Source: SAR86 cluster bacterium (GTDB lineage: Bacteria > Pseudomonadota > Gammaproteobacteria > Magnimaribacterales > TMED112). From it: 64,000 nt of DNA. The position numbers and the translations under genes are program-made. Where the stretch lies: contig QOPD01000002.1 of the NCBI GenBank assembly GCA_003331605.1, positions 118,188 through 182,187 of the forward strand, read 5' to 3'. The notes under the pieces are model-generated. The model was given only the letters and a program-made list of their open reading frames with translations. It made no database searches and had not been told where the DNA came from. Shown here piece by piece: positions 1 through 64,000 of the stretch (within the stretch, counting starts at the first letter, position 1; every line of letters begins with the position of its first letter).

Positions 1-513
1 TGGGCTTCTGGTTGCAACTGCAACAACTATTGAGGCTAGCAGAGTTGCCATATTTGCATTACTTCTATCGCTGTTTTCTAGAACTTGTCTTGCGAAGTGT
101 CTTTGACTTAAATGAGCAAGCTCATGAGCGATTACAGAAGCAAACTGAGCTTCGTTATCAGAATACTTGTATAGACCTGCATTAACGCCAATAACTCCCC
201 CAGGAGCAGCGAATGCATTAAGATTATTATCTTCGATTATCAATAATTCAAATGCTTTTTTATTAACTTTGCTGGATTCGCCTATCTTGTAGATAAAAAG
301 CTCTGTCCATTCTTGAACAATGGGATCATACAAAATCTTTGTTTCCCTTTTTAAATCTCTGAGAAATTGTCTTCCAAGAATTTCTTCTTCATTTTGTGAC
401 ACTGCACCACTTAGCCTATCGCCGATTAGCGGAAGCTCGACTGAGTTATCTTGAGCATGAACTTGGCATAAAAACAACAAGATTGATAGTGATGCAATTG
501 TTTTTTTAATCAT
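1..513 (-). CDS. bepA: M48 zinc metalloprotease, BepA/YfgC-like (N-terminal part; gene runs off the left edge)
   Basis: Not in ORF track (no stop inside window). Own minus-strand translation from ATG at comp(511..513): MIKKTIASLSILLFLCQVHAQDN (signal peptide) ... FASVIAHELAHLSQRHFARQ. HExxH zinc motif is encoded at comp(112..126). Divergent from perM as in E. coli. Confidence 0.75.
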   Translation of the reverse strand, partial: MIKKTIASLSILLFLCQVHAQDNSVELPLIGDRLSGAVSQNEEEILGRQFLRDLKRETKILYDPIVQEWTELFIYKIGESSKVNKKAFELLIIEDNNLNAFAAPGGVIGVNAGLYKYSDNEAQFASVIAHELAHLSQRHFARQVLENSDRSNANMATLLASIVVAVATRSP

Positions 514-567
514 TAGTATTAACTATAATTGTTTGATAAGAATTTTATATAAAGATTCAATAAAAAA

Positions 568-1590
568 ATGAAAATTAATTCTATTGTTAAAAATCAGCAA
601 TTTATTTTTTTGATTGCGGTAGTGGCAGCAGGTCTTGGTACACTCTGGATAATTGGTGACCTTGCATCACCAATACTTCTGAGTATTGTGTTAGCCTTTT
701 TATTTAGGCCTCTATTTGTATATTTAGTGCAAATTGGGGTTCCAAGAAGTGTGAGCGTAGTGGTTACATTTCTTGTTTCAATGCTCGTAGGGATTGGTTT
801 TTTTCTTATTTTTGTTCCAATGTTTATAAATGAAGCACAAAGGTATTTACAGGAAATACCAAGTCTTCAATTTCTTATTGATCCAATCAATAATTTTCTT
901 AGCAACATTAATGTACCAATTGATTCATTGGACAGTGCGCAGAGCCTATTTTCAAATGTTGCCGGTTTCATAACAGACACTATTTCATTTGGCTTCTCTA
1001 GGGTTCAAGACACTGCAAATCTATTAATAGGGGCAATGATGGTTCCAATCTTTCTATTTTTTTGGCTATGGGATACAGAAACCTTATCGTCTGGTTTTTC
1101 AAAACTTATGCCCAAGAAAAAGAAGTTTTTGTCAAAAGTATGGACGGAAACAAATGGTTACTTTCAAGATTATTTCAAAGGTAAATTCATTGAAGTGCTA
1201 GCCGTTTCAGCTGCAGGAAGCTTAATGTTTTATTTGCTTGGTTTAAATAGCCCAATGCTGATTGGCATAACTTTAGGACTAAGCCAATTAATCCCGTTTT
1301 TTGGACCAATATTTATGACAATACCTATCCTAGTTGTATCTTTAGCACAATTTGGTCTAGATCCTTGGGTGATAGTCATTCTAGCTGCTTTTGCGGTTCT
1401 TCAGTTTGTTGACGGTAACATTTTTCTGCCATTTCTTTTATCAGAAGTAGTAAAATTGCCTGCAGTTATAGTCTTAATGTCTGTATTCTTTTTTGGCGCT
1501 TTGTTTGGAATATGGGGAGTATTCTTTTCAGTACCTTTGGCAAGTTTTATAAAATCCTTGATGGATAACTGGAAATTTATTGACTCTTAA
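568..1590 (+). CDS. perM: AI-2E family (UPF0118, PerM-like) permease
   Basis: 340 aa polytopic membrane protein. Overall pattern of PerM/YdiK family; neighbour of bepA as in E. coli. Confidence 0.6.
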   Translation: MKINSIVKNQQFIFLIAVVAAGLGTLWIIGDLASPILLSIVLAFLFRPLFVYLVQIGVPRSVSVVVTFLVSMLVGIGFFLIFVPMFINEAQRYLQEIPSLQFLIDPINNFLSNINVPIDSLDSAQSLFSNVAGFITDTISFGFSRVQDTANLLIGAMMVPIFLFFWLWDTETLSSGFSKLMPKKKKFLSKVWTETNGYFQDYFKGKFIEVLAVSAAGSLMFYLLGLNSPMLIGITLGLSQLIPFFGPIFMTIPILVVSLAQFGLDPWVIVILAAFAVLQFVDGNIFLPFLLSEVVKLPAVIVLMSVFFFGALFGIWGVFFSVPLASFIKSLMDNWKFIDS

Positions 1591-2048
1591 ATTACAGACT
1601 GTAGATGCTCAAAAACTTCCTGAGCATGGCCTGGCACTTTTACATTTCTCCATTCTTTAATTAGCATTCCATCTGGACCAATAAGAAACGTGCTTCTTTC
1701 AATACCCATATACTTTCTGCCATACATGGACTTTTCTTTCATAACTCCGTATGCATTACACATCTCTTCTTCTGGATCAGAAATGAGTGGAAAATTGAGA
1801 GATTCTTTCTCGATAAAGCTTTTATGAGATTTAAGCGAATCTCTTGATACACCAATAATATCGCAATTTAGTTTTTGGAAGTCTTTAAAAAGGTCTCTGA
1901 AATTTTGACTTTCAACAGTGCATCCAGAGGTTTTATCTTTAGGGTAAAAATATATAACTAAATACTTGCCTCGAAAATCCTCCAGACTAATTTGCTCGTT
2001 TTCTTCTATATTTCCTAAAAAGTTAGGTGCTTTTGCTTTATCATTCAT
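1587..2048 (-). CDS. bcp: Thiol peroxidase Bcp (peroxiredoxin Q type)
   Basis: 153 aa; YFYPKDKTSGCTVE peroxidatic Cys motif; located beside dapA as in E. coli. Confidence 0.85.
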   Translation of the reverse strand: MNDKAKAPNFLGNIEENEQISLEDFRGKYLVIYFYPKDKTSGCTVESQNFRDLFKDFQKLNCDIIGVSRDSLKSHKSFIEKESLNFPLISDPEEEMCNAYGVMKEKSMYGRKYMGIERSTFLIGPDGMLIKEWRNVKVPGHAQEVFEHLQSVI

Positions 2049-2073
2049 TTCTAAGATTATAGTAGATAAAAAA

Positions 2074-2937
2074 ATGAAAGGAAGTTTAGTAGCTATCGTT
2101 ACCCCAATGCATGACGATGGAGCAGTGGATTACCAAAGTTTTAACAAACTAATTCAATTTCATGAAGAACAGGGTACTGATGGTATTGTCTTAGTTGGAA
2201 CCACGGGAGAATCTGCAACCTTATCTTCAGTCGAAAGAGGTCAAATTTTCTCATTTGCAAGAAAAGCAACAACTCTACCCTTAATGGCTGGAGTGGGTAG
2301 TTCATCTACTAAAGATGCTACAAGTTTGATTGATATTGCTCTTAAAAATGGCATTGGTGATTGCTTGGCTGTTACACCTTATTACAACAGGCCATCACAA
2401 AAAGGTCTCTTTCTCCACTATAAAGAATTAGCAAAGACTGATGCACAGATATTTTTATACAATGTGCCCGGGCGAACTGGAGTAGATTTACTGCCCTCAA
2501 CAGTTAACCAACTAATGGATATTGAGAATATAGTTGGGCTTAAGGAAGCTGTAGCAACAAATGAAAGGTTTGATGAATTAAGCAATTTGCTCAACAAAAA
2601 TTCAGATTTTTTAATGTTTTCTGGAGACGATCCAACTTTCGTTCAATTTATGGAATTGGGCGGTGTTGGCGTTATATCGGTTGCAGCAAATGTAATACCA
2701 AAGCAGATCAAGGATTTGTGTGACATGTGTTTATCTGGAGATTTCAGTAATGCAAATCAATCAGTTGAGAAATATCTAAAGATTTTTGAGCTCTTATTTA
2801 TTGAAGCAAGCCCTAGTCCATGCAAATATCTGCTTGAAAAAAAGGGATTAGTAAAGAATAATCTTAGATTACCTCTTCACCCATTATCTGAGGAGTATAA
2901 ACAAACAATTGATTTAGCTTATGAAGTTATCGCTTAA
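2074..2937 (+). CDS. dapA: 4-hydroxy-tetrahydrodipicolinate synthase
   Basis: Track ORF 1966..2937, but the homologous N-terminus starts at MKGSLVAIVTPMHDDG (ATG 2074). GTTGES motif, YNRP, and active-site Lys region present. The upstream 36 codons overlap bcp and are not DapA-like. Confidence 0.9.
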   Translation: MKGSLVAIVTPMHDDGAVDYQSFNKLIQFHEEQGTDGIVLVGTTGESATLSSVERGQIFSFARKATTLPLMAGVGSSSTKDATSLIDIALKNGIGDCLAVTPYYNRPSQKGLFLHYKELAKTDAQIFLYNVPGRTGVDLLPSTVNQLMDIENIVGLKEAVATNERFDELSNLLNKNSDFLMFSGDDPTFVQFMELGGVGVISVAANVIPKQIKDLCDMCLSGDFSNANQSVEKYLKIFELLFIEASPSPCKYLLEKKGLVKNNLRLPLHPLSEEYKQTIDLAYEVIA

Positions 2938-3871
2938 AATACTTATTTTCTTATTTCTAGCATCTTGTGCATCGAATAATTTTGCCACTTTAGAGTGTGA
3001 GAATGCAAATTGTACCCTTGAGAGAATCAATGAAAATGAAAGATTGGTAAACGAAGGGGATGGTCTGATTGTTCTTGATGACATATCATACGAGCCATCG
3101 AATGATTTCCCTTATCCAGAGAGAGGTGAAAGTCTTCTCAAAGAGGGTGAAGTGCCCAGGCCAAAAAAGATTTTTTCATCAGAAGGGTCTGAACAGGTTG
3201 AAATACGCAGATTGGGAGAAATATACTGGATTTACGCCGAAGCCTTGCCGTCAAAAGCATGGCCACTGGTTAAAGATTTTCTTGGCAATGAATATAACCT
3301 TATTGAGGAAGTTCCAGAAAGTGGAGTTATTAGATCTCAATCAGTTGCTGACAACAATGAGCTAGTTGTAAGAGTTGAGCATGGCATCAAAAATAATAGC
3401 TCTGAGATTTATCTTTATGACAACCTTAACCAAGTAAAAGAAATTTCATTTTATGAAGATATGGCTAAATATATTTCCGATAACCTTCCTGGCTATCAGG
3501 GTAATTCAATAGCAGCTCAATCTTTGAATTTGAATAAGAAAGCTAGAATTGTGTACATCAGAAAAGAAATTGGTATTGAATTTAAATTAAGTTATGAAAG
3601 AGCATGGTCTGCTATTTCAAGAGCACTGGAAAAAACAAAATATACTGTTTCTGATAGGAATAGAGAGCTTAAATACATACAACTTGATTTAGAGGAGAGC
3701 AACTCAGGTTTCTTTAATTTCTTTAGATCCGATGATTCTGAATCAGAGGTCGACTATGAGCTAGTCTTCTCTCAATCAGGTGAGAATACATTGCTGGAAT
3801 TTAAAAAATTGTCGAATACTCAAGTAAGTGTTAACGAGCTTGTTGATAAAATTAACGAGAATTTATCATGA
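2921..3871 (+). CDS. bamC: Outer-membrane lipoprotein, BamC/NlpB-like
   Basis: Lipobox LFLASC at N-terminus; 316 aa. Sits between dapA and purC, the position of bamC in E. coli. Identification is mostly by synteny. Confidence 0.6.
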   Translation: MKLSLKILIFLFLASCASNNFATLECENANCTLERINENERLVNEGDGLIVLDDISYEPSNDFPYPERGESLLKEGEVPRPKKIFSSEGSEQVEIRRLGEIYWIYAEALPSKAWPLVKDFLGNEYNLIEEVPESGVIRSQSVADNNELVVRVEHGIKNNSSEIYLYDNLNQVKEISFYEDMAKYISDNLPGYQGNSIAAQSLNLNKKARIVYIRKEIGIEFKLSYERAWSAISRALEKTKYTVSDRNRELKYIQLDLEESNSGFFNFFRSDDSESEVDYELVFSQSGENTLLEFKKLSNTQVSVNELVDKINENLS

Positions 3872-4578
3872 TAAAGAAAGACCTTGTTTCTCAGGGAAAA
3901 GCAAAATCATTGTATTCAACAGATGACGAAGGTTTGCTTTTAATGGAATATCGCGATGACACTTCAGCATTCGATGGAAAGAAAACAGAAGCTCTAAAAG
4001 GCAAAGGAGAGATAAATAATAAATTTAACGGATTTATTATGAAGCACCTGCAAAAAAGTGGTGTTGAAACACACTTTGTTGAAGAAATAAGCCCAAATGA
4101 AAGTCTCGTTACCAAGCTTGAAATGCTGCCGGTAGAGTGTGTTGTGAGAAACATTGCTACTGGATCTTTATGCCGTAGACTTGGAGTTGAAGAAGGCATT
4201 AAATTCAATGATCCATTATTTGAGTTTTTTCTAAAGGACGATGAGCTAGGAGATCCATTAATCAATGACAACCACATCATTGCTTTTGGTTGGGGTACAC
4301 AAGAAGAGATAGACTTCATGAAGAAACAAACTTTTTTAATCAATAAAGTCTTATGCAGTCTTTTTGATGAAGCAAACCTCATACTAGTTGACTATAAAGT
4401 TGAATATGGAAGATCCTCTGAAGGATTGCTTTTAGGAGATGAGTTTACTCCTGATGGCTGCAGAATCTGGGATAAAGACACGGGTGAGAGCCTTGATAAA
4501 GATAGATTCAGGAAAGACCTTGGTGATGTTGTTGAATCCTATCAGATCGTAGCCCATAAATTAGGCATGGAAATCTAA
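3868..4578 (+). CDS. purC: SAICAR synthetase
   Basis: 236 aa; KAKSLYSTDDEGLLLMEYRDDTSAFDG matches the PurC N-terminal pattern; ATGA overlap with bamC. Confidence 0.9.
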   Translation: MIKKDLVSQGKAKSLYSTDDEGLLLMEYRDDTSAFDGKKTEALKGKGEINNKFNGFIMKHLQKSGVETHFVEEISPNESLVTKLEMLPVECVVRNIATGSLCRRLGVEEGIKFNDPLFEFFLKDDELGDPLINDNHIIAFGWGTQEEIDFMKKQTFLINKVLCSLFDEANLILVDYKVEYGRSSEGLLLGDEFTPDGCRIWDKDTGESLDKDRFRKDLGDVVESYQIVAHKLGMEI

Positions 4579-4618
4579 AATTTTCCTTGAGAACACAACT
4601 TTAGACTATAATTAATAC

Positions 4619-5845
4619 ATGATGAATAAAACTGACAAAGCAATTTACTTCGACTATGCCTCTACAACTCCGGTAGACCCGAGGGTGGCCAACAAAATGA
4701 TGGAGTATTTGACTGCAGATGGTCACTTTGGTAATGCTGCTTCAAGATCACATATTTTTGGTTGGAAAGCTGAAGAGGGAATTGAAAAGGCAAGACACCA
4801 AGTTGCTTCGTTGATAAATGCAGACTCAAGAGAAATTGTTTGGACTTCTGGAGCAACGGAATCTGATAATCTAGCCATTAAAGGAGCCGCTAGATTCTAT
4901 AAAGCAAAAGGCAATCACATAATCACATCTAAGATTGAACATAAAGCTGTACTTGACCCATGCCGACAGCTTGAAAGAGAGGGGTTTGAGGTTACATATT
5001 TGGATCCTGATGAAAATGGGATAGTGAGCCTGGAGTCGATAAAGAATGCCGTGAAGGATGCAACTATCCTGATTTCAATAATGCATATTAATAATGAGCT
5101 TGGGTCTGTGAATGATATTAAGTCAATCGGGGAATATGCTAGATCCAAAGGCATAATTTTTCATGTCGATGCTGCACAAAGCACAGGGAAATTAAAAATA
5201 GATGTAAAAGAAATGAATGTTGATTTAATGTCACTAACTGCCGGGAAGACTTATGGTCCCAAAGGTGTCGGAGCATTGTATGTTTCAAGAAAACCAAGAG
5301 TTAGGCTAGAAGCGTTAATCCATGGTGGAGGGCATGAAAGAGGGTTTAGATCAGGCACACTTCCAACTCATCAAATTGTGGGAATGGGTGAAGCATACAA
5401 GTTAGCAGCAGAAGAGATGGATCAAGACAATGAAAGAATAGCCAAATTGGCTAAGTATTTTTGGAAAGAGCTAAGTGAAATCGAAGAAATATTCCTCAAT
5501 GGTTCACATGAGAATAAAGTTCCTAATATCACCAATATAAGTTTTGCTTATGTAGAGGGGGAATCACTAATAATGGCATTAAAGGACGTTGCAGTCTCTT
5601 CAGGTTCCGCATGCACATCAGCCAGTCTTGAGCCCTCATATGTTTTACGGGCCTTGGGGAGACCAGATGAATTAGCACACAGTTCTATCAGGTTTTCATT
5701 CGGCAGATTCACAACTGAAGAAGAGGTTAAAACCGTAGCTGAGATAGCAAAAAAAGCTGTTGAGCAATTAAGAGAGCTATCACCTCTTTGGGACATGTTC
5801 AAGGATGGAGTGGATCTTGAAAAAGTAGAGTGGGCACCCCATTAA
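4619..5845 (+). CDS. iscS: Cysteine desulfurase IscS
   Basis: 408 aa; [17 protein letters not shown]-Lys region; [20 protein letters not shown] catalytic Cys loop; ends WAPH like IscS. Confidence 0.95.
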
Positions 5846-5851
5846 TTAGAT

Positions 5852-6256
5852 ATGGCGTATTCAAGAAAAGTAATAAAAAAATTTGAGGACACCTTAAATA
5901 ATCCAGCTGCGCACAGTGTGGGGAGACTGGATGCAAGCTCAAAGAATGTTGGTACTGGTATGGTAGGCGCACCTGCCTGTGGAGATGTGATGCGTCTTCA
6001 AATAGAAGTAAGTGATGATGGGCTAATTACTGACTGTAAATTTAAAACCTATGGATGTGGTTCGGCAATTGCATCAAGCCAACAAATGATTGAGATGCTA
6101 AAAGGAAAGACCTTAGCAGAAGCCAAACAAATTAAAGACAAAGATATCGCAAAAGTTCTTGAATTGCCGCCCATCAAGATTCATTGCAGTGTTTTAGCAG
6201 AAGATAGCATCAAAAAAGCCATTGAGGATTATGAATCCAAAAAAACACCTGCCTAA
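5852..6256 (+). CDS. iscU: Fe-S cluster scaffold IscU
   Basis: 134 aa; GAPACGDVMRLQI, YGCGSAIASS and IHCSVLAEDSIKKAI motifs. Confidence 0.95.
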   Translation: MAYSRKVIKKFEDTLNNPAAHSVGRLDASSKNVGTGMVGAPACGDVMRLQIEVSDDGLITDCKFKTYGCGSAIASSQQMIEMLKGKTLAEAKQIKDKDIAKVLELPPIKIHCSVLAEDSIKKAIEDYESKKTPA

Positions 6257-6608
6257 GATATTAAATTTTACGACGATAGCAATCGCACACTTTAAACATA
6301 AAGTGGCTTCCCAAGGTAAAGAGAATAAAATAAGACTGGGCGTAAAGAAAACAGGCTGTAATGGGTTTTCCTACTACTTTAACTTTGTCAGTAAAGGTAA
6401 TAAGTCAGATCATCATCTTAAAGTTGATGAACTAGATTTTTTTATTCCATACGATTCGCTAGATATTTTAGAGGGCTGCCAAGTTGACTATACTATTGAA
6501 GGCCTTAACCAAGGAGTAAAATTTCTAAATCCTAATGCAAGTGCGGTATGCGGATGTGGCGAAAGTTTTACAGTCTCCAATGAAAAAGATCAAAATACTT
6601 CCTCATGA
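6231..6608 (+). CDS. iscA: Fe-S cluster insertion protein IscA
   Basis: RLGVKKTGCNGFSY and C-terminal CGCGESF motifs. ATG 6231 chosen (track gives TTG 6222). Has about 10 extra C-terminal aa that overlap the fdx start. Confidence 0.85.
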   Translation: MNPKKHLPKILNFTTIAIAHFKHKVASQGKENKIRLGVKKTGCNGFSYYFNFVSKGNKSDHHLKVDELDFFIPYDSLDILEGCQVDYTIEGLNQGVKFLNPNASAVCGCGESFTVSNEKDQNTSS

Positions 6609-6918
6609 GGTGATATGTCCTGAGGGCTTAACAATTGAAGCCCAGGAAGGAGAAACAGTTTTGGATGCTTGTTTAAGAAATGGCATTAAAATTGAACATG
6701 CTTGTGAAAAATCCTGTGCTTGTACTACTTGTCATGTAGTTGTGAGGGATGGGTTTAACTCATTGGATCCTGCAAGCGATACGGAGGAAGATTTATTGGA
6801 TAAAGCATGGGGACTTGAAGCGACTTCAAGGCTAAGTTGTCAAGTTGTTCCTAAGGGTAAGGTAACAGTCATAGAGCTTCCTAAATATACAATTAACCAA
6901 GTTTCTGAGTTAACATAG
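6580..6918 (+). CDS. fdx: [2Fe-2S] ferredoxin of the ISC system
   Basis: Start at MKKIKILPHEVICPEG (ATG 6580) parallels E. coli Fdx MPKIVILPHQDLCPDG. EHACEKSCACTTCHV cluster ligands. 112 aa. Confidence 0.9.
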   Translation: MKKIKILPHEVICPEGLTIEAQEGETVLDACLRNGIKIEHACEKSCACTTCHVVVRDGFNSLDPASDTEEDLLDKAWGLEATSRLSCQVVPKGKVTVIELPKYTINQVSELT

Positions 6919-6919
6919 C

Positions 6920-7117
6920 ATGCTTAAATGGATTGATACTCTTGATATTGCAATTGAGCTAGTTGAGCTTCATCCAGATATTGATCCACAATGGATTAAC
7001 TTTGTTGATTTAAGAGCGCTAGTTTTACAATTGGATGGTTTCGAGGATGATCCGGAAAAATGCAATGAAAAGATTTTAGAATCCATACAACAAAACTGGA
7101 TTAACGAAAAGGAGTAA
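6920..7117 (+). CDS. iscX: IscX (YfhJ)
   Basis: 65 aa acidic protein; [10 protein letters not shown]...[21 protein letters not shown] parallels E. coli IscX. Confidence 0.85.
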
Positions 7118-7119
7118 GA

Positions 7120-7539
7120 ATGGAAAAAACATTATCAATAATTAAACCTGATGCAACCGAAAAAAATGTCATTGGGAAAATCATCGATCGATTTGAGTCA
7201 GCTGGACTAAGAGTTGTAGCAGCTAAACTAGTTCAGCTTGATAAGGCAAAAGCAGGCGGTTTTTATGCAGAGCATGAGGGCAAGCCTTTCTATGATAATT
7301 TAGTTAAATACATGACTTCTGGCCCAGTAGTTGTGCAAGTATTGTGTGGACCAAATGCAATTGCAAAAAACAGAGAATTAATGGGAGCAACAAACCCTCA
7401 AGAAGCAGAACCAGGAACAATCAGAGCAGACTTTGCAGAATCTATTGATGCAAATGCCGTTCACGGATCAGATTCCCCTGAAAGTGCTGCCAGAGAAATT
7501 TCTTATTTCTTTAATGAAGATGAAATCTTTGTAAACTAG
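7120..7539 (+). CDS. ndk: Nucleoside diphosphate kinase
   Basis: 139 aa; [17 protein letters not shown] active-site His. Confidence 0.95.
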
Positions 7540-7547
7540 TAAGTGAT

Positions 7548-8645
7548 TTGTTAGAAAATAAAGCAATCAGAAAAAAGACCAAAAAAATTTGGATTGGCGA
7601 TGTGCCAGTAGGCGGAGATGCCCCTATCACTGTCCAATCAATGACAAACACCAATACCGAAGATGCCAGCCAAACTATAAACCAGATTAATCAATTACAG
7701 GAGGCAGGAGCAGATATCGTACGAGTATCATTACCAACTGAAGCAGCTGCAGATTCATTTAAAACAATAAAAGAGAATACATCAATTCCTCTCGTAACCG
7801 ATATACATTTTGACTACAAGATTGCATTGAAAGCACTCGAACTTGGAGCAGACTGCGTAAGAATTAATCCGGGCAATATTGGTACCGAAAAAAAGATAAG
7901 AGAGGTCATACTTTCTGCAAAAGATAAAAATATTCCAATTAGAATTGGAGTGAATGCTGGTTCTTTAGAAAAAGATCTTCAGGTAAAATATGGAGAACCA
8001 AGTTCTGATGCTCTTGTTGAGTCAGCAATGAGGCATGTTGAAATCTTAAATAAGCACAACTTCGATAACTTTAAATTGAGCATTAAATCATCTGATATTT
8101 ATATGACAGTTGATAGTTACAGGAAGATATCTGCCTTAATTGATCAACCGCTTCACCTTGGGATTACAGAATCAGGTTCTCTAAAATCAGGTACTGTAAG
8201 ATCATCCATTGGTTTAGGAGCTTTGCTCATGGATGGAATTGGCGACACCATTAGAGTTTCTTTGGCTTCAGACCCTGTAGACGAAGTAGGAGTAGGGTGG
8301 GAAATGCTAAAATCATTAAACCTTAGATCCAGAGGTGTAAAAATTATTGCTTGTCCAAGCTGCTCAAGACAAAACTTTCAGGTAATTAATACCGTAAATA
8401 ATTTAGAGCAAAGGTTGTCAGAAATTAAACAAGAAGTGACTTTGGCAGTGATTGGTTGTTATGTTAATGGTCCAGGAGAATCAAAGGTGGCAGATGTTGG
8501 GGTAACTGGTGCTTCTCCAAAACATTTAATCTATATCAAGGGAAAGCCTGCCTATAAGGTCAACACAGTTGATTTAGAAAAATCATTAATTAAAGAGGTT
8601 TTAAAAATTGCAGAAGAAAAAAGTAATACAATAGTAGCGCAATGA
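7548..8645 (+). CDS. ispG: HMBPP synthase IspG (GcpE)
   Basis: 365 aa, TTG start; [17 protein letters not shown] and GCYVNGPGE cluster ligands. Confidence 0.9.
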
Positions 8646-9880
8646 AAGAGTTAAAAACAATAAGAGGTATGCCAGATTTATATGGACAAGAGGTTCAGAC
8701 AATTTCATTTGTTGAGAAAACTTGCGAAAAGGTTTTTAGAAGCTTTAACTTTAAAGAATTTCGTACTCCAATACTTGAAAACAAGTCACTATTTGAGAGA
8801 TCGGTAGGAGATACATCAGACATTATTCAAAAGGAGATGTATGAACTTCAAGATAGAAAAGGAGAAAATCTGTGCCTAAGACCTGAAGGAACAGCGGGTT
8901 TAGTAAGGGGACTAATTACTAATGGCCTTGATGATTTAGAGATAAAAAAATATTTCTATATTGGTCCTATGTTCCGTTATGAGCGACCTCAGAAAGGAAG
9001 AAAAAGACAATTCATTCAAGCTGGAATTGAGTTAATTGGCGATGAAAGCATCAATGCTGACGTTGAAATTTTGCAGGTTGCAAAAATTGTTTTAGAGCAA
9101 CTTAGTATTCCATCAGAACTTGAGGTTAATTTTATCGGAGACATAGAATGCATCGAAAACTTTAGAGACTATTTAAGGGATTATCTTCAAAAATATAAAG
9201 ATCAAATTGAAGAAAAGCTTTACTTTAGGCTTTTAAGAAATCCAATAAGAGCTCTAGATTCTAAGGACGAGAAGATAAAAGACATTATAAAAGATTCTAG
9301 ACCAATATCCGATTTTTTTACTGAAGAGCAAAACACAAAATTTGAGGATATTAAGTCACTTTTAGATTCTTTGGAAATTGGTTATAAAGTAAACCCAAAT
9401 CTTGTTAGGGGCTTAGACTACTACACGGGGTTAGTGTTTGAATTTACCAATAACAATCTGGGCGCACAAAATGCTATTTTGGGTGGCGGAAGATACGACA
9501 ATCTAATTGCGGATTTGGGTGGAAATAAAATTCCAGCTACTGGTTTTGCGTTGGGAGTAGACAGGCTTGCTGAAATTGTAGAAACCAATTCAGATAATTC
9601 TGGCATATTTTTAGGAAGCTTAGACAGTAAGTCTAAAGTATATGCACAAAAACTGGGTTTCAAACTAAGATCTAACAATCCAACTTTAAATGTTGAAACC
9701 TATCTAGGTAACGCAAATTTAAATAAGCAACTTAAAAAAGCTGATTCTTTCGGCTTTAAATTTGTTATCATAATCGGCCAAGAAGAACTTAACTCAGGTG
9801 TATTCAAGTTAAAGTCTTTAAGCAACGCAGCTGAGGATCAGGGTGTGACTGAGAAAGAATTATTGGAGAAATTTAGTTGA
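8642..9880 (+). CDS. hisS: Histidyl-tRNA synthetase
   Basis: 412 aa; class II motifs incl. [14 protein letters not shown] and GGGRYDNL. Confidence 0.95.
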
Positions 9881-10482
9881 TAGAAAATCTTATAAATTTT
9901 GTTAAAAGCAGAACCTTTATCTACTCTGTGTCAGGTGTAGTTCTACTGTTTGGGGTTTTATCCTTAGTAAATTACTTGAATGATCAAAAAAACCAAGAGG
10001 AGTTCCTTCAGTTTGTTGAGATAAACGAGGAATTCAGCAATGAGGCTGAAACAGCTGAGGATTTATTTAAAAGACTGGATCTTGAATACCAAAATTTTGG
10101 CTATGAATTAATTACTAAATCCGTATTAGCAAAAAAAGCTTTGGACGAAGAAAGCTTTGAACTTGCTTTAGAAATTTATCTTGATATTAATAAGCAATTA
10201 AAATCTAGCAGTATTGCTAATGCAACAAAAAATGTCCTCAAAGAGCAGTACGCTGAAAATATAGTAAGACTACAAATTGAGCTTGATAGATACGATGATG
10301 GAAAGTTATTTTTGGAACAAACTAATTTAAAATCCCCACGTTTTTATGAGCTGGGCGGAGATTTTTACAAATCATTTGGCGAAAATGAGCTTGCTAATCA
10401 ATGGTACGACAAAGCACTAGATTCAGATTTAAATGAAACTCAAAAAAATTTAATTGAACTTAAGAAGCCATTCGATGAATAA
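9877..10482 (+). CDS. yfgM: YfgM-like membrane-anchored TPR-like protein
   Basis: 201 aa with a single N-terminal TM. Occupies the conserved position between hisS and bamB. TTG start overlapping the hisS stop (TTGA). Called by synteny. Confidence 0.55.
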   Translation: MIENLINFVKSRTFIYSVSGVVLLFGVLSLVNYLNDQKNQEEFLQFVEINEEFSNEAETAEDLFKRLDLEYQNFGYELITKSVLAKKALDEESFELALEIYLDINKQLKSSSIANATKNVLKEQYAENIVRLQIELDRYDDGKLFLEQTNLKSPRFYELGGDFYKSFGENELANQWYDKALDSDLNETQKNLIELKKPFDE

Positions 10483-11632
10483 ATTACTTCCTATAATTTC
10501 TGCGTTAGTTTTATTGGGTTGTCAAACACTTGGCTTTGTTGAAGTGGATCCAAGAGCTCCAACAAAACTAGATTTGAGTTACCCCAACTTTTTAGATGAA
10601 GTTTGGAGGAAGTCCAATTCTCGCCCATTAATTAACTTTGGTAACTCAGGCAACAGATATGCTAAAAATCACCAATTTCAAGCTTCTGCTGGCAGTATTT
10701 ATAAAATTAAAAACAATGCAGCTGAAGAATATGATATTGAAAACGGCACCCTTTTAAATTCTATAGCTCTGGAAGGTAATGAAATTGTATCGGGTGTAAC
10801 TGTTGGTTATAACACATTAGTTTACTCAGATTCCGATGGAACTATTTATGCCTATGACTTGAATACAAATGCACTACGTTGGCAACAAGATCTTAAAGAT
10901 TTAGTTATCTCAAAAGTTCTAATAACATCGAGATTCATATTTGCTCAAACTTCTTCAGATGTTTTATATGCTTTTAATTTAAGGGATGGCGAAATTATTT
11001 GGACAAAATCAGCACAAGCACCATTGCTTTCAATTAGAGGTACTGCAGTGCCATATTTTTACGAAGGTTTAGTTTTTGCAAGTTTTTCCAACGGAAGGCT
11101 TGCTGCTATTAGATCATTAGATGGTATCCAATTATGGGAAAAGCCTATTTCTGTCCTTAAGGGAACAACAGAGCTTGAAAAGCTAATGGATTCAGATACC
11201 TCAGCAGTAGCATTTCAAGAAAGTATTTACGTTGCGAACTTCAATGGTTCACTAACAAGATTTGACATTAGAACGGGAGACAAGCTTTTCTCTGTCAATT
11301 TTTCAACCTCAGAGCCATTGGTATTATTTCGAGACCTGGTAATTGGCATATCAAGCGATGATGAAATTATTGCTTATGATGCAATAAACGGTACCGAGAG
11401 ATGGATCAATGACCAATATAAATATAGAGACCTATCATCTTTAGTGCTCTACAACAACAAACTTTACTTTGGCGATCTTGATGGATTCCTTCATTCAGTC
11501 AGTGCTGAGTCTGGAGAAACCCTTGGAGTAAAACGAACTAATCTTGATAAGGTTAAGCAAATAGAGGTAGTTTCAAATACATTAGCAGTCCAAGACCAAG
11601 CTGGTAAACTTAAAGTTTACAAAATCTTTTAA
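10475..11632 (+). CDS. bamB: Outer-membrane assembly lipoprotein BamB (YfgL)
   Basis: Start moved to MNKLLPIISALVLLGCQ (lipobox; ATG 10475). Repeated beta-propeller-like segments; conserved position before der. Confidence 0.8.
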   Translation: MNKLLPIISALVLLGCQTLGFVEVDPRAPTKLDLSYPNFLDEVWRKSNSRPLINFGNSGNRYAKNHQFQASAGSIYKIKNNAAEEYDIENGTLLNSIALEGNEIVSGVTVGYNTLVYSDSDGTIYAYDLNTNALRWQQDLKDLVISKVLITSRFIFAQTSSDVLYAFNLRDGEIIWTKSAQAPLLSIRGTAVPYFYEGLVFASFSNGRLAAIRSLDGIQLWEKPISVLKGTTELEKLMDSDTSAVAFQESIYVANFNGSLTRFDIRTGDKLFSVNFSTSEPLVLFRDLVIGISSDDEIIAYDAINGTERWINDQYKYRDLSSLVLYNNKLYFGDLDGFLHSVSAESGETLGVKRTNLDKVKQIEVVSNTLAVQDQAGKLKVYKIF

Positions 11633-12939
11633 TGAGGAAAACAGTCACACTTGTCGGCAGAACCAACGTCGGCAAATCGTCAATATTTAATAGACTTATT
11701 GGTTCCAATAAGGCAATCGTATCTGATTATGAGGGTCTTACTAGGGATAGAAAAATATCAACTATAGATAAGGATGGAATAAGCTTAGACCTAATAGATA
11801 CTGGTGGTTTTTTCTCCTCTGAGGAAGATCAATTTGAAGACCTTATTCTTTACCAAGCTCATGAAGCAATTAATAGCTCTGATTTAATTATCTTTGTTGT
11901 TGATAATAAATTTGGTTTATCGCCATATGACAATGAAATTGCATCGATCTTAAGGAAAAGTGGCAAAGAAATAATATTAGTTATTAATAAAATCGATGTT
12001 AAGAAAAATGATGCCACCGATGACTTTGCCAAGCTTGGCTTCAAAGATATTTATTCGGTAAGTGCTGCACATAACAAATTTATTACCGAACTTAGAAATG
12101 AAATTTTTAAGAGGTTTTCACAAAACACTGATAAGAAATTTGAGGAAGAAGCGAAAATTACTATCATTGGCAAACCAAATGTTGGCAAATCTTCGACCAT
12201 TAATTCCCTAATTGATTCTGATAGGTTGATTGTTTCTGACACTCCAGGAACAACTGTTGATTCTATCGATGTTGAAGTTAACTTTAGGGGAAAGAATTAT
12301 CTATTTTATGATACTGCTGGAGTTAGAAGAAAAAGCAAAGTCATTGAAAAGGAAGAGAAATATTCTGTAATTAAATCTTTTGATGCATTGGAAAAATCTG
12401 ATTTATGCTTATTCCTTCTCGACCCCAAGGATATGCTGAGTGATCAGGACTTTACATTGCTTTCAAAGGCAAAAGATATTGGTAAAGCAATCATTATCGC
12501 AGTGAATAAAGCTGATCTTCTCAAACCAGACCAAAAAAAATCAATCCTTAAACAGCTTTTTGAAGATCCGGCAACTAAAGAATTTCCTATTGTGTTTATT
12601 TCAGCAAAAGAGAAAAGAGGTATGCGAAATTTATTTGATCAAATTTTCAGAACTATCCGCAATATTGATGAAAGAGTTTCTACGAATAAGTTAAACAAAA
12701 TTTTACGACAAGCAATTGAAGATAAATCTGTTCCATTTAAAGGAAAATTCAAACCAAAACTACGATACATCCACCAGGGCAGTAAAAACCCTCATACCTT
12801 TATTATTCATGGCAATTCATTGGATCGTTTGGAGGGTTCATACAAAAAATATATTTTGAACAAACTTACCAAAGAGCTAGCTTTGCCAGGCCTTATTCTC
12901 AGACTTAAGTTTCTAAGTTCAAAAAACCCATTTAAATAA
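11632..12939 (+). CDS. der: Ribosome-associated GTPase Der (EngA)
   Basis: Two G domains (GRTNVGKSS..DTGG; GKPNVGKSS..DTAG) plus a KH-like C-terminus. Confidence 0.95.
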   Translation: MRKTVTLVGRTNVGKSSIFNRLIGSNKAIVSDYEGLTRDRKISTIDKDGISLDLIDTGGFFSSEEDQFEDLILYQAHEAINSSDLIIFVVDNKFGLSPYDNEIASILRKSGKEIILVINKIDVKKNDATDDFAKLGFKDIYSVSAAHNKFITELRNEIFKRFSQNTDKKFEEEAKITIIGKPNVGKSSTINSLIDSDRLIVSDTPGTTVDSIDVEVNFRGKNYLFYDTAGVRRKSKVIEKEEKYSVIKSFDALEKSDLCLFLLDPKDMLSDQDFTLLSKAKDIGKAIIIAVNKADLLKPDQKKSILKQLFEDPATKEFPIVFISAKEKRGMRNLFDQIFRTIRNIDERVSTNKLNKILRQAIEDKSVPFKGKFKPKLRYIHQGSKNPHTFIIHGNSLDRLEGSYKKYILNKLTKELALPGLILRLKFLSSKNPFK

Positions 12940-13961
12940 TGCCACAGAAAATTATTAGCAATAATGATATTAATATTTTTACTGAAATTTACGGTGAAGG
13001 TCCTCTTATCGTGCTTATCCATGGTTGGCCAGAAAGCTGGTACAGTTGGAGGCATCAGATTCCATTCCTTGAAAAGTTGGGATACCAAGTAGCAGCAATA
13101 AGCGTAAGAGGATATGGGAAATCCTCTAAACCACATGCAATCGAAGAATACTCAATCTGCAAGCTAGCATCAGATATTGAGGCGGTAATCACAGGTTTGG
13201 GACATCAAAGTGCAATATTAATTGGTCACGATTGGGGTGGACCGATTGCCTGGACCTCTGCAATCAAGTACCCGAATATGGTTGATGCAGTTGTTGGTTT
13301 ATCCGTTCCTTATTTACCAGTAGGAGCACAATCCTCCCTAGATCTATGGAAACAAATTTACAAAGACAAATACTTCTATCAGCTTTATTTTCTGAAGGAA
13401 GGTTTAGCTGAGAAAGAACTTGAGAAAGATTTACTTAAAACATTTGAGCTTTGCTATTTTTCAAATGACTCCAGAGGTATGTTATTTTTAGATAAGAACA
13501 AAGACAATCCAAAATATCAAAAAAATAAAAATTCGGGATACCTAGAAGGTTTGCCTAAATTTTCTAAGTACCCAAGTTGGATTAGTCGTAATGATATTGA
13601 TGTACTAATAGATGAGTTTACGATTAGTGGAATGAGAGGACCATTAAATCGCTATAGAGCGCAAGATATTGACTTTAAAGAGCTGCAAGAGTTTGGTCCA
13701 AAAAAAATCACTCAGCCAGCAGCTTTCATAACAGGAGAGCATGACCCAGTGAATTTTTTCCTTTCAGGCGCTGCAAGTAAAGGAAGTTTTGGGTCACTCG
13801 CAACCATTGATATCAAAGAACTTTTTAATCAGGTCTTGAGCCAAAACTACGAAGACCTAAGAATGTTAGAGGTTCTTGAGAATGTGGGGCACTGGACCCA
13901 GGAAGAAGCTCCAGAAGAAGTGAATCAAAACTTAAAAAAATTTCTAGCTAAGCTTGCCTAA
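12939..13961 (+). CDS. Alpha/beta hydrolase, epoxide-hydrolase-like
   Basis: HGWPESWYSWRHQ (HGxP oxyanion motif), GHDWGG nucleophile elbow with Asp, C-terminal GHW catalytic His. 340 aa. Confidence 0.7.
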   Translation: MPQKIISNNDINIFTEIYGEGPLIVLIHGWPESWYSWRHQIPFLEKLGYQVAAISVRGYGKSSKPHAIEEYSICKLASDIEAVITGLGHQSAILIGHDWGGPIAWTSAIKYPNMVDAVVGLSVPYLPVGAQSSLDLWKQIYKDKYFYQLYFLKEGLAEKELEKDLLKTFELCYFSNDSRGMLFLDKNKDNPKYQKNKNSGYLEGLPKFSKYPSWISRNDIDVLIDEFTISGMRGPLNRYRAQDIDFKELQEFGPKKITQPAAFITGEHDPVNFFLSGAASKGSFGSLATIDIKELFNQVLSQNYEDLRMLEVLENVGHWTQEEAPEEVNQNLKKFLAKLA

Positions 13962-14028
13962 AAACACACATATTTGGTTGTAAAATAAAGATAATTATCT
14001 TGATCTTATTTATAATACCAAGCAAGAA

Positions 14029-14400
14029 ATGAGCAGGCGGCCTACATTCATCAACCTTTTTTTAATAAGACTACCTATCCCTGCTATATCATCAATTTCT
14101 CATAGAATTTCTGGCATAATCAACTTTTTCGTAGGAGTGCCAACCTTTGTGTTTTTATTTTTAAGTGGTTATCTTATTGATAACGGCAGATGGAATGCAT
14201 CTTTATTTAATTTCGAAGTTAAATTTTTAATTTCTATTTCTTTAATAGCTCTGATTTACCATATTTTTGCAGGTTTAAGACATATGTTAATTGATTTTTC
14301 AGAATATGGGCACGAGCTGGCTGAAGCAAGACTGTCTGCACTAATAGTATTTCTGCTTACAGCAATATTTTCTTTTTTTGCAGTGATGGAGGTTTGGTAG
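14029..14400 (+). CDS. sdhC: Succinate dehydrogenase cytochrome b556 subunit
   Basis: 123 aa, 3 TM, SISHRISG heme-His motif; first gene of the sdhCDAB block. Confidence 0.85.
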   Translation: MSRRPTFINLFLIRLPIPAISSISHRISGIINFFVGVPTFVFLFLSGYLIDNGRWNASLFNFEVKFLISISLIALIYHIFAGLRHMLIDFSEYGHELAEARLSALIVFLLTAIFSFFAVMEVW

Positions 14401-14760
14401 GTGGGCACACTTTTTTGGTACCTTCAAAGATTAAGCGCAGTAGTAATTTTATCTTTCGTGCTTTATGTGGCCATAAGCTTTTTCGTTAAACCTTATAATA
14501 TTTCGGCAGCTATTTGGTCAAGCGATATTGATGACATAAGTTTTAAGATCTTTTCTACATTGTTTTTATTTTCTATGTTTTTTCATGGCATTGTAGGTCT
14601 AAAAGCTGTTGAAGATGACTATCTATCAAAAAGGACGATTGGTTTTGTTTCGAGCACATTATCGGAATTTTCCTTGATTTTTAGAATTATTTTTAGAGTG
14701 TTTGTTGCAATGGTGGTTTTTGTTACTACCTATGTATTTGTATTTAATTATTTGGTGTAA
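14401..14760 (+). CDS. sdhD: Succinate dehydrogenase membrane anchor subunit
   Basis: 119 aa hydrophobic protein, GTG start directly after sdhC; called by position in the operon. Confidence 0.8.
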
Positions 14761-14762
14761 AG

Positions 14763-16544
14763 ATGGATTTAAATGGACAAAATATTTCAGAGAAAAACTT
14801 TGATGTTGTCATTGTTGGTGGCGGAGGTTCAGGCTTACGTGCCTCCCTCGAAATTTCTAAATCAGGATTGAGTGTAGCCGTAGTTTCAAAGGTATTTCCC
14901 ACAAGATCTCATACTGTTGCTGCTCAAGGGGGGATTACCTGTGCAATAGCAAGTGCAGATCCTGATGACGACTGGAGATGGCATATGTTTGATACCGTTA
15001 AAGGTTCCGATTATATCGGTGACCAGAATGCAATTGAGTATATGTGTTCAGAGGGTCCAGATGCAGTTTTTGAGTTGGAGCATATGGGTCTTCCATTCTC
15101 AAGATTTGAAAATGGCAGAATATATCAAAGGCCATTTGGAGGCCAGTCCAAGGAATTTGGTGAAGGTGGACAGGCAGCAAGAACCTGTGCAGCAGCTGAT
15201 AGAACAGGCCATGCACTACTTCATACGCTATACCAAGCAAACTTAAAGGCAGGAACGGAATTTTTTAACGAATGGTTTGCAGTAAATTTAATTAAAAATA
15301 CAGAAGGATCAGTTGGTGGCGTGAGTTGCTTCGATATGGAGACTGGGGAGTTGTCAATAATAAAGTGTAACGCAGTTGTGTTAGCAACTGGAGGAGCTGG
15401 GCAAGTTTACGAGCAAAATACCACCTCCCTTATTTGTACCGGAGATGGCCTTGGTATGGTTTTAAGAAATGACTTACCACTTCAAGATATGGAAATGTGG
15501 CAGTTTCACCCTACAGGGCTGTATGGGAATGGATCATTAATGACCGAAGGCTGCAGAGGTGAAGGGGGCTATTTAATTAATTCAGAAGGTGAAAGATTTA
15601 TGCCTACATATGCACCAAAAGCAAAAGATCTTGCCTCTAGGGATGTTGTTTCAAGGTGTATTGTGCAAGAAATTTTAGCAGGAAGAGGTTGCGGACCTAA
15701 AAAAGATCATGTCTTGTTGAAAATTGATCATCTTGGTGAAGAAGCTATTAAACGTAAACTGCCAGAAATTAGAGAGATATCAATGACTTTTGCTAATGTA
15801 GACCCTATTAATGAGGCAATTCCCGTTGTTCCAACCTGTCACTATATGATGGGAGGCATACCAACAAATATTCATGGACAAGTTCTTACTCAGGACCAAA
15901 ATGGTGTTGATAAGATCATAGATGGCTTATATTCTATTGGAGAGGCTGCAAACGTTTCAGTCCATGGAGCCAATCGCCTTGGTGGAAATTCCTTGCTTGA
16001 TTTAGTTGTCTTTGGCAGAGCAGCAGGGAGACATATTAATGAGAAATATAAAGGTGCAGGCCGTCAAAACTTACCAAAGAGTGAAGTGGAAAACTCTCTT
16101 GAAATAATATCTAAATTAAATGAAACCAAAGATGGTGAAAATGTTTTTGATTTAAAAGCAGAAATGCAGAACATAATGCAAAGTTACTTTGGAGTTTATC
16201 GAAATAGAGAACTCATGGAAAAAGGTATAAATAAACTTAACGAAGTAACTCAGAAAACTAAAAAACTCCATCTGAGAGATAAATCAAATCAATTTAATTC
16301 TGAAAGGGTTGAAGCATTAGAATACTTAAATATGCTTGATATTGCTAAAGCTACTGCTTTTTCAGCATTAGCTCGAGAGGAAAGCAGAGGTGCTCACGCA
16401 AGGGAAGATTTTCCTGAGAGGGACGATCACAATTGGTTGTGCCATTCATTATTCTTTTCAAATAATAATGAAGTTAAGAGAAGAGAAGTAAATTTTAAAC
16501 CTCAACAAGTGGAAAGTTTTAAGCCAAAAGCAAGAGTATATTGA
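14763..16544 (+). CDS. sdhA: Succinate dehydrogenase flavoprotein subunit
   Basis: 593 aa; [23 protein letters not shown] (covalent FAD His), [16 protein letters not shown]. Confidence 0.97.
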
Positions 16545-17257
16545 TGAAAGAGTTGCATTTAAGTTTATATAGATTTGATCCAGAGAAAGATCAAAGGCCT
16601 TATATGTCTGATTATGTTATTGAAATGAATAATTCTGGAAACATGATGGTAATTGATGCTATCAGAAAAGCTCAAGAGCAAGATTCAACAGTGACTTTTA
16701 GGAGGTCATGTGCTCAGGGAGTATGTGGCTCTGATGGTGTAAATATGAACGGACAAAATGGTTTGGCATGCATAACAGCGGTTAGCGATGTTGCAATAGG
16801 GAACAAACTTGAAGTGCGACCATTGCCAGGGCTTCCAGTCATTAAGGATCTTATCGTTGATATGAAACCTTTCTATGATCAGTATGAAAAGGTAAAGCCG
16901 TTCTTAGATAATGATGAAGAGGTTACAACTGGCCATGAAAGACTACAAAGCCCAAAAGAGAGAGATATGCTGGATGGTTTATATGAATGTGTGCTGTGCG
17001 CATGTTGTTCAACAAGCTGTCCATCTTTTTGGTGGAACCCTGAAAAATTCGTAGGTCCTGCAGCTTTACTACAAGCTTATAGATTTATTGCTGATACTAG
17101 AGATAAGCAAAAAGCACAAAGACTAAAAAAGTTAAATGATGCCTTTAGTGTTTATCGATGCCATGGAATTATGAATTGCACATCTGTTTGTCCTAAAGGG
17201 CTGAATCCATCCAAAGCGATCAATGAGATTAAGAAGGAGCTAAGAAAAATAGGATAG
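16541..17257 (+). CDS. sdhB: Succinate dehydrogenase iron-sulfur subunit
   Basis: 238 aa; three Cys clusters ([10 protein letters not shown]; [12 protein letters not shown]; [14 protein letters not shown]). Confidence 0.97.
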
Positions 17258-20049
17258 TGTCAAAATCAATTGAGGAGAAAATCCTAGACAGCTTCAAATA
17301 TGGAGGTAACTCAAATTACCTCGAAGATCTCTACCAAAAATACCTTTTAGACCCTAATGAAATAGACAGTGATTGGAAAAATTACTTTGATTCCATCCAT
17401 ACAAATGTAGAAGAGAGAAATCATCAAGCTATTCAAGACCGATTTAAGAATATCCGACTCAGCAGAAAAAGCAGCAATGAAGAGAAAACTGTTCTTGAGT
17501 CACCAAAAAGTTCGGAAGTACAAAATTTAATCAATGCATTTAGAAGAAGAGGTCATCAGGTTGCAAAAATTGACCCTCTTCACCTAAGAAAAGAAAAAAA
17601 TTTCTCAGACCTAAATCTTTCATTTCATAACTTATCTGAAGTTGATCTAGAAACATCATTTGCTCTTTCAAATTTTCAAGATGGAAAAACAATGACACTA
17701 AGTGAAATCAAGACCTCAATTGAGCAAACCTATACTTCAAATATTGGTTACGAATTCATGCATATTGTCGATAGCAAGATTCGTAGATGGTTCCTAGATA
17801 AAATTGAGGGAAAAGCAAACCCATACGCTTTTACTAGCGATGAAAAAAAACAAATTCTCAAGCGTGTTGTTGATTCAGAAGGTCTTGAAAAATTTCTAGC
17901 TTCTAAATATCCAGGTGCCAAAAGGTTTGGATTAGAGGGGGGAGAGTCCTTAATTCCACTCTTAGATACACTTATTGAAGATTTTGGTTCTAAGGGGGTA
18001 AAAGAAGTTTGTTTAGGCATGTCTCACAGAGGCCGTCTGAACGTTTTAATAAATGTAATGGGTAAGAAGCCTAGCGAGCTATTTTCAGAGTTTGCCGAGG
18101 AACTAGAGGCGCATGATGCCAGAACAGGAGATGTAAAATATCACTTAGGATTTTCCTCCAATGTTCTAACAAGTGGTGGCGAAGTACACCTCTCACTTGG
18201 TTCAAACCCATCTCATTTAGAGATTGTAAATCCTGTAATTCTTGGTTCAGTTAAAGCTCGACAAGACAGAAGACAAGATGAGAAGAAGAAAAAAGTTGTT
18301 CCAATCTTAATGCATGGTGATGCGTCTTTTGCTGGGCAGGGTGTAGTAATGGAGATTCTTCAACTGTCACAAACTAGAGCTTTTGGAGTTGGAGGAACAG
18401 TGCACATTGTTGTGAATAATCAAATTGGGTTTACCACTAGTTTGAAAAAGGATGCAAGGTCAACTGAATATTGCACCGACGTTGGTAAAATGATTGAAGC
18501 CCCAATATTGCATGTCAACGGCGATGATCCAGAAGCTTGTGTTACTGCAGCAAAACTAGCTGTTGAATTTAGAGATACTTTTAAACGAGATATTATTATT
18601 GATTTTGTTTGCTACAGAAGAAGAGGTCACAATGAAAGCGATGAGCCGTTTGCTACTCAACCTTTAATGTATAGCAAAATCAAATCAAAAAAGGCGGTTA
18701 CTGAACTTTATTCTGAAAAGTTAATTTCAAATAACACAATAGATATTGAACAATTTGAAAACTTCAAATCAAACTATAGAGCAGATATGGAAAAAGGAGA
18801 ACTGGTAGCATTATCGATGGCTTCAGACCCTGACCGATCAATGTATTTTGACTGGACCCCATACCTAAAACCAGATAAGAAAAAAAACTACCCAACAGCT
18901 GTTGATATGACACAGCTTAAAAAGTCATTTAAATTTTGCTTAGAAATCCCTGAAAGTTTGCAAATGCAAAAACAAGTTGAAAAGCTCTACCAAGATAGAA
19001 CTTTGATGGCAAAAGGAGAGATGAGAATAAATTGGGGTTTTGCAGAAATGGTTGCATACGCGACTTTACTGCAGGATGGTTACCCAGTGAGAATAACAGG
19101 CCAAGATGCTAGAAGAGGAACATTTTCCCATAGGCACTTAGTTGTTAAGGATCAAATCTCTGGTGAAGGTTTTGTTCCCATATCACGACTAAATAAAGGG
19201 AATAAAAAATTTGAAATATTTGACTCTTTATTATCTGAGGAGGCTGTTCTTGGATTTGAGTATGGCTACTCCTCAACATGGCCAGAAGGCCTAGTAATTT
19301 GGGAAGCTCAGTTTGGGGATTTTGCTAACGTTGCCCAAGTAGTTATTGATCAGTTCATTGTCAGTGCTGAAACAAAATGGGGAAGACTTTCAGGATTAAC
19401 TATGTTTCTACCTCATGGGTATGAGGGTCAAGGCCCTGAACATAGTAGCTGTCGATTGGAAAGGTTTTTACAGCAATGCGCGTATGATAATATCCAAGTC
19501 TGCGTTCCCACATTGCCGTCACAAATATTTCATTTGCTTAGACGTCAAACTGTAAACCCACAGAGAAAACCACTGGTCGTCTTGACTCCAAAAAGTTTAC
19601 TGAGAAATCCTCAAGCAACCTCAGAATTGGCTGATTTAACCAATGGCACATTCAAAAATATAATTGTCGATGAAACAAACAAGCAACCAAGAAAAGTTAT
19701 TTTGTGCTCAGGTAAGGTTTATTTTGATATCTTAACTGAAATAAAAGAGAAAAAAATTGAAGATATCCAGCTAATAAGGGTTGAGCAACTTTATCCTTTT
19801 CCTGAATCTGAGCTTATCGCCTGCACCAAAAAAATAAAATGTAAAGATTTTTACTGGGTTCAAGAGGAGCCAGAGAATATGGGCGCCTGGTTGATGATAC
19901 GCCATAGGATAGAAAAAGTTCTTAATGAAACAAAAAAAGGATACAAACTGAGCTGTATTGCAAGAAATCCATCGGCAGCCCCAGCAGGCGGATATCAAAA
20001 ATACCATCAAAAACGACAAAAAGAGATAGTTAGGAAAGCTTTACAGTAA
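17257..20049 (+). CDS. sucA: 2-oxoglutarate dehydrogenase E1
   Basis: 930 aa; GTG start overlapping the sdhB stop; GMSHRGRLNVL and HGDASFAGQGVV motifs. Confidence 0.95.
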   Translation: MSKSIEEKILDSFKYGGNSNYLEDLYQKYLLDPNEIDSDWKNYFDSIHTNVEERNHQAIQDRFKNIRLSRKSSNEEKTVLESPKSSEVQNLINAFRRRGHQVAKIDPLHLRKEKNFSDLNLSFHNLSEVDLETSFALSNFQDGKTMTLSEIKTSIEQTYTSNIGYEFMHIVDSKIRRWFLDKIEGKANPYAFTSDEKKQILKRVVDSEGLEKFLASKYPGAKRFGLEGGESLIPLLDTLIEDFGSKGVKEVCLGMSHRGRLNVLINVMGKKPSELFSEFAEELEAHDARTGDVKYHLGFSSNVLTSGGEVHLSLGSNPSHLEIVNPVILGSVKARQDRRQDEKKKKVVPILMHGDASFAGQGVVMEILQLSQTRAFGVGGTVHIVVNNQIGFTTSLKKDARSTEYCTDVGKMIEAPILHVNGDDPEACVTAAKLAVEFRDTFKRDIIIDFVCYRRRGHNESDEPFATQPLMYSKIKSKKAVTELYSEKLISNNTIDIEQFENFKSNYRADMEKGELVALSMASDPDRSMYFDWTPYLKPDKKKNYPTAVDMTQLKKSFKFCLEIPESLQMQKQVEKLYQDRTLMAKGEMRINWGFAEMVAYATLLQDGYPVRITGQDARRGTFSHRHLVVKDQISGEGFVPISRLNKGNKKFEIFDSLLSEEAVLGFEYGYSSTWPEGLVIWEAQFGDFANVAQVVIDQFIVSAETKWGRLSGLTMFLPHGYEGQGPEHSSCRLERFLQQCAYDNIQVCVPTLPSQIFHLLRRQTVNPQRKPLVVLTPKSLLRNPQATSELADLTNGTFKNIIVDETNKQPRKVILCSGKVYFDILTEIKEKKIEDIQLIRVEQLYPFPESELIACTKKIKCKDFYWVQEEPENMGAWLMIRHRIEKVLNETKKGYKLSCIARNPSAAPAGGYQKYHQKRQKEIVRKALQ

Positions 20050-20062
20050 TAGAATATAGACC

Positions 20063-21280
20063 ATGGCCGAAGATATTAAATCTCCAATCTTTCCAGAGTC
20101 AGTTTTCGAAGGAACTTTATCAAACTGGGTCAAAAAAGAAGGTGAAACATTTAAACAAGACGATGTTCTTGCAGAGATTGAAACTGATAAGGTTGTAATT
20201 GAAGTAACTGCTCCATCTGACGGAACTATTGAAAAGATTTTAATTCCTGAAGGAACAACAATTAAAAGCTCAGAGGTAATAGGGAACTTTACCAAAGGAA
20301 CTAAGACTTCAGCTCTAAAACCTGCTCCAAAAGAAAATATTAAAACAAGCATATCATCTAATAAAAAAGATCAGGCAAAATCAAAATCTATTTCAGAGGA
20401 ACCTCTATCTAAGGGTTTTAGAATGGGGCCAGCGGCAAAAAAACTACTTAATGAAAAAGATTTATCAATAGAGAACATTAAAACTACATCTAAAAAAGGT
20501 GTAGTTACCAAGGCAGATATTCTAAAGGCACCAGATAAAAAACCTCAAAAAGCTATTACTCAAGATGATGCTTTCAGTACACCAAGGTCAGAAAGAGTTC
20601 CAATGACAAGACTAAGATCAGTAGTTGCTAATAGGTTGCTTGAATCACAGGCCCAGACAGCATCTTTAACTACTTTCAATGAGGTTGATTTATTTGAAGT
20701 TAAGAATTTAAGAGCAAAATATAAAGATGTATTTGAACAGAAATTCGGAGTAAAGCTTGGATTTATGGGCATGTTTATGAAAGCATCCTCAATTGCACTA
20801 CAAGAAATGCCAATAGTTAACGCTTCTATCGACGGCGAGGATATTCTATACCATGGATACCAAGACATAGGCGTAGCAGTTTCAACAGACAGAGGCCTTG
20901 TTGTACCAGTAATTAGAGATGTTCAGGATCTCTCAATTGCTGAAATTGAATTATCTCTTGTTGAGCACTCTACTAAAGCTAGAGAGGGGAAGCTTTCGAT
21001 TGAGGAAATGACAGGTGGAACTTTTACAATATCAAACGGTGGCGTTTTTGGATCTCTTCTTTCAACCCCAATTCTTAATCCACCTCAATCTGCAATTTTG
21101 GGCATGCATAAAATTCAAGATAGGCCGGTTGTAGTAAATGGCGAGATTCAGATTAGGCCTATGATGTATTTGGCACTAACTTACGATCATAGGTTGCTAG
21201 ATGGGAAAGATGCAGTATCATTCCTTGTAAAAATTAAAGAATCTCTGGAATCTCCAGAGTCTATGATGTTAGGAGTATAG
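20063..21280 (+). CDS. sucB: Dihydrolipoyl succinyltransferase E2
   Basis: Lipoyl domain ([11 protein letters not shown]), Ala/Pro/Lys linker, catalytic DHRLLDG. Confidence 0.95.
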
Positions 21281-22699
21281 ATGGATTTTGATGTATTGGT
21301 GATTGGAGGTGGTCCGGGAGGCTATGTAGCTGCAATTAAATCCTCTCAATTAGGATTAAATACAGGATGTATAGAATTTGATTCTACCAAAGATGAAAAG
21401 GTAAAACTTGGAGGCACTTGCTTAAACGTTGGATGCATTCCATCAAAATCACTTCTTGATTCATCATACAAGTTCTATCAATTAAAAGATGGCTTAGCTG
21501 AGCATGGCATCTCAACAGGTAAACCTAAACTAGATATTTCAAAAATGATGGATAGAAAAAATGCTATTGTAAAAAAACTTACAGGGGGCGTTTCACATCT
21601 TTTTTCACACAATAAAGTTACTTCCATTCATGGGAAAGGAAAGCTGGTAAATCCAACAACTGTAGAAGTCACTGACAATAAAGGCAAAAAAAATACTTAT
21701 ACTGCTAAGAATATAATTCTTGCTGCTGGCTCTCGTCCAATAAATATACCTAGTGTGCCTTGGAACGGGACAAGTGTAATTGGAAGTTCTGGTGCTCTTG
21801 AACTCGAAGAAGTGCCCAAGAGCCTAGCAATCATAGGTGCAGGAGTAATTGGCCTTGAATTAGGAAGTGTTTGGTCAAGACTTGGTTCTAAAGTTGAAAT
21901 ATTTGAAGCTGAAAAGAACCTGCTCCCAATGCTTGATCGAGACGTGGTGAAGGTAATTGAAAGAGAATTTAAGAATCAAAACCTTAATATCAACCTAGGT
22001 TGTTTTGTAAAAGGTTCAAAAACATCAAGAAGTGGAGTTTCTTTAGAAGTTGAAATTGAAGGCAAATTACAGAAAAAGTCCTTCGACAAAGTCATAGTTG
22101 CTGTTGGCAGAAGACCATTCACAGAAGACTTATTAGCCAAAGATTGCGGCCTGGAATTAGATGAGAGAGGATTCATAACTGTTGATGATTATTGCCAAAC
22201 ATCATTGCGGAATGTCTATGCAGTTGGTGACATTGTAAGAGGACCAATGTTGGCCCATAAAGCTATGGAAGAGGGTGTCATGGCGGCTGAAAGAATTGCA
22301 GGAAAAAAAATGGAAGTTAATTATAACTTAGTGCCTTCAGTAATTTATACGCACCCTGAGATTGCATGGGTAGGTAGAACAGAGGAAGATTTAAAAAGTG
22401 ATGGCGTAGAATTCAAGAAAGGGAATTTTCCATTTGCAGCTAGTGGCAGGGCATTAGCAGCTGGCGATTCAGCAGGATTAGTAAAAGTGCTTGCAGATAA
22501 AGATACGGATGAAGTTTTAGGAATTCAAATTTTTGGGAACGGTGCTGCGGAAATATTGCAACAAGGTTTGATCGGTATGGAGTTTTCTGCTAGTTCAGAA
22601 GATTTTGGTTTAACCATGTTTAGTCATCCAACTGTTTCTGAGGCTTTGCATGAGGCTGCACTCGCAGTAAACAAGCAAGCAATTCATATTGGTAATTAA
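21281..22699 (+). CDS. lpdA: Dihydrolipoyl dehydrogenase E3
   Basis: 472 aa; GGGPGGY, GGTCLNVGCIPSK redox disulfide, C-terminal HPTVSE. Confidence 0.95.
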   Translation: MDFDVLVIGGGPGGYVAAIKSSQLGLNTGCIEFDSTKDEKVKLGGTCLNVGCIPSKSLLDSSYKFYQLKDGLAEHGISTGKPKLDISKMMDRKNAIVKKLTGGVSHLFSHNKVTSIHGKGKLVNPTTVEVTDNKGKKNTYTAKNIILAAGSRPINIPSVPWNGTSVIGSSGALELEEVPKSLAIIGAGVIGLELGSVWSRLGSKVEIFEAEKNLLPMLDRDVVKVIEREFKNQNLNINLGCFVKGSKTSRSGVSLEVEIEGKLQKKSFDKVIVAVGRRPFTEDLLAKDCGLELDERGFITVDDYCQTSLRNVYAVGDIVRGPMLAHKAMEEGVMAAERIAGKKMEVNYNLVPSVIYTHPEIAWVGRTEEDLKSDGVEFKKGNFPFAASGRALAAGDSAGLVKVLADKDTDEVLGIQIFGNGAAEILQQGLIGMEFSASSEDFGLTMFSHPTVSEALHEAALAVNKQAIHIGN

Positions 22700-23862
22700 T
22701 GAATTTACACGAATATCAAGCTAAAGAGCTATTTGAAAAATATGGCATGCCTGTATCTAAAAGAAGTTTAATAGCTAATAAAGAAAACATTGAGGATGCA
22801 CTCAATCAAATAAACTTCTTTGATGGTTGTGTTGCTAAAGTTCAAGCTCATACCGGTGGCAGGGGCAAGGTTGGCGGGGTCAAATTATGCAGCACAATTG
22901 AAGACGTAAAAGTTTTTGTCGATCAATGGCTTGGGAAAAATATTGTGACCATTCAAACCGACAATGAAGGTCTTCCTGTTAACGTAATTTCACTCGAAGA
23001 ATTAACAAATATAAATAAAGAGCTTTATATGAGTCTTGTCGTCGATAGAGGGTCAAAATCCATTTCGATGATAGTGTCTGAAGCAGGAGGAATGAATATT
23101 GAAGAAGTAGCTGAAACAAATCCTGAGAAAATATTAAAAGCTCAGTTAAATACAGATTTTAAAATTTCAGAAGATAAAGTTACTCATATTGCAAAACAGC
23201 TCTCATTAAATGAATCTCAAAGCAAAGAATTTAATGAAATAATTGATAGCTGTTGTCGGTTGTTTAAAGACAAAGATCTTAGTTTGTTGGAAATAAACCC
23301 CCTTGTTATTACAGACAAAGGACATTTGCATTGCTTAGATGCAAAAATAAATATTGATGAGAATGCACTTTACCGTCAAGAGGACTTAACAGCCTTAAGG
23401 GATGCCTCGCAAGAAGATCAAAGAGAATACGAAGCCAAGCAAAGTGATTTAAGTTATGTTGCCCTTGATGGCAATATTGGTTGCATGGTAAATGGGGCAG
23501 GATTGGCGATGGGAACAATGGATACCATAAAATTATACGATGGTGAGCCTGCAAATTTTCTTGATGTTGGTGGCACAGCAACAAAAGAAAGAGTTTCAAC
23601 AGCTTTTCAGCTGATTCTTTCAGATAAGAATGTTAAAGGTATTTTAGTTAACATCTTTGGAGGAATTGTGCGCTGTGATCTGATTGCTCAGGGTATTATT
23701 GATGCAATAAAAGAAAGGAGCGTGGATGTACCAATAGTTGTTAGGTTGCAAGGCAACCAATCCGACTATGGCAAAGAATTATTAAATCAATCAGGCTTGA
23801 ATGTTATTGGTGAAGACTCACTTCAGCTAGCCGCTCAGAGAATAGTGGAGCTAGTTAGATGA
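22699..23862 (+). CDS. sucC: Succinyl-CoA synthetase beta subunit
   Basis: [16 protein letters not shown]..., 387 aa. Confidence 0.97.
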
Positions 23863-24728
23863 GTGTCTTAATCAATAAAGAAACTAAAGCAATTTTTCAA
23901 GGGTTCACTGGGTCGCAAGCAACCATGCATGCTGAGCAATGCATTGAATATGGCACCAATGTTGTAGGAGGAGTTACTCCAGGCAAAGGTGGCATGACTC
24001 ATCTTGAAAAACCGGTATTCAGTTCAGTCAAAGAGGCATGCACACAAACATATGCCGATACAAGTGTAATTTTTGTTCCAGCTAAGTTCACTAAAGCAGC
24101 AATTATTGAGGCTGCAGAAGCTGGGATTAGTTTAATAATTTGTATCACAGAGGGTGTGCCAGTAATTGACATGATTGAAGTTACAAATGTGCTCAAACAG
24201 CACCCTGAAGTAAGACTGGTTGGCCCAAATTGTCCAGGAGTAATTACCCCAGGTGAGGCAAAACTTGGGATTATGCCAGCATCTATACACCAAAGAGGTT
24301 CTGTAGGAATTGTTTCAAGATCTGGGACTTTAACTTATGAGGCTGTAAAGCAAACGACTGATGTAGGGCTTGGTCAAAGTACTTGCATAGGCATAGGAGG
24401 CGACCCTATAAATGGAACTTCATTTATTGACTGCTTGAGAATGTTTGAAGAAGATCAGCAAACAGATTCAATAGTCATGGTAGGAGAGATTGGTGGTACT
24501 GCAGAAGAAGAGGCAGCTGAATATATTAAGAGCAATGTCACTAAACCAGTTGTATCTTATATTGCAGGAGTGACTGCACCTAAAGGTAAGCGAATGGGCC
24601 ATGCTGGAGCTATTATTTCAGGTGGTAAAGGAACAGCTCAAGACAAATTTAAAGCATTGGAGTCAGCAGGTGTAGGTGTTGTAACAGATTTAAATCTTAT
24701 TGGCTCTAAGTTAAAAGAGCTCCTTTAG
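23859..24728 (+). CDS. sucD: Succinyl-CoA synthetase alpha subunit
   Basis: 289 aa; [19 protein letters not shown] phosphohistidine loop. Confidence 0.97.
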
Positions 24729-26066
24729 TTTATTTTTCTTTGTTTTCAATCTTCTTAGATTCAGGATCATACTAACAACGATACCAATAATCATTCCTGT
24801 CCACATGCCCTCAGCTTGGTTTGGTACATATTTTCCATCCCCAAAAGCAAAATAAACACCTAATGGCAAAGCAAAAACCCAGTATGAGATTACCAGATTA
24901 ACCATTGGGCCAAATGTGTCTTTGTGGCCCCTCAACGAACCTACTGCAGAAAAACCTACTGCATCTGGAATTTGAAAAATTATTGCATAATACAACAGAA
25001 CTAAAGCCATCATTGCGACTTGAGAATTGTCTGTATAAATCGATATAAGATATGAGCCAAAAACTAGAATTATTAACATGTTTAAAGAAGCAACTAGAAG
25101 AGATATTTTTAATGAAAAATTTGTAGCATAGTTGGCCTGTGTATAATTCTTTTCGCCAATGAGGTTGCCAACTCTAATAGCAGAAGCTAGACCCAGTGAT
25201 AAAGGAAGCATGAAAAGCAAACCCACTAAATTCAAGGCTATGGTATGTCCAGCCAAAGCAGTTGCGCCAAAAAAAGAAATTATCAAAGCTGCTCCACTGA
25301 ACATGCTTAGTTCCACAAAAACCCCAAAGCTTATGGGGACACCAATCTTAAATAACTCTATTGAACTACTTATTTCAGGATTGATAAATTTGCCGTAAAG
25401 TCGTGTTTCTTTATACCTGTCTGAGAAGAGAGTAATCAACCAAAAACATATCAACCCTATGACTACCAGCACTGTAGTTGCGTAACCACAACCCACACCA
25501 CCTAAGTCAAAGTAAAAGATAAAGAGATAATTAAAAGGAATGTTTAAGAGAAAAATTGCCAAACTTATCAAAAAAACAGTTTTAGTTTCAGTAATGCCTT
25601 CACTGTAACCCCGTAATGCTTGATAGATTGTCATTGGTATAGCGCCGAAGGAAATAATCTTTAGATAATCAATTGCAATTTGCTTTATGTGCTGTTCAGC
25701 TTCAATGAAGTTGAAAATTAAATATGCATTGCTTAACGCTAAAAAAAATAAAAATCCTATAAACAAGGCAACCCAAATAAACCTTCTTGTTTTTAGCTTA
25801 ATTTCTTCAAAACTTTTTTGACCATAAAGCTGTGCAACAATGGGGTTAATACCAAACATGACACCAGCTGTAAGAAAATAAAGAGGGTTAAAAATTGATG
25901 CAGCTAAACCCAAGCCAGCTAAATCATCTGAACTGTAGTAGCCAGCCATGATGTAGTCTGTTGTTGTTAGCCCATACATGACTATTTGTGTCCCTAAAAT
26001 AGGGACACCAATAGCTAAAAATCTTTTAGCTTCTTGGTAAAAATTTGCTACATTAAGGTCAATCAT
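24711..26066 (-). CDS. MATE family efflux transporter (NorM-like)
   Basis: 451 aa, about 12 TM, typical MATE N-terminus ([20 protein letters not shown]). Its 3' end overlaps the sucD 3' end by 18 nt. Confidence 0.8.
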
Positions 26067-26215
26067 GCTAGTTGTATTCTAGCTTATAATTTATTTAGGA
26101 GCAGATCATTAATAAAGAGCAAAGACCCTTCTGGCTAAAACAATTATTTAATTCATTTAGTGCTTTTTATATCCACCATTTTTTAAAACCTAAGTTCACA
26201 AACTTTGGTAAGAGT

Positions 26216-26821
26216 GTGATGATTTTAAAGCCACAGCACCTACGTATTTTTGGATCTAATATTCATTTAGAAGATTTTGTAACTATTATTTGTGCGTCTG
26301 ATAAGAAGATTGATCTATCAACCTGGCAAACCGATAAATTAAATGGAGAGCTCCATATAGGAAGTTATGTTTTGATGTCACCAGGTATAAATATTAGATG
26401 TGCAAAGAAGATCACTATAGGCAAGTCAACCATGATTGCCAGTGATGTTACTATCACAGACTCCGATTGGCATGGTATATACGATAGAACTGATTATGTT
26501 GCGAGCCCCAAAGAGATAAGCATTGGGGAAAATGTTTGGATTGGGGAAAGATCATTAATTTTGAAAGGCTCAAAAATAGGAAACAACTCGATTATTGGTG
26601 CAGGTTCAGTTGTTGCTGGAGAGATTCCACCAAACTCAGTTTATGCAGGCAACCCAGCTAGGTTTATTAAAGAACTTAATGAGCAGGAATTTATTACCAG
26701 AGAAAGCTTATTTAAGGAATCCTCGACCTATTTGGAAGATTTGCTAACAATTGAAAAAGGCATGACAAATGAAAATTCTTTTTTAAGCTGGTTAAAATCA
26801 TTGCTATGGCCAAAGAAGTAA
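26216..26821 (+). CDS. Left-handed beta-helix (hexapeptide-repeat) acyltransferase
   Basis: IGENVWIGERSLILKGSKIGNNSIIGAGSVVAGEIPPNSVYAGNPARFI hexapeptide repeats. The N-terminus is probably longer than any canonical start allows (see findings). Confidence 0.7.
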   Translation: MMILKPQHLRIFGSNIHLEDFVTIICASDKKIDLSTWQTDKLNGELHIGSYVLMSPGINIRCAKKITIGKSTMIASDVTITDSDWHGIYDRTDYVASPKEISIGENVWIGERSLILKGSKIGNNSIIGAGSVVAGEIPPNSVYAGNPARFIKELNEQEFITRESLFKESSTYLEDLLTIEKGMTNENSFLSWLKSLLWPKK

Positions 26822-27894
26822 CTCTATATATTGACCAGAACATCCCCTACAGTGATGTTTTTTTTGAATCTTTAGGTCTTCCAATTTCTTACTTTAAAGA
26901 TCAAGATTTTGATATTTCTTCCATCTATGAAGATGCCATAGTAGTCATTAGATCAACATACAAAACACACAATAGAGATATTCCAGCTAACGTGAAGTTA
27001 ATTTGCTCAGTATCAACAGGCGAAGACCATATAGATAAAGATCATCTAAAGCAAAAAGGAATAGAGTACGCTTTTTCAACTGGTGCAAATGCTCCTGCTG
27101 TTGCTGAGTATGTTTTTTCGAGCCTTGCTCTTCTGCTAAAAGATAAGCTTATTACCCCAGAAGATAAATTTTTGATAATAGGACATGGAAATATTGGCTC
27201 TAGAGTTTATTCGTTTCTAAAGAATTTTGGTTATTCTGTTGATGCATATGATCCCTTTAGTTTTTCGACAATAGGTAACTTAGATCTCTTGGATCAATAC
27301 AAATTAATTTCTCTTCATGTTCCTCTAATCCAAAATGGAGAACATCCAACCTACAATTTGGTAGATTCCAATTTTTTAGAAAGAATGGGTGACAGTAGCT
27401 TTATTATTAATTCTTCTAGAGGGGGAGTGGTAAAAGAAAAAGATTTTATCAGGCAAAACAAGGTGCGTATAATTTCCGATGTATTTGAAAATGAACCTAA
27501 TATAAATACAAATTTTCATAATTCTGCTTATCTCTGCACCCCACATATCGCAGGACACTCTCAATCAGCCAGGTTTGAAATGACCCATATGGCATATCAA
27601 AATGTATTGAGATTTTTAAATATAAAACAAAAGGAACAAAAAACCCTTTCTTTAACGAGAGTTTTGGGTTTTTCTAAGCAATTAGTAGAAGATGATATTG
27701 CTAAATATGGGTTACCAATCTCTTTATTTCTAGATATTTATAATCCAAAAAAGGACTGCTTTTCACCAGAAGATTTTAAAATAAAAAGAGACAGCTACAA
27801 TAATAGAATTGGTTACAACCAAGCAGATCTTAGTAAAAACTTTGATAGAAAATTTGAAAAATTCTTGAGCCAACTCAACATTAAAACAAGTTAG
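26806..27894 (+). CDS. pdxB: Erythronate-4-phosphate dehydrogenase
   Basis: 362 aa; start LYIDQNIPY parallels PdxB ILVDENMPY; NAPAVAEYVFSSL; GHGNIGSRV NAD site; TPHIAGHS. Confidence 0.85.
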   Translation: MAKEVTLYIDQNIPYSDVFFESLGLPISYFKDQDFDISSIYEDAIVVIRSTYKTHNRDIPANVKLICSVSTGEDHIDKDHLKQKGIEYAFSTGANAPAVAEYVFSSLALLLKDKLITPEDKFLIIGHGNIGSRVYSFLKNFGYSVDAYDPFSFSTIGNLDLLDQYKLISLHVPLIQNGEHPTYNLVDSNFLERMGDSSFIINSSRGGVVKEKDFIRQNKVRIISDVFENEPNINTNFHNSAYLCTPHIAGHSQSARFEMTHMAYQNVLRFLNIKQKEQKTLSLTRVLGFSKQLVEDDIAKYGLPISLFLDIYNPKKDCFSPEDFKIKRDSYNNRIGYNQADLSKNFDRKFEKFLSQLNIKTS

Positions 27895-27904
27895 AATTAA
27901 CAAG

Positions 27905-28291
27905 ATGAAAAAAATTAATGAGAACCTTACACCAGAGGAACTATTTGTGCTTAAGGACAAAGGTACTGAGCGTCCATTCACTGGAAAATTTGATAGTTTT
28001 TTTGAAGACGGAATCTATAAATGTAAAAACTGTGATGCTGAGCTTTTTAGATCAGATTCCAAATATGATGCTGGGTGTGGGTGGCCAAGTTTTTTTGAAG
28101 CAGCCAATGAAAAAGCCATAAAGTATAAGGAAGATAATTCGATTTTTGGTCGACCAAGAACTGAAATCTTATGTGCATCTTGTGATGGTCATCTAGGACA
28201 TGTTTTTGAAGATGGTCCAAAAGAAAAAACAGGTTTGAGGTATTGTGTGAATTCTATATCGATCGACTTTGATAAAGAGAAAAACAATTGA
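27905..28291 (+). CDS. msrB: Methionine-R-sulfoxide reductase
   Basis: 128 aa; CKNCDAELF, CASCDGHLGHVF zinc Cys pairs, RYCVNS catalytic Cys. Confidence 0.95.
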   Translation: MKKINENLTPEELFVLKDKGTERPFTGKFDSFFEDGIYKCKNCDAELFRSDSKYDAGCGWPSFFEAANEKAIKYKEDNSIFGRPRTEILCASCDGHLGHVFEDGPKEKTGLRYCVNSISIDFDKEKNN

Positions 28292-29667
28292 ATATATCTA
28301 AGTTCTGGAAATCCTCATTAGGTTTTTCTTTTTTTACATTTATTTCAAGAATATTTGGATATCTTCGTGATTTAGTTCTTTCTTCAAATCTGGGAGCAAG
28401 CGCTATCCACGATATTTTTGTAGTAATTTTTAGAATACCAAACGTTTTTAGGAGTTTTTTTGGTGAGGGAGCAATGTCTCAATCTTTGGTTCCAAGCATT
28501 ATTGAGGCAAATCAACATCAAACCAGATTTTTGAATCAGGTCTTTACTTTATTAGTATGTATTCTTGCTGTCTTTGTTTTATTTGTAGAACTATTTCCCT
28601 CTTTCTTTGTAACTTTATTTGCGCCAGGTTATCTTGCAGATTTAGGTACGCTGAATAACTCAACTAATTTCTTACGACTAATTTTTCCATATATCTTGCT
28701 TATCTCATTAGTAGCTTTTTTTGGTGCGATTCAAAATTCAAAGAAATACTTTCAGGTTGTGGCAGCAACCCCAATTATATTCAACATTACACTTATACTA
28801 TTTGCCTTATCTTTTTCAAACTTAACTTTAGGAGTCATTGGTACTTCTATTTTGATTGCTGGTGCTCTGCAGTTGATACTAAATGTTTTATATACCGCTA
28901 AGCTCGGCTATCTACCAACTTTTGATTTTAGTTTTGATGCTAGCTTGCTAAAGACCTTTTTTAACAGGCTCTTGCCTGCTATCTTTGCAGCAGGCATATA
29001 TCAAATAAATATACTAGTAGATACAGTTTTCGCATCTTTTTTAGTGACCGGAAGTCCAACTTGGCTGTACCTTTCAGAGAGAATAATTCAACTCCCTCTT
29101 GGTATGTTTGGTGTAGCAATAGCTTTGGTTTCACTGCCAAATATCACAGAACTATTTAAGGACAATAAATCCAAGGAGCTTTTGAAAAGCACTATGACAG
29201 GTTTTGCATCAGTCTCGCTTATTGGTTTTGGTGCATTTTTAGGGCTTTATTTTCTTTCAGAATCTATTATTCAAATGTTGTTTCAAAGAGGAGAATTTTT
29301 ATCTTCTGATACTCTCCAAACGTCTTCTAGCTTACTTGCTTATGCATTTGGTCTGCCCTTTCTGATGTCAAATAAGTTTTTCAATAGCATTTATTTCGCT
29401 GTTGCAAAGACAAAACTTGTGCTTTGGCTTGGCGTTTTTTCATTGCTATTAAATATCATTTTCAATTACGTTTTTGTTTATATATTTGAGCTAGAACATG
29501 TTGGAATAGCACTTGCAACTAGCATAAGCAGTATTTTTGTGTTTACTGTTTCTGTTGCATGGCTAAGCTTGAATAAGTTTTTTAATAAGGGCGCTGTGCT
29601 GTTGGCAATTGCATTTATCATTCTAATTGCAATATTAATTTCAAACACATATTACTTATATGGCTAG
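28288..29667 (+). CDS. murJ: Lipid II flippase MurJ (MviN)
   Basis: 459 aa polytopic; FISRIFGYLRDLVLSSNLGAS..FRIPNVFRSFFGEGAMSQSLVP typical MurJ N-terminus; TTG start overlapping the msrB stop. Confidence 0.85.
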   Translation: MNISKFWKSSLGFSFFTFISRIFGYLRDLVLSSNLGASAIHDIFVVIFRIPNVFRSFFGEGAMSQSLVPSIIEANQHQTRFLNQVFTLLVCILAVFVLFVELFPSFFVTLFAPGYLADLGTLNNSTNFLRLIFPYILLISLVAFFGAIQNSKKYFQVVAATPIIFNITLILFALSFSNLTLGVIGTSILIAGALQLILNVLYTAKLGYLPTFDFSFDASLLKTFFNRLLPAIFAAGIYQINILVDTVFASFLVTGSPTWLYLSERIIQLPLGMFGVAIALVSLPNITELFKDNKSKELLKSTMTGFASVSLIGFGAFLGLYFLSESIIQMLFQRGEFLSSDTLQTSSSLLAYAFGLPFLMSNKFFNSIYFAVAKTKLVLWLGVFSLLLNIIFNYVFVYIFELEHVGIALATSISSIFVFTVSVAWLSLNKFFNKGAVLLAIAFIILIAILISNTYYLYG

Positions 29668-30538
29668 ATTCGTAACAACAATTGGCAACTTTGATGGCAT
29701 CCATTTGGGACATCAAAAACTGCTTAATGATTTAAAAAGTATTGCAAAAAACCAAGGATTTAAAACAAGGGTAGTTACTTTTAATCCTTACCCATTTGAA
29801 TTTTTTAAGCACAGCAAGAAGCGAATTCTATCAACTAAAGACAAAATAGATGTTCTTAACAGCATGGGAATTGAGAAGGTTGTAGAAATTAAATTTGATG
29901 AAAGATTTAGGAAACTCTCACCTGAAGATTTTTTTAATGAATATCTTTTAAAAGACACAAAAATCTTGATGGTTGGCGAGGATTTTAGGTTTGGCAAAGA
30001 TAGGGAAGGCGATACAGAACTTCTTCAAAAACTTTGTAAAAAATACAGTATTGAATTTATTGCTTTGAAAGATGTTAGTTTAAATAACAAAAGAATAAGC
30101 AGCTCATGGGTTAGAGAAGTATTGCATGAGGGAGCTTTTGCTAGTGCAGGCGATTTGTTAGGCAGAGATTACACAATCACAGGAAAAGTGTTATCTGGTA
30201 ATCAGATCGGAAGAAGAATTCAGACCCCAACAGCAAACATAGAAATCGATAATTATAATTTTTGCTTTAGTGGGGTTTTTCTCTGCAAGGTAGGGTTTAA
30301 CGATAAAGAATACTTTGCAATAGCGAACTTTGGCCCAAAACCAACATTCAATGATTATCGGCAATCATTGGAGGTAAACATATTTGATTTCAAAGGAAAT
30401 CTTTATGATGAAGTACTTAGAGTAGTTTTTTTATGTAAAATTAGAGATCAAATCAAATTTGAATCAATTGATGATCTAAAACGACAAATTGCAAAAGATA
30501 TTGAGGATGCCAAAAATCTAATTTCTAATAATGAGTGA
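29660..30538 (+). CDS. ribF: Bifunctional riboflavin kinase / FAD synthetase
   Basis: 292 aa; IGNFDGIHLGHQKLL; conserved position before ileS. Confidence 0.9.
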   Translation: MARFVTTIGNFDGIHLGHQKLLNDLKSIAKNQGFKTRVVTFNPYPFEFFKHSKKRILSTKDKIDVLNSMGIEKVVEIKFDERFRKLSPEDFFNEYLLKDTKILMVGEDFRFGKDREGDTELLQKLCKKYSIEFIALKDVSLNNKRISSSWVREVLHEGAFASAGDLLGRDYTITGKVLSGNQIGRRIQTPTANIEIDNYNFCFSGVFLCKVGFNDKEYFAIANFGPKPTFNDYRQSLEVNIFDFKGNLYDEVLRVVFLCKIRDQIKFESIDDLKRQIAKDIEDAKNLISNNE

Positions 30539-33269
30539 TAAACCTGACCTTAAGTTAAATCTACCTTATACCAATATCCCTATGAAAGCTGGTTTGAATC
30601 AGAGAGAACCAGAGATTTTAAAAACGTGGGAATCAAGAGGCTTATATAAAAAAATTAGAGCTTCAAGAAAGGGAAGAAAGACATTCCACTTACATGATGG
30701 ACCTCCATATGCAAATGGACAAATTCATCTAGGTCATGCTGTTAATAAGGTGCTCAAGGATGTTGTCATTAAATCTAAAACTTTGTCTGGGTTTGATGCA
30801 CCTTACATTCCTGGCTGGGATTGTCATGGATTGCCCATTGAGCTACAGGTTGAAAAAAAAATTGGAAGCAAAAAGAAAACAATCTCTCAGGAGGAATTTA
30901 GATCTTTATGTCGAGAATATGCTGGCCAACAAATTGAGTTACAAAAATTAGATTTTATTAGATTGGGGGTGCTGGGAGAATGGAACAATAGGTATGCAAG
31001 TCTAGATGAGAGCTTTGAAGCAGATGCAGTCGATGCATTCTCAAGAATTTATCATAATGGTCATGTTGAAAAAGGTTTTAAGCCTGTGCATTGGTGCTTG
31101 GAATGTTCATCTGCTTTAGCAGAAGCAGAGGTTGAGTACATTGATAAAACCTCAAACTCAATTGATGTAAAATTTAGTTTCTCTCAATCAAGTATTGAGA
31201 GAATTCAGAAAAACATATCAAAAGATCTCGGTGAAAAGTTAAGTTTGGTCATATGGACTACAACGCCTTGGACAATTCCTGGAAATCAAGCAGTCTGCCT
31301 CAACGAGAAAATTAGTTACACCATACTTGAGGTAGATGATGAAAAATTAGTGGTAGCAAGAGAACTTGTTGATCAATGTAGTGAGCGCTGGTCAGAGAAA
31401 AAAATAAAAATTCTAGTGCCTAATTTAGTTGGATCAGTATTTAGCGGCACGACCGTAGTTCATCCAATATTCAAGAAAGAGGTTGCAGTTTTGAGTGGTG
31501 AACATGTAACTACCGAAACAGGAACTGGTTTTGTGCATACTGCTCCGGCTCATGGTGTTGATGATTTTAATGTGTGCCAAGAAAATAATATTGAGCCTTT
31601 TAATCCCATATCAATGAATGGTTGTTTCAAAGAAGAAATAGAATTTTTTGCAGGAGTGCATGTAAGAAAAGTTGAAAATCTTGTGATTGATAAGCTGAAA
31701 GAGCTCAGTTCTTTAGTAAATTTAGCGGATTACAATCACAGTTATCCGCATTGCTGGAGACATAAAACTCCGCTTATATTTATGGCAACACCCCAATGGT
31801 TTATTTCAATGACAAAATCAGGCCTTCTTGATGGCACAATGAAGGCAGTATCCGAAATAGATTTTATACCATCATGGGGCAAAGAAAGAATGGAGATTAT
31901 GCTAAAAGACAGGCCAGACTGGTGCATTTCAAGACAAAGAGATTGGGGGATTCCAATAACATTGGTTTATGAAAAAGATTCTGGAGAACTACACAGTAAT
32001 CAAAGTGAGATATTTAACTTAGCTGCATCTGCAATTAGAGAAAAGGGGATAGATTCATGGAGCAATCTGGAATTAGAAGGTATTTCAAATGATCATGAAA
32101 AATCCAAAGATATTTTTGATGTATGGTTTGATTCTGGTGTTACCCATTTTTGTGTAATGGATAAAAGTTTTGGCTCCAATGTCCAATCAGACTTGTATCT
32201 TGAAGGGAGTGACCAGCATAGGGGCTGGTTCCAATCATCCTTGCTAACTTCAATCGCGATGAAGGGAATGGCGCCATATAAATCAGTACTTACTCATGGT
32301 TTTGTTGTAGACGAAGATGGTAGAAAGATGTCTAAGTCCCTTGGCAATGTGGTTTCACCACAAGAGATAATAGGCGAATCGGGAGCCGATATTCTAAGGT
32401 TCTGGATAGCTTCCACTGATTTTCGAGGAGAGATGAGTTTTTCAAAAGATATTTTTAGCAGATCTATTGATGGTTTTAGAAGAATTAGAAATACATTGCG
32501 TTTTATGATTTCTAATCTCTATGACTTTGGTAAAGAATTTAATTCAGAAGACCTTTTATTTTTAGATAAAGCTATGATAGTTAAAGTCAATCATTTGCAA
32601 AAAGATGTAGCGCAGCATTACGAAGAGTATAACTTTCATTTAGTTATATCTAAGGTTTTAAATTTTTGTGTTAACGATCTTGGAGGACTTTATTTAGATG
32701 TAATCAAAGATAGGCTTTATACAATGAAAGCAGACTCTCTTGGCAGAAAGTCTGCACAGTATGCCTTAGATAAAATACTAACTGTATTAGTAAAAAGCAT
32801 TAGCCCAATACTTTCGTTTACGGCATATGAGTTTTCAGAGGAAATGAATCCAGGGAAAGGGCATGAAATCTTTCTTGCTGAATGGGATGAGGGTGTTTTG
32901 CATCTAAATGAACTTGAGGAGAAAAAGTTAACCAAGCTGCTTGCACTTAGAACTAGAGTTTATCAAGCCATTGAGAGTGAAAGACAAAACGGCGAACTGA
33001 AGAATGCTCTTGATGCCAATATTGAAATCACATTAAACAAACATGACTTTGAGGATTTAAAAGAATTTAAAGAAGAAATTCATAAACTTTTCATTGCATC
33101 ATCATGCGAATTAAATATAGGAAAAGAGGAAGAAATCAAGATAACCAAATCCAATGGTCAGAAGTGTGCAAGATGTTGGCACAAAGTTGATGAGCTTAGT
33201 GAGAGGAATATTTGCTCGAGATGCGAGAATAATATAAATGGCGATGGCGAAGATAGAGGCTTCTTTTAA
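30531..33269 (+). CDS. ileS: Isoleucyl-tRNA synthetase
   Basis: 912 aa; PPYANGQIHLGH, KMSKS, C-terminal Zn finger CARCWH...CSRC. Confidence 0.97.
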   Translation: MSDKPDLKLNLPYTNIPMKAGLNQREPEILKTWESRGLYKKIRASRKGRKTFHLHDGPPYANGQIHLGHAVNKVLKDVVIKSKTLSGFDAPYIPGWDCHGLPIELQVEKKIGSKKKTISQEEFRSLCREYAGQQIELQKLDFIRLGVLGEWNNRYASLDESFEADAVDAFSRIYHNGHVEKGFKPVHWCLECSSALAEAEVEYIDKTSNSIDVKFSFSQSSIERIQKNISKDLGEKLSLVIWTTTPWTIPGNQAVCLNEKISYTILEVDDEKLVVARELVDQCSERWSEKKIKILVPNLVGSVFSGTTVVHPIFKKEVAVLSGEHVTTETGTGFVHTAPAHGVDDFNVCQENNIEPFNPISMNGCFKEEIEFFAGVHVRKVENLVIDKLKELSSLVNLADYNHSYPHCWRHKTPLIFMATPQWFISMTKSGLLDGTMKAVSEIDFIPSWGKERMEIMLKDRPDWCISRQRDWGIPITLVYEKDSGELHSNQSEIFNLAASAIREKGIDSWSNLELEGISNDHEKSKDIFDVWFDSGVTHFCVMDKSFGSNVQSDLYLEGSDQHRGWFQSSLLTSIAMKGMAPYKSVLTHGFVVDEDGRKMSKSLGNVVSPQEIIGESGADILRFWIASTDFRGEMSFSKDIFSRSIDGFRRIRNTLRFMISNLYDFGKEFNSEDLLFLDKAMIVKVNHLQKDVAQHYEEYNFHLVISKVLNFCVNDLGGLYLDVIKDRLYTMKADSLGRKSAQYALDKILTVLVKSISPILSFTAYEFSEEMNPGKGHEIFLAEWDEGVLHLNELEEKKLTKLLALRTRVYQAIESERQNGELKNALDANIEITLNKHDFEDLKEFKEEIHKLFIASSCELNIGKEEEIKITKSNGQKCARCWHKVDELSERNICSRCENNINGDGEDRGFF

Positions 33270-33723
33270 ATTGAAATATATTTACTTATTTAGCTTTGTA
33301 TTGTTCTTTGATCTGGGCTCAAAATACTTCGTTTCAAACAACCTTAATGACTCAATGACACTGTTACCAATTCTTGATTTATTGCTTGTGAAAAATACTG
33401 GAATAGCTCTAAGCTTTTTAAGTGATCTAGAAGGGATAGGAAAGATTATCCTTTCTTTATTTATTGCCGCGGCATTGGTATTTATTTTTTTTGAAATAAA
33501 AAAATCTCAAAATCACCTACAAAAATTTTCACTTACTTTAATATTGGCTGGAGGAGTTGGAAACTATATTGAAAGGCTTTTTTTTGGGGCAGTGACAGAT
33601 TTCCTTCATCTTAGAGTGGGTGATTTTTCCTTCTTTATATTTAACTTTGCAGATCTATTCATTACTTTGGGAGCGATATTGTTTGCTTATAAAATGTTTA
33701 GCAAACAAAAAAAATATGAATAA
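33238..33723 (+). CDS. lspA: Lipoprotein signal peptidase II
   Basis: 161 aa, 4 TM; NTGIALSFL, FNFADLFITLG. Start may be 33244; overlaps the ileS end. Confidence 0.9.
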   Translation: MAMAKIEASFKLKYIYLFSFVLFFDLGSKYFVSNNLNDSMTLLPILDLLLVKNTGIALSFLSDLEGIGKIILSLFIAAALVFIFFEIKKSQNHLQKFSLTLILAGGVGNYIERLFFGAVTDFLHLRVGDFSFFIFNFADLFITLGAILFAYKMFSKQKKYE

Positions 33724-34654
33724 AGAGATTATTCTAGCCAACCCGAGAGGCTTTTGTGCTGGTGTTGATAGAGCTATTGAGATAGTTGAAAAATCACTGG
33801 AGAAATTTAATGAGCCTGTATTTGTTCGGCATCACGTAGTACATAACAAAAATGTTGTTAAGCATTTAGAATCAAAGGGAGTGACTTTTGTAAAAGAAGT
33901 CCATGAAATTCCCGATAACTCAATTGCAATATTTAGCGCACATGGTGTTTCGTCTGAAGTAGAGGATTCCGCAAAATTACGAAAGTTTAAATATTTTGAC
34001 GCGACTTGTCCTTTGGTTACTAAGGTGCATTTGGAAGTGCAAAAACATGCAAAAAAAGGTCGCGATATTGTATTAATTGGACACAAAGGGCACCCCGAAG
34101 TTATAGGCACACTTGGTAGACATCCAAAAGATTCCCTGACTAATATCTATCTTGTTGAGACAGTAGAGGATATTGAAAAACTAGAAGTGAACAGAGATAA
34201 CCTTGCCTACGTTACACAAACGACTTTATCGGTAGATGAAACAAAAGAAATTATTGCAAAATTGAAGAAAGTATATCCAAATATAATTGGTCCTAGTGCT
34301 GATGATATTTGTTATGCAACCCAGAATAGACAGGATGCAGTAAAGCAATTGGCTCTAGAATCAGAGTTTGTAATTGTTATAGGTTCAAAAAGTAGTTCAA
34401 ATTCTAATAGGTTGATGGAATTAGCAGAAAACTGTGGCACTAGATCGTGTCTCATTGATAACCCAGAGGATCTCGATACAAGCTTGCTTGATGATGTGAA
34501 AAGTATTGGTATTACAGCAGGTGCTTCTGCACCAGAATATATTGTTCAAGATTTAATTAAATTTCTAAAAAATTTAAACTTCTCTTCAGTAAGGAACATA
34601 GCTGGAAGTGAAGAGGATATTACCTTTAAGCTTCCAAGGGAGTTAATTGATTGA
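33716..34654 (+). CDS. ispH: HMBPP reductase IspH (LytB)
   Basis: True start [25 protein letters not shown] (ATG 33716). The track ORF start at 33620 lies inside lspA. Confidence 0.95.
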   Translation: [312 protein letters not shown]

Positions 34655-35877
34655 GCGAAATAGCGGTAATTGGAGCAGGTGTTACGGGGATAAATGCCGC
34701 ATATTTCCTTGCAAAAAAAGGTCATAAAGTAACTGTTTTCGAAAACGAAAAATATGCAGGGATGGCAACAAGTTTTTCTAATGGTGCTCAAATAAGTGCT
34801 TGCAATTCTGAGACATGGAATAATTTAGAAATTGTTTCTAGAGGTTTAAAATCAATGTTTAAATCTGATGCACCTCTTTATATTAGACCATTTCCAGATT
34901 TTTCAGACTTGTCAGGAACATTTTCGAAATATATGTGGCTTGGTGAATTCTTTTTTGCCAGCTTAAGCGGTGATTACAAAAAAAATTCAGAAAAAATATT
35001 TTCTATGGCCTTAAAGTCTAGAGAACTTTATTTAAAAATAATAGAAGAGGAAAATCTTGAATTCGATTTCTTACAGAAAGGGATTCTGCAATACTTTGAA
35101 TCAGAAACCGAATTAGAAAAAATGCATACAAAGAAAGAGTGGATTGAATCTATCGGAGTGGAGTGGGATAGGCTTTCGTTTGAAGAAATCGTTGAGCTTG
35201 AACCAGCACTAGCAAACAATAAATCAATAGTTGGTGGTATTTATACAAAATCTGATGCCACTGGAGATATTCATAAATATTGTGTGGAGCTAGGCAAAGT
35301 GTTGAAGAATAAATACAGTGTCATCTTTAAATATGGCCAACCAGTACAGGATATTTCAGGACAAGATAAACCCATTTTAGTTACAGAAAATTATGAACAT
35401 ACATTTGATAAGGTAGTCATAAGCGCTGGGGTGACAACAGAGCAATTCAAAAAAAAATTTGGTGACAACTTTAGAATTTATCCAGCAAAAGGATACTCCA
35501 TCACAATAGATTTAGACGAGGAATCTCAGAAAGCTGCCCCCTTTGTTTCACTTAAAGACGAATCAAATAAGCTTGTATGTTCAAGGCTTGGAAACCGTCT
35601 GAGAGTTGCTGGTACAGTAGAGCTGGATGGATATAACAAAGATATAAGAGAGAATAGAGTCAAGCCACTTCTGAAATGGGTCAATAATGTTTTCCCAAAA
35701 ATAAGCACAGAAAACTATTTACCATGGACCGGACTTAGGCCTATGACACCAAATATGATGCCTATTGTGCAAGCATCAAAAAGAAAAAATATCTATTACA
35801 ACTCAGGCCATGGAATATTGGGTTGGACTTTAGGCACATCGACAGCAAAGTCTTTATCTGATCTAATTTCTGATTAA
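34651..35877 (+). CDS. FAD-dependent oxidoreductase, D-amino-acid dehydrogenase (DadA)-like
   Basis: 408 aa; IAVIGAGVTGINAAYFLAKKGHKVTVFE dinucleotide fold; YPAKGYSITI and WTGLRPMTP..NSGHGILGWT parallel E. coli DadA. TTG start overlapping the ispH stop. Confidence 0.7.
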   Translation: MSEIAVIGAGVTGINAAYFLAKKGHKVTVFENEKYAGMATSFSNGAQISACNSETWNNLEIVSRGLKSMFKSDAPLYIRPFPDFSDLSGTFSKYMWLGEFFFASLSGDYKKNSEKIFSMALKSRELYLKIIEEENLEFDFLQKGILQYFESETELEKMHTKKEWIESIGVEWDRLSFEEIVELEPALANNKSIVGGIYTKSDATGDIHKYCVELGKVLKNKYSVIFKYGQPVQDISGQDKPILVTENYEHTFDKVVISAGVTTEQFKKKFGDNFRIYPAKGYSITIDLDEESQKAAPFVSLKDESNKLVCSRLGNRLRVAGTVELDGYNKDIRENRVKPLLKWVNNVFPKISTENYLPWTGLRPMTPNMMPIVQASKRKNIYYNSGHGILGWTLGTSTAKSLSDLISD

Positions 35878-35913
35878 CTGAATTATAGGCCTCCATAAGT
35901 TAAAATTATTTAG

Positions 35914-36435
35914 ATGAAGATCGTTGACCATTATTTAGATAAGGCCACACAGTTGCCTTCACCCAATTTTTCGGAGAGGAAAAATAGTATCGATTTAGTG
36001 GTGATTCATTGTATTAGTCTACCTGAAGGGGAGTATGGCAGCTCAAACATTGAAGACTTATTCTTAAATAAAATTGATTACTTCAAACATGATTCCTTCA
36101 AATCTCTTGAAAATCTAAAAGTTTCATCGCATCTGCTGATTAAAAGAGATGGTACTGTAACTCAATTTGTTGCGTTTGATAAGTGTGCTTGGCATGCGGG
36201 TGAATCATCCTATGATGGCAGAAAAAATTGTAATGATTTTTCAATTGGGATCGAGCTTGAAGGCTGCATTGATGATATTTTTACAGAAAAACAATACACA
36301 GAATTAAGCAAAATCATGAAAGAGCTCAAAAGCGTCTACAGCATTACCAATATAGTTGGCCATTCAGATGTAGCGCCAGGAAGAAAATTTGATCCCGGAG
36401 AAAATTTCGATTGGGAGAGGGTTGCTGATGTTTAA
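35914..36435 (+). CDS. ampD: 1,6-anhydro-N-acetylmuramyl-L-alanine amidase AmpD
   Basis: 173 aa; SPNFSERK, VVIHCISLP, AWHAGES, IVGHSDVAPGRKFDPG amidase_2 motifs. Confidence 0.85.
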   Translation: MKIVDHYLDKATQLPSPNFSERKNSIDLVVIHCISLPEGEYGSSNIEDLFLNKIDYFKHDSFKSLENLKVSSHLLIKRDGTVTQFVAFDKCAWHAGESSYDGRKNCNDFSIGIELEGCIDDIFTEKQYTELSKIMKELKSVYSITNIVGHSDVAPGRKFDPGENFDWERVADV

Positions 36436-37966
36436 AAAGTTCCCACTCAATTTTGTTTTTTTTGGAATATCAGCTTCATTACCATACTTTGTTACTGGTG
36501 CTGCTTTATCAAGATGGCTTCGGGTTGAGGGACTTGATTTATCTGACATTGGGCTGCTATCTTTGGGTGGCTTAGTTGTAGCATTTAATTTTTTGTGGTC
36601 ACCCTTTATAAACAAAATAAAAATTCCAGTTTTATTTGATATTCTTGGGTTACGAAGATCTTGGCTTTTGATTTCACAACTTCTTCTAGCTATTGCTGTA
36701 TTTTGTTTATCTAATATTGATCCTATTACAAATTACCTGGGTATCTTAATTCTAATTTTGCTTATAACTTTTCTTGGGTCAATCCAAGATATTGCACTGG
36801 ATGCATATCGAGTAGAGTACGATTCTTTTTATCCTGCTGCCAATTTAGCAAGCACATATGTAATTGGTTGGCGTATGGGCTCATATCTATTAGGAGGGTT
36901 AATCTTTTCTCAAGAAACCTCATTGCAGTGGCCAACAATTCATAAATTTATTGCCATACTTTTTTTATTTTTGTCATTAACTACAGTTTTCTCAAAGCGA
37001 GTTAATGAAAATAATCTAAAATCGGCCAGCTCCAACCAGCTTTTTGAAGCTATAAAGAATCTATTTCTAAAAAAAGATCTGTTATTAATACTTTTATTCA
37101 TAGCTTTCTATAGAGTCTCTGATCAAGTGCTCGGTTTTATGGCTTATCCTCTCTACACAGACTTAGGTTTTACTGGAGAAGATTTAGCCGCAAAAAATTT
37201 GGGGAACTTTATTGCAACTTTCTTTGGAGCATTTCTTGCAGCCTCGATTATTAATAGGTTCTCATTGCAAATTGGTCTTTTTGTTGGAGCTATATTTATT
37301 CTAGTAACAAATTTATTGTTTTCGGCACTTTATCTGTATCCAAATCTTAGCAATTTATTGTTGATAAATTTTTTAGATACTATCGCCCAAGCTTTTGCAA
37401 CTGCTAGCTTTCTTGCATATCTAGTTACATTAATTAACAGGAATTTTACCGCGATTCAGCATGCAATATTTACTTCATTAATGTTAGTTCCTGGGATGAT
37501 TCTGAGAGGTTACTCTGGTTATTTTGTTGAATCATTTGATTATTATAATTTCTTCATTTTTTGTGGCTTTATGGGAATACCAGCAGTGCTTATCTCATAC
37601 TTCTTTGTAAGAGGATCACAGGTGAACTCTGAAAATGGGTTAAAAATGTTAACTATCTTATTACTGATAGTAGTATTATTGCTTTCTTTGTTAAGTCTTG
37701 ATCAAGGGTCTGGCATTAATGATAAATTTATACATTTTTTTGCATATGGGTTTATTGCATTTGTTGGCTTATTAGCAAGCAAGAAAAATGCTAAATCTCT
37801 TCTAATTGCCATGTTGATAGCATTTGGTGTAATTATTGAATGTCTTCAAGGTTTCTCTGGATTGAGGAATTTTGAGTATATGGATATAATAGCCAATTCT
37901 TTAGGAACTTTTGGGGGACTTTTCTTATATTTTTTAAGCAGAAATTACTTGAAAAAAATTACCTAA
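36428..37966 (+). CDS. ampG: AmpG-like MFS muropeptide permease with in-frame C-terminal VanZ-like module
   Basis: Start at MFKKFPLNFVFFGISASLPYFVTGAALSRWL (ATG 36428, 8-nt overlap with ampD). About 400 aa MFS body, then the last ~105 aa carry DKFIHFFAYGF...ECLQGFSGLRNFEYMDIIANSLGTFGG (VanZ family pattern). Confidence 0.7.
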   Translation: MFKKFPLNFVFFGISASLPYFVTGAALSRWLRVEGLDLSDIGLLSLGGLVVAFNFLWSPFINKIKIPVLFDILGLRRSWLLISQLLLAIAVFCLSNIDPITNYLGILILILLITFLGSIQDIALDAYRVEYDSFYPAANLASTYVIGWRMGSYLLGGLIFSQETSLQWPTIHKFIAILFLFLSLTTVFSKRVNENNLKSASSNQLFEAIKNLFLKKDLLLILLFIAFYRVSDQVLGFMAYPLYTDLGFTGEDLAAKNLGNFIATFFGAFLAASIINRFSLQIGLFVGAIFILVTNLLFSALYLYPNLSNLLLINFLDTIAQAFATASFLAYLVTLINRNFTAIQHAIFTSLMLVPGMILRGYSGYFVESFDYYNFFIFCGFMGIPAVLISYFFVRGSQVNSENGLKMLTILLLIVVLLLSLLSLDQGSGINDKFIHFFAYGFIAFVGLLASKKNAKSLLIAMLIAFGVIIECLQGFSGLRNFEYMDIIANSLGTFGGLFLYFLSRNYLKKIT

Positions 37967-37976
37967 ATCCTAAATA
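37948..37976 (+). promoter_or_regulatory. Candidate sigma-32 heat-shock promoter for groESL
   Basis: CTTGAAA (37948..37954), then 14 nt, then CCTAAATA (37969..37976), versus consensus CTTGAAA-N13-14-CCCCATNT. The -35 is perfect and the -10 is weak. Overlaps the ampG stop codon. Confidence 0.3.
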
Positions 37977-38005
37977 AATGCTAGTTATTTGGAGGATAAC
38001 AAAAA

Positions 38006-39945
<1,940 letters not shown>

Positions 39946-39966
39946 ATCATTTTAAAAACTATAATT

Positions 39967-39993
39967 AAAGGGAGCTTATGCTCCCTTTTTTTT
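39967..39993 (+). terminator. Rho-independent terminator after groEL
   Basis: GGGAGC (39970..39975), TTAT loop, GCTCCC (39980..39985), followed by T8. Confidence 0.85.
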
Positions 39994-40027
39994 ATTCTTG
40001 AATTAGAATATTATTTGGAGAAAAATT

Positions 40028-40687
40028 ATGTATGAGTTTTTATCACAAATAGATCGTTTTCTTCATGTTTTATTCGGAATAACATGGATAGGTCTACTTT
40101 ATTATTTTAATTTTGTAGGATCAGGTTATCTTAAAGAAGCTTCACCTGAAGGAAAAAAAGATGCACTTCAAAAATTGGTTCCTAATGCTTTATGGTATTT
40201 TAGATGGGCAGCACTATTCACCTTCATAACCGGACTTTATCTGCTTTACTACGTTTCGGAGATCCCTGGAGCATATAATGTTGGAATCTCGTTAGGCGCA
40301 ACCATGGCAACCATTATGTTCTTGAATGTGTGGCTAATAATATGGCCAAACCAAAAGAAAGTGATTGCAGGCACTGCAGATGCAGCAGATGCAGGTGCAA
40401 AAGCAGCACTGGCTTCTAGAACCAATACATTGTTTTCATTCCCAATGCTTTACTTCATGATTTATTCAGCGCACATAAATTATGGCAATGATGCATTAGT
40501 TCTATCAGGAGGTTACGGCCCAGGATGGAGTTCTTATTCATTATGGGTAGGAGCGCTAGTTATTTTATTGATTGAATTAAACGCCATCTTTGGAAAAATG
40601 AGAAAATGGTTTGAATCAGTAAAAGCAGTAATTCATTCTGGAATACTTCTGACAGTATTTTTTGGGGCTTTAGTTTATTATTTTTAG
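40028..40687 (+). CDS. Conserved integral membrane protein of unknown function (resembles the membrane domain of PuuD-type proteins)
   Basis: 219 aa, about 5 TM; FLHVLFGITWIGLLYYFNFV and NVWLIIWPNQKK motifs, recalled from the N-terminal membrane domain of proteins annotated urate hydroxylase PuuD. No cytochrome c domain here. Function not established. Confidence 0.4.
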   Translation: MYEFLSQIDRFLHVLFGITWIGLLYYFNFVGSGYLKEASPEGKKDALQKLVPNALWYFRWAALFTFITGLYLLYYVSEIPGAYNVGISLGATMATIMFLNVWLIIWPNQKKVIAGTADAADAGAKAALASRTNTLFSFPMLYFMIYSAHINYGNDALVLSGGYGPGWSSYSLWVGALVILLIELNAIFGKMRKWFESVKAVIHSGILLTVFFGALVYYF

Positions 40688-41937
40688 ATAATATCAGTGG
40701 AGTCTTCAGAGACTCTGCTGACTTTTACCTCTTTAATTAGGTTGTCTTCTATTCCTAATGTCTCAAGCTTATAGCTTCCCAGCGTAATACAAATGTTCGC
40801 AGTTGGAATCATATCCAACTCATCTGTAATTAAACCACTTATTGTTTTTTGACCGTCTTCAGGCAAATCCCATGACATATATGTATTAAGCTCCCTAATT
40901 GTTGTTGATCCATCAGCAGTAACTGACAAATCATCATTAATTAGCATGCTAGGATCTTTTTCTTCTTGGTTAAGCCTACCAATAATCTGTTCAATAAGAT
41001 CTTCCAGTGTAACTATTCCAGTAAAGTTGCCATATTCATCAACAACCATGCCTATTTCGTTGCCTGTTTTCTGAAACTGTTTTAGTTGTGCAAAAAGCGA
41101 TGTAGATTCAGGCACATAGTAAGGGCTGATTAAGATATCTTTTGCCGAGCTACCTAAAGCTTGCAATTGATCGGCCTCCTTAGAGTGTATGAAGCCAAGA
41201 ATATCCTGAGAAGTTTCATCAAATACAGGAAAAAAGATATCTTTTTCAGGGATACTTTTAATATTTTCGTCATTGATATTGATGGATATCACTTCTTGTA
41301 TAGGTATTAGTATATCTTCAACGGTGAGTTCATTAAGCTCTAGTAATGACTTTAAAGCTATCATTTCATCTTCATCGACCTGTTCGGTATCTTTCTGTAA
41401 AACTGATTTAAGCTCATCTCTATTTAGATTTTGTGAAAAATAATTTTCATCACTGTTCGTTCCTGTAATTAAATTTCCTATTGAAGTTAGAATTTTTGCA
41501 AACCAACCAATTATATTTGTCAAAATTTCCAAAGGTCTGCTTGCAGGATATGCTATAGACTCTGGTTGCTTAGTGGCATAATTTTTTGGAGCAATTTCAG
41601 CAAAAATAATTACCACTATTGTTAAAATTAACGTGCCTGCCCAAACATACTGGTCTCCAAATTTACTAATAATATAGTAGGTTAGTAATGCCGATGCAGA
41701 TATATTAACTAGGTTGTTTCCAATAAGAATAACACCCAAAACCTCTGTAATTTTTGCTCTTAATGAATTTACTCTTTTAGCAGATATACTTCCTTTTTCT
41801 TCAGCATTATCGAGCTTGATTTGATTAATTGCCATTAGAGATGTTTCTGAACTAGAAAAAAATGCAGACAATAAAATAAGAATAAGCAAAATGATTACTA
41901 TAAGCAGATCAAAATTATCGAATGTAGAAATATCCAA
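40684..41937 (-). CDS. CNNM/DUF21-CBS-CorC family protein (TlyC/CorB-like, putative divalent-cation efflux)
   Basis: 417 aa; N-terminal 4-TM DUF21, CBS pair, C-terminal CorC_HlyC-like domain. Stop overlaps the stop of the convergent gene (TTAG). Confidence 0.75.
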   Translation of the reverse strand: MDISTFDNFDLLIVIILLILILLSAFFSSSETSLMAINQIKLDNAEEKGSISAKRVNSLRAKITEVLGVILIGNNLVNISASALLTYYIISKFGDQYVWAGTLILTIVVIIFAEIAPKNYATKQPESIAYPASRPLEILTNIIGWFAKILTSIGNLITGTNSDENYFSQNLNRDELKSVLQKDTEQVDEDEMIALKSLLELNELTVEDILIPIQEVISININDENIKSIPEKDIFFPVFDETSQDILGFIHSKEADQLQALGSSAKDILISPYYVPESTSLFAQLKQFQKTGNEIGMVVDEYGNFTGIVTLEDLIEQIIGRLNQEEKDPSMLINDDLSVTADGSTTIRELNTYMSWDLPEDGQKTISGLITDELDMIPTANICITLGSYKLETLGIEDNLIKEVKVSRVSEDSTDII

Positions 41938-42023
41938 AATTAATTAAGAAAATAAGTAAATATTTTGTGAATCTTCTTCAGAAAAGGTGTAAAATGCCAT
42001 TTTCAAATATTATACATTAAAAA

Positions 42024-42491
42024 ATGGTTGTAATTAGACTTTCTAGAGGGGGCGCAAAGAAGAGGCCGTTTTATCATATTTCAGTTTCAGACAGAAGAAA
42101 TAAGAGAGATGGTAGCTTTATTGAAAAAATTGGCTTTTATAATCCAATAGCTAAAGATGGGGAAGAAAAAATAAAGGTCAATCTTGAGAGATATGAGTAC
42201 TGGCTATCAGTAGGGGCTCAACCAAGTGACACAGTTGAAATGCTAGTTAAAAGATCTGGTATGTCTGAAGAAGAGATTGAAAAAATTGAAAACAAAAAGA
42301 AAGAACAACAACGCCTTAAAAAAGAAAAAGAAATATTAGCAGCTCAGGAAAAAGCTGCTGCTGAAGAAGCACCTGCTGAAGAAGCACCTGCTGAAGAAGC
42401 ACCTGCTGAAGAAGCACCTGCTGAAGAAGCACCAGCCGAAGAAGCACCTGCTGAAGAAGCACCTGCTGAAGAAGAAAAGAAAGATCAATAG
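42024..42491 (+). CDS. rpsP: 30S ribosomal protein S16 with long Lys/Glu-rich and (EEAPA)7 C-terminal extension
   Basis: [19 protein letters not shown]... core of about 80 aa, then [23 protein letters not shown](EEAPA)7EEEKKDQ. 155 aa total. Confidence 0.95.
42360..42474 (+). repeat. Tandem 15-bp in-frame repeat, 7 full copies plus a partial one
   Basis: GCTGAAGAAGCACCT x7 at 42360..42464. Only two substitutions, both at the junction of copies 5 and 6 (ACCAGCC instead of ACCTGCT). Partial eighth copy runs to about 42474. Confidence 0.95.
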
Positions 42492-42534
42492 TATCAATAT
42501 TGTTTCCGTTGCAAAATTTGGAAAAACCCATGGA

Positions 42535-42969
42535 TTGAAAGGGGAAATAAGGGTTAATTCATTTTGCAATCCAGTAGAAAATATTCTGTACTACAAAAAA
42601 TTTTATTTAAAAGATGGGTCTGGAATTCAGATAGATTTTCTGAATTCATCTCATCCTTACATTGCTAAAGTTAAAAATATAGATTCAATTGAAGATGCAA
42701 AAAAACTTGTTAACGATGAGATATTTATTTCTGAGGGAGAGATGCGAAAAGATGAAGAAGCTATTTACTGGAATGATTTGCTTGGGTGTGAGGTGGTCAA
42801 TGATTCAGAAATTATGCTTGGAACAGTCTATAAAGTTGACAATCATGGTGCATCAGATTTAATTTTTATTAAGACAGACAGCGAAGACATTATTATCCCA
42901 CTAGAAGATATTTTTCTTATAGATTTTGATAAACACAATAAATTACTCAGGGTCGATTGGGATATATAA
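42535..42969 (+). CDS. rimM: 16S rRNA processing protein RimM
   Basis: The track start (TTG 42535) cuts the conserved N-terminal G-x-x-G-x-x-G strand. The in-frame upstream sequence reads INIVSVAKFGKTHGLKGEIRV, so the real start is probably about 42493-42499 (ATC/ATT). See finding. Confidence 0.8.
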   Translation: MKGEIRVNSFCNPVENILYYKKFYLKDGSGIQIDFLNSSHPYIAKVKNIDSIEDAKKLVNDEIFISEGEMRKDEEAIYWNDLLGCEVVNDSEIMLGTVYKVDNHGASDLIFIKTDSEDIIIPLEDIFLIDFDKHNKLLRVDWDI

Positions 42970-42986
42970 GATATATACTTTCTTTT

Positions 42987-43712
42987 ATGAATATAAATGT
43001 AATTGCTCTATTTCCTGAAGTGATTAAATCATCATTAGTAGGTGTCACTGGGAAAGCATTTGAAAATGAAAAAGCAAAATTAAACCTTATTGATTTAAAA
43101 GACTTCTCTACAAACTCATATGGAAGTGTTGATGATTCTCCTTACGGTGGCGGAGAGGGTATGGTTATGTGTATAGAGCCCCTTGAAAAAGCGCTAAGAA
43201 GCATATGCAGCACTGGAAAGGTAGTTAATTTAAGTCCACAAGGGAAAAATTTTAATCATAAAAAAGCCATAGAACTATCTCTATTGGATAACATCACTTT
43301 TATATGTGGGAGATATGAAGGCATTGATCAAAGATTTATTGATAGCTATGTAGATGAAGAAATATCTATTGGTGATTTTGTTTTAAGTGGAGGAGAGATT
43401 GCTGCATCTGTAATTATAGATTCAATGCTAAGAAATCTTCCAAGAGTGATAGGAAATCAAGATTCTGTAAATAAGGATAGCCATAGCCATGGCAAGCTGA
43501 AAGGATATTCCTTTACAAAACCTGCAATATATAACAATCAAGAAGTGCCTGAAGTTCTAACATCTGGCGACCATGAAAAAATAGCTAATTGGAAGTTAGC
43601 AAATAGTCTGTGGGTTACTAAACAAAAAAGGCCAGATTTATTTGAACAATTACAACTTTCTGAAAAAGAAATGATATTATTACGTGATTACGAATCTGGT
43701 AAACTTAGCTGA
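42987..43712 (+). CDS. trmD: tRNA (guanine37-N1)-methyltransferase
   Basis: Start at MNINVIALFPEV (ATG 42987); GRYEGIDQR, GDFVLSGGE motifs. Confidence 0.95.
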   Translation: MNINVIALFPEVIKSSLVGVTGKAFENEKAKLNLIDLKDFSTNSYGSVDDSPYGGGEGMVMCIEPLEKALRSICSTGKVVNLSPQGKNFNHKKAIELSLLDNITFICGRYEGIDQRFIDSYVDEEISIGDFVLSGGEIAASVIIDSMLRNLPRVIGNQDSVNKDSHSHGKLKGYSFTKPAIYNNQEVPEVLTSGDHEKIANWKLANSLWVTKQKRPDLFEQLQLSEKEMILLRDYESGKLS

Positions 43713-43721
43713 CAAAGGGAA

Positions 43722-44069
43722 ATGACCAAAAATTTAGTAGAAAAAGTTGAAAAAACACAACTTAAAGAAATACCTGAATTTAGAACAGGTGATACCTTAG
43801 TTGTTCAAGTAAGAGTAACTGAAGGTGAAAGGTCAAGACTGCAAGCATTTGAAGGGCTTGTAATATCAAAAAAGAAAAGAGGTCTTAATTCATCTTTTAT
43901 CGTAAGAAAAATATCAAATGGAGTTGGTGTTGAAAGAACTTTTCAAACGCACAGTCCATTAATAGAGTCTATTAAAGTTAAAAGAAAAGGGCTTGTAAGA
44001 CAATCTAAACTTTACTATATTCGCGAAAGATCTGGAAAATCTGCTAGGATTAAAGAAAAAATTAGTTAG
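43722..44069 (+). CDS. rplS: 50S ribosomal protein L19
   Basis: 115 aa; [28 protein letters not shown]. Confidence 0.97.
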
Positions 44070-44965
44070 TGCAGATCCAATCCAAATTATTAATTGAAAG
44101 CTTCTTAGACAACCTCTGGTTAGAAAAAAACCTCTCAGAGAACACTCTTGCTTCCTATAAGAACGATCTATTTAAGTTCAACCAATTTTTAGAAAAAAAT
44201 AGAAAATCAGCATTAGATGCAGATCACTTTCTGTTAATTTCATATTTAAGTAGTTTGTTAGATAACAATCTTTCATCCAAAACAATCTCAAGAAATTTAT
44301 CTGCTCTAAAGAGCTTCTTCAAATATTTGGTGAGTATTGATCAAATCGATTTTAACCCCACTGAAAATATTGACCCACCAAAATCAGGCTTGTATTTACC
44401 AACAACATTAACTACTGAGGAAACAGATAAATTATTGAATTCTCCAGATGAAGATAATTTTATTGAATTACGAGACAAAGCGATGTTGTATGTTCTATAT
44501 TCATGTGGATTAAGAGTTTCAGAATTAATAGGTCTTACGATCAATAATATTGACCTAAATAGAGGTTCTGTAAAGGTTCTCGGAAAGGGATCTAAAGAGA
44601 GACTTGTGCCAATGTCTGAGCAGTCTATTGAGATGGTAAAAAAATATTTATCTTCATCAAGAGAAAAACTGGCAAAGAATAATGATTTTCATTATGTTTT
44701 CCTTTCAACGCATGGAAGGAGAATCACAAGACAAAGTTTTTGGCATAGAGTAAAGATATACATGAGAAAAGAAAATATAGAAAAAGAAATTTACCCACAT
44801 ACACTAAGACATGCATTTGCAACACACATGCTCAATAATGGAGCTGATTTAAGATCTGTACAGCTATTGCTTGGCCATACAGATTTATCAACAACACAAA
44901 TCTATACCCATGTAGCACAATCTGAAATGAAAAATTTGCATAAAAAACATCACCCGAGAGGTTAA
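44069..44965 (+). CDS. xerD: Tyrosine recombinase XerD (chromosome dimer resolution)
   Basis: 298 aa; GLRVSEL, HTLRHAFATHML, LLGHTDLSTTQIYTH (R-H-R-Y catalytic set). Conserved xerD-dsbC context. Confidence 0.85.
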   Translation: MQIQSKLLIESFLDNLWLEKNLSENTLASYKNDLFKFNQFLEKNRKSALDADHFLLISYLSSLLDNNLSSKTISRNLSALKSFFKYLVSIDQIDFNPTENIDPPKSGLYLPTTLTTEETDKLLNSPDEDNFIELRDKAMLYVLYSCGLRVSELIGLTINNIDLNRGSVKVLGKGSKERLVPMSEQSIEMVKKYLSSSREKLAKNNDFHYVFLSTHGRRITRQSFWHRVKIYMRKENIEKEIYPHTLRHAFATHMLNNGADLRSVQLLLGHTDLSTTQIYTHVAQSEMKNLHKKHHPRG

Positions 44966-44967
44966 AA

Positions 44968-45672
44968 ATGAAATTTAGATTTATGCTACTTCTAATATAC
45001 GCCTTTACAGCTCAACCTTCAGAGGAGGTAAAATTAAAGCTAGAATCAATGCTTCCTCCAGGGATAAATTTAAATTTTTATGAAGACGCACAAATAGATA
45101 ATTTCTACGCCCTTAATGTAGCAAACAACCAAGTTATTTATATTTCTAAAGATTTTCAGTTTATTTTTGCTGGGGAGGTAATCAAATCATCACCTTCTGG
45201 TCTGGAAAGTGTGAACGAACAGTACCAACGCAAACTTATTTTAAATTTGTTATCTGAAGTGCCAGAATCAGAGTCGATTCAATTTATATCTGAAAATGAA
45301 AAGCATTCAATTTATGTTTTTACAGATGTAACCTGCGCTTATTGTCGAATATTCCATTCAAACATACGCGAATATCTTGATAGGGGAATATCAGTATTCT
45401 ACCTCGCATTCCCAAGAGATGGTATGGGTGGAAGTAGCTCAGAAAATATGAAAAGTGCTTGGTGTAGCAGTGACAGAGCCACAGCAGTTACACAATTGAA
45501 GTTAGGCAAAGATATTGCAAAAGCTAGTTGCAAAGACCCTATTGCAAAACATTTTGAAATAGGAAGGATGATTGGTATAACGGGAACTCCATCAATCGTT
45601 CTTGGTGATGGCCAAATGTTATCAGGCTATATTCCTGCAGAAGATTTAATTAAAATACTAGATAATGGATAA
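44968..45672 (+). CDS. dsbC: Thiol:disulfide interchange protein DsbC
   Basis: 234 aa with signal peptide; FTDVTCAYC thioredoxin motif; GTPSIVL cis-Pro loop. Confidence 0.8.
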   Translation: MKFRFMLLLIYAFTAQPSEEVKLKLESMLPPGINLNFYEDAQIDNFYALNVANNQVIYISKDFQFIFAGEVIKSSPSGLESVNEQYQRKLILNLLSEVPESESIQFISENEKHSIYVFTDVTCAYCRIFHSNIREYLDRGISVFYLAFPRDGMGGSSSENMKSAWCSSDRATAVTQLKLGKDIAKASCKDPIAKHFEIGRMIGITGTPSIVLGDGQMLSGYIPAEDLIKILDNG

Positions 45673-46760
45673 TTCAGAACTGCTCTTAAGAATATCAAAA
45701 ACCAGTGAGCGCATTGGAGAGCTTAGGGGGTTCCTTTGACCCTGACAAACTAAAACAAGAACTAGAACACCTAGATAAATCTCTACAAGATCCAGAGAAT
45801 TGGAAAAACCATTCTAAACTTAATGCATTAAACAAAGAAAAAACAACACTAGAACAAAAATTAGATGAATTCAAAAGAATTGAAGATGGTTTTAATGAGA
45901 TTTCTGATTTAGTAGATATCTCTATTGAGCTTGGAGATGAAAGTGAATTGTCCAACCAGGAAGATGCAATAAATATTCTTGAAGAAGAGATAGACTCACT
46001 TGAGACTAAACGCTACTTTTCACGCGAAAATGACCTCAATAATGCCTTTTTAGATGTTCAATCTGGCTCTGGTGGCACAGAGGCTCAAGATTGGGCAGAA
46101 ATGCTATTCAGAATGTACTCTAGGTGGGCTGAGGATATGGGTTTTACTGTAAAGATAGAGGAATTTTCTCCTGGAGATGTGGCAGGCATTAAAAGTGCAA
46201 GCATAAATATAAATGGACCCTATGCTTATGGTTGGCTTAGAACAGAAACTGGAATACACCGCCTCGTAAGAAAATCACCATTCGATTCTGGCAATAGAAG
46301 ACATACATCGTTCGCAGCTGTATTTGTTTCCCCGGAGATCGATGATGATATAGAAATTGATTTAGATATGTCACAAGTTAGAATCGATACTTATCGGGCT
46401 TCTGGAGCAGGGGGTCAGCACGTTAACAAAACTGATTCTGCAGTAAGGTTAACGCATATTCCGAGTGGATTAGTTGTTCAATGTCAGTCACAAAGGTCAC
46501 AGCACCAAAACAAAGACAGAGCAATTAAGCAACTAAAATCAAAACTATATGAGCTTGAATTGCAAAAGAGGGAAGAGGAGATAAAGAAAGTAGAAGACTC
46601 AAAAACAGATATTGGATGGGGCAATCAAATTAGATCTTACGTCTTAGATCAATCTAGAATAAAAGATATAAGAACAAAGTATGAGGAAACAAATACTCAG
46701 TCAGTATTAGATGGTAAAATTAACAACTTTATAAAAGCTAGCTTAAAAAATGGATACTAA
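45665..46760 (+). CDS. prfB: Peptide chain release factor 2 (programmed +1 frameshift at 45734..45740)
   Basis: Frame 0: ATG 45665 MDNSELLLRISKTSERIGELRGFL then TGA (45737..45739). The +1 frame continues DPDKLKQELEHLD... to 46760. SPF and GGQ (SGAGGQHVNKT) motifs present. The track start GTG 45705 is an artefact of the frameshift. Confidence 0.93.
45725..45740 (+). promoter_or_regulatory. RF2 autoregulatory +1 frameshift site
   Basis: AGGGGG TTC CTT TGA C, which is an internal SD-like element, 3-nt spacer and the slippery CUU-UGA-C. E. coli has AGGGGG TAT CTT TGA C. Confidence 0.9.
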
Positions 46761-48213
46761 AGAACTAAATAAAATTCAAAGAGATAGAGAAGAAAAGCTT
46801 AAACTTTTAAGACAAGAGGGTTTTAACTTTCCAAATAACTTTGAAAAAGTAGATAAGCTTGGCGATACGCACTTAAAGTTTGGCACCAAAAGTAAGGAAG
46901 AATTAGAAAATCTTAGCTCATCAATTCAGACAGCAGGAAGAGTTGTCTTAAAACGAGTAATGGGAAAAGCTGCTTTTATGACCCTAGAGGATGAATCTGG
47001 CAGATTGCAGGTTTATTTTTCATTGAATAATTTAGGTGAAGCCTTTTCACAAATAAGTGATTGGGATTTAGGCGATATTATTGGCGTAAGTGGAAAACTA
47101 TTTAGAACTAAAACAGACGAACTTACTATTGAAGCAACTACAAGCATTCTTTTGACAAAGTCACTGAATCCAATGCCAGAAAAGCATAAGGGCTTGTCAA
47201 ACATTGAAACTATTTATAGGCAAAGATACCTAGACCTCATGAGCAGTTCAGACTCAAGAGAATTATTTAAAAAACGAAATAAAATAATTACTTCATTAAG
47301 AAAAAATCTTGAAGGTGAAGGGTATCTTGAGGTTGAAACTCCAATGATGCATCCAATACCAGGTGGAGCAAATGCAAGACCATTCGAGACACACCATAAT
47401 GCATTAGACAAAAAGCTTTATTTAAGAATTGCACCTGAGCTTTATCTTAAAAGACTACTTGTTGGTGGTTTTGATAAGGTGTTTGAAATTAATAGAAACT
47501 TTAGAAATGAAGGTATTTCGACAGTGCATAATCCTGAATTTACAATGTTGGAGTTCTACGAATCATACGGCAGCCTTGAGAAAACTACAAAGTTTGTCCA
47601 AAAATTAGTTCAAGATAGCATCTCAGAGGTAAATGAATCTTTAAAGATTGAATACGATGGAAAGCCTTTGGATATGTCAGGAGATTTTAAAGTTGCTTCA
47701 ATAAAAGAGTTGCTCGAGGAGAAGTTAGGGTGTGATTTAAGCTCCCCGGAAGCCATAATGAGTGCCGCGAAAAAAATGAAACTTGCTGTCAAAGAAAATT
47801 GGGGTTGGGGCAAAGTTTTGTTGGAGCTTTTTGAGGCGCATATTGAAGAAGATCTTTGGGAACCAACTTTTGTTAAAGATTACCCTTATGAAATTTCTCC
47901 ATTATCAAGAAAGAAAGATGACAACCCAGAGTTTACTGACAGAATCGAGCTGTTTATTGCTGGTAGGGAGTTTGCCAATTTCTTTTGTGAACTTAATGAT
48001 CCAATTGATCAGGAAGAGAGATTTGATGATCAACTAAAACAAAAAGATTTAGGCGATATAGAAGCCATGTTCTTTGATGAGGATTACATCAATGCGCTAA
48101 AGCATGGGATGCCACCTGCTGTTGGTGTTGGGATAGGAATTGATAGATTGGTTATGCTCGCTACTAATAAAACTTCGATCAGGGACGTTGTTTTGTTTCC
48201 AACTTTAAAATAG
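46750..48213 (+). CDS. lysS: Lysyl-tRNA synthetase (class II)
   Basis: 487 aa; OB-fold then class II core (FRNEGIS, GIGIDRLVM); prfB-lysS pairing as in E. coli. Confidence 0.95.
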   Translation: MDTKELNKIQRDREEKLKLLRQEGFNFPNNFEKVDKLGDTHLKFGTKSKEELENLSSSIQTAGRVVLKRVMGKAAFMTLEDESGRLQVYFSLNNLGEAFSQISDWDLGDIIGVSGKLFRTKTDELTIEATTSILLTKSLNPMPEKHKGLSNIETIYRQRYLDLMSSSDSRELFKKRNKIITSLRKNLEGEGYLEVETPMMHPIPGGANARPFETHHNALDKKLYLRIAPELYLKRLLVGGFDKVFEINRNFRNEGISTVHNPEFTMLEFYESYGSLEKTTKFVQKLVQDSISEVNESLKIEYDGKPLDMSGDFKVASIKELLEEKLGCDLSSPEAIMSAAKKMKLAVKENWGWGKVLLELFEAHIEEDLWEPTFVKDYPYEISPLSRKKDDNPEFTDRIELFIAGREFANFFCELNDPIDQEERFDDQLKQKDLGDIEAMFFDEDYINALKHGMPPAVGVGIGIDRLVMLATNKTSIRDVVLFPTLK

Positions 48214-48225
48214 ATATTTTTTTTG

Positions 48226-49212
48226 TTATATAAGTTCCTTTATAAAGTTTCTCTCTTCAAGCAATTCATTTGCAGTAATTTCAAGCTTATTTTTTGCAAA
48301 GTCACTCAAACTAAAATCTCTTACAATTTCAATATCTCCATTTCCATCAGAAATTAGAGGAAAACCAGAAAATATGCCCTCAGGCATGCCATATGCTCCA
48401 TCACTTAATATTGCTGCATTAAAAACATCACCGGATCTCGTTGGATGCTCAACTGCTTTGACAGTATCGCATGCAGCTCTAGCAGCAGAGGATGCTGAAG
48501 ATGCACCCCTGGCTTTAATTATTTCTGCACCCCTTTGTTGAATGCGTGGTAGGTACTCATTTTCAACCCAGGAATGATTGTTAATTAGCTCATAAGCATT
48601 TTGACCATTAATATTTGTATTCTCTAAGTCTGGAAACATGGTAGGGCTATGATTGCCAAATACAGACAACCTGTAGATATCATCAACGTGACAGTTTAAT
48701 TTTATTGATAGTTGAGCTTTTGCTCTTAAGGCATCCAGCATTGTCATCGCCATCCATAACTGATTTTTGTTTGGTGAATTACTATAACCAATGAGAGCAT
48801 TTGTATTTGCAGGGTTTCCAACAACGAGAATTTTGCAGGATTGTTTTGCTTTTTCACCAATAGCTTTACCTTGTTCAGTGAAAATGCCGCCGTTGATTTG
48901 TAACAAGTCTGATCTTTCTTTAATTTCTTTGCCATTTAGCACAATACCCCTAGGGATAGAGCCAACTAAAAGACACCAGTCTGCATCTATAACCGCATCT
49001 TGGATGTTATCAAAGGTACTAATTGAATTTACCGTGCTGTATGCGGAATCTTCTAGCTCTTTAACAAAACCATCCAATCTTTCCATAGCTGAAGGGATTT
49101 CAACTAAAGCTAAATCTATTTTCTCGTTTGATTTGAATACGCCCTGTTGGCATAAAAATGGAACTAGTGAGTAAGATATTTGGCCAGCAGCCCCTGTTAT
49201 TACAACTTTCAT
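48226..49212 (-). CDS. mdh: Malate dehydrogenase (LDH-like family 2)
   Basis: 328 aa; MKVVITGAAGQISYSL, VVGNPANTNA, GNHS. Confidence 0.9.
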   Translation of the reverse strand: MKVVITGAAGQISYSLVPFLCQQGVFKSNEKIDLALVEIPSAMERLDGFVKELEDSAYSTVNSISTFDNIQDAVIDADWCLLVGSIPRGIVLNGKEIKERSDLLQINGGIFTEQGKAIGEKAKQSCKILVVGNPANTNALIGYSNSPNKNQLWMAMTMLDALRAKAQLSIKLNCHVDDIYRLSVFGNHSPTMFPDLENTNINGQNAYELINNHSWVENEYLPRIQQRGAEIIKARGASSASSAARAACDTVKAVEHPTRSGDVFNAAILSDGAYGMPEGIFSGFPLISDGNGDIEIVRDFSLSDFAKNKLEITANELLEERNFIKELI

Positions 49213-49301
49213 AGCTTTGATTAATTCCTATTCTATGTTTACTTGTTGTTTAATTCCATTAGAATCAACATTTCATACATAAATTATTAAGGAGTCAGAC
49301 A

Positions 49302-50213
49302 ATGTCACTAGATTTTAATGGAAAAGTTGCAGTAGTAACAGGCTCAGGAGGAGGCATAGGGAAAGGTTATGCACTTGAGTTGGCCAGAAGAGGAGTAAAA
49401 GTTGTTGTCAATGATTTGGGCGGATCTGTCGATGGTACAGGAGGTTCAGTATCAGCAGCTGAAGCTGTAGTTCAAGAAATTGAAGCAAATGGAGGCGAGG
49501 CGTTAGCAAATGGAGCAAACGTCAGCAATCAATCTGATGTGAAGGATATGATTGAATCAACACTTAGCAAATGGGGAAGGGTTGATATTTTAATAAATAA
49601 TGCCGGTATTCTTCGAGATAAGTCTTTTGGAAAAATGGAGTGGGAGGATTTTGTAGCGGTCATTAATGTTCATTTGCTTGGTTCAGCTCTGTGTGCTCAT
49701 AGTGTTTTTCCTGTTATGAAAGAACAAGAATATGGAAGAATAATTATGACATCGTCATCATCAGGACTTTTTGGTAATTTTGGGCAAACAAATTATGCTG
49801 CAGCAAAAATGGGAGTAGTGGGATTAATGAACACCCTTAAGCTTGAAGGAGCAAAATACAATGTTCATACCAACTCCATTGCACCTACAGCAACAACAAG
49901 AATGACTGAGCATCTATTTCCTGCTGAGTTTGGTGAGCAATTAGATCCAAAATACATTATTCCAGCTGTTGTATATCTTGCGAGTGAAAAAGCACCTAAT
50001 GGTGAAATTCTAGAAGCAGGTGGGGGTGTGGTTGCCAACACATATGTTATGGAAACAATGGGCAAGTTTTTTGGTACAGATGAAAGTTTTACAGCCGAAG
50101 CTGTTGCAGAAAGCTGGGCAGAGATAGCTGATACCAATGATGCTAGAAGGCCATTCCAGGGTGGAGATGTTGCTTTGAAGCACTTTGAGGCTATTCAAAA
50201 AACACAGAAATAA
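49302..50213 (+). CDS. Short-chain dehydrogenase/reductase (MFE-2/3-hydroxyacyl-CoA dehydrogenase-like)
   Basis: 303 aa; VTGSGGGIGKGYA, NNAGI, SSSSG...YAAAK catalytic set. NDLGGSVDGTGGS insert typical of the MFE-2-like SDR subgroup. Confidence 0.7.
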   Translation: MSLDFNGKVAVVTGSGGGIGKGYALELARRGVKVVVNDLGGSVDGTGGSVSAAEAVVQEIEANGGEALANGANVSNQSDVKDMIESTLSKWGRVDILINNAGILRDKSFGKMEWEDFVAVINVHLLGSALCAHSVFPVMKEQEYGRIIMTSSSSGLFGNFGQTNYAAAKMGVVGLMNTLKLEGAKYNVHTNSIAPTATTRMTEHLFPAEFGEQLDPKYIIPAVVYLASEKAPNGEILEAGGGVVANTYVMETMGKFFGTDESFTAEAVAESWAEIADTNDARRPFQGGDVALKHFEAIQKTQK

Positions 50214-50230
50214 ACCTTGTTGCTAATCAT

Positions 50231-50257
50231 AAAAAAGGCTCTTTATGAGCCTTTTTT
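50231..50257. terminator. Bidirectional rho-independent terminator between the SDR gene and nrdB
   Basis: AAAAAGGCTC TTTAT GAGCCTTTTT, a perfect stem flanked by an A-run and a T-run so that it works on both strands. Confidence 0.8.
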
Positions 50258-50302
50258 TATTTAAAGCACCACCATAGTTGCAGACCTACAGCAGCGCAAC
50301 TT

Positions 50303-51517
50303 TTAATCGAATTGCAAAGAACCACCAACTTGGTATTCGATGACTCTGGTTTCAAAGAAGTTCTTCTCTTTCCTAAGATCCATAATTTCAGACATCCAAG
50401 GAAACGGATTCTTAACACCTGGGAATTCTTCACTTAAACCAATCTGTACTAGTCTTCTATTGCAGATAAATTTTAGATATTCCTCCATCATTACCGCATT
50501 CATTCCTAGAACTCCGCGTGGCATTGAATCTCTTGCGTATTCTATTTCATATTTAGTTCCTTCAAGTATTAAGTTTCTAGCTCTTGTCTTCATGTCTTCA
50601 TCCCAAATATTTGGATTTTCATTAATAATCGTATTTATAACATCTATTCCAAAGTTTACGTGCATGGATTCATCACGAAGAATATACTGGAATTGTTCTG
50701 AGACTCCAGTCATTTTGTTTAACCTTCCCATTGATAGTACTTGCGTAAAACCACAATAGAAGAACATACCTTCAAGCACACAATAATAAGCTATTAGGTT
50801 GCCAAGAAACTCTTTATCGTTTTCAGGTGTGCCAGTACTAAAACTAGGATCAGAAAGCGATCTCGTATGTTTTAGGCCCCAAGCAGCCTTTTTCTCGACT
50901 GAAGGCACTTCTCTGTACATATTAAATATTTCACCTTCATCCATACCTAAAGATTCGACGCAGTATTGATATGCGTGAGTGTGAATGGCTTCTTCAAAAG
51001 CTTGTCGTAGAAGATATTGTCTGCATTCAGGGTTTGTTATCTGTCTATATACAGAGAGAACAAGGTTGTTTGCAACCAATGAATCCGCAGTTGAAAAGAA
51101 GCCCAAACTTCTTTTAACTATTCTTCTTTCATCTTCTGAGAGCCCATCGTTACTTTTCCACAAAGCAATATCTGCAGTCATATTAATTTCTTGCGGCATC
51201 CAGTGGTTGGCACAACCATCAAGATATTTTTTCCAAGCCCATTCATACTTGAAGGGTACAAGTTGATTGAGATCTGCCCTTGAATTAATCATGGCTTTTT
51301 GATCAACCTGCACCCTGCCTTCTAATGTATCTAAATCTTCTTTAGCCAGTTTCATATCTTCTTCAGTTAATGTAGAAACACTTACTGCTTCTTGGTTGGC
51401 TGTATTTGCGACTGGCTCAGTTTGTTGAAGCTGAACCTGAGGCTCATCTTTTTCTAGGGTTTTCTCTTGTTTGTTTTCAGTTATTTCTTCTTTATTATAA
51501 TCGTCCCAATTTAACAT
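50303..51517 (-). CDS. nrdB: Ribonucleotide reductase class Ia beta subunit
   Basis: Start at [11 protein letters not shown] (comp ATG 51515..51517), preceded by AGGAGGAAAA. Iron ligands EEAIHTHAY and RDESMH. Long acidic N-terminal region as in Pseudomonas-type NrdB. Confidence 0.93.
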
Positions 51518-51525
51518 TTTTCCTC

Positions 51526-54333
51526 CTATTGGCATGCCTCACAATCTGGATCTAATATACTGCAAGCTTTTGGTGCAGGAGCAGCTACTGTTGTGCTTGT
51601 TGCTGCAGTTTCAACTGCATTCAAATTGCTTCTTTCAACTGTTGATTTTTCTGTTGAAGTAGCGCCCATAGCTCTCAAGTAATATGTTGTTTTAAGGCCT
51701 TTATACCAAGCCATTCTATAAGTGATATCAAGTTTTTTCCCATCAACATTTGCAATGTATAAGTTCAATGATTGAGCTTGATCAATCCATTTTTGTCTTC
51801 TGCTTGCCGATTCAACTATGTAGCGTGGCTCAACTTCAAAAGCTGTCATAAATCTATTCTTAATATCTTCAGGGATTCTGTTTATCTGTGATAGAGATCC
51901 CTCAAAATATTTAAGATCACTCAACATCACATCATCCCAAAGACCTTCCTGTTTTAATTCTTCAATCAAATAAGGGTTAACTATTGTAAATTCGCCTGAT
52001 AGATTGGATTTAACGAATAGGTTTTGATAAGTTGGCTCAATAGATTGTGATACTCCTGTAATGTTGGCTATAGTTGCAGTAGGGGCAATAGCCATAACGT
52101 TTGAGTTTCTCATTCCTGTTGTTTTGACCTTCTCTCTTAATTTATCCCAATCAAGGGTTGTATCTGTGTTTTGGTCAATAAAGCTTTCACCTCTTTGTTC
52201 TTTAAGAAGTTGGATTGAATCTATTGGGAGTATGCCTTGATCCCAAAGAGAGTTTTCATAGGTCTCATAGGTTCCTCTTTCCTTTGCCAAGTCTGATGAT
52301 GTATCTATTGCAAAGTAGCTTATCAGTTCCATTGATTTATCAGCAAAGTCTACAGCTTCTTGTGAGTTGTATGATATTCCAAGTTTATATAATGCATCCT
52401 GGAAACCCATCAAGCCTAAACCAACAGGTCTGTGTTTTTTATTGGAGTTTTCAGCTTGTGGAACAGGGTAGTAATTTATATCAATAACGTTATCTAGCAT
52501 TCTTACAGCTGTAGTTACTGTTTGTTTTAGTTGCTCCACATTTATTTTTCCATCTTGAATGTGTTGAGGAAGATTTATGCTTCCTAAGTTACATACTGCT
52601 ATTTCTTCTTCATTAGTGTTAAGGGTGATCTCTGTACATAAGTTTGATGAATGCACTGTTCCTACATGCCCTTGAGGTGATCTTATATTGCAAGGATCTT
52701 TGAATGTTATCCAGGGGTGCCCTGTTTCAAAAAGCATGGACAGCATTTTTCTCCAGAGTTTTTTTGCAGGAATTTTCTTAAAGTGAGTGAGGGTTCCACT
52801 CTCTGCCATTTTTTCGTATTCCTCATACCTTTTTTCGAATTCTGAACCATAAATATCATGTAGATCTGGCACATCTGATGGGGAGAAGAGAGTCCATTCC
52901 TTATCTTCTTCTAGTCGCTTCATAAACAAATCTGGTATCCAGTTTGCTGTATTCATATCATGGGTTCTTCTTCTATCATCTCCAGTATTTTTTCTTAGAT
53001 CTAAAAATTCCTCCACATCCATATGCCAGCACTCAAGATAGGCACAAAAAGCGCCTTTTCTTTTGCCACCTTGATTAACGGCAACAGCCGTGTCGTTAGA
53101 CACTTTGAGAAATGGAACTATCCCTTGGCTCTTTCCGTTTGTTCCTTTTATTCTTGATCCAAGAGCACGTACATTTGTCCAATCATTTCCAAGTCCTCCT
53201 GCCCACTTTGAAAGTAGAGCATTATCTCTTATGGCTCCATATATACCTGAAAGATCATCTGGGACTGTTGTTAAGTAGCATGAGGATAATTGTGGTCTAT
53301 GTGTGCCTGAATTAAACAGAGTCGGTGTTGAACTCATATAATCAAAGCTTGAAAGCAACTTATAGAATTCTACAGCTCTATCTGTCTTATTTTCTTCATT
53401 TACTGCAAGCCCCATTGCCACTCTCATTAAGAAGACTTGAGGTAATTCATACCTGGTATCTTCTGATGTTATAAAGTATCGATCGTAAAGTGTTTGCAGG
53501 CCTAGGTATGTAAAGTTGAAATCTCTTTTTTCATCAACAGCATCTTGAAGTTTTTCTAGATCGAAGCTTAGTAATTCTTTGTTAAGAAAGTCGAGCTCAA
53601 TACCTTTTTCAAACGTCTTTACTAATGCTTCTTTGTACATTTCCTTTCTGTCTGATTTTTTGGCTAAGTCAATACCAAGGAAACCTAAGACCTCATTTTC
53701 AATGTTATTCAATAGTATTCTGGCGGAGACGTATGAGTAGTTTGGTTCTTTTTCTACCATTGTTCTGGCAGCAATTACCATACAGTCAGCAAGATCTTTT
53801 TCAGACATACCTTCGTAAGAAGAAGCGTTTATTTCTTTAATAAGAGCTTCCGGATCCACATCAGTTAAATTTGCACAAGCATTATTGACTATTGCACTGA
53901 CAGCATCATCTTGATTATCTTTTGTTGCAACCAAGGGCTCTTCTTCTTTCCTTTCTTGTTTTCGTGCCTCTCTGTACAATACATAGCTTCTTGCAACTTT
54001 ATGATGCTCGCTTCTCATTAATTGGAGTTCTACTTGATCTTGTATCTCTTCTATGTGTATCGTTCCACCGGATGGCATTCTGCGCTCAAAGACTTCGATG
54101 ACTGCTTTTGTTAAAACATCAACATTCTCATGAATCCTCGATGAGCCAGCAGCTGTTCCTCCTTCTACTGCAAGAAAAGCTTTCATTATCGCAACCTTAA
54201 TTTTTTCTTCTTCAAACGAAACAACTTTTCCATTGCGTTTAATAACACGCATTTTCCCCGGAGTTAGAACAACATTCGGATGTTGAATTTCTTCTGTTTT
54301 TTTTGTTGCGCTTTCTGTTATCTGTTGTTCCAT
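51526..54333 (-). CDS. nrdA: Ribonucleotide reductase class Ia alpha subunit
   Basis: Start at [12 protein letters not shown] (comp ATG 54331..54333). ATP-cone ([16 protein letters not shown]), NLCTEI active site, C-terminal [12 protein letters not shown]. The track start 54417 would bury the NrdR boxes. Confidence 0.93.
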
Positions 54334-54380
54334 GTGTAAGGGTATTTTTATGCATCTAAAACTTACATTCAAGCTTTTTA

Positions 54381-54427
54381 GCACAATATGTTGTGTTATT
54401 TTTTTTTGATAACACAATATGCAGTGT
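54381..54427 (-). promoter_or_regulatory. Two NrdR boxes upstream of nrdA
   Basis: GCACAATATGTTGTGT (54381..54396) and ACACAATATGCAGTGT (54412..54427). Both are near-palindromes of the ACACwAtATaTwGTGT type. Centres are 31 bp apart, 48-94 bp upstream of the nrdA ATG. Confidence 0.75.
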
Positions 54428-54433
54428 TTTTCC

Positions 54434-54442
54434 TGTGGATAA
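54434..54442. promoter_or_regulatory. Perfect DnaA box in the nrdA/serA divergent region
   Basis: TGTGGATAA is the reverse complement of TTATCCACA. A degenerate copy ATTGGATAA lies 11 nt downstream (54445..54453). Confidence 0.6.
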
Positions 54443-54521
54443 ACATTGGATAAATTGGGTACTTTTTTTTAATTTTTGTTTCCAAAAAAGCTTAAAATCT
54501 GTATTATCAAAAGCTTTCCAC

Positions 54522-55709
54522 ATGAAAGTAACAATTCTTAATAACATCGCAAAGTCTGGTTTAGATATTCTTGAAAAAGAAGGTTTTACTCTACATCAAA
54601 ATGACGTTTTGGATGGTTGTAGTGGTATTGTGCTGAGGAGCCAAAATTTAACTCAAGAAAAACTACCTAAATCAATTTTTGGTATTGCCCGAGCAGGGGC
54701 AGGAACTAACAATATTAATGTAGAGGATTGCTCCCAAAATGGCGTCATTGTTTTTAATACACCAGGAGCAAATGCAAATGCTGTAAAAGAAATGGTTCTG
54801 TGTTCTTTGATTCTAGGAAAAAGAGATCTTGTTTCAGGCAATAAATCAATTGATGCTATCGATATAGACAACATGGATGACGAAGCAGTTATGAAAGAAA
54901 TAGAGGGCATGAAGAAAAAATATGTTGGGAATGAAATTAAAAATAAAAACCTTACTGTAATTGGGCTTGGTGCAATTGGTTCTTTAGTGGCAGAGCATGC
55001 AATACAGTTGGGGATGAATGTGACAGGTTATGATCCTGGATTGACAGTAGAGACAGCACTGAGGTTGCCAAGTTCCATCAGAATGGCAAAATCTCTTGAA
55101 GATTCTTTTAAGGATGCAGAATACATTTCCTTACATATACCTCTTGTTCCAGACACTAAGGAGATTATTAACAATAAGCTAATAGCCAAACTGAACAAAA
55201 GTGTGCTAATTAATTTCTCAAGAGGTGGAATTGTTTGTGAAGAAAGTTTGCTGGAAGGGTTAGATCAGAACTTTTTGTACAAATATGTTACTGACTTCCC
55301 TACAAAGAAATTAATCAATAGAGTTAGATCAAAAAAAGATGTTGTAATCTTTCCCCACTTAGGAGCCAGCACGACAGAAAGTGAAATTAACTGTGCAGAA
55401 ATGGCATGCTCACAGCTTGCAGATTTCTTAAAGAAAGGAAAAATAGTTAACAGTGTAAACTTTCCTAATATATCGTCTGAAAAAGTAAGCAAACATAGAA
55501 TATATTTTTCTAACATGAATGAACCTGGAATTATTAGCAAAGTGGCAGATGTGCTTGCTCAAGAAAATATAAACATTGATGAATTTGTAAATAAAAGCCG
55601 GAACAATCTAGCAAGCAATATTATAGATTCAGATGATGACATAACGCCTCGAATTCTTGATAAGCTAATGAAAATAAAGGGTGTAACAAATGCAAGACTA
55701 TGTTATTAA
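54522..55709 (+). CDS. serA: D-3-phosphoglycerate dehydrogenase-like 2-hydroxyacid dehydrogenase with C-terminal ACT domain
   Basis: Start at MKVTILNNIAKSGLDILEK (ATG 54522); GLGAIGS NAD site; SRGGIV; C-terminal ACT-like RIYFSNMNEPGIISKVADVLAQENINI. Confidence 0.75.
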   Translation: MKVTILNNIAKSGLDILEKEGFTLHQNDVLDGCSGIVLRSQNLTQEKLPKSIFGIARAGAGTNNINVEDCSQNGVIVFNTPGANANAVKEMVLCSLILGKRDLVSGNKSIDAIDIDNMDDEAVMKEIEGMKKKYVGNEIKNKNLTVIGLGAIGSLVAEHAIQLGMNVTGYDPGLTVETALRLPSSIRMAKSLEDSFKDAEYISLHIPLVPDTKEIINNKLIAKLNKSVLINFSRGGIVCEESLLEGLDQNFLYKYVTDFPTKKLINRVRSKKDVVIFPHLGASTTESEINCAEMACSQLADFLKKGKIVNSVNFPNISSEKVSKHRIYFSNMNEPGIISKVADVLAQENINIDEFVNKSRNNLASNIIDSDDDITPRILDKLMKIKGVTNARLCY

Positions 55710-55930
55710 AAAAACAGTCTTTTTTTAAGTAAAAAACCTTGCTTTTCACACAGAGCGCTAAAATTAATTTGTTTAGCAGGCTTGAATTCTTTTTTTTTAT
55801 AAAATTTAACCTTCATTCACTGAAACTCGCTTAATCAAAGTGTTTGGAGTTGCTGTTCATTTTTTAGGCAATTCATTGAAAATGCTTGTGTTTGCGGCAT
55901 TTGATAAATTTTTTATAGTTTTCCCCAAAG

Positions 55931-55953
55931 TTATCCACAGTTTCTGTGGATAA
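55931..55953. promoter_or_regulatory. Inverted pair of perfect DnaA boxes (10-bp-arm palindrome)
   Basis: TTATCCACAG (55931..55940), TTT, CTGTGGATAA (55944..55953). Contains TTATCCACA and TGTGGATAA, 36-58 bp upstream of the ung ATG. An 8/9 box cTTTTCACA lies at 55742..55750. Confidence 0.6.
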
Positions 55954-55988
55954 AAAAATATGTTATTTTTTAGATTATTTTGAAGCTT

Positions 55989-56636
55989 ATGAATTGGGAA
56001 GAATTAATAGAATCAGAAACAAAAAAAGATTATTTTAAGGCGATAAAAAAAGCAATCTTAAGTGATAATCAAAATGGTAAATCGATATTCCCATATCCAA
56101 AAAATTATTTCAGAGCACTGGATTTTTGCTCTTACGAAGATTTAAAGGTTGTAATACTTGGTCAAGACCCATACCACACTCAAGGCGTCGCCGATGGTCT
56201 TGCTTTTTCATCTGGTATTGATAACTATATGCCTCCATCTTTGAGAAATATTTTTTTGGAATTAGAAGATGATATTGGTATAAAAAATCAAAACGTATCA
56301 TTGGAAGGTTGGGCAAAACAAGGAGTGCTTTTACTTAATTCATACCTATCAGTTCAAGAGGGTCAGCCACTATCTCACGCAAATATAGGTTGGGATCTTT
56401 TTACAAACAAAGTTTTAATTGAGGCAAGCAGAAAGTGCAATGTTGTCTTTATGCTATGGGGCAGCTATGCACGATCAAAAATAGATATCTTAGAAAGTCA
56501 AAATTTAATTTTAGAGGCTACTCACCCATCACCTCTTTCAGCTCACAAAGGATTTCTTGGGTGCAAGCATTTTTCAAAAGCAAATGCATATCTCGGCCGC
56601 CATGACATTAAACAGATTGACTGGCAACTAGCTTAG
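55989..56636 (+). CDS. ung: Uracil-DNA glycosylase
   Basis: GQDPYH, HPSPLSA motifs. ATG 55989 preferred over the track TTG 55980. Confidence 0.93.
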   Translation: MNWEELIESETKKDYFKAIKKAILSDNQNGKSIFPYPKNYFRALDFCSYEDLKVVILGQDPYHTQGVADGLAFSSGIDNYMPPSLRNIFLELEDDIGIKNQNVSLEGWAKQGVLLLNSYLSVQEGQPLSHANIGWDLFTNKVLIEASRKCNVVFMLWGSYARSKIDILESQNLILEATHPSPLSAHKGFLGCKHFSKANAYLGRHDIKQIDWQLA

Positions 56637-57336
56637 ATTTAAATAATTTATCGGCATTTTCAAAGCTTTTAAAGATATATTGTCCATAAAATATATTATC
56701 TACCTCAATTTCAAAAACCTCTTTGCCGACCTTTAGCAATTCATTCTTTTCATCTGCCGTTAGATCTTTGAAAATAGCCACGGTATTTTTTTTTGATCCT
56801 AAATATTTTAGCCTTGCAATTATTTCCTGCCCTCTGTAGCACCCTTTGGTGAATGAAACATATTTTTCCAAATTGTATCCAAATTCATTAGGTCTATTTT
56901 TTAAAGACATAGCATTACTAATGTCTACATCGAAGTGTAAGAGTTTAAGAAGATCCCAATTATTATTACTGTTATTAGAAGCTTTTGGCATAGCAGTGGT
57001 TTTTGTAAAACCAACGCCATCATAAATTCCTAAAATAATTTTTTCTTTGACTCCGATTTCACACTTATAGAACTTCGAATATTTCTCAAGCTCCCTCTTT
57101 AGAATTTCTGCAACATCATCCTTGATAATAATTTCTAAATTTTCACTGTTTATTACAGTTGCATTAGTTATAACAAAACCTTTCTCATCACAGAAAAGCA
57201 CATCTTTGTTCTGGGTTTTTTCTGAAATATCACCTGATGCTTGGCCCTGGATTAATTCTAAAGACCTCTTACCTGTAATTTCCAAGGTACAATAATTATT
57301 TAAAGTAAAATAACTTATGTCTAAATTGCTACTCAT
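56608..57336 (-). CDS. ygfZ: Folate-binding Fe-S cluster repair protein YgfZ
   Basis: KGCYRGQEIIARLKYLG signature. Start at MSSNLDISYFTL (comp ATG 57334..57336), aligned by eye to the E. coli YgfZ N-terminus. 3' end overlaps ung by 29 nt. Confidence 0.8.
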   Translation of the reverse strand: MSSNLDISYFTLNNYCTLEITGKRSLELIQGQASGDISEKTQNKDVLFCDEKGFVITNATVINSENLEIIIKDDVAEILKRELEKYSKFYKCEIGVKEKIILGIYDGVGFTKTTAMPKASNNSNNNWDLLKLLHFDVDISNAMSLKNRPNEFGYNLEKYVSFTKGCYRGQEIIARLKYLGSKKNTVAIFKDLTADEKNELLKVGKEVFEIEVDNIFYGQYIFKSFENADKLFKSKLVASQSV

Positions 57337-57550
57337 TAAAAAACTTAATTTTAAAGCAAGAAGAGGAATGAAAGAAACTTCTGAAATCTTAGGCAAGCTA
57401 CTTGATTCTATCAATACATTTACTGATAACGAATTAAATCAACTTGAATGCCTTCTAAACTTAGATGATCAATATCTATTTGATTTATTTTTCAAGGAAA
57501 AAGATAGGTTTGATGAGGAGTTTCACGATTTAAAAAAATATTTAAAATGA
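57317..57550 (+). CDS. sdhE: FAD assembly factor SdhE (YgfY)
   Basis: 77 aa; KARRGMKETSEIL contains the RGxxE motif; LLNLDDQYLFDLF parallels E. coli LLECDDPDLFNWL. Divergent from ygfZ as in E. coli. Confidence 0.8.
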   Translation: MSKLLLIKKLNFKARRGMKETSEILGKLLDSINTFTDNELNQLECLLNLDDQYLFDLFFKEKDRFDEEFHDLKKYLK

Positions 57551-57586
57551 ATGAACTTAACTTAATTTTTGAGGTCAAAAGATAAC

Positions 57587-58126
57587 ATGAAAGTACAAAA
57601 TATCTCAGAACTTGTAGAGCTATCTCAATCTGGAGATGAATCAGCTTTTGAAATTTTGTTTAAAACTTTTCAAACAAGATTGCATCATTCTTTATTCAAA
57701 GTGTTGAGAAACTATCATGAAACCGAAGACATTGTGCAACAGGCTTTTATGAGAGCGTGGGAAAAGATTGGCACTTTTAAGGGGGAAGCAAATTTCTATA
57801 CTTGGCTTTATAGGATTGGCTTTAATTTAGCTATCACAAAAATTAATAAATCAAGGGAAAATCAAATAGATGAAGATTTTGAGCTAACTCTTAAATCAGA
57901 TGACAATGTTGTTCAAAATCTCACGGATAGACGCCTGGAAAATAAAATTATTGACTTGCTCAATCAGATATCAGAAGAACAAAGAACAGCGTACATCCTT
58001 TGTGAAATTGACTCTAAAAATTATGAGGAAATTGCAAATATTACCGATGTACCAATTGGCACTGTCAGGTCAAGAATCTTTAGAGCAAGACAGTTCTTAA
58101 TGGAGAACCTAAAAAACGAATTATGA
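57587..58126 (+). CDS. rpoE: ECF sigma factor RpoE/AlgU
   Basis: Start MKVQNISELVELSQSGDESAFEILF parallels the E. coli RpoE N-terminus. Region 2 (FYTWLYRIGFN) and region 4 (PIGTVRSRIFRAR) present. Confidence 0.9.
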   Translation: MKVQNISELVELSQSGDESAFEILFKTFQTRLHHSLFKVLRNYHETEDIVQQAFMRAWEKIGTFKGEANFYTWLYRIGFNLAITKINKSRENQIDEDFELTLKSDDNVVQNLTDRRLENKIIDLLNQISEEQRTAYILCEIDSKNYEEIANITDVPIGTVRSRIFRARQFLMENLKNEL

Positions 58127-58863
58127 AAGATATAACAGATTTTGATTTACAAAGACTATCATCATTTATTGATGGTGAGATGAGCAGAGAAGACATCAGA
58201 GAGCTTGTATTCGATATGGGGAAAAACTCAGAATTAAAGCAGTGCTACCTTAAGATGGTAGAGCTGAGCCATGCATCTTCTCACATTAAAACATTAAGTT
58301 TTACAAAAAAATTAAGCAACCTTTCATTGAATTCTCTACTTAAAGCTTTTTTTGAAAAGCTTGTTGCTCCTGTAGGTGTTTTCGCAGCAGGAGTTGTTAT
58401 GAGCTATACAGTAGTGAATTCTATTGTTTCAGAGAGCAACGAAAATAATGAAACTGCTACTGTTATTGCACAAGCTATTTCTTCAGCAGAAGCAAAGCAA
58501 ACGCTGCTAAACATTCAAAATGAAGAAATCATACAATTTGCTTCAAGACACTTTTCAAACACTCCAGATGTAAATATTCTTCCTGTTGGTTATGCTCCGA
58601 ATTGGGTACCATCCGGCTTCGTATCTGATCCTGCTAGATCAAGCAAATTTATTAATAACTCAAAAAGAAAACAATTTTCTATTTTTGTGACTAGTCCAGA
58701 AGCTTTCTCTTTGCCTGATGGCGCATATAGAAAGGAAAATTTTATACTCATTAAAGAAACCCATAACCACAATGGCGTTGCTCATACTCTTGCAGTTTTT
58801 GGCGATATAGATATTGAATCTGGTAAAAAAATCCTTAACTCTATAGAAGTTAAAAATCGCTAA
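58123..58863 (+). CDS. Anti-sigma-E factor: RseA/MucA-like N-domain, one TM, RseB/MucB C-domain-like periplasmic end
   Basis: LQRLSSFIDGEMS anti-sigma signature; TM LVAPVGVFAAGVVMSYTVV; C-terminal GYAPNWVPSGF...FSIFVTS...LAVFGDIDIESGKKILNSIEV resembles the RseB C-terminal domain. ATGA overlap with rpoE. Confidence 0.65.
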   Translation: MKDITDFDLQRLSSFIDGEMSREDIRELVFDMGKNSELKQCYLKMVELSHASSHIKTLSFTKKLSNLSLNSLLKAFFEKLVAPVGVFAAGVVMSYTVVNSIVSESNENNETATVIAQAISSAEAKQTLLNIQNEEIIQFASRHFSNTPDVNILPVGYAPNWVPSGFVSDPARSSKFINNSKRKQFSIFVTSPEAFSLPDGAYRKENFILIKETHNHNGVAHTLAVFGDIDIESGKKILNSIEVKNR

Positions 58864-60255
58864 ATGAAAAAACTAATCTCTTTCTTTCTGTTGCTTTCTT
58901 CTGCATTGTTTACGCAAAGTCTTGATTTTTCTGAGCTTGTTAAGGAGCAAAGAAATTCAGTTGTAAACATAGAATCAACCAGACGAATTGAAACACGAAT
59001 GAGTAGATCTTATGGCGGTTTTCCCGAGGAATTATTTAGAGAATTCGGTTTTCCAATGCCTGATCAAAGAGAGCCAAGACCTCAACAGCGCGAGGCTGTA
59101 AGCACAGGATCGGGCTTTGTTATATCCAGCGATGGTTATGTAATAACAAATTTTCATGTGGTGCAGGATGCTGACGAAGTAGTAGTCAAATTTTACGATA
59201 GAAAAGAGTTTAAGGCAGAAATAATTGGTACAGATGAATTAAGCGATATCGCATTGTTGAAAATTACAGACGATGAATTTATGCCAGTTGTGCTTGGCAA
59301 CTCAGACAGAGTAGAACAGGGAGATGGCGTTATAGCGATTGGATCACCTTACAATTATGACTTTAGTGTTACTTTTGGAATTATAAGTGCTAAGGGGCGT
59401 GGCATCACTTCAGGCAGAGGAATAGGTGACTATGTGCCATACTTACAGACTGATGCCGCTGTTAATAGAGGAAATTCAGGAGGCCCATTATTTAATCTTG
59501 ATGGTGAGGTTATAGGTATAAATTCGCAAATTTACTCAAGGTCTGGTGGAAATGAGGGTCTAGCATTTGCTATACCAATAAATGTTGCCTTGGAGGTCAT
59601 AGAACAACTTAAAGAAAGTGGAAAAGTATCTCGAGGCTACCTTGGAGTTCAAGGTGGTGAGGTTTCTAGTGATCTTTCAATAGCTCTTGGTATGGATAAG
59701 CCTTATGGTGCCTTGGTCAGGTCTGTCGTTGAGGGTGAGGCTGCGGAGTCAAGTGGGATCCTGTCTGGTGATGTTATTGTTGAAATTGATGGCAAGGAAA
59801 TAATTTATTTTAAAGATTTGCAACACAACATTGGAAGAACAAGACCAGAAACTGAAGTGGTTGCTAAAATCTTCAGAGAAGGAAAGTACATAAACCTTGA
59901 TATTATTGTTGGTGAACTACCTGTAGTGCAAGAAGTAAATGAAACGAAAGAGGAACCAAAAGATCCAGACTATCCGCTTGGCTTGAATCTTAGAGAGGTT
60001 GACCCAAACAATAGAGCACCAAATGATCCTGAATATGGTTTGAAAGTATTAAGAGTTTTCTCCGACTCTCCTGCCTTTGGCCAAATTTTTGAAGGTGACG
60101 TAATAACTAAAATCACCTTTAAAAATAAATCTTTTGAAATTACAACTTTAGATAGCTTCGTTAAAACACTTGAATCCTTTGATACAGGCGACATAATTCT
60201 TATAATTGGTACCCGCAATGGTGCCAACTTATTTGAGCCTGTAGAAATTGAGTAA
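58864..60255 (+). CDS. Periplasmic serine endoprotease DegP/MucD family (two PDZ domains)
   Basis: 463 aa with signal peptide; catalytic triad contexts TNFHVV, DIALLK, GNSGGPL. Confidence 0.9.
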
Positions 60256-62038
60256 TACTAGAAACTTTTCAATTATCGCCCATATCGACCATGGGAAATC
60301 AACTTTATCCGATAGAATAATCGAGCATTGTGGAGGGTTGAGTAAAAGAGAGATGAAATCTCAGGTCTTAGATACTCTTGAGCTTGAGCGTGAAAGGGGT
60401 ATCACAATTAAGGCTCAATCAGTCTCATTAAAATATAAAAATAATTCTGGAGAATACAATCTCAATCTAATTGATACTCCAGGACATGTAGACTTTTCTT
60501 ATGAGGTTTCACGTTCTCTTGCTGCCTGTGAAGGAGCTTTATTAGTTGTTGACGGTTCTCAGGGGGTAGAGGCACAAACTCTTTCAACTTGCTATAAGGC
60601 CCTTGATTTAGATCTAGAAGTTATTCCTGTTATAAACAAGATTGATCTACCACAAGCAGATCCCGATAGAGTAAAGAAAGAGATAGAGGAAATTATAGGC
60701 ATAGATGCATCTGATGCTATCTGCGTTAGTGCTAAAGACGGCACGGGTTTAACCGATCTTTTAGATTTGGTTGTTAGAGATATTCCTCCACCCAAAGATA
60801 GAAGTGATGATCCATTACAGGCGTTGATAATTGATTCATGGTACGACAATTTTCTTGGAGTAATTTCACTGATCAGAGTTTTTAGCGGATGCATAAAAAG
60901 AGGAGAAAAATTTATTGTTAAATCCAATGGTCAAACCTTTACAGCCGATACCCTAGGTGTATTTACTCCAAAAAAGAAAGATAAAGAGAACCTTAGTTCA
61001 GGCCAAGTAGGTTTTTTGGTTGCAAATGTTAAAGAATTAAAATCAGTTCCAGTTGGCGATACAATTATTTCTGCAAAGCTCTCAGAAACAAATGCCCTTG
61101 ATGGTTTTGAAAAAGTGCAGCCCCAAGTTTTTGCTTCATTTTATCCGATTGATTCAAATGAGTATCAGTCATTTAGAGAAGCACTTCAAAAACTCAGTCT
61201 GAATGATTCATCTGTTGTATTTGAACCTGAGAATTCAGAGATTCTTGGTAGTGGTTTTAGGTGTGGTTTTTTAGGAACACTTCATATGGAGGTAATTAAA
61301 GAGAGGCTGGAAAGAGAGTATGGATTAAGCCTCATTACTACAGCACCAAGCGTGGCCTATGAAATATTAAAAACAAACGGAGAGGAGATAATGATATCTT
61401 CACCATCCCAGTTGCCGACAACCAATGAAATAAATGAAATAAGGGAACCCATGATCAAATCAACTGTACTATGTCCTGATAAGTATGTTGGAGACGTTAT
61501 TGAACTAGCGATGTCAAAAAGAGGAATCCAGAAGGATCTTCAATATTTGGGAGGACAGGTATCATTAACTTTTGATATGCCACTTTCAGAAATAGTTATG
61601 GATTTCTTTGACACATTAAAATCTAAAAGCCAAGGATATGCATCAGTTGATTTTGTATTTGATCGATATCAGCAATCAGATCTTGTAAAAGTTGACGTTG
61701 CCATAAATGGTCTTGTTGTAGATTCCCTTTCGGCCATCATGCATAGAGGCGACGCTCAAAGAAGAGGCAGAGAAATCGCTAAGAGATTAAAAGAGGTTAT
61801 TCCTAGACAAATGTTTGAGATTCCAATACAAATAATGTTAGGCAGTAAAATTATTGCCAGGGAGAGTGTTAAAGCTTTTAGAAAAAATGTTACTGCAAAA
61901 CTATATGGTGGAGATGTTACTAGAAAAAAGAAACTGCTTGAAAAGCAAAAGGCAGGAAAGAAGAAAATGAAGCAGATAGGAAAAGTTGCGCTACCACAAG
62001 AAGCTTTTTTAAGCTTTTTATCCAACGAAAAAAAGTGA
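60248..62038 (+). CDS. lepA: Elongation factor 4
   Basis: 596 aa; [27 protein letters not shown] start overlapping the degP end. Confidence 0.95.
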
Positions 62039-62949
62039 TTATGTTAGAGGTATTTTTTTCACTGATTACACCCTTGGCAAATATCTTTTGGTTTAGCCTC
62101 TTAAATTTAGGGATATGTCTCATTTCAATTCATTGGATTTACGTTCGAAACCAAACAGGGGAGAATCCAAAGCATCACAGAGCCCTACAATCTATTGGGC
62201 TTGTACTGGCTCTACTTGCTATAGGGATTCTTTGGGTAAAGCAATGGAACATTGGTGATTTGCTTGCCTTTTATACAGTTTTTTCGGGTGTAGTTTATTT
62301 ATCCACGTTAAATCGAGACAAAAACGTTTTAAAAGAAGCAAGAGGTTGGTTTTTATCAATATTGTTTGTATTTGTCATACGCGGTTATATTTATGAGCCA
62401 TGGCAAATACCATCTAGCTCAATGAAACCCAACCTTGAGATTGGTGATTTTGTTTTAGTAAATAGAAATGCTTATGGTTTGGAAATCCCATTTACAGGCA
62501 GAGCAAAAATTTTATCCCGATCACCAGAAATTGGAGAAGTTGTGGTTTTCTTCCCACCGCATAAGCCAACAACACCATTTGTAAAAAGAGTGATTGCAAA
62601 AGGTGGCGACAGAGTTACTTATGCAAATAAAAAGTACTTTGTTAATGGCAATGAGCTTGAGGCAAGTTTCTTTTCTGAGGATATTTCAGGCGGTAATCTT
62701 TTTTATGAACAAAATAATAATATTAGCTACGTCATAAGAAAAATACCCTCTAGGCCAGCTGTAAACGGATCTTGGGAGATACCTGAAGGCAGTTTTTTTG
62801 TTTCGGGAGACAATAGGGATAATTCAAGCGATAGTCGTGAATGGGGTTACATCACTGAAGATGTCATATGGGGCAGAGCAGACTTTATCTGGATGTCTTG
62901 GCCTCAAAGCAATTTCCCTAATTTTTCCAGAGTGGGAAAGGTTGAGTAA
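62035..62949 (+). CDS. lepB: Signal peptidase I
   Basis: PSSSMKPNL (Ser), KRVIAKGGD (Lys), [11 protein letters not shown] boxes. Start is GTG 62035 (overlapping the lepA stop) or ATG 62041. Confidence 0.9.
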
Positions 62950-62955
62950 GCTTTA

Positions 62956-63840
62956 ATGATGAAATGTGGTTTTGTGACAATTATTGGTAAAACCAATGTC
63001 GGCAAATCTACATTTTTAAATGCATTCATAGGCAAGAAAGTCTCAATTACTTCAAAAAAATCACAAACAACTAGATCAAATATTTATGCTGTAAAAACTA
63101 CCAAAAGTCTTCAAGCAATATTCATTGATACTCCTGGAATTCACCTAAGAACTGAAAAAGCCCTCAATAAAGTGCTAAGAAAAAAACCTCTGGAAGCTAT
63201 TAATGATATTGATGTGATTCTGTATATGGTATCTGGAACAAAATTTGATCAAGTGGATCAAGACGCCTTGAATTTAATAAAAAACTCTACTTCAAAAAAG
63301 ATTTTATTAATAAATAAAATTGATTTAGTTACAGATAAATCCGCTTTATTTGAATTTGTTAAAAATCTCGAAGAAAAAAATCTTTTTGAATCTATCATCC
63401 CAATTTCTTCAGAAAAAGAATTAGGATTCGACATTGTACTAAATGAGCTTGAGAAAGTATTACCTGAAAATGATCTATTTTATCCACCGGAGGGGTTTGA
63501 TTTTCAGAGTATTAATTTTGAAATTAGTGAATTAATAAGAGAAAAGGTTATTCGGTTTCTTGGTGATGAGCTGCCCTATGAAACTGCCATCTTCCTTGAA
63601 AATGTAAGTGACTTAAAATCGCACTTTGAAATTAATGCATTAATTTATGTAGCAAAACAAAGTCAGAAAAAGATAGTAATTGGAGCAGAGGGGTCAAAGA
63701 TTAAACAAATCGGTACCAATGCAAGAAAAGAATTAGAAAATCATTTGGGTAGAAAAGTAAATCTAAACTTATGGTGTAAAGTTAAGAAAAACTGGCTGGA
63801 TAACCCCATCACACTTGAGAGCCTAGGCATAAAGAGCTAA
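62956..63840 (+). CDS. era: GTPase Era
   Basis: 294 aa; GKTNVGKST, DTPG, NKID, C-terminal KH domain. Confidence 0.95.
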   Translation: MMKCGFVTIIGKTNVGKSTFLNAFIGKKVSITSKKSQTTRSNIYAVKTTKSLQAIFIDTPGIHLRTEKALNKVLRKKPLEAINDIDVILYMVSGTKFDQVDQDALNLIKNSTSKKILLINKIDLVTDKSALFEFVKNLEEKNLFESIIPISSEKELGFDIVLNELEKVLPENDLFYPPEGFDFQSINFEISELIREKVIRFLGDELPYETAIFLENVSDLKSHFEINALIYVAKQSQKKIVIGAEGSKIKQIGTNARKELENHLGRKVNLNLWCKVKKNWLDNPITLESLGIKS

Positions 63841-64000
63841 TGATTACTAATCTACAAGAGGCTTATGTTATCCATGCTAAAGCCTATAAAGAAACAAGCA
63901 TGTTGGTAACTTTCTTTACTAAAAATGACGGAAAGGTAAGCGCAATTGCCAAAGGAGCAAAAAGGCCAAAATCCAAATTTTCAGGAACACTTGAACCATT
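63840..64000 (+). CDS. recO: DNA repair protein RecO (N-terminal part; runs off the right edge)
   Basis: Not in track. ATG 63840 overlaps the era stop (TAATG). MITNLQEAYVIHAKAYKETSMLVTFFTKNDGKVSAIAKGAKRPKSKF matches the RecO N-terminal OB-fold pattern and the era-recO synteny. Confidence 0.75.
   Translation, partial: MITNLQEAYVIHAKAYKETSMLVTFFTKNDGKVSAIAKGAKRPKSKFSGTLEP

What the first reader, a model, noticed from the sequence alone, without database searches (positions are those of the whole stretch)
58123..58863. One ORF that looks like an RseA/MucA N-domain fused to an RseB/MucB C-domain, replacing rseA-rseB-rseC
Between rpoE (57587..58126) and the degP/mucD-type protease (58864..60255) there is exactly one 246-aa ORF. 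E. coli has rseA-rseB-rseC at this position and Pseudomonas has mucA-mucB-mucC. The N-terminus (DFDLQRLSSFIDGEMSREDIREL) carries the LSxxxDGE signature of the cytoplasmic sigma-E-binding domain, followed by one TM (LVAPVGVFAAGVVMSYTVV). The last ~95 aa (GYAPNWVPSGFVSDPARSSKF..KQFSIFVTSPEAF..HTLAVFGDIDIESGKKILNSIEV) read, in the same order, like the small C-terminal domain of RseB. From memory, E. coli RseB has WTPTWLPQGF...LFSFSVNVN...ITIVGELPPQTAKRIAENIKF. That is the RseB domain that docks onto RseA. The large N-terminal lipid/LPS-sensing RseB domain has no counterpart here. If real, this is a minimal cis-fused envelope-stress sensor, and the way RIP proteolysis is gated would have to differ from the E. 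coli paradigm.
Basis: partly seen in the sequence, partly recalled or inferred. Interest (0 to 1): 0.55.

Follow-up and report, generated by a model that had tools for sequence, protein, structure and literature searches.

The report
Fused RseA–RseB anti-sigma factor in SAR86
In the abundant marine SAR86 bacteria, the three genes that normally restrain the envelope-stress sigma factor sigma-E are replaced by one conserved membrane protein that joins an RseA-type sigma-binding head to only the small RseA-docking domain of RseB and lacks the lipid-sensing domain, so the stress switch is probably gated more simply than in E. coli.

Summary
Window 58123..58863 (+) is a 246-aa ORF, the only gene between rpoE (57587..58126) and a DegP/MucD-type protease gene (58864..60255).

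- Residues 156-244 are homologous to the RseB/MucB C-terminal domain: hhalign 96.8-97.8 %, E 2e-10 to 1e-12. The top 11-13 Foldseek PDB hits of two AlphaFold models are all RseB/MucB. An HMM built only from canonical RseB C-domains finds this gene, and nothing else, in every SAR86 locus.
- Residues 6-42 resemble RseA_N (92 %, E 6e-7).
- There is one N-in/C-out transmembrane helix.
- No RseB N-domain and no RseA_C are detectable.

The gene is not an artefact. It is about 245 aa in 22 SAR86 species genomes (MAGs, single-cell genomes, one complete chromosome). The order sdhE-rpoE-X-degP-lepA is always kept, dN/dS is about 0.1, and a canonical sigma-E promoter is conserved upstream.

A singleton Pseudomonadales-like protein (P0109) shows the same kind of rseA-rseB deletion fusion arising independently.

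The mechanism is inferred, not shown: the RseB_C domain shields the anti-sigma factor in cis, without lipid A sensing.

Not tested: the rest of the genome (rseB, degS, rseP), and whether Xanthomonadales RseA has the same build. Verdict: new variant of a known kind, of moderate interest.

The parts
57552..57579 (+). Sigma-E-type promoter tGAACTT-N16-TCAAA in the 36-bp sdhE-rpoE spacer. The -10 element ends 7 nt before the rpoE ATG.
   Evidence: Sequence read and pattern match. The exact motif is at the same position in 18 of the 22 SAR86 loci that include this region, with close variants in the other 4; it is also present in sister-clade locus L024. Function as a promoter is inferred from the E. 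coli/Xanthomonas sigma-E consensus.
57587..58126 (+). rpoE: ECF sigma factor of the RpoE/AlgU type (179 aa)
   Evidence: Pfam Sigma70_r2 and Sigma70_r4_2. The best NCBIfam hit is TIGR02939 RpoE at 135.7 bits, below its equivalog cutoff of 236. It is 36 % identical to E. coli RpoE, and R168 aligns with E. coli R178.
58123..58863 (+). Gene X: the fused anti-sigma factor (246 aa), whole ORF
   Evidence: The family is conserved at about 245 aa, synteny is fixed, and dN/dS is 0.08-0.11.
58138..58287 (+). Cytoplasmic RseA_N-like anti-sigma domain (residues ~6-55), with the invariant S13-x-F15-x-D17-G18-E19 motif
   Evidence: hhalign against RseA_N: 92.1 %, E 6.3e-7. Against full-length RseA: 66 %, E 5.5e-5. 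Foldseek hit to MucA-cyto in the AlgU complex 8z6g_E, probability 0.85. A canonical RseA_N HMM ranks X first in most loci, E 2e-4 to 0.5. D17 aligns with RseA D11, the published contact of RpoE R178 (PMC7406223).
58360..58428 (+). Single transmembrane helix (residues 80-102)
   Evidence: This is the only hydrophobic segment (Kyte-Doolittle 2.0 over 19 aa). Flank charges are +4/-1 on the N side and 0/-3 on the C side, which indicates N-in/C-out.
58477..58557 (+). Conserved periplasmic helix (residues ~119-145; S121-x-E123-A124 ... H143 are invariant in both clades)
   Evidence: It has the highest mean pairwise identity of any region, 0.70. It is predicted as a helix with pLDDT 76-81 in a compact periplasmic model, pTM 0.70. 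There is no detectable similarity to RseA_C.
58588..58854 (+). RseB/MucB C-terminal-domain homologue (residues 156-244), beginning with the W-x-P-x-G-F motif
   Evidence: hhalign 96.8-97.8 %, E 2e-10 to 1e-12, aligned to E. coli RseB ~221-313. Foldseek top hits are all RseB/MucB, best 3.8 A over 89 columns on 3m4w_D. A canonical RseB_C HMM hits this ORF at E 9.8e-7, and its orthologues at 3e-11 to 3e-6. PF17188 weak hits in 23 of 27 members. PDB profile hit to MucB 191-289.
58864..60255 (+). degP/mucD-type periplasmic serine protease (463 aa; signal peptide, trypsin domain, two PDZ domains), third gene of the operon
   Evidence: TIGR02037 degP_htrA_DO scores 420.3 bits against a cutoff of 416.2. 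Pfam Trypsin_2 and PDZ_2 x2. N-terminal signal-like sequence. It follows X in every locus.

Best explanation
Gene X is the sigma-E anti-sigma factor of SAR86 bacteria. It is built as a fusion of an RseA-type protein with the C-terminal domain of RseB/MucB.

Shown here:
- It is a single-pass membrane protein with N-in topology.
- Its cytoplasmic head is homologous to RseA_N.
- Its last ~90 residues are homologous in sequence profile and predicted fold to the small RseB/MucB domain. In E. coli and Pseudomonas that domain holds the main RseA/MucA periplasmic helix.
- The large LolA-like RseB domain, which binds lipid A and buries the site-1 cleavage site, is absent. So are RseA_C and rseC.
- X is translationally coupled to rpoE and followed by degP, in an operon preceded by a conserved canonical sigma-E promoter. 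It is under strong purifying selection across the whole SAR86 order and in a sister clade.

Inferred:
- Origin: an in-frame deletion spanning the 3' end of rseA and the 5' two-thirds of rseB. The singleton P0109 shows exactly such an event in an unrelated lineage. The product then diverged in a streamlined genome.
- Mechanism: X holds sigma-E at the membrane. The tethered RseB_C domain packs in cis on the highly conserved periplasmic helix and protects the juxtamembrane segment from site-1 cleavage and/or from RseP. Envelope stress, sensed by a PDZ protease and not by a lipid A pocket, removes the periplasmic part. RseP and cytoplasmic proteases then free sigma-E, which re-induces its own operon.
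- Consequence: the E. coli two-signal gate (OMP plus LPS) would be reduced to a simpler input.
For: RseB_C homology:
- hhalign of A1 against a canonical RseB alignment gives 96.8 %, E 2e-10 over 87 columns.
- Sliced domains give 97.8 %, E 1.1e-12, with five negative-control comparisons at 1.2 % or below.
- A reciprocal HMM built from canonical RseB C-domains finds X in every SAR86 locus (E 3e-11 to 3e-6). The next hit outside X and its sister clade is at E 0.56, among 3,992 ORF segments.
- Foldseek against PDB: the top 11 hits (full-length model) and the top 13 hits (periplasmic model) are all RseB/MucB, then a gap.
- PF17188 is weakly hit by 23 of 27 members.
- The whole-library profile search hit P0109 (RseA_N + MucB_RseB_C at 73 bits) at E 7.7e-6.

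RseA_N homology:
- hhalign 92.1 %, E 6.3e-7.
- Sister-clade Pfam RseA_N hits up to 28.1 bits, above the GA of 24.
- The D17/R168 pair matches the published RseA D11-RpoE R178 contact.

Real gene:
- 76 protein clusters of about 245 aa.
- 22 species genomes, including single-cell genomes and the complete genome CP097968.1.
- Invariant synteny.
- dN/dS 0.08-0.11, lowest in the periplasmic half.

Operon and autoregulation: ATGA overlap, abutting degP, and a GAACTT-N16-TCAAA promoter at this position throughout the SAR86 loci (exact in most, close variants in the rest).

Deletion-fusion route: P0109 is RseA 1-~172 (61 % identical to a free RseA) joined to RseB ~213-340 (58 % identical to a free RseB). 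It lies between rpoE and mucD.

Compact helix-plus-domain model: pTM 0.70, with the helix at pLDDT 76-81.
Against: - The window protein alone gives no Pfam or NCBIfam hit to RseA_N, RseA_C, MucB_RseB or MucB_RseB_C. Every family-level PF17188 hit is below the gathering score (best E 1e-3).
- The conserved periplasmic helix shows no sequence similarity to the RseA/MucA alpha-I (RseA_C) region: hhalign score 7.3 against 8.6 +/- 2.0 for column-shuffled controls. Cis-docking therefore rests on position, conservation and an AlphaFold model whose coordinates and contacts I could not inspect.
- No DegS/AlgW or RseP gene lies in the 515 kb examined, so the proteolytic cascade is assumed, not shown.
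- A free rseB, or a free LolA-like partner, elsewhere in the genome is not excluded.
- P0109 is a singleton (one cluster member, one contig). It could be a rare mutant or an assembly error.
- The deletion-fusion origin of X itself cannot be proven, because no recognisable RseA_C or RseB linker remnant is left.
Confidence: 0.75

Rival explanations
1. Same architecture, different mechanism. The tethered RseB_C domain does not clamp its own helix. It is a docking site for a partner acting in trans. Candidates are a free LolA-like/RseB_N-like lipid sensor encoded elsewhere (a split, re-wired RseB) or the co-transcribed DegP/MucD protease. In that case LPS or misfolded-protein sensing would be retained through the partner.
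For: In canonical RseB/MucB the C-domain forms an extensive interface with the N-domain and stabilises its lipid-binding loop (PMC7400510). The C-domain of X is the second most conserved region and carries family-specific invariant surface motifs (LPDGxY, FGDIDxxSG) that canonical RseB lacks, which would fit a new partner. degP is invariably the next gene, 0-17 nt away. The linker helix has no RseA_C similarity.
Against: No RseB_N-like ORF exists in the window or in the +/-10 kb flanks of 26 related loci (best E 2.5). The periplasmic model is compact (pTM 0.70) and the helix gains confidence when it is modelled with the domain. A DegP-RseB_C interaction has no precedent in the papers read.
Confidence: 0.2
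2. X is an additional, paralogous anti-sigma-like protein. SAR86 also has a normal rseA and a full-length rseB/mucB elsewhere, so nothing has been replaced.
For: Only 64 kb of this genome and 20-kb pieces of the others were searched, so absence elsewhere is untested. The rpoE here scores below the NCBIfam RpoE equivalog cutoff (135.7 against 236 bits).
Against: X occupies exactly the rseA position: it is translationally coupled to the rpoE that sits in the conserved sdhE/nadB...rpoE...lepA-lepB-era neighbourhood shared with E. coli and with the P0109 locus. A canonical sigma-E autoregulatory promoter precedes this rpoE. SAR86 genomes are small (the complete chromosome is 1.0 Mb), which makes redundant systems unlikely. 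tblastn with E. coli RseA, RseB and RseC, and HMMs of RseA_peri and RseB_N, find nothing in 515 kb.
Confidence: 0.07
3. The C-terminal domain is not derived from RseB. X is an ordinary ECF anti-sigma factor with an unrelated small beta-rich periplasmic domain that only resembles RseB_C by convergence or by a common generic fold.
For: Sequence identity to RseB_C is only 13-21 %. Pfam hits are all sub-threshold. Foldseek TM-scores normalised to the target are low (0.23-0.28), because only one domain matches. Many anti-sigma factors carry LolA-like or other beta domains.
Against: Profile-profile E values of 1e-10 to 1e-12 cover the full domain collinearly, including the W-x-P-x-G-F start and the terminal helix. 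The reciprocal HMM is specific. RseB/MucB are the exclusive top structural hits, with a 10- to 100-fold E-value gap to the next fold. The gene lies where rseA-rseB lie in relatives. An independent RseA-RseB_C fusion (P0109) shows that the route is feasible.
Confidence: 0.04
4. The ORF is an artefact: a frameshift, a collapsed assembly junction, or a pseudogene that joins two genes.
For: The window is of unknown provenance and read coverage could not be checked. The one explicit RseA-RseB_C chimera found outside the family (P0109) is a singleton.
Against: The same ~245-aa ORF occurs in 76 protein clusters and 22 species-level genomes from independent MAG, single-cell and complete-genome projects. 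No length polymorphism occurs around the putative junction. dN/dS is 0.05-0.2 in every region. GC content runs smoothly across the gene.
Confidence: 0.01

Closest known systems
E. coli RseA-RseB-RseC / P. aeruginosa MucA-MucB-MucC sigma-E (AlgU) regulatory module (ECF02)
   Same: Same chromosomal slot (rpoE ... lepA-lepB-era). Same kind of sigma factor and the same autoregulatory promoter consensus. An RseA_N-type cytoplasmic anti-sigma domain with the LSxxxDGE motif and the D11-R178-type contact. A single TM segment. An RseB/MucB C-terminal domain on the periplasmic side.
   Different: One polypeptide instead of three genes. There is no RseB N-terminal LolA-like lipid A-binding domain, no RseB signal peptide, no detectable RseA_C (alpha-I) sequence and no rseC. 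The RseB_C domain is covalently tethered, so it cannot dissociate as free RseB does on lipid binding.
rpoE-rseA-mucD operons of Xanthomonas campestris and Stenotrophomonas maltophilia
   Same: A three-gene operon of sigma-E, a single anti-sigma gene and an HtrA/MucD protease, with no rseB between them. It is sigma-E autoregulated (PMC4229105, citing Bordes et al. 2011).
   Different: Those RseA proteins are described only as RseA homologues. Whether they also end in an RseB_C-like domain could not be tested here, because no sequence was obtainable. They did not appear in the exhaustive profile search at E <= 1e-3. SAR86 X is unrelated in lineage and much lower in GC.
P0109, a singleton 301-aa protein from a Pseudomonadales-like metagenome contig (L027)
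   Same: It has the build RseA_N - TM - periplasmic region - RseB_C and lacks the RseB N-domain. It lies between rpoE and mucD.
   Different: It is a recent event: it is still 58-61 % identical to free RseA and RseB proteins, and it retains the RseA_C alpha-I helix and the RseB inter-domain linker. It has one cluster member on one contig, so it is not an established family. X is ancient, fixed in an order-level clade, and diverged beyond Pfam thresholds.
Class I ECF anti-sigma factors with fused extracytoplasmic sensor domains (general ASDI-TM-sensor architecture)
   Same: The general logic of an anti-sigma domain, one TM segment and a fused periplasmic domain. Conservation of fused domains within anti-sigma groups is noted in PMC7406223.
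   Different: Here the fused domain is not a generic sensor. It is the partner-binding half of the system's own accessory regulator, RseB. That combination was not found in the literature searches.

Membership tests
RseA family anti-sigma-E factor | N-terminal cytoplasmic RseA_N domain (PF03872) | tested here: inconclusive
   The window protein gives no Pfam hit, and only 1 of 27 family members hits PF03872 (E 0.0048). However, hhalign gives 92.1 %, E 6.3e-7 over 31 columns. Sister-clade P0101 scores 28.1 bits, above the GA of 24. A canonical RseA_N HMM ranks X first in most loci. Homology is likely, but the curated threshold is not met by this sequence.
RseA family anti-sigma-E factor | Single TM segment, N-in/C-out, encoded immediately downstream of and coupled to rpoE | tested here: met
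   One hydrophobic segment at 80-102 obeying the positive-inside rule. ATGA overlap with rpoE, conserved in most loci.
RseA family anti-sigma-E factor | Periplasmic RseA_C domain (PF03873) containing the RseB-binding helix alpha-I | tested here: not met
   No Pfam hit in any of 27 members. hhalign 0.1 %. The score is below the shuffled controls even with the sister clade added. An RseA_peri HMM finds only P0109.
RseA family anti-sigma-E factor | Binds and inhibits sigma-E; degraded by the DegS/RseP cascade | not testable with these tools
   There is only indirect support: conserved D17 (= RseA D11) and sigma-E R168 (= R178). No degS or rseP lies in the DNA held.
RseB/MucB family | C-terminal domain MucB_RseB_C (PF17188) | tested here: met
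   hhalign 96.8-97.8 %, E 2e-10 to 1e-12. The canonical-only HMM hits X at E 9.8e-7 and its orthologues down to 3e-11. Foldseek's top hits are exclusively RseB/MucB. Caveat: the Pfam model itself stays below its gathering score (best E 1e-3, 23 of 27 members).
RseB/MucB family | N-terminal LolA-like lipid-binding domain MucB_RseB (PF03888) | tested here: not met
   No Pfam hit. hhalign of the C-domain and of the linker against RseB_N gives 0.2 % and 1.2 %. An RseB_N HMM has a best E of 2.5 in 515 kb. The protein has only ~55 periplasmic residues before the C-domain.
RseB/MucB family | Secreted soluble periplasmic protein with its own signal peptide, encoded by a separate gene after rseA | tested here: not met
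   The domain is the C-terminus of a membrane-anchored polypeptide. Only one ORF lies between rpoE and degP, in every locus.
ECF02 (RpoE-like) sigma/anti-sigma module | RpoE-type sigma factor with GGAACTT-N16-TCAAA autoregulatory promoter | tested here: met
   The best NCBIfam hit is TIGR02939 RpoE, though at 135.7 bits against an equivalog cutoff of 236. 36 % identity to E. coli RpoE. The promoter motif is conserved 6-10 nt upstream of the ATG, as an exact match in 18 of 22 SAR86 loci and as close variants in the other 4.
ECF02 (RpoE-like) sigma/anti-sigma module | Conserved context with separate RseA, RseB and RseC (as described for ECF02s1-s3 in PMC7826278) | tested here: not met
   The context is rpoE-X-degP-lepA. 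tblastn with E. coli RseA, RseB and RseC finds nothing in the window or the loci.

The most novel reading that the evidence does not exclude
SAR86 runs a minimal, self-contained sigma-E switch. The anti-sigma factor carries its own RseB-type clamp in cis, on a helix that has replaced RseA alpha-I. Activation therefore needs only one periplasmic input and no LPS/lipid A signal. The co-transcribed DegP/MucD-type protease, and not a dedicated DegS/AlgW, performs or controls the site-1 cut. This would show that the RseB C-domain is an autonomous protective module, and that the two-signal AND gate of E. coli is a later elaboration, or is dispensable, in one of the ocean's most abundant bacteria.
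Probability: 0.25. Interest if true: 0.65.

Novelty: new variant of a known kind. Interest (0 to 1): 0.48.

Why it matters
The sigma-E/RseA/RseB pathway is the textbook case of regulated intramembrane proteolysis gated by two signals: outer-membrane-protein C-termini through DegS, and LPS intermediates through RseB.

This family is a natural dissection of RseB. It keeps the RseA-docking C-domain as a covalent part of the anti-sigma factor and discards the lipid-sensing domain. It has been stable across an order-level clade of very abundant, genome-streamlined marine bacteria. That leads to testable predictions:
- The RseB C-domain alone should be enough to protect an anti-sigma factor.
- The stress response should be insensitive to LPS.
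- The site-1 protease may be a different one.

It also gives an annotation to a family that public databases list as 'hypothetical protein'. P0109 provides an example of how a deletion between adjacent, interacting genes can create a cis-fused regulator.

The significance is limited in three ways. The mechanism is inferred. The organisms are hard to grow. rseB-less rpoE-rseA-mucD operons are already known in Xanthomonadales.

Tried and rejected
1. Single-sequence Pfam and NCBIfam scans of X gave only noise (Rnk_N, BOFC_N, TIGR02147). They were rejected as chance because they are short, sub-threshold and not reproduced across the family.
2. I tested whether the conserved linker helix is a diverged RseA_C/alpha-I. 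It looked plausible by eye (DE.KQ ... QH in the sister clade against DEEKQRRLRAYLNQH in RseA). hhalign in default, low-mact and global modes, with either clade or both, gave probabilities of 0.1 % or less and a score below column-shuffled controls. It is not claimed.
3. I first read P0109 as an evolutionary bridge family. Its neighbours in sequence space are separate RseA and RseB proteins, and it is a singleton. It is therefore used only as a natural concatenation control and as a demonstration of the deletion route.
4. An 'FAAG' in the TM segment resembles the E. coli RseA 'VAA|C' RseP site and ClpX degron. It is not conserved in the family (most members have FSVG), so it was dropped.
5. I looked for an rseC/mucC remnant after P0109 and found none.
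6. I searched the window and 26 loci for degS, rseP, rseA, rseB and rseC. Only the operon's own degP matched DegS/DegQ.
8. Bordes et al. 2011 (PMC3019944 / 10.1128/JB.00884-10) is not held, and the ECF classification supplements are not held. The domain content of Xanthomonadales RseA could therefore not be checked.
9. Literature searches for 'MucB_RseB_C', for SAR86 with rpoE, and for fused RseA/RseB found no description of this architecture.
10. An Rfam scan of the window found nothing.
Full report
OBSERVATION. The ORF listing shows an ATG-initiated ORF at 58123..58863 (+) of 246 aa. It is flanked by an ECF sigma gene (ATG at 57587, stop at 58126) and a 463-aa protease gene (58864..60255). 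After these come lepA, lepB and era; upstream lie sdhE, a ygfZ-like gene (-) and ung. The rpoE stop overlaps the ORF start as ATGA, and the ORF's TAA directly abuts the protease ATG. The sigma has Sigma70_r2/r4_2 domains, and its best NCBIfam hit is RpoE (TIGR02939, 135.7 bits, below the equivalog cutoff). The protease passes TIGR02037 degP_htrA_DO (420.3 bits against 416.2). E. coli has rpoE-rseA-rseB-rseC-lepA-lepB at the equivalent place. GC is about 33 % and runs smoothly across the gene.

IS IT A REAL GENE? A search of 5.8 billion proteins found 76 clusters, essentially all 243-247 aa, from marine metagenomes. The alignment is conserved end to end with no indels near the putative junction. 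A scan of GTDB species genomes found it in 22 genomes, all SAR86-cluster bacteria or 'Gammaproteobacteria bacterium' MAGs. These include single-cell genomes and the complete 1.0-Mb chromosome CP097968.1. In every locus with flanks the order is ygfZ(-)-sdhE-rpoE-X-degP-lepA, with one gene between rpoE and degP. dN/dS against close relatives is 0.08 (L002) and 0.11 (L003). The periplasmic half is the most constrained (0.06-0.07). Mean pairwise identity is highest in a periplasmic helix (0.70) and the C-terminal domain (0.64), against 0.56 for the cytoplasmic domain. A frameshift, collapsed assembly or pseudogene is excluded at the family level.

WHAT ARE THE DOMAINS? Alone, the protein hits nothing meaningful in Pfam or NCBIfam. 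Scanning all 27 aligned members, 23 give a weak hit to PF17188 MucB_RseB_C (best E 1e-3), 4 to zf-HC2 and 1 to RseA_N. A family profile against PDB sequences gave a collinear whole-domain match to MucB residues 191-289, but a non-significant one (E about 1.5).

I built canonical RseB (A2) and RseA (A3) alignments from E. coli and Pseudomonadales-type proteins. The profile-profile results are:
- A1 against RseB: 96.8 %, E 2e-10, query 156-244 on E. coli RseB about 221-313.
- A1 against RseA: 66 %, E 5.5e-5, query 6-42.
The E. coli references lacked Met1, so printed E. coli numbers are one too low.

With sliced domains and negative controls:
- C-domain against RseB_C: 97.8 %, E 1.1e-12.
- N-domain against RseA_N: 92.1 %, E 6.3e-7.
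- C-domain against RseB_N: 0.2 %.
- Linker against RseB_N: 1.2 %.
- Linker against RseA periplasmic region: 0.1 %.
- N-domain against RseB_C: 0.2 %.
- C-domain against RseA_N: 0.3 %.

For a reciprocal test, I built an HMM only from canonical RseB C-domains and searched it against 3,992 six-frame ORF segments in 515 kb (the window plus 26 loci). It hit X in every SAR86 locus (E 3e-11 to 3e-6; the window copy at 9.8e-7). The next hit outside X and its sister clade was at E 0.56. The RseB_N HMM found nothing (best E 2.5), and the RseA_peri HMM found only P0109.

STRUCTURE. The full-length AlphaFold model is poor overall (pLDDT 59), but residues 160-245 are at about 80. Foldseek against PDB returned MucB/RseB chains as the top 11 hits (E 5e-5 to 7e-3, probability 1.00), then a gap to E 0.09. 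The AlgU-MucA(cyto) complex chain 8z6g_E appeared at probability 0.85 for the N-terminus. A periplasm-only model (residues 104-246, with the sister clade in the alignment) reached pLDDT 77.5 and pTM 0.70. Its C-domain is at 85-91 and the helix 122-144 is at 76-81. Its top 13 PDB hits are again all MucB/RseB (E 1.2e-5 to 1.1e-2). The best superposition is 3.8 A over 89 columns on 3m4w_D, and the next fold (Tsi3) is at E 0.047. The predicted topology, a beta sheet followed by a C-terminal helix, matches the description of the MucB C-domain in PMC7400510.

TOPOLOGY AND SIGMA CONTACT. There is one hydrophobic segment (80-102). Its N flank is basic (+4/-1) and its C flank acidic (0/-3), giving N-in/C-out like RseA. 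The invariant D17 of X aligns with RseA D11. R168 of the SAR86 sigma aligns with E. coli RpoE R178. That pair is a co-evolving contact typical of ECF02 (PMC7406223).

OPERON. An exact tGAACTT-N16-TCAAA lies in the 36-bp sdhE-rpoE spacer, at 57552-57579. The pattern occurs about twice by chance in 64 kb. However, the exact motif is at the same place in 18 of the 22 SAR86 loci that include this region, close variants are in the other four, and the sister clade has it too. It always ends 6-10 nt before the ATG. I infer an autoregulated rpoE-X-degP operon.

RELATIVES AND ORIGIN. An exhaustive profile search of 1.84 billion representatives found only 36 hits, so the family is narrow. A sister clade (P0092, P0096, P0101, P0104; 191-233 aa; 22-25 % identical in the periplasmic part) has the same architecture. 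It also has the same context, sdhE-rpoE-X-degP-lepA-lepB-rnc-era-recO. Its RseA_N Pfam scores reach 28.1 bits.

The one hit outside these clades with both halves is P0109 (301 aa, E 7.7e-6). It has RseA_N at 25 bits, a weak RseA_C hit, and MucB_RseB_C at 73 bits. Residues 2-~172 are 61 % identical to a free RseA, and residues ~175-298 match residues ~217-340 of a free RseB that is 58 % identical overall. The junction falls right after the RseA alpha-I motif 'ELDEEKQRRLRAYLNQHDRM'. It lies between rpoE and mucD in a 55 %-GC, Pseudomonadales-like contig. It is a singleton. I therefore do not treat it as a family. I use it as proof that a deletion from the end of rseA into rseB yields exactly this architecture, and as a natural concatenated target that the SAR86 profile recognises on both halves.

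MECHANISM.
Shown:
- X has an RseA_N-like head, one TM segment, a strongly conserved periplasmic helix and an RseB_C-like domain.
- It has no RseB N-domain.
- It sits in an rpoE-X-degP operon.

Established knowledge (PMC7400510):
- The RseB/MucB N-domain is the LolA-like lipid A pocket and buries the site-1 cleavage region (RseA 142-151).
- The C-domain binds the RseA/MucA alpha-I helix. This is the universal determinant of coupling, and alpha-I alone is sufficient to bind RseB.

Inference (moderate confidence):
- In X, the tethered RseB_C domain packs in cis on helix 119-145. It either protects the juxtamembrane segment from site-1 cleavage or keeps the periplasmic part too bulky for RseP.
- With no lipid pocket, activation should not respond to LPS intermediates. 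It would depend on a PDZ protease: an unlinked DegS/AlgW, or the co-encoded DegP.
- After the periplasmic part is removed, RseP and cytoplasmic proteases would release sigma-E.

The weak point is that the helix has no detectable similarity to RseA_C, and I could not inspect model contacts. The main mechanistic rival is that the domain docks a trans partner instead.

COMPARISON AND NOVELTY. The system works like the RseA/RseB or MucA/MucB module and descends from it. X fails defining features of both families taken singly: it has no RseA_C, no RseB N-domain, and is not a separate secreted protein. It is best filed as a fused variant. rseB-less rpoE-rseA-mucD operons are known and experimentally studied in Xanthomonas and Stenotrophomonas (PMC4229105). 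I could not obtain those RseA sequences, or Bordes et al. 2011, to see whether they share the RseB_C-like end. They did not surface in the exhaustive search. The ECF02 description in the ECF re-classification mentions only separate RseA, RseB and RseC (PMC7826278). Full-text searches found no description of an RseA-RseB_C fusion or of sigma-E regulation in SAR86. Public records call the family 'hypothetical protein', except one JGI fragment labelled 'negative regulator of sigma E activity'.

VERDICT. This is a new variant of a known kind, with interest about 0.5. The domain assignments are solid. The deletion-fusion origin is plausible. The cis-shield, LPS-blind mechanism is a testable inference.

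LIMITS.
- Only 64 kb of this genome and +/-10 kb of related loci were searchable, so genome-wide absence of rseB, rseC, degS and rseP is untested.

Noticed in passing
window 57552..57590 (and the same position in L002-L023, L024): The conserved sigma-E -10 element (TCAAA) ends only 6-10 nt before the rpoE ATG in every SAR86 locus. No room is left for a Shine-Dalgarno leader. This suggests a leaderless or near-leaderless rpoE mRNA in a 36-bp intergenic spacer.
   Followed up: partly
window 62949..62956 (lepB stop to era start); L002-L023: RNase III (rnc) normally sits between lepB and era, as it does in the sister clade (L024, L025) and in the P0109 locus (L027). In the window, lepB is followed directly by era, and tblastn with the L024 rnc finds no copy in the window or within +/-10 kb in any SAR86 locus. 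rnc has either been relocated or lost in SAR86.
   Followed up: partly
window 56608..57590 compared with L027:2069-5937 and E. coli L001: This looks like a footprint of genome streamlining. The P0109 locus has ygfZ-sdhE-cptA-nadB(-)-rpoE and E. coli has nadB divergent from rpoE. SAR86 has ygfZ(-)-sdhE-rpoE with cptA and nadB gone, and sdhE overlaps the 5' end of the ygfZ-like gene on the opposite strand (57317..57414).
   Followed up: no
L027:6001-6906 (protein P0109), 161-kb metagenome contig ERZ25070247 contig_14: This is an independent, apparently recent in-frame fusion of RseA (up to just after the alpha-I helix) to the RseB inter-domain linker plus C-domain. The RseB signal peptide and N-domain are deleted. 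No rseC is recognisable in the 305-bp gap before mucD. It is a singleton in 15 billion proteins.
   Followed up: yes
window 58123..58863, family alignment A1: The periplasmic part of this anti-sigma factor is more conserved than its cytoplasmic sigma-binding domain: 0.70 for the helix and 0.64 for the C-domain, against 0.56. The C-domain carries family-specific invariant motifs (LPDGxY; FGDIDxESG) that canonical RseB lacks. Their function is unknown.
   Followed up: partly
protein P0106 (660 aa): This protein has six tandem zf-HC2/RseA_N-like anti-sigma N-domain repeats followed by one TM segment. That is an unusual multi-headed anti-sigma architecture. It turned up as a weak hit and is unrelated to the window.
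   Followed up: no
window 14763..24728: By ORF sizes this looks like a standard sdhA/sdhB-sucA-sucB-lpd-sucC-sucD TCA-cycle cluster (593, 238, 930, 405, 472, 387, 289 aa). The Rfam scan of the whole window found no RNA family at gathering threshold.
   Followed up: no
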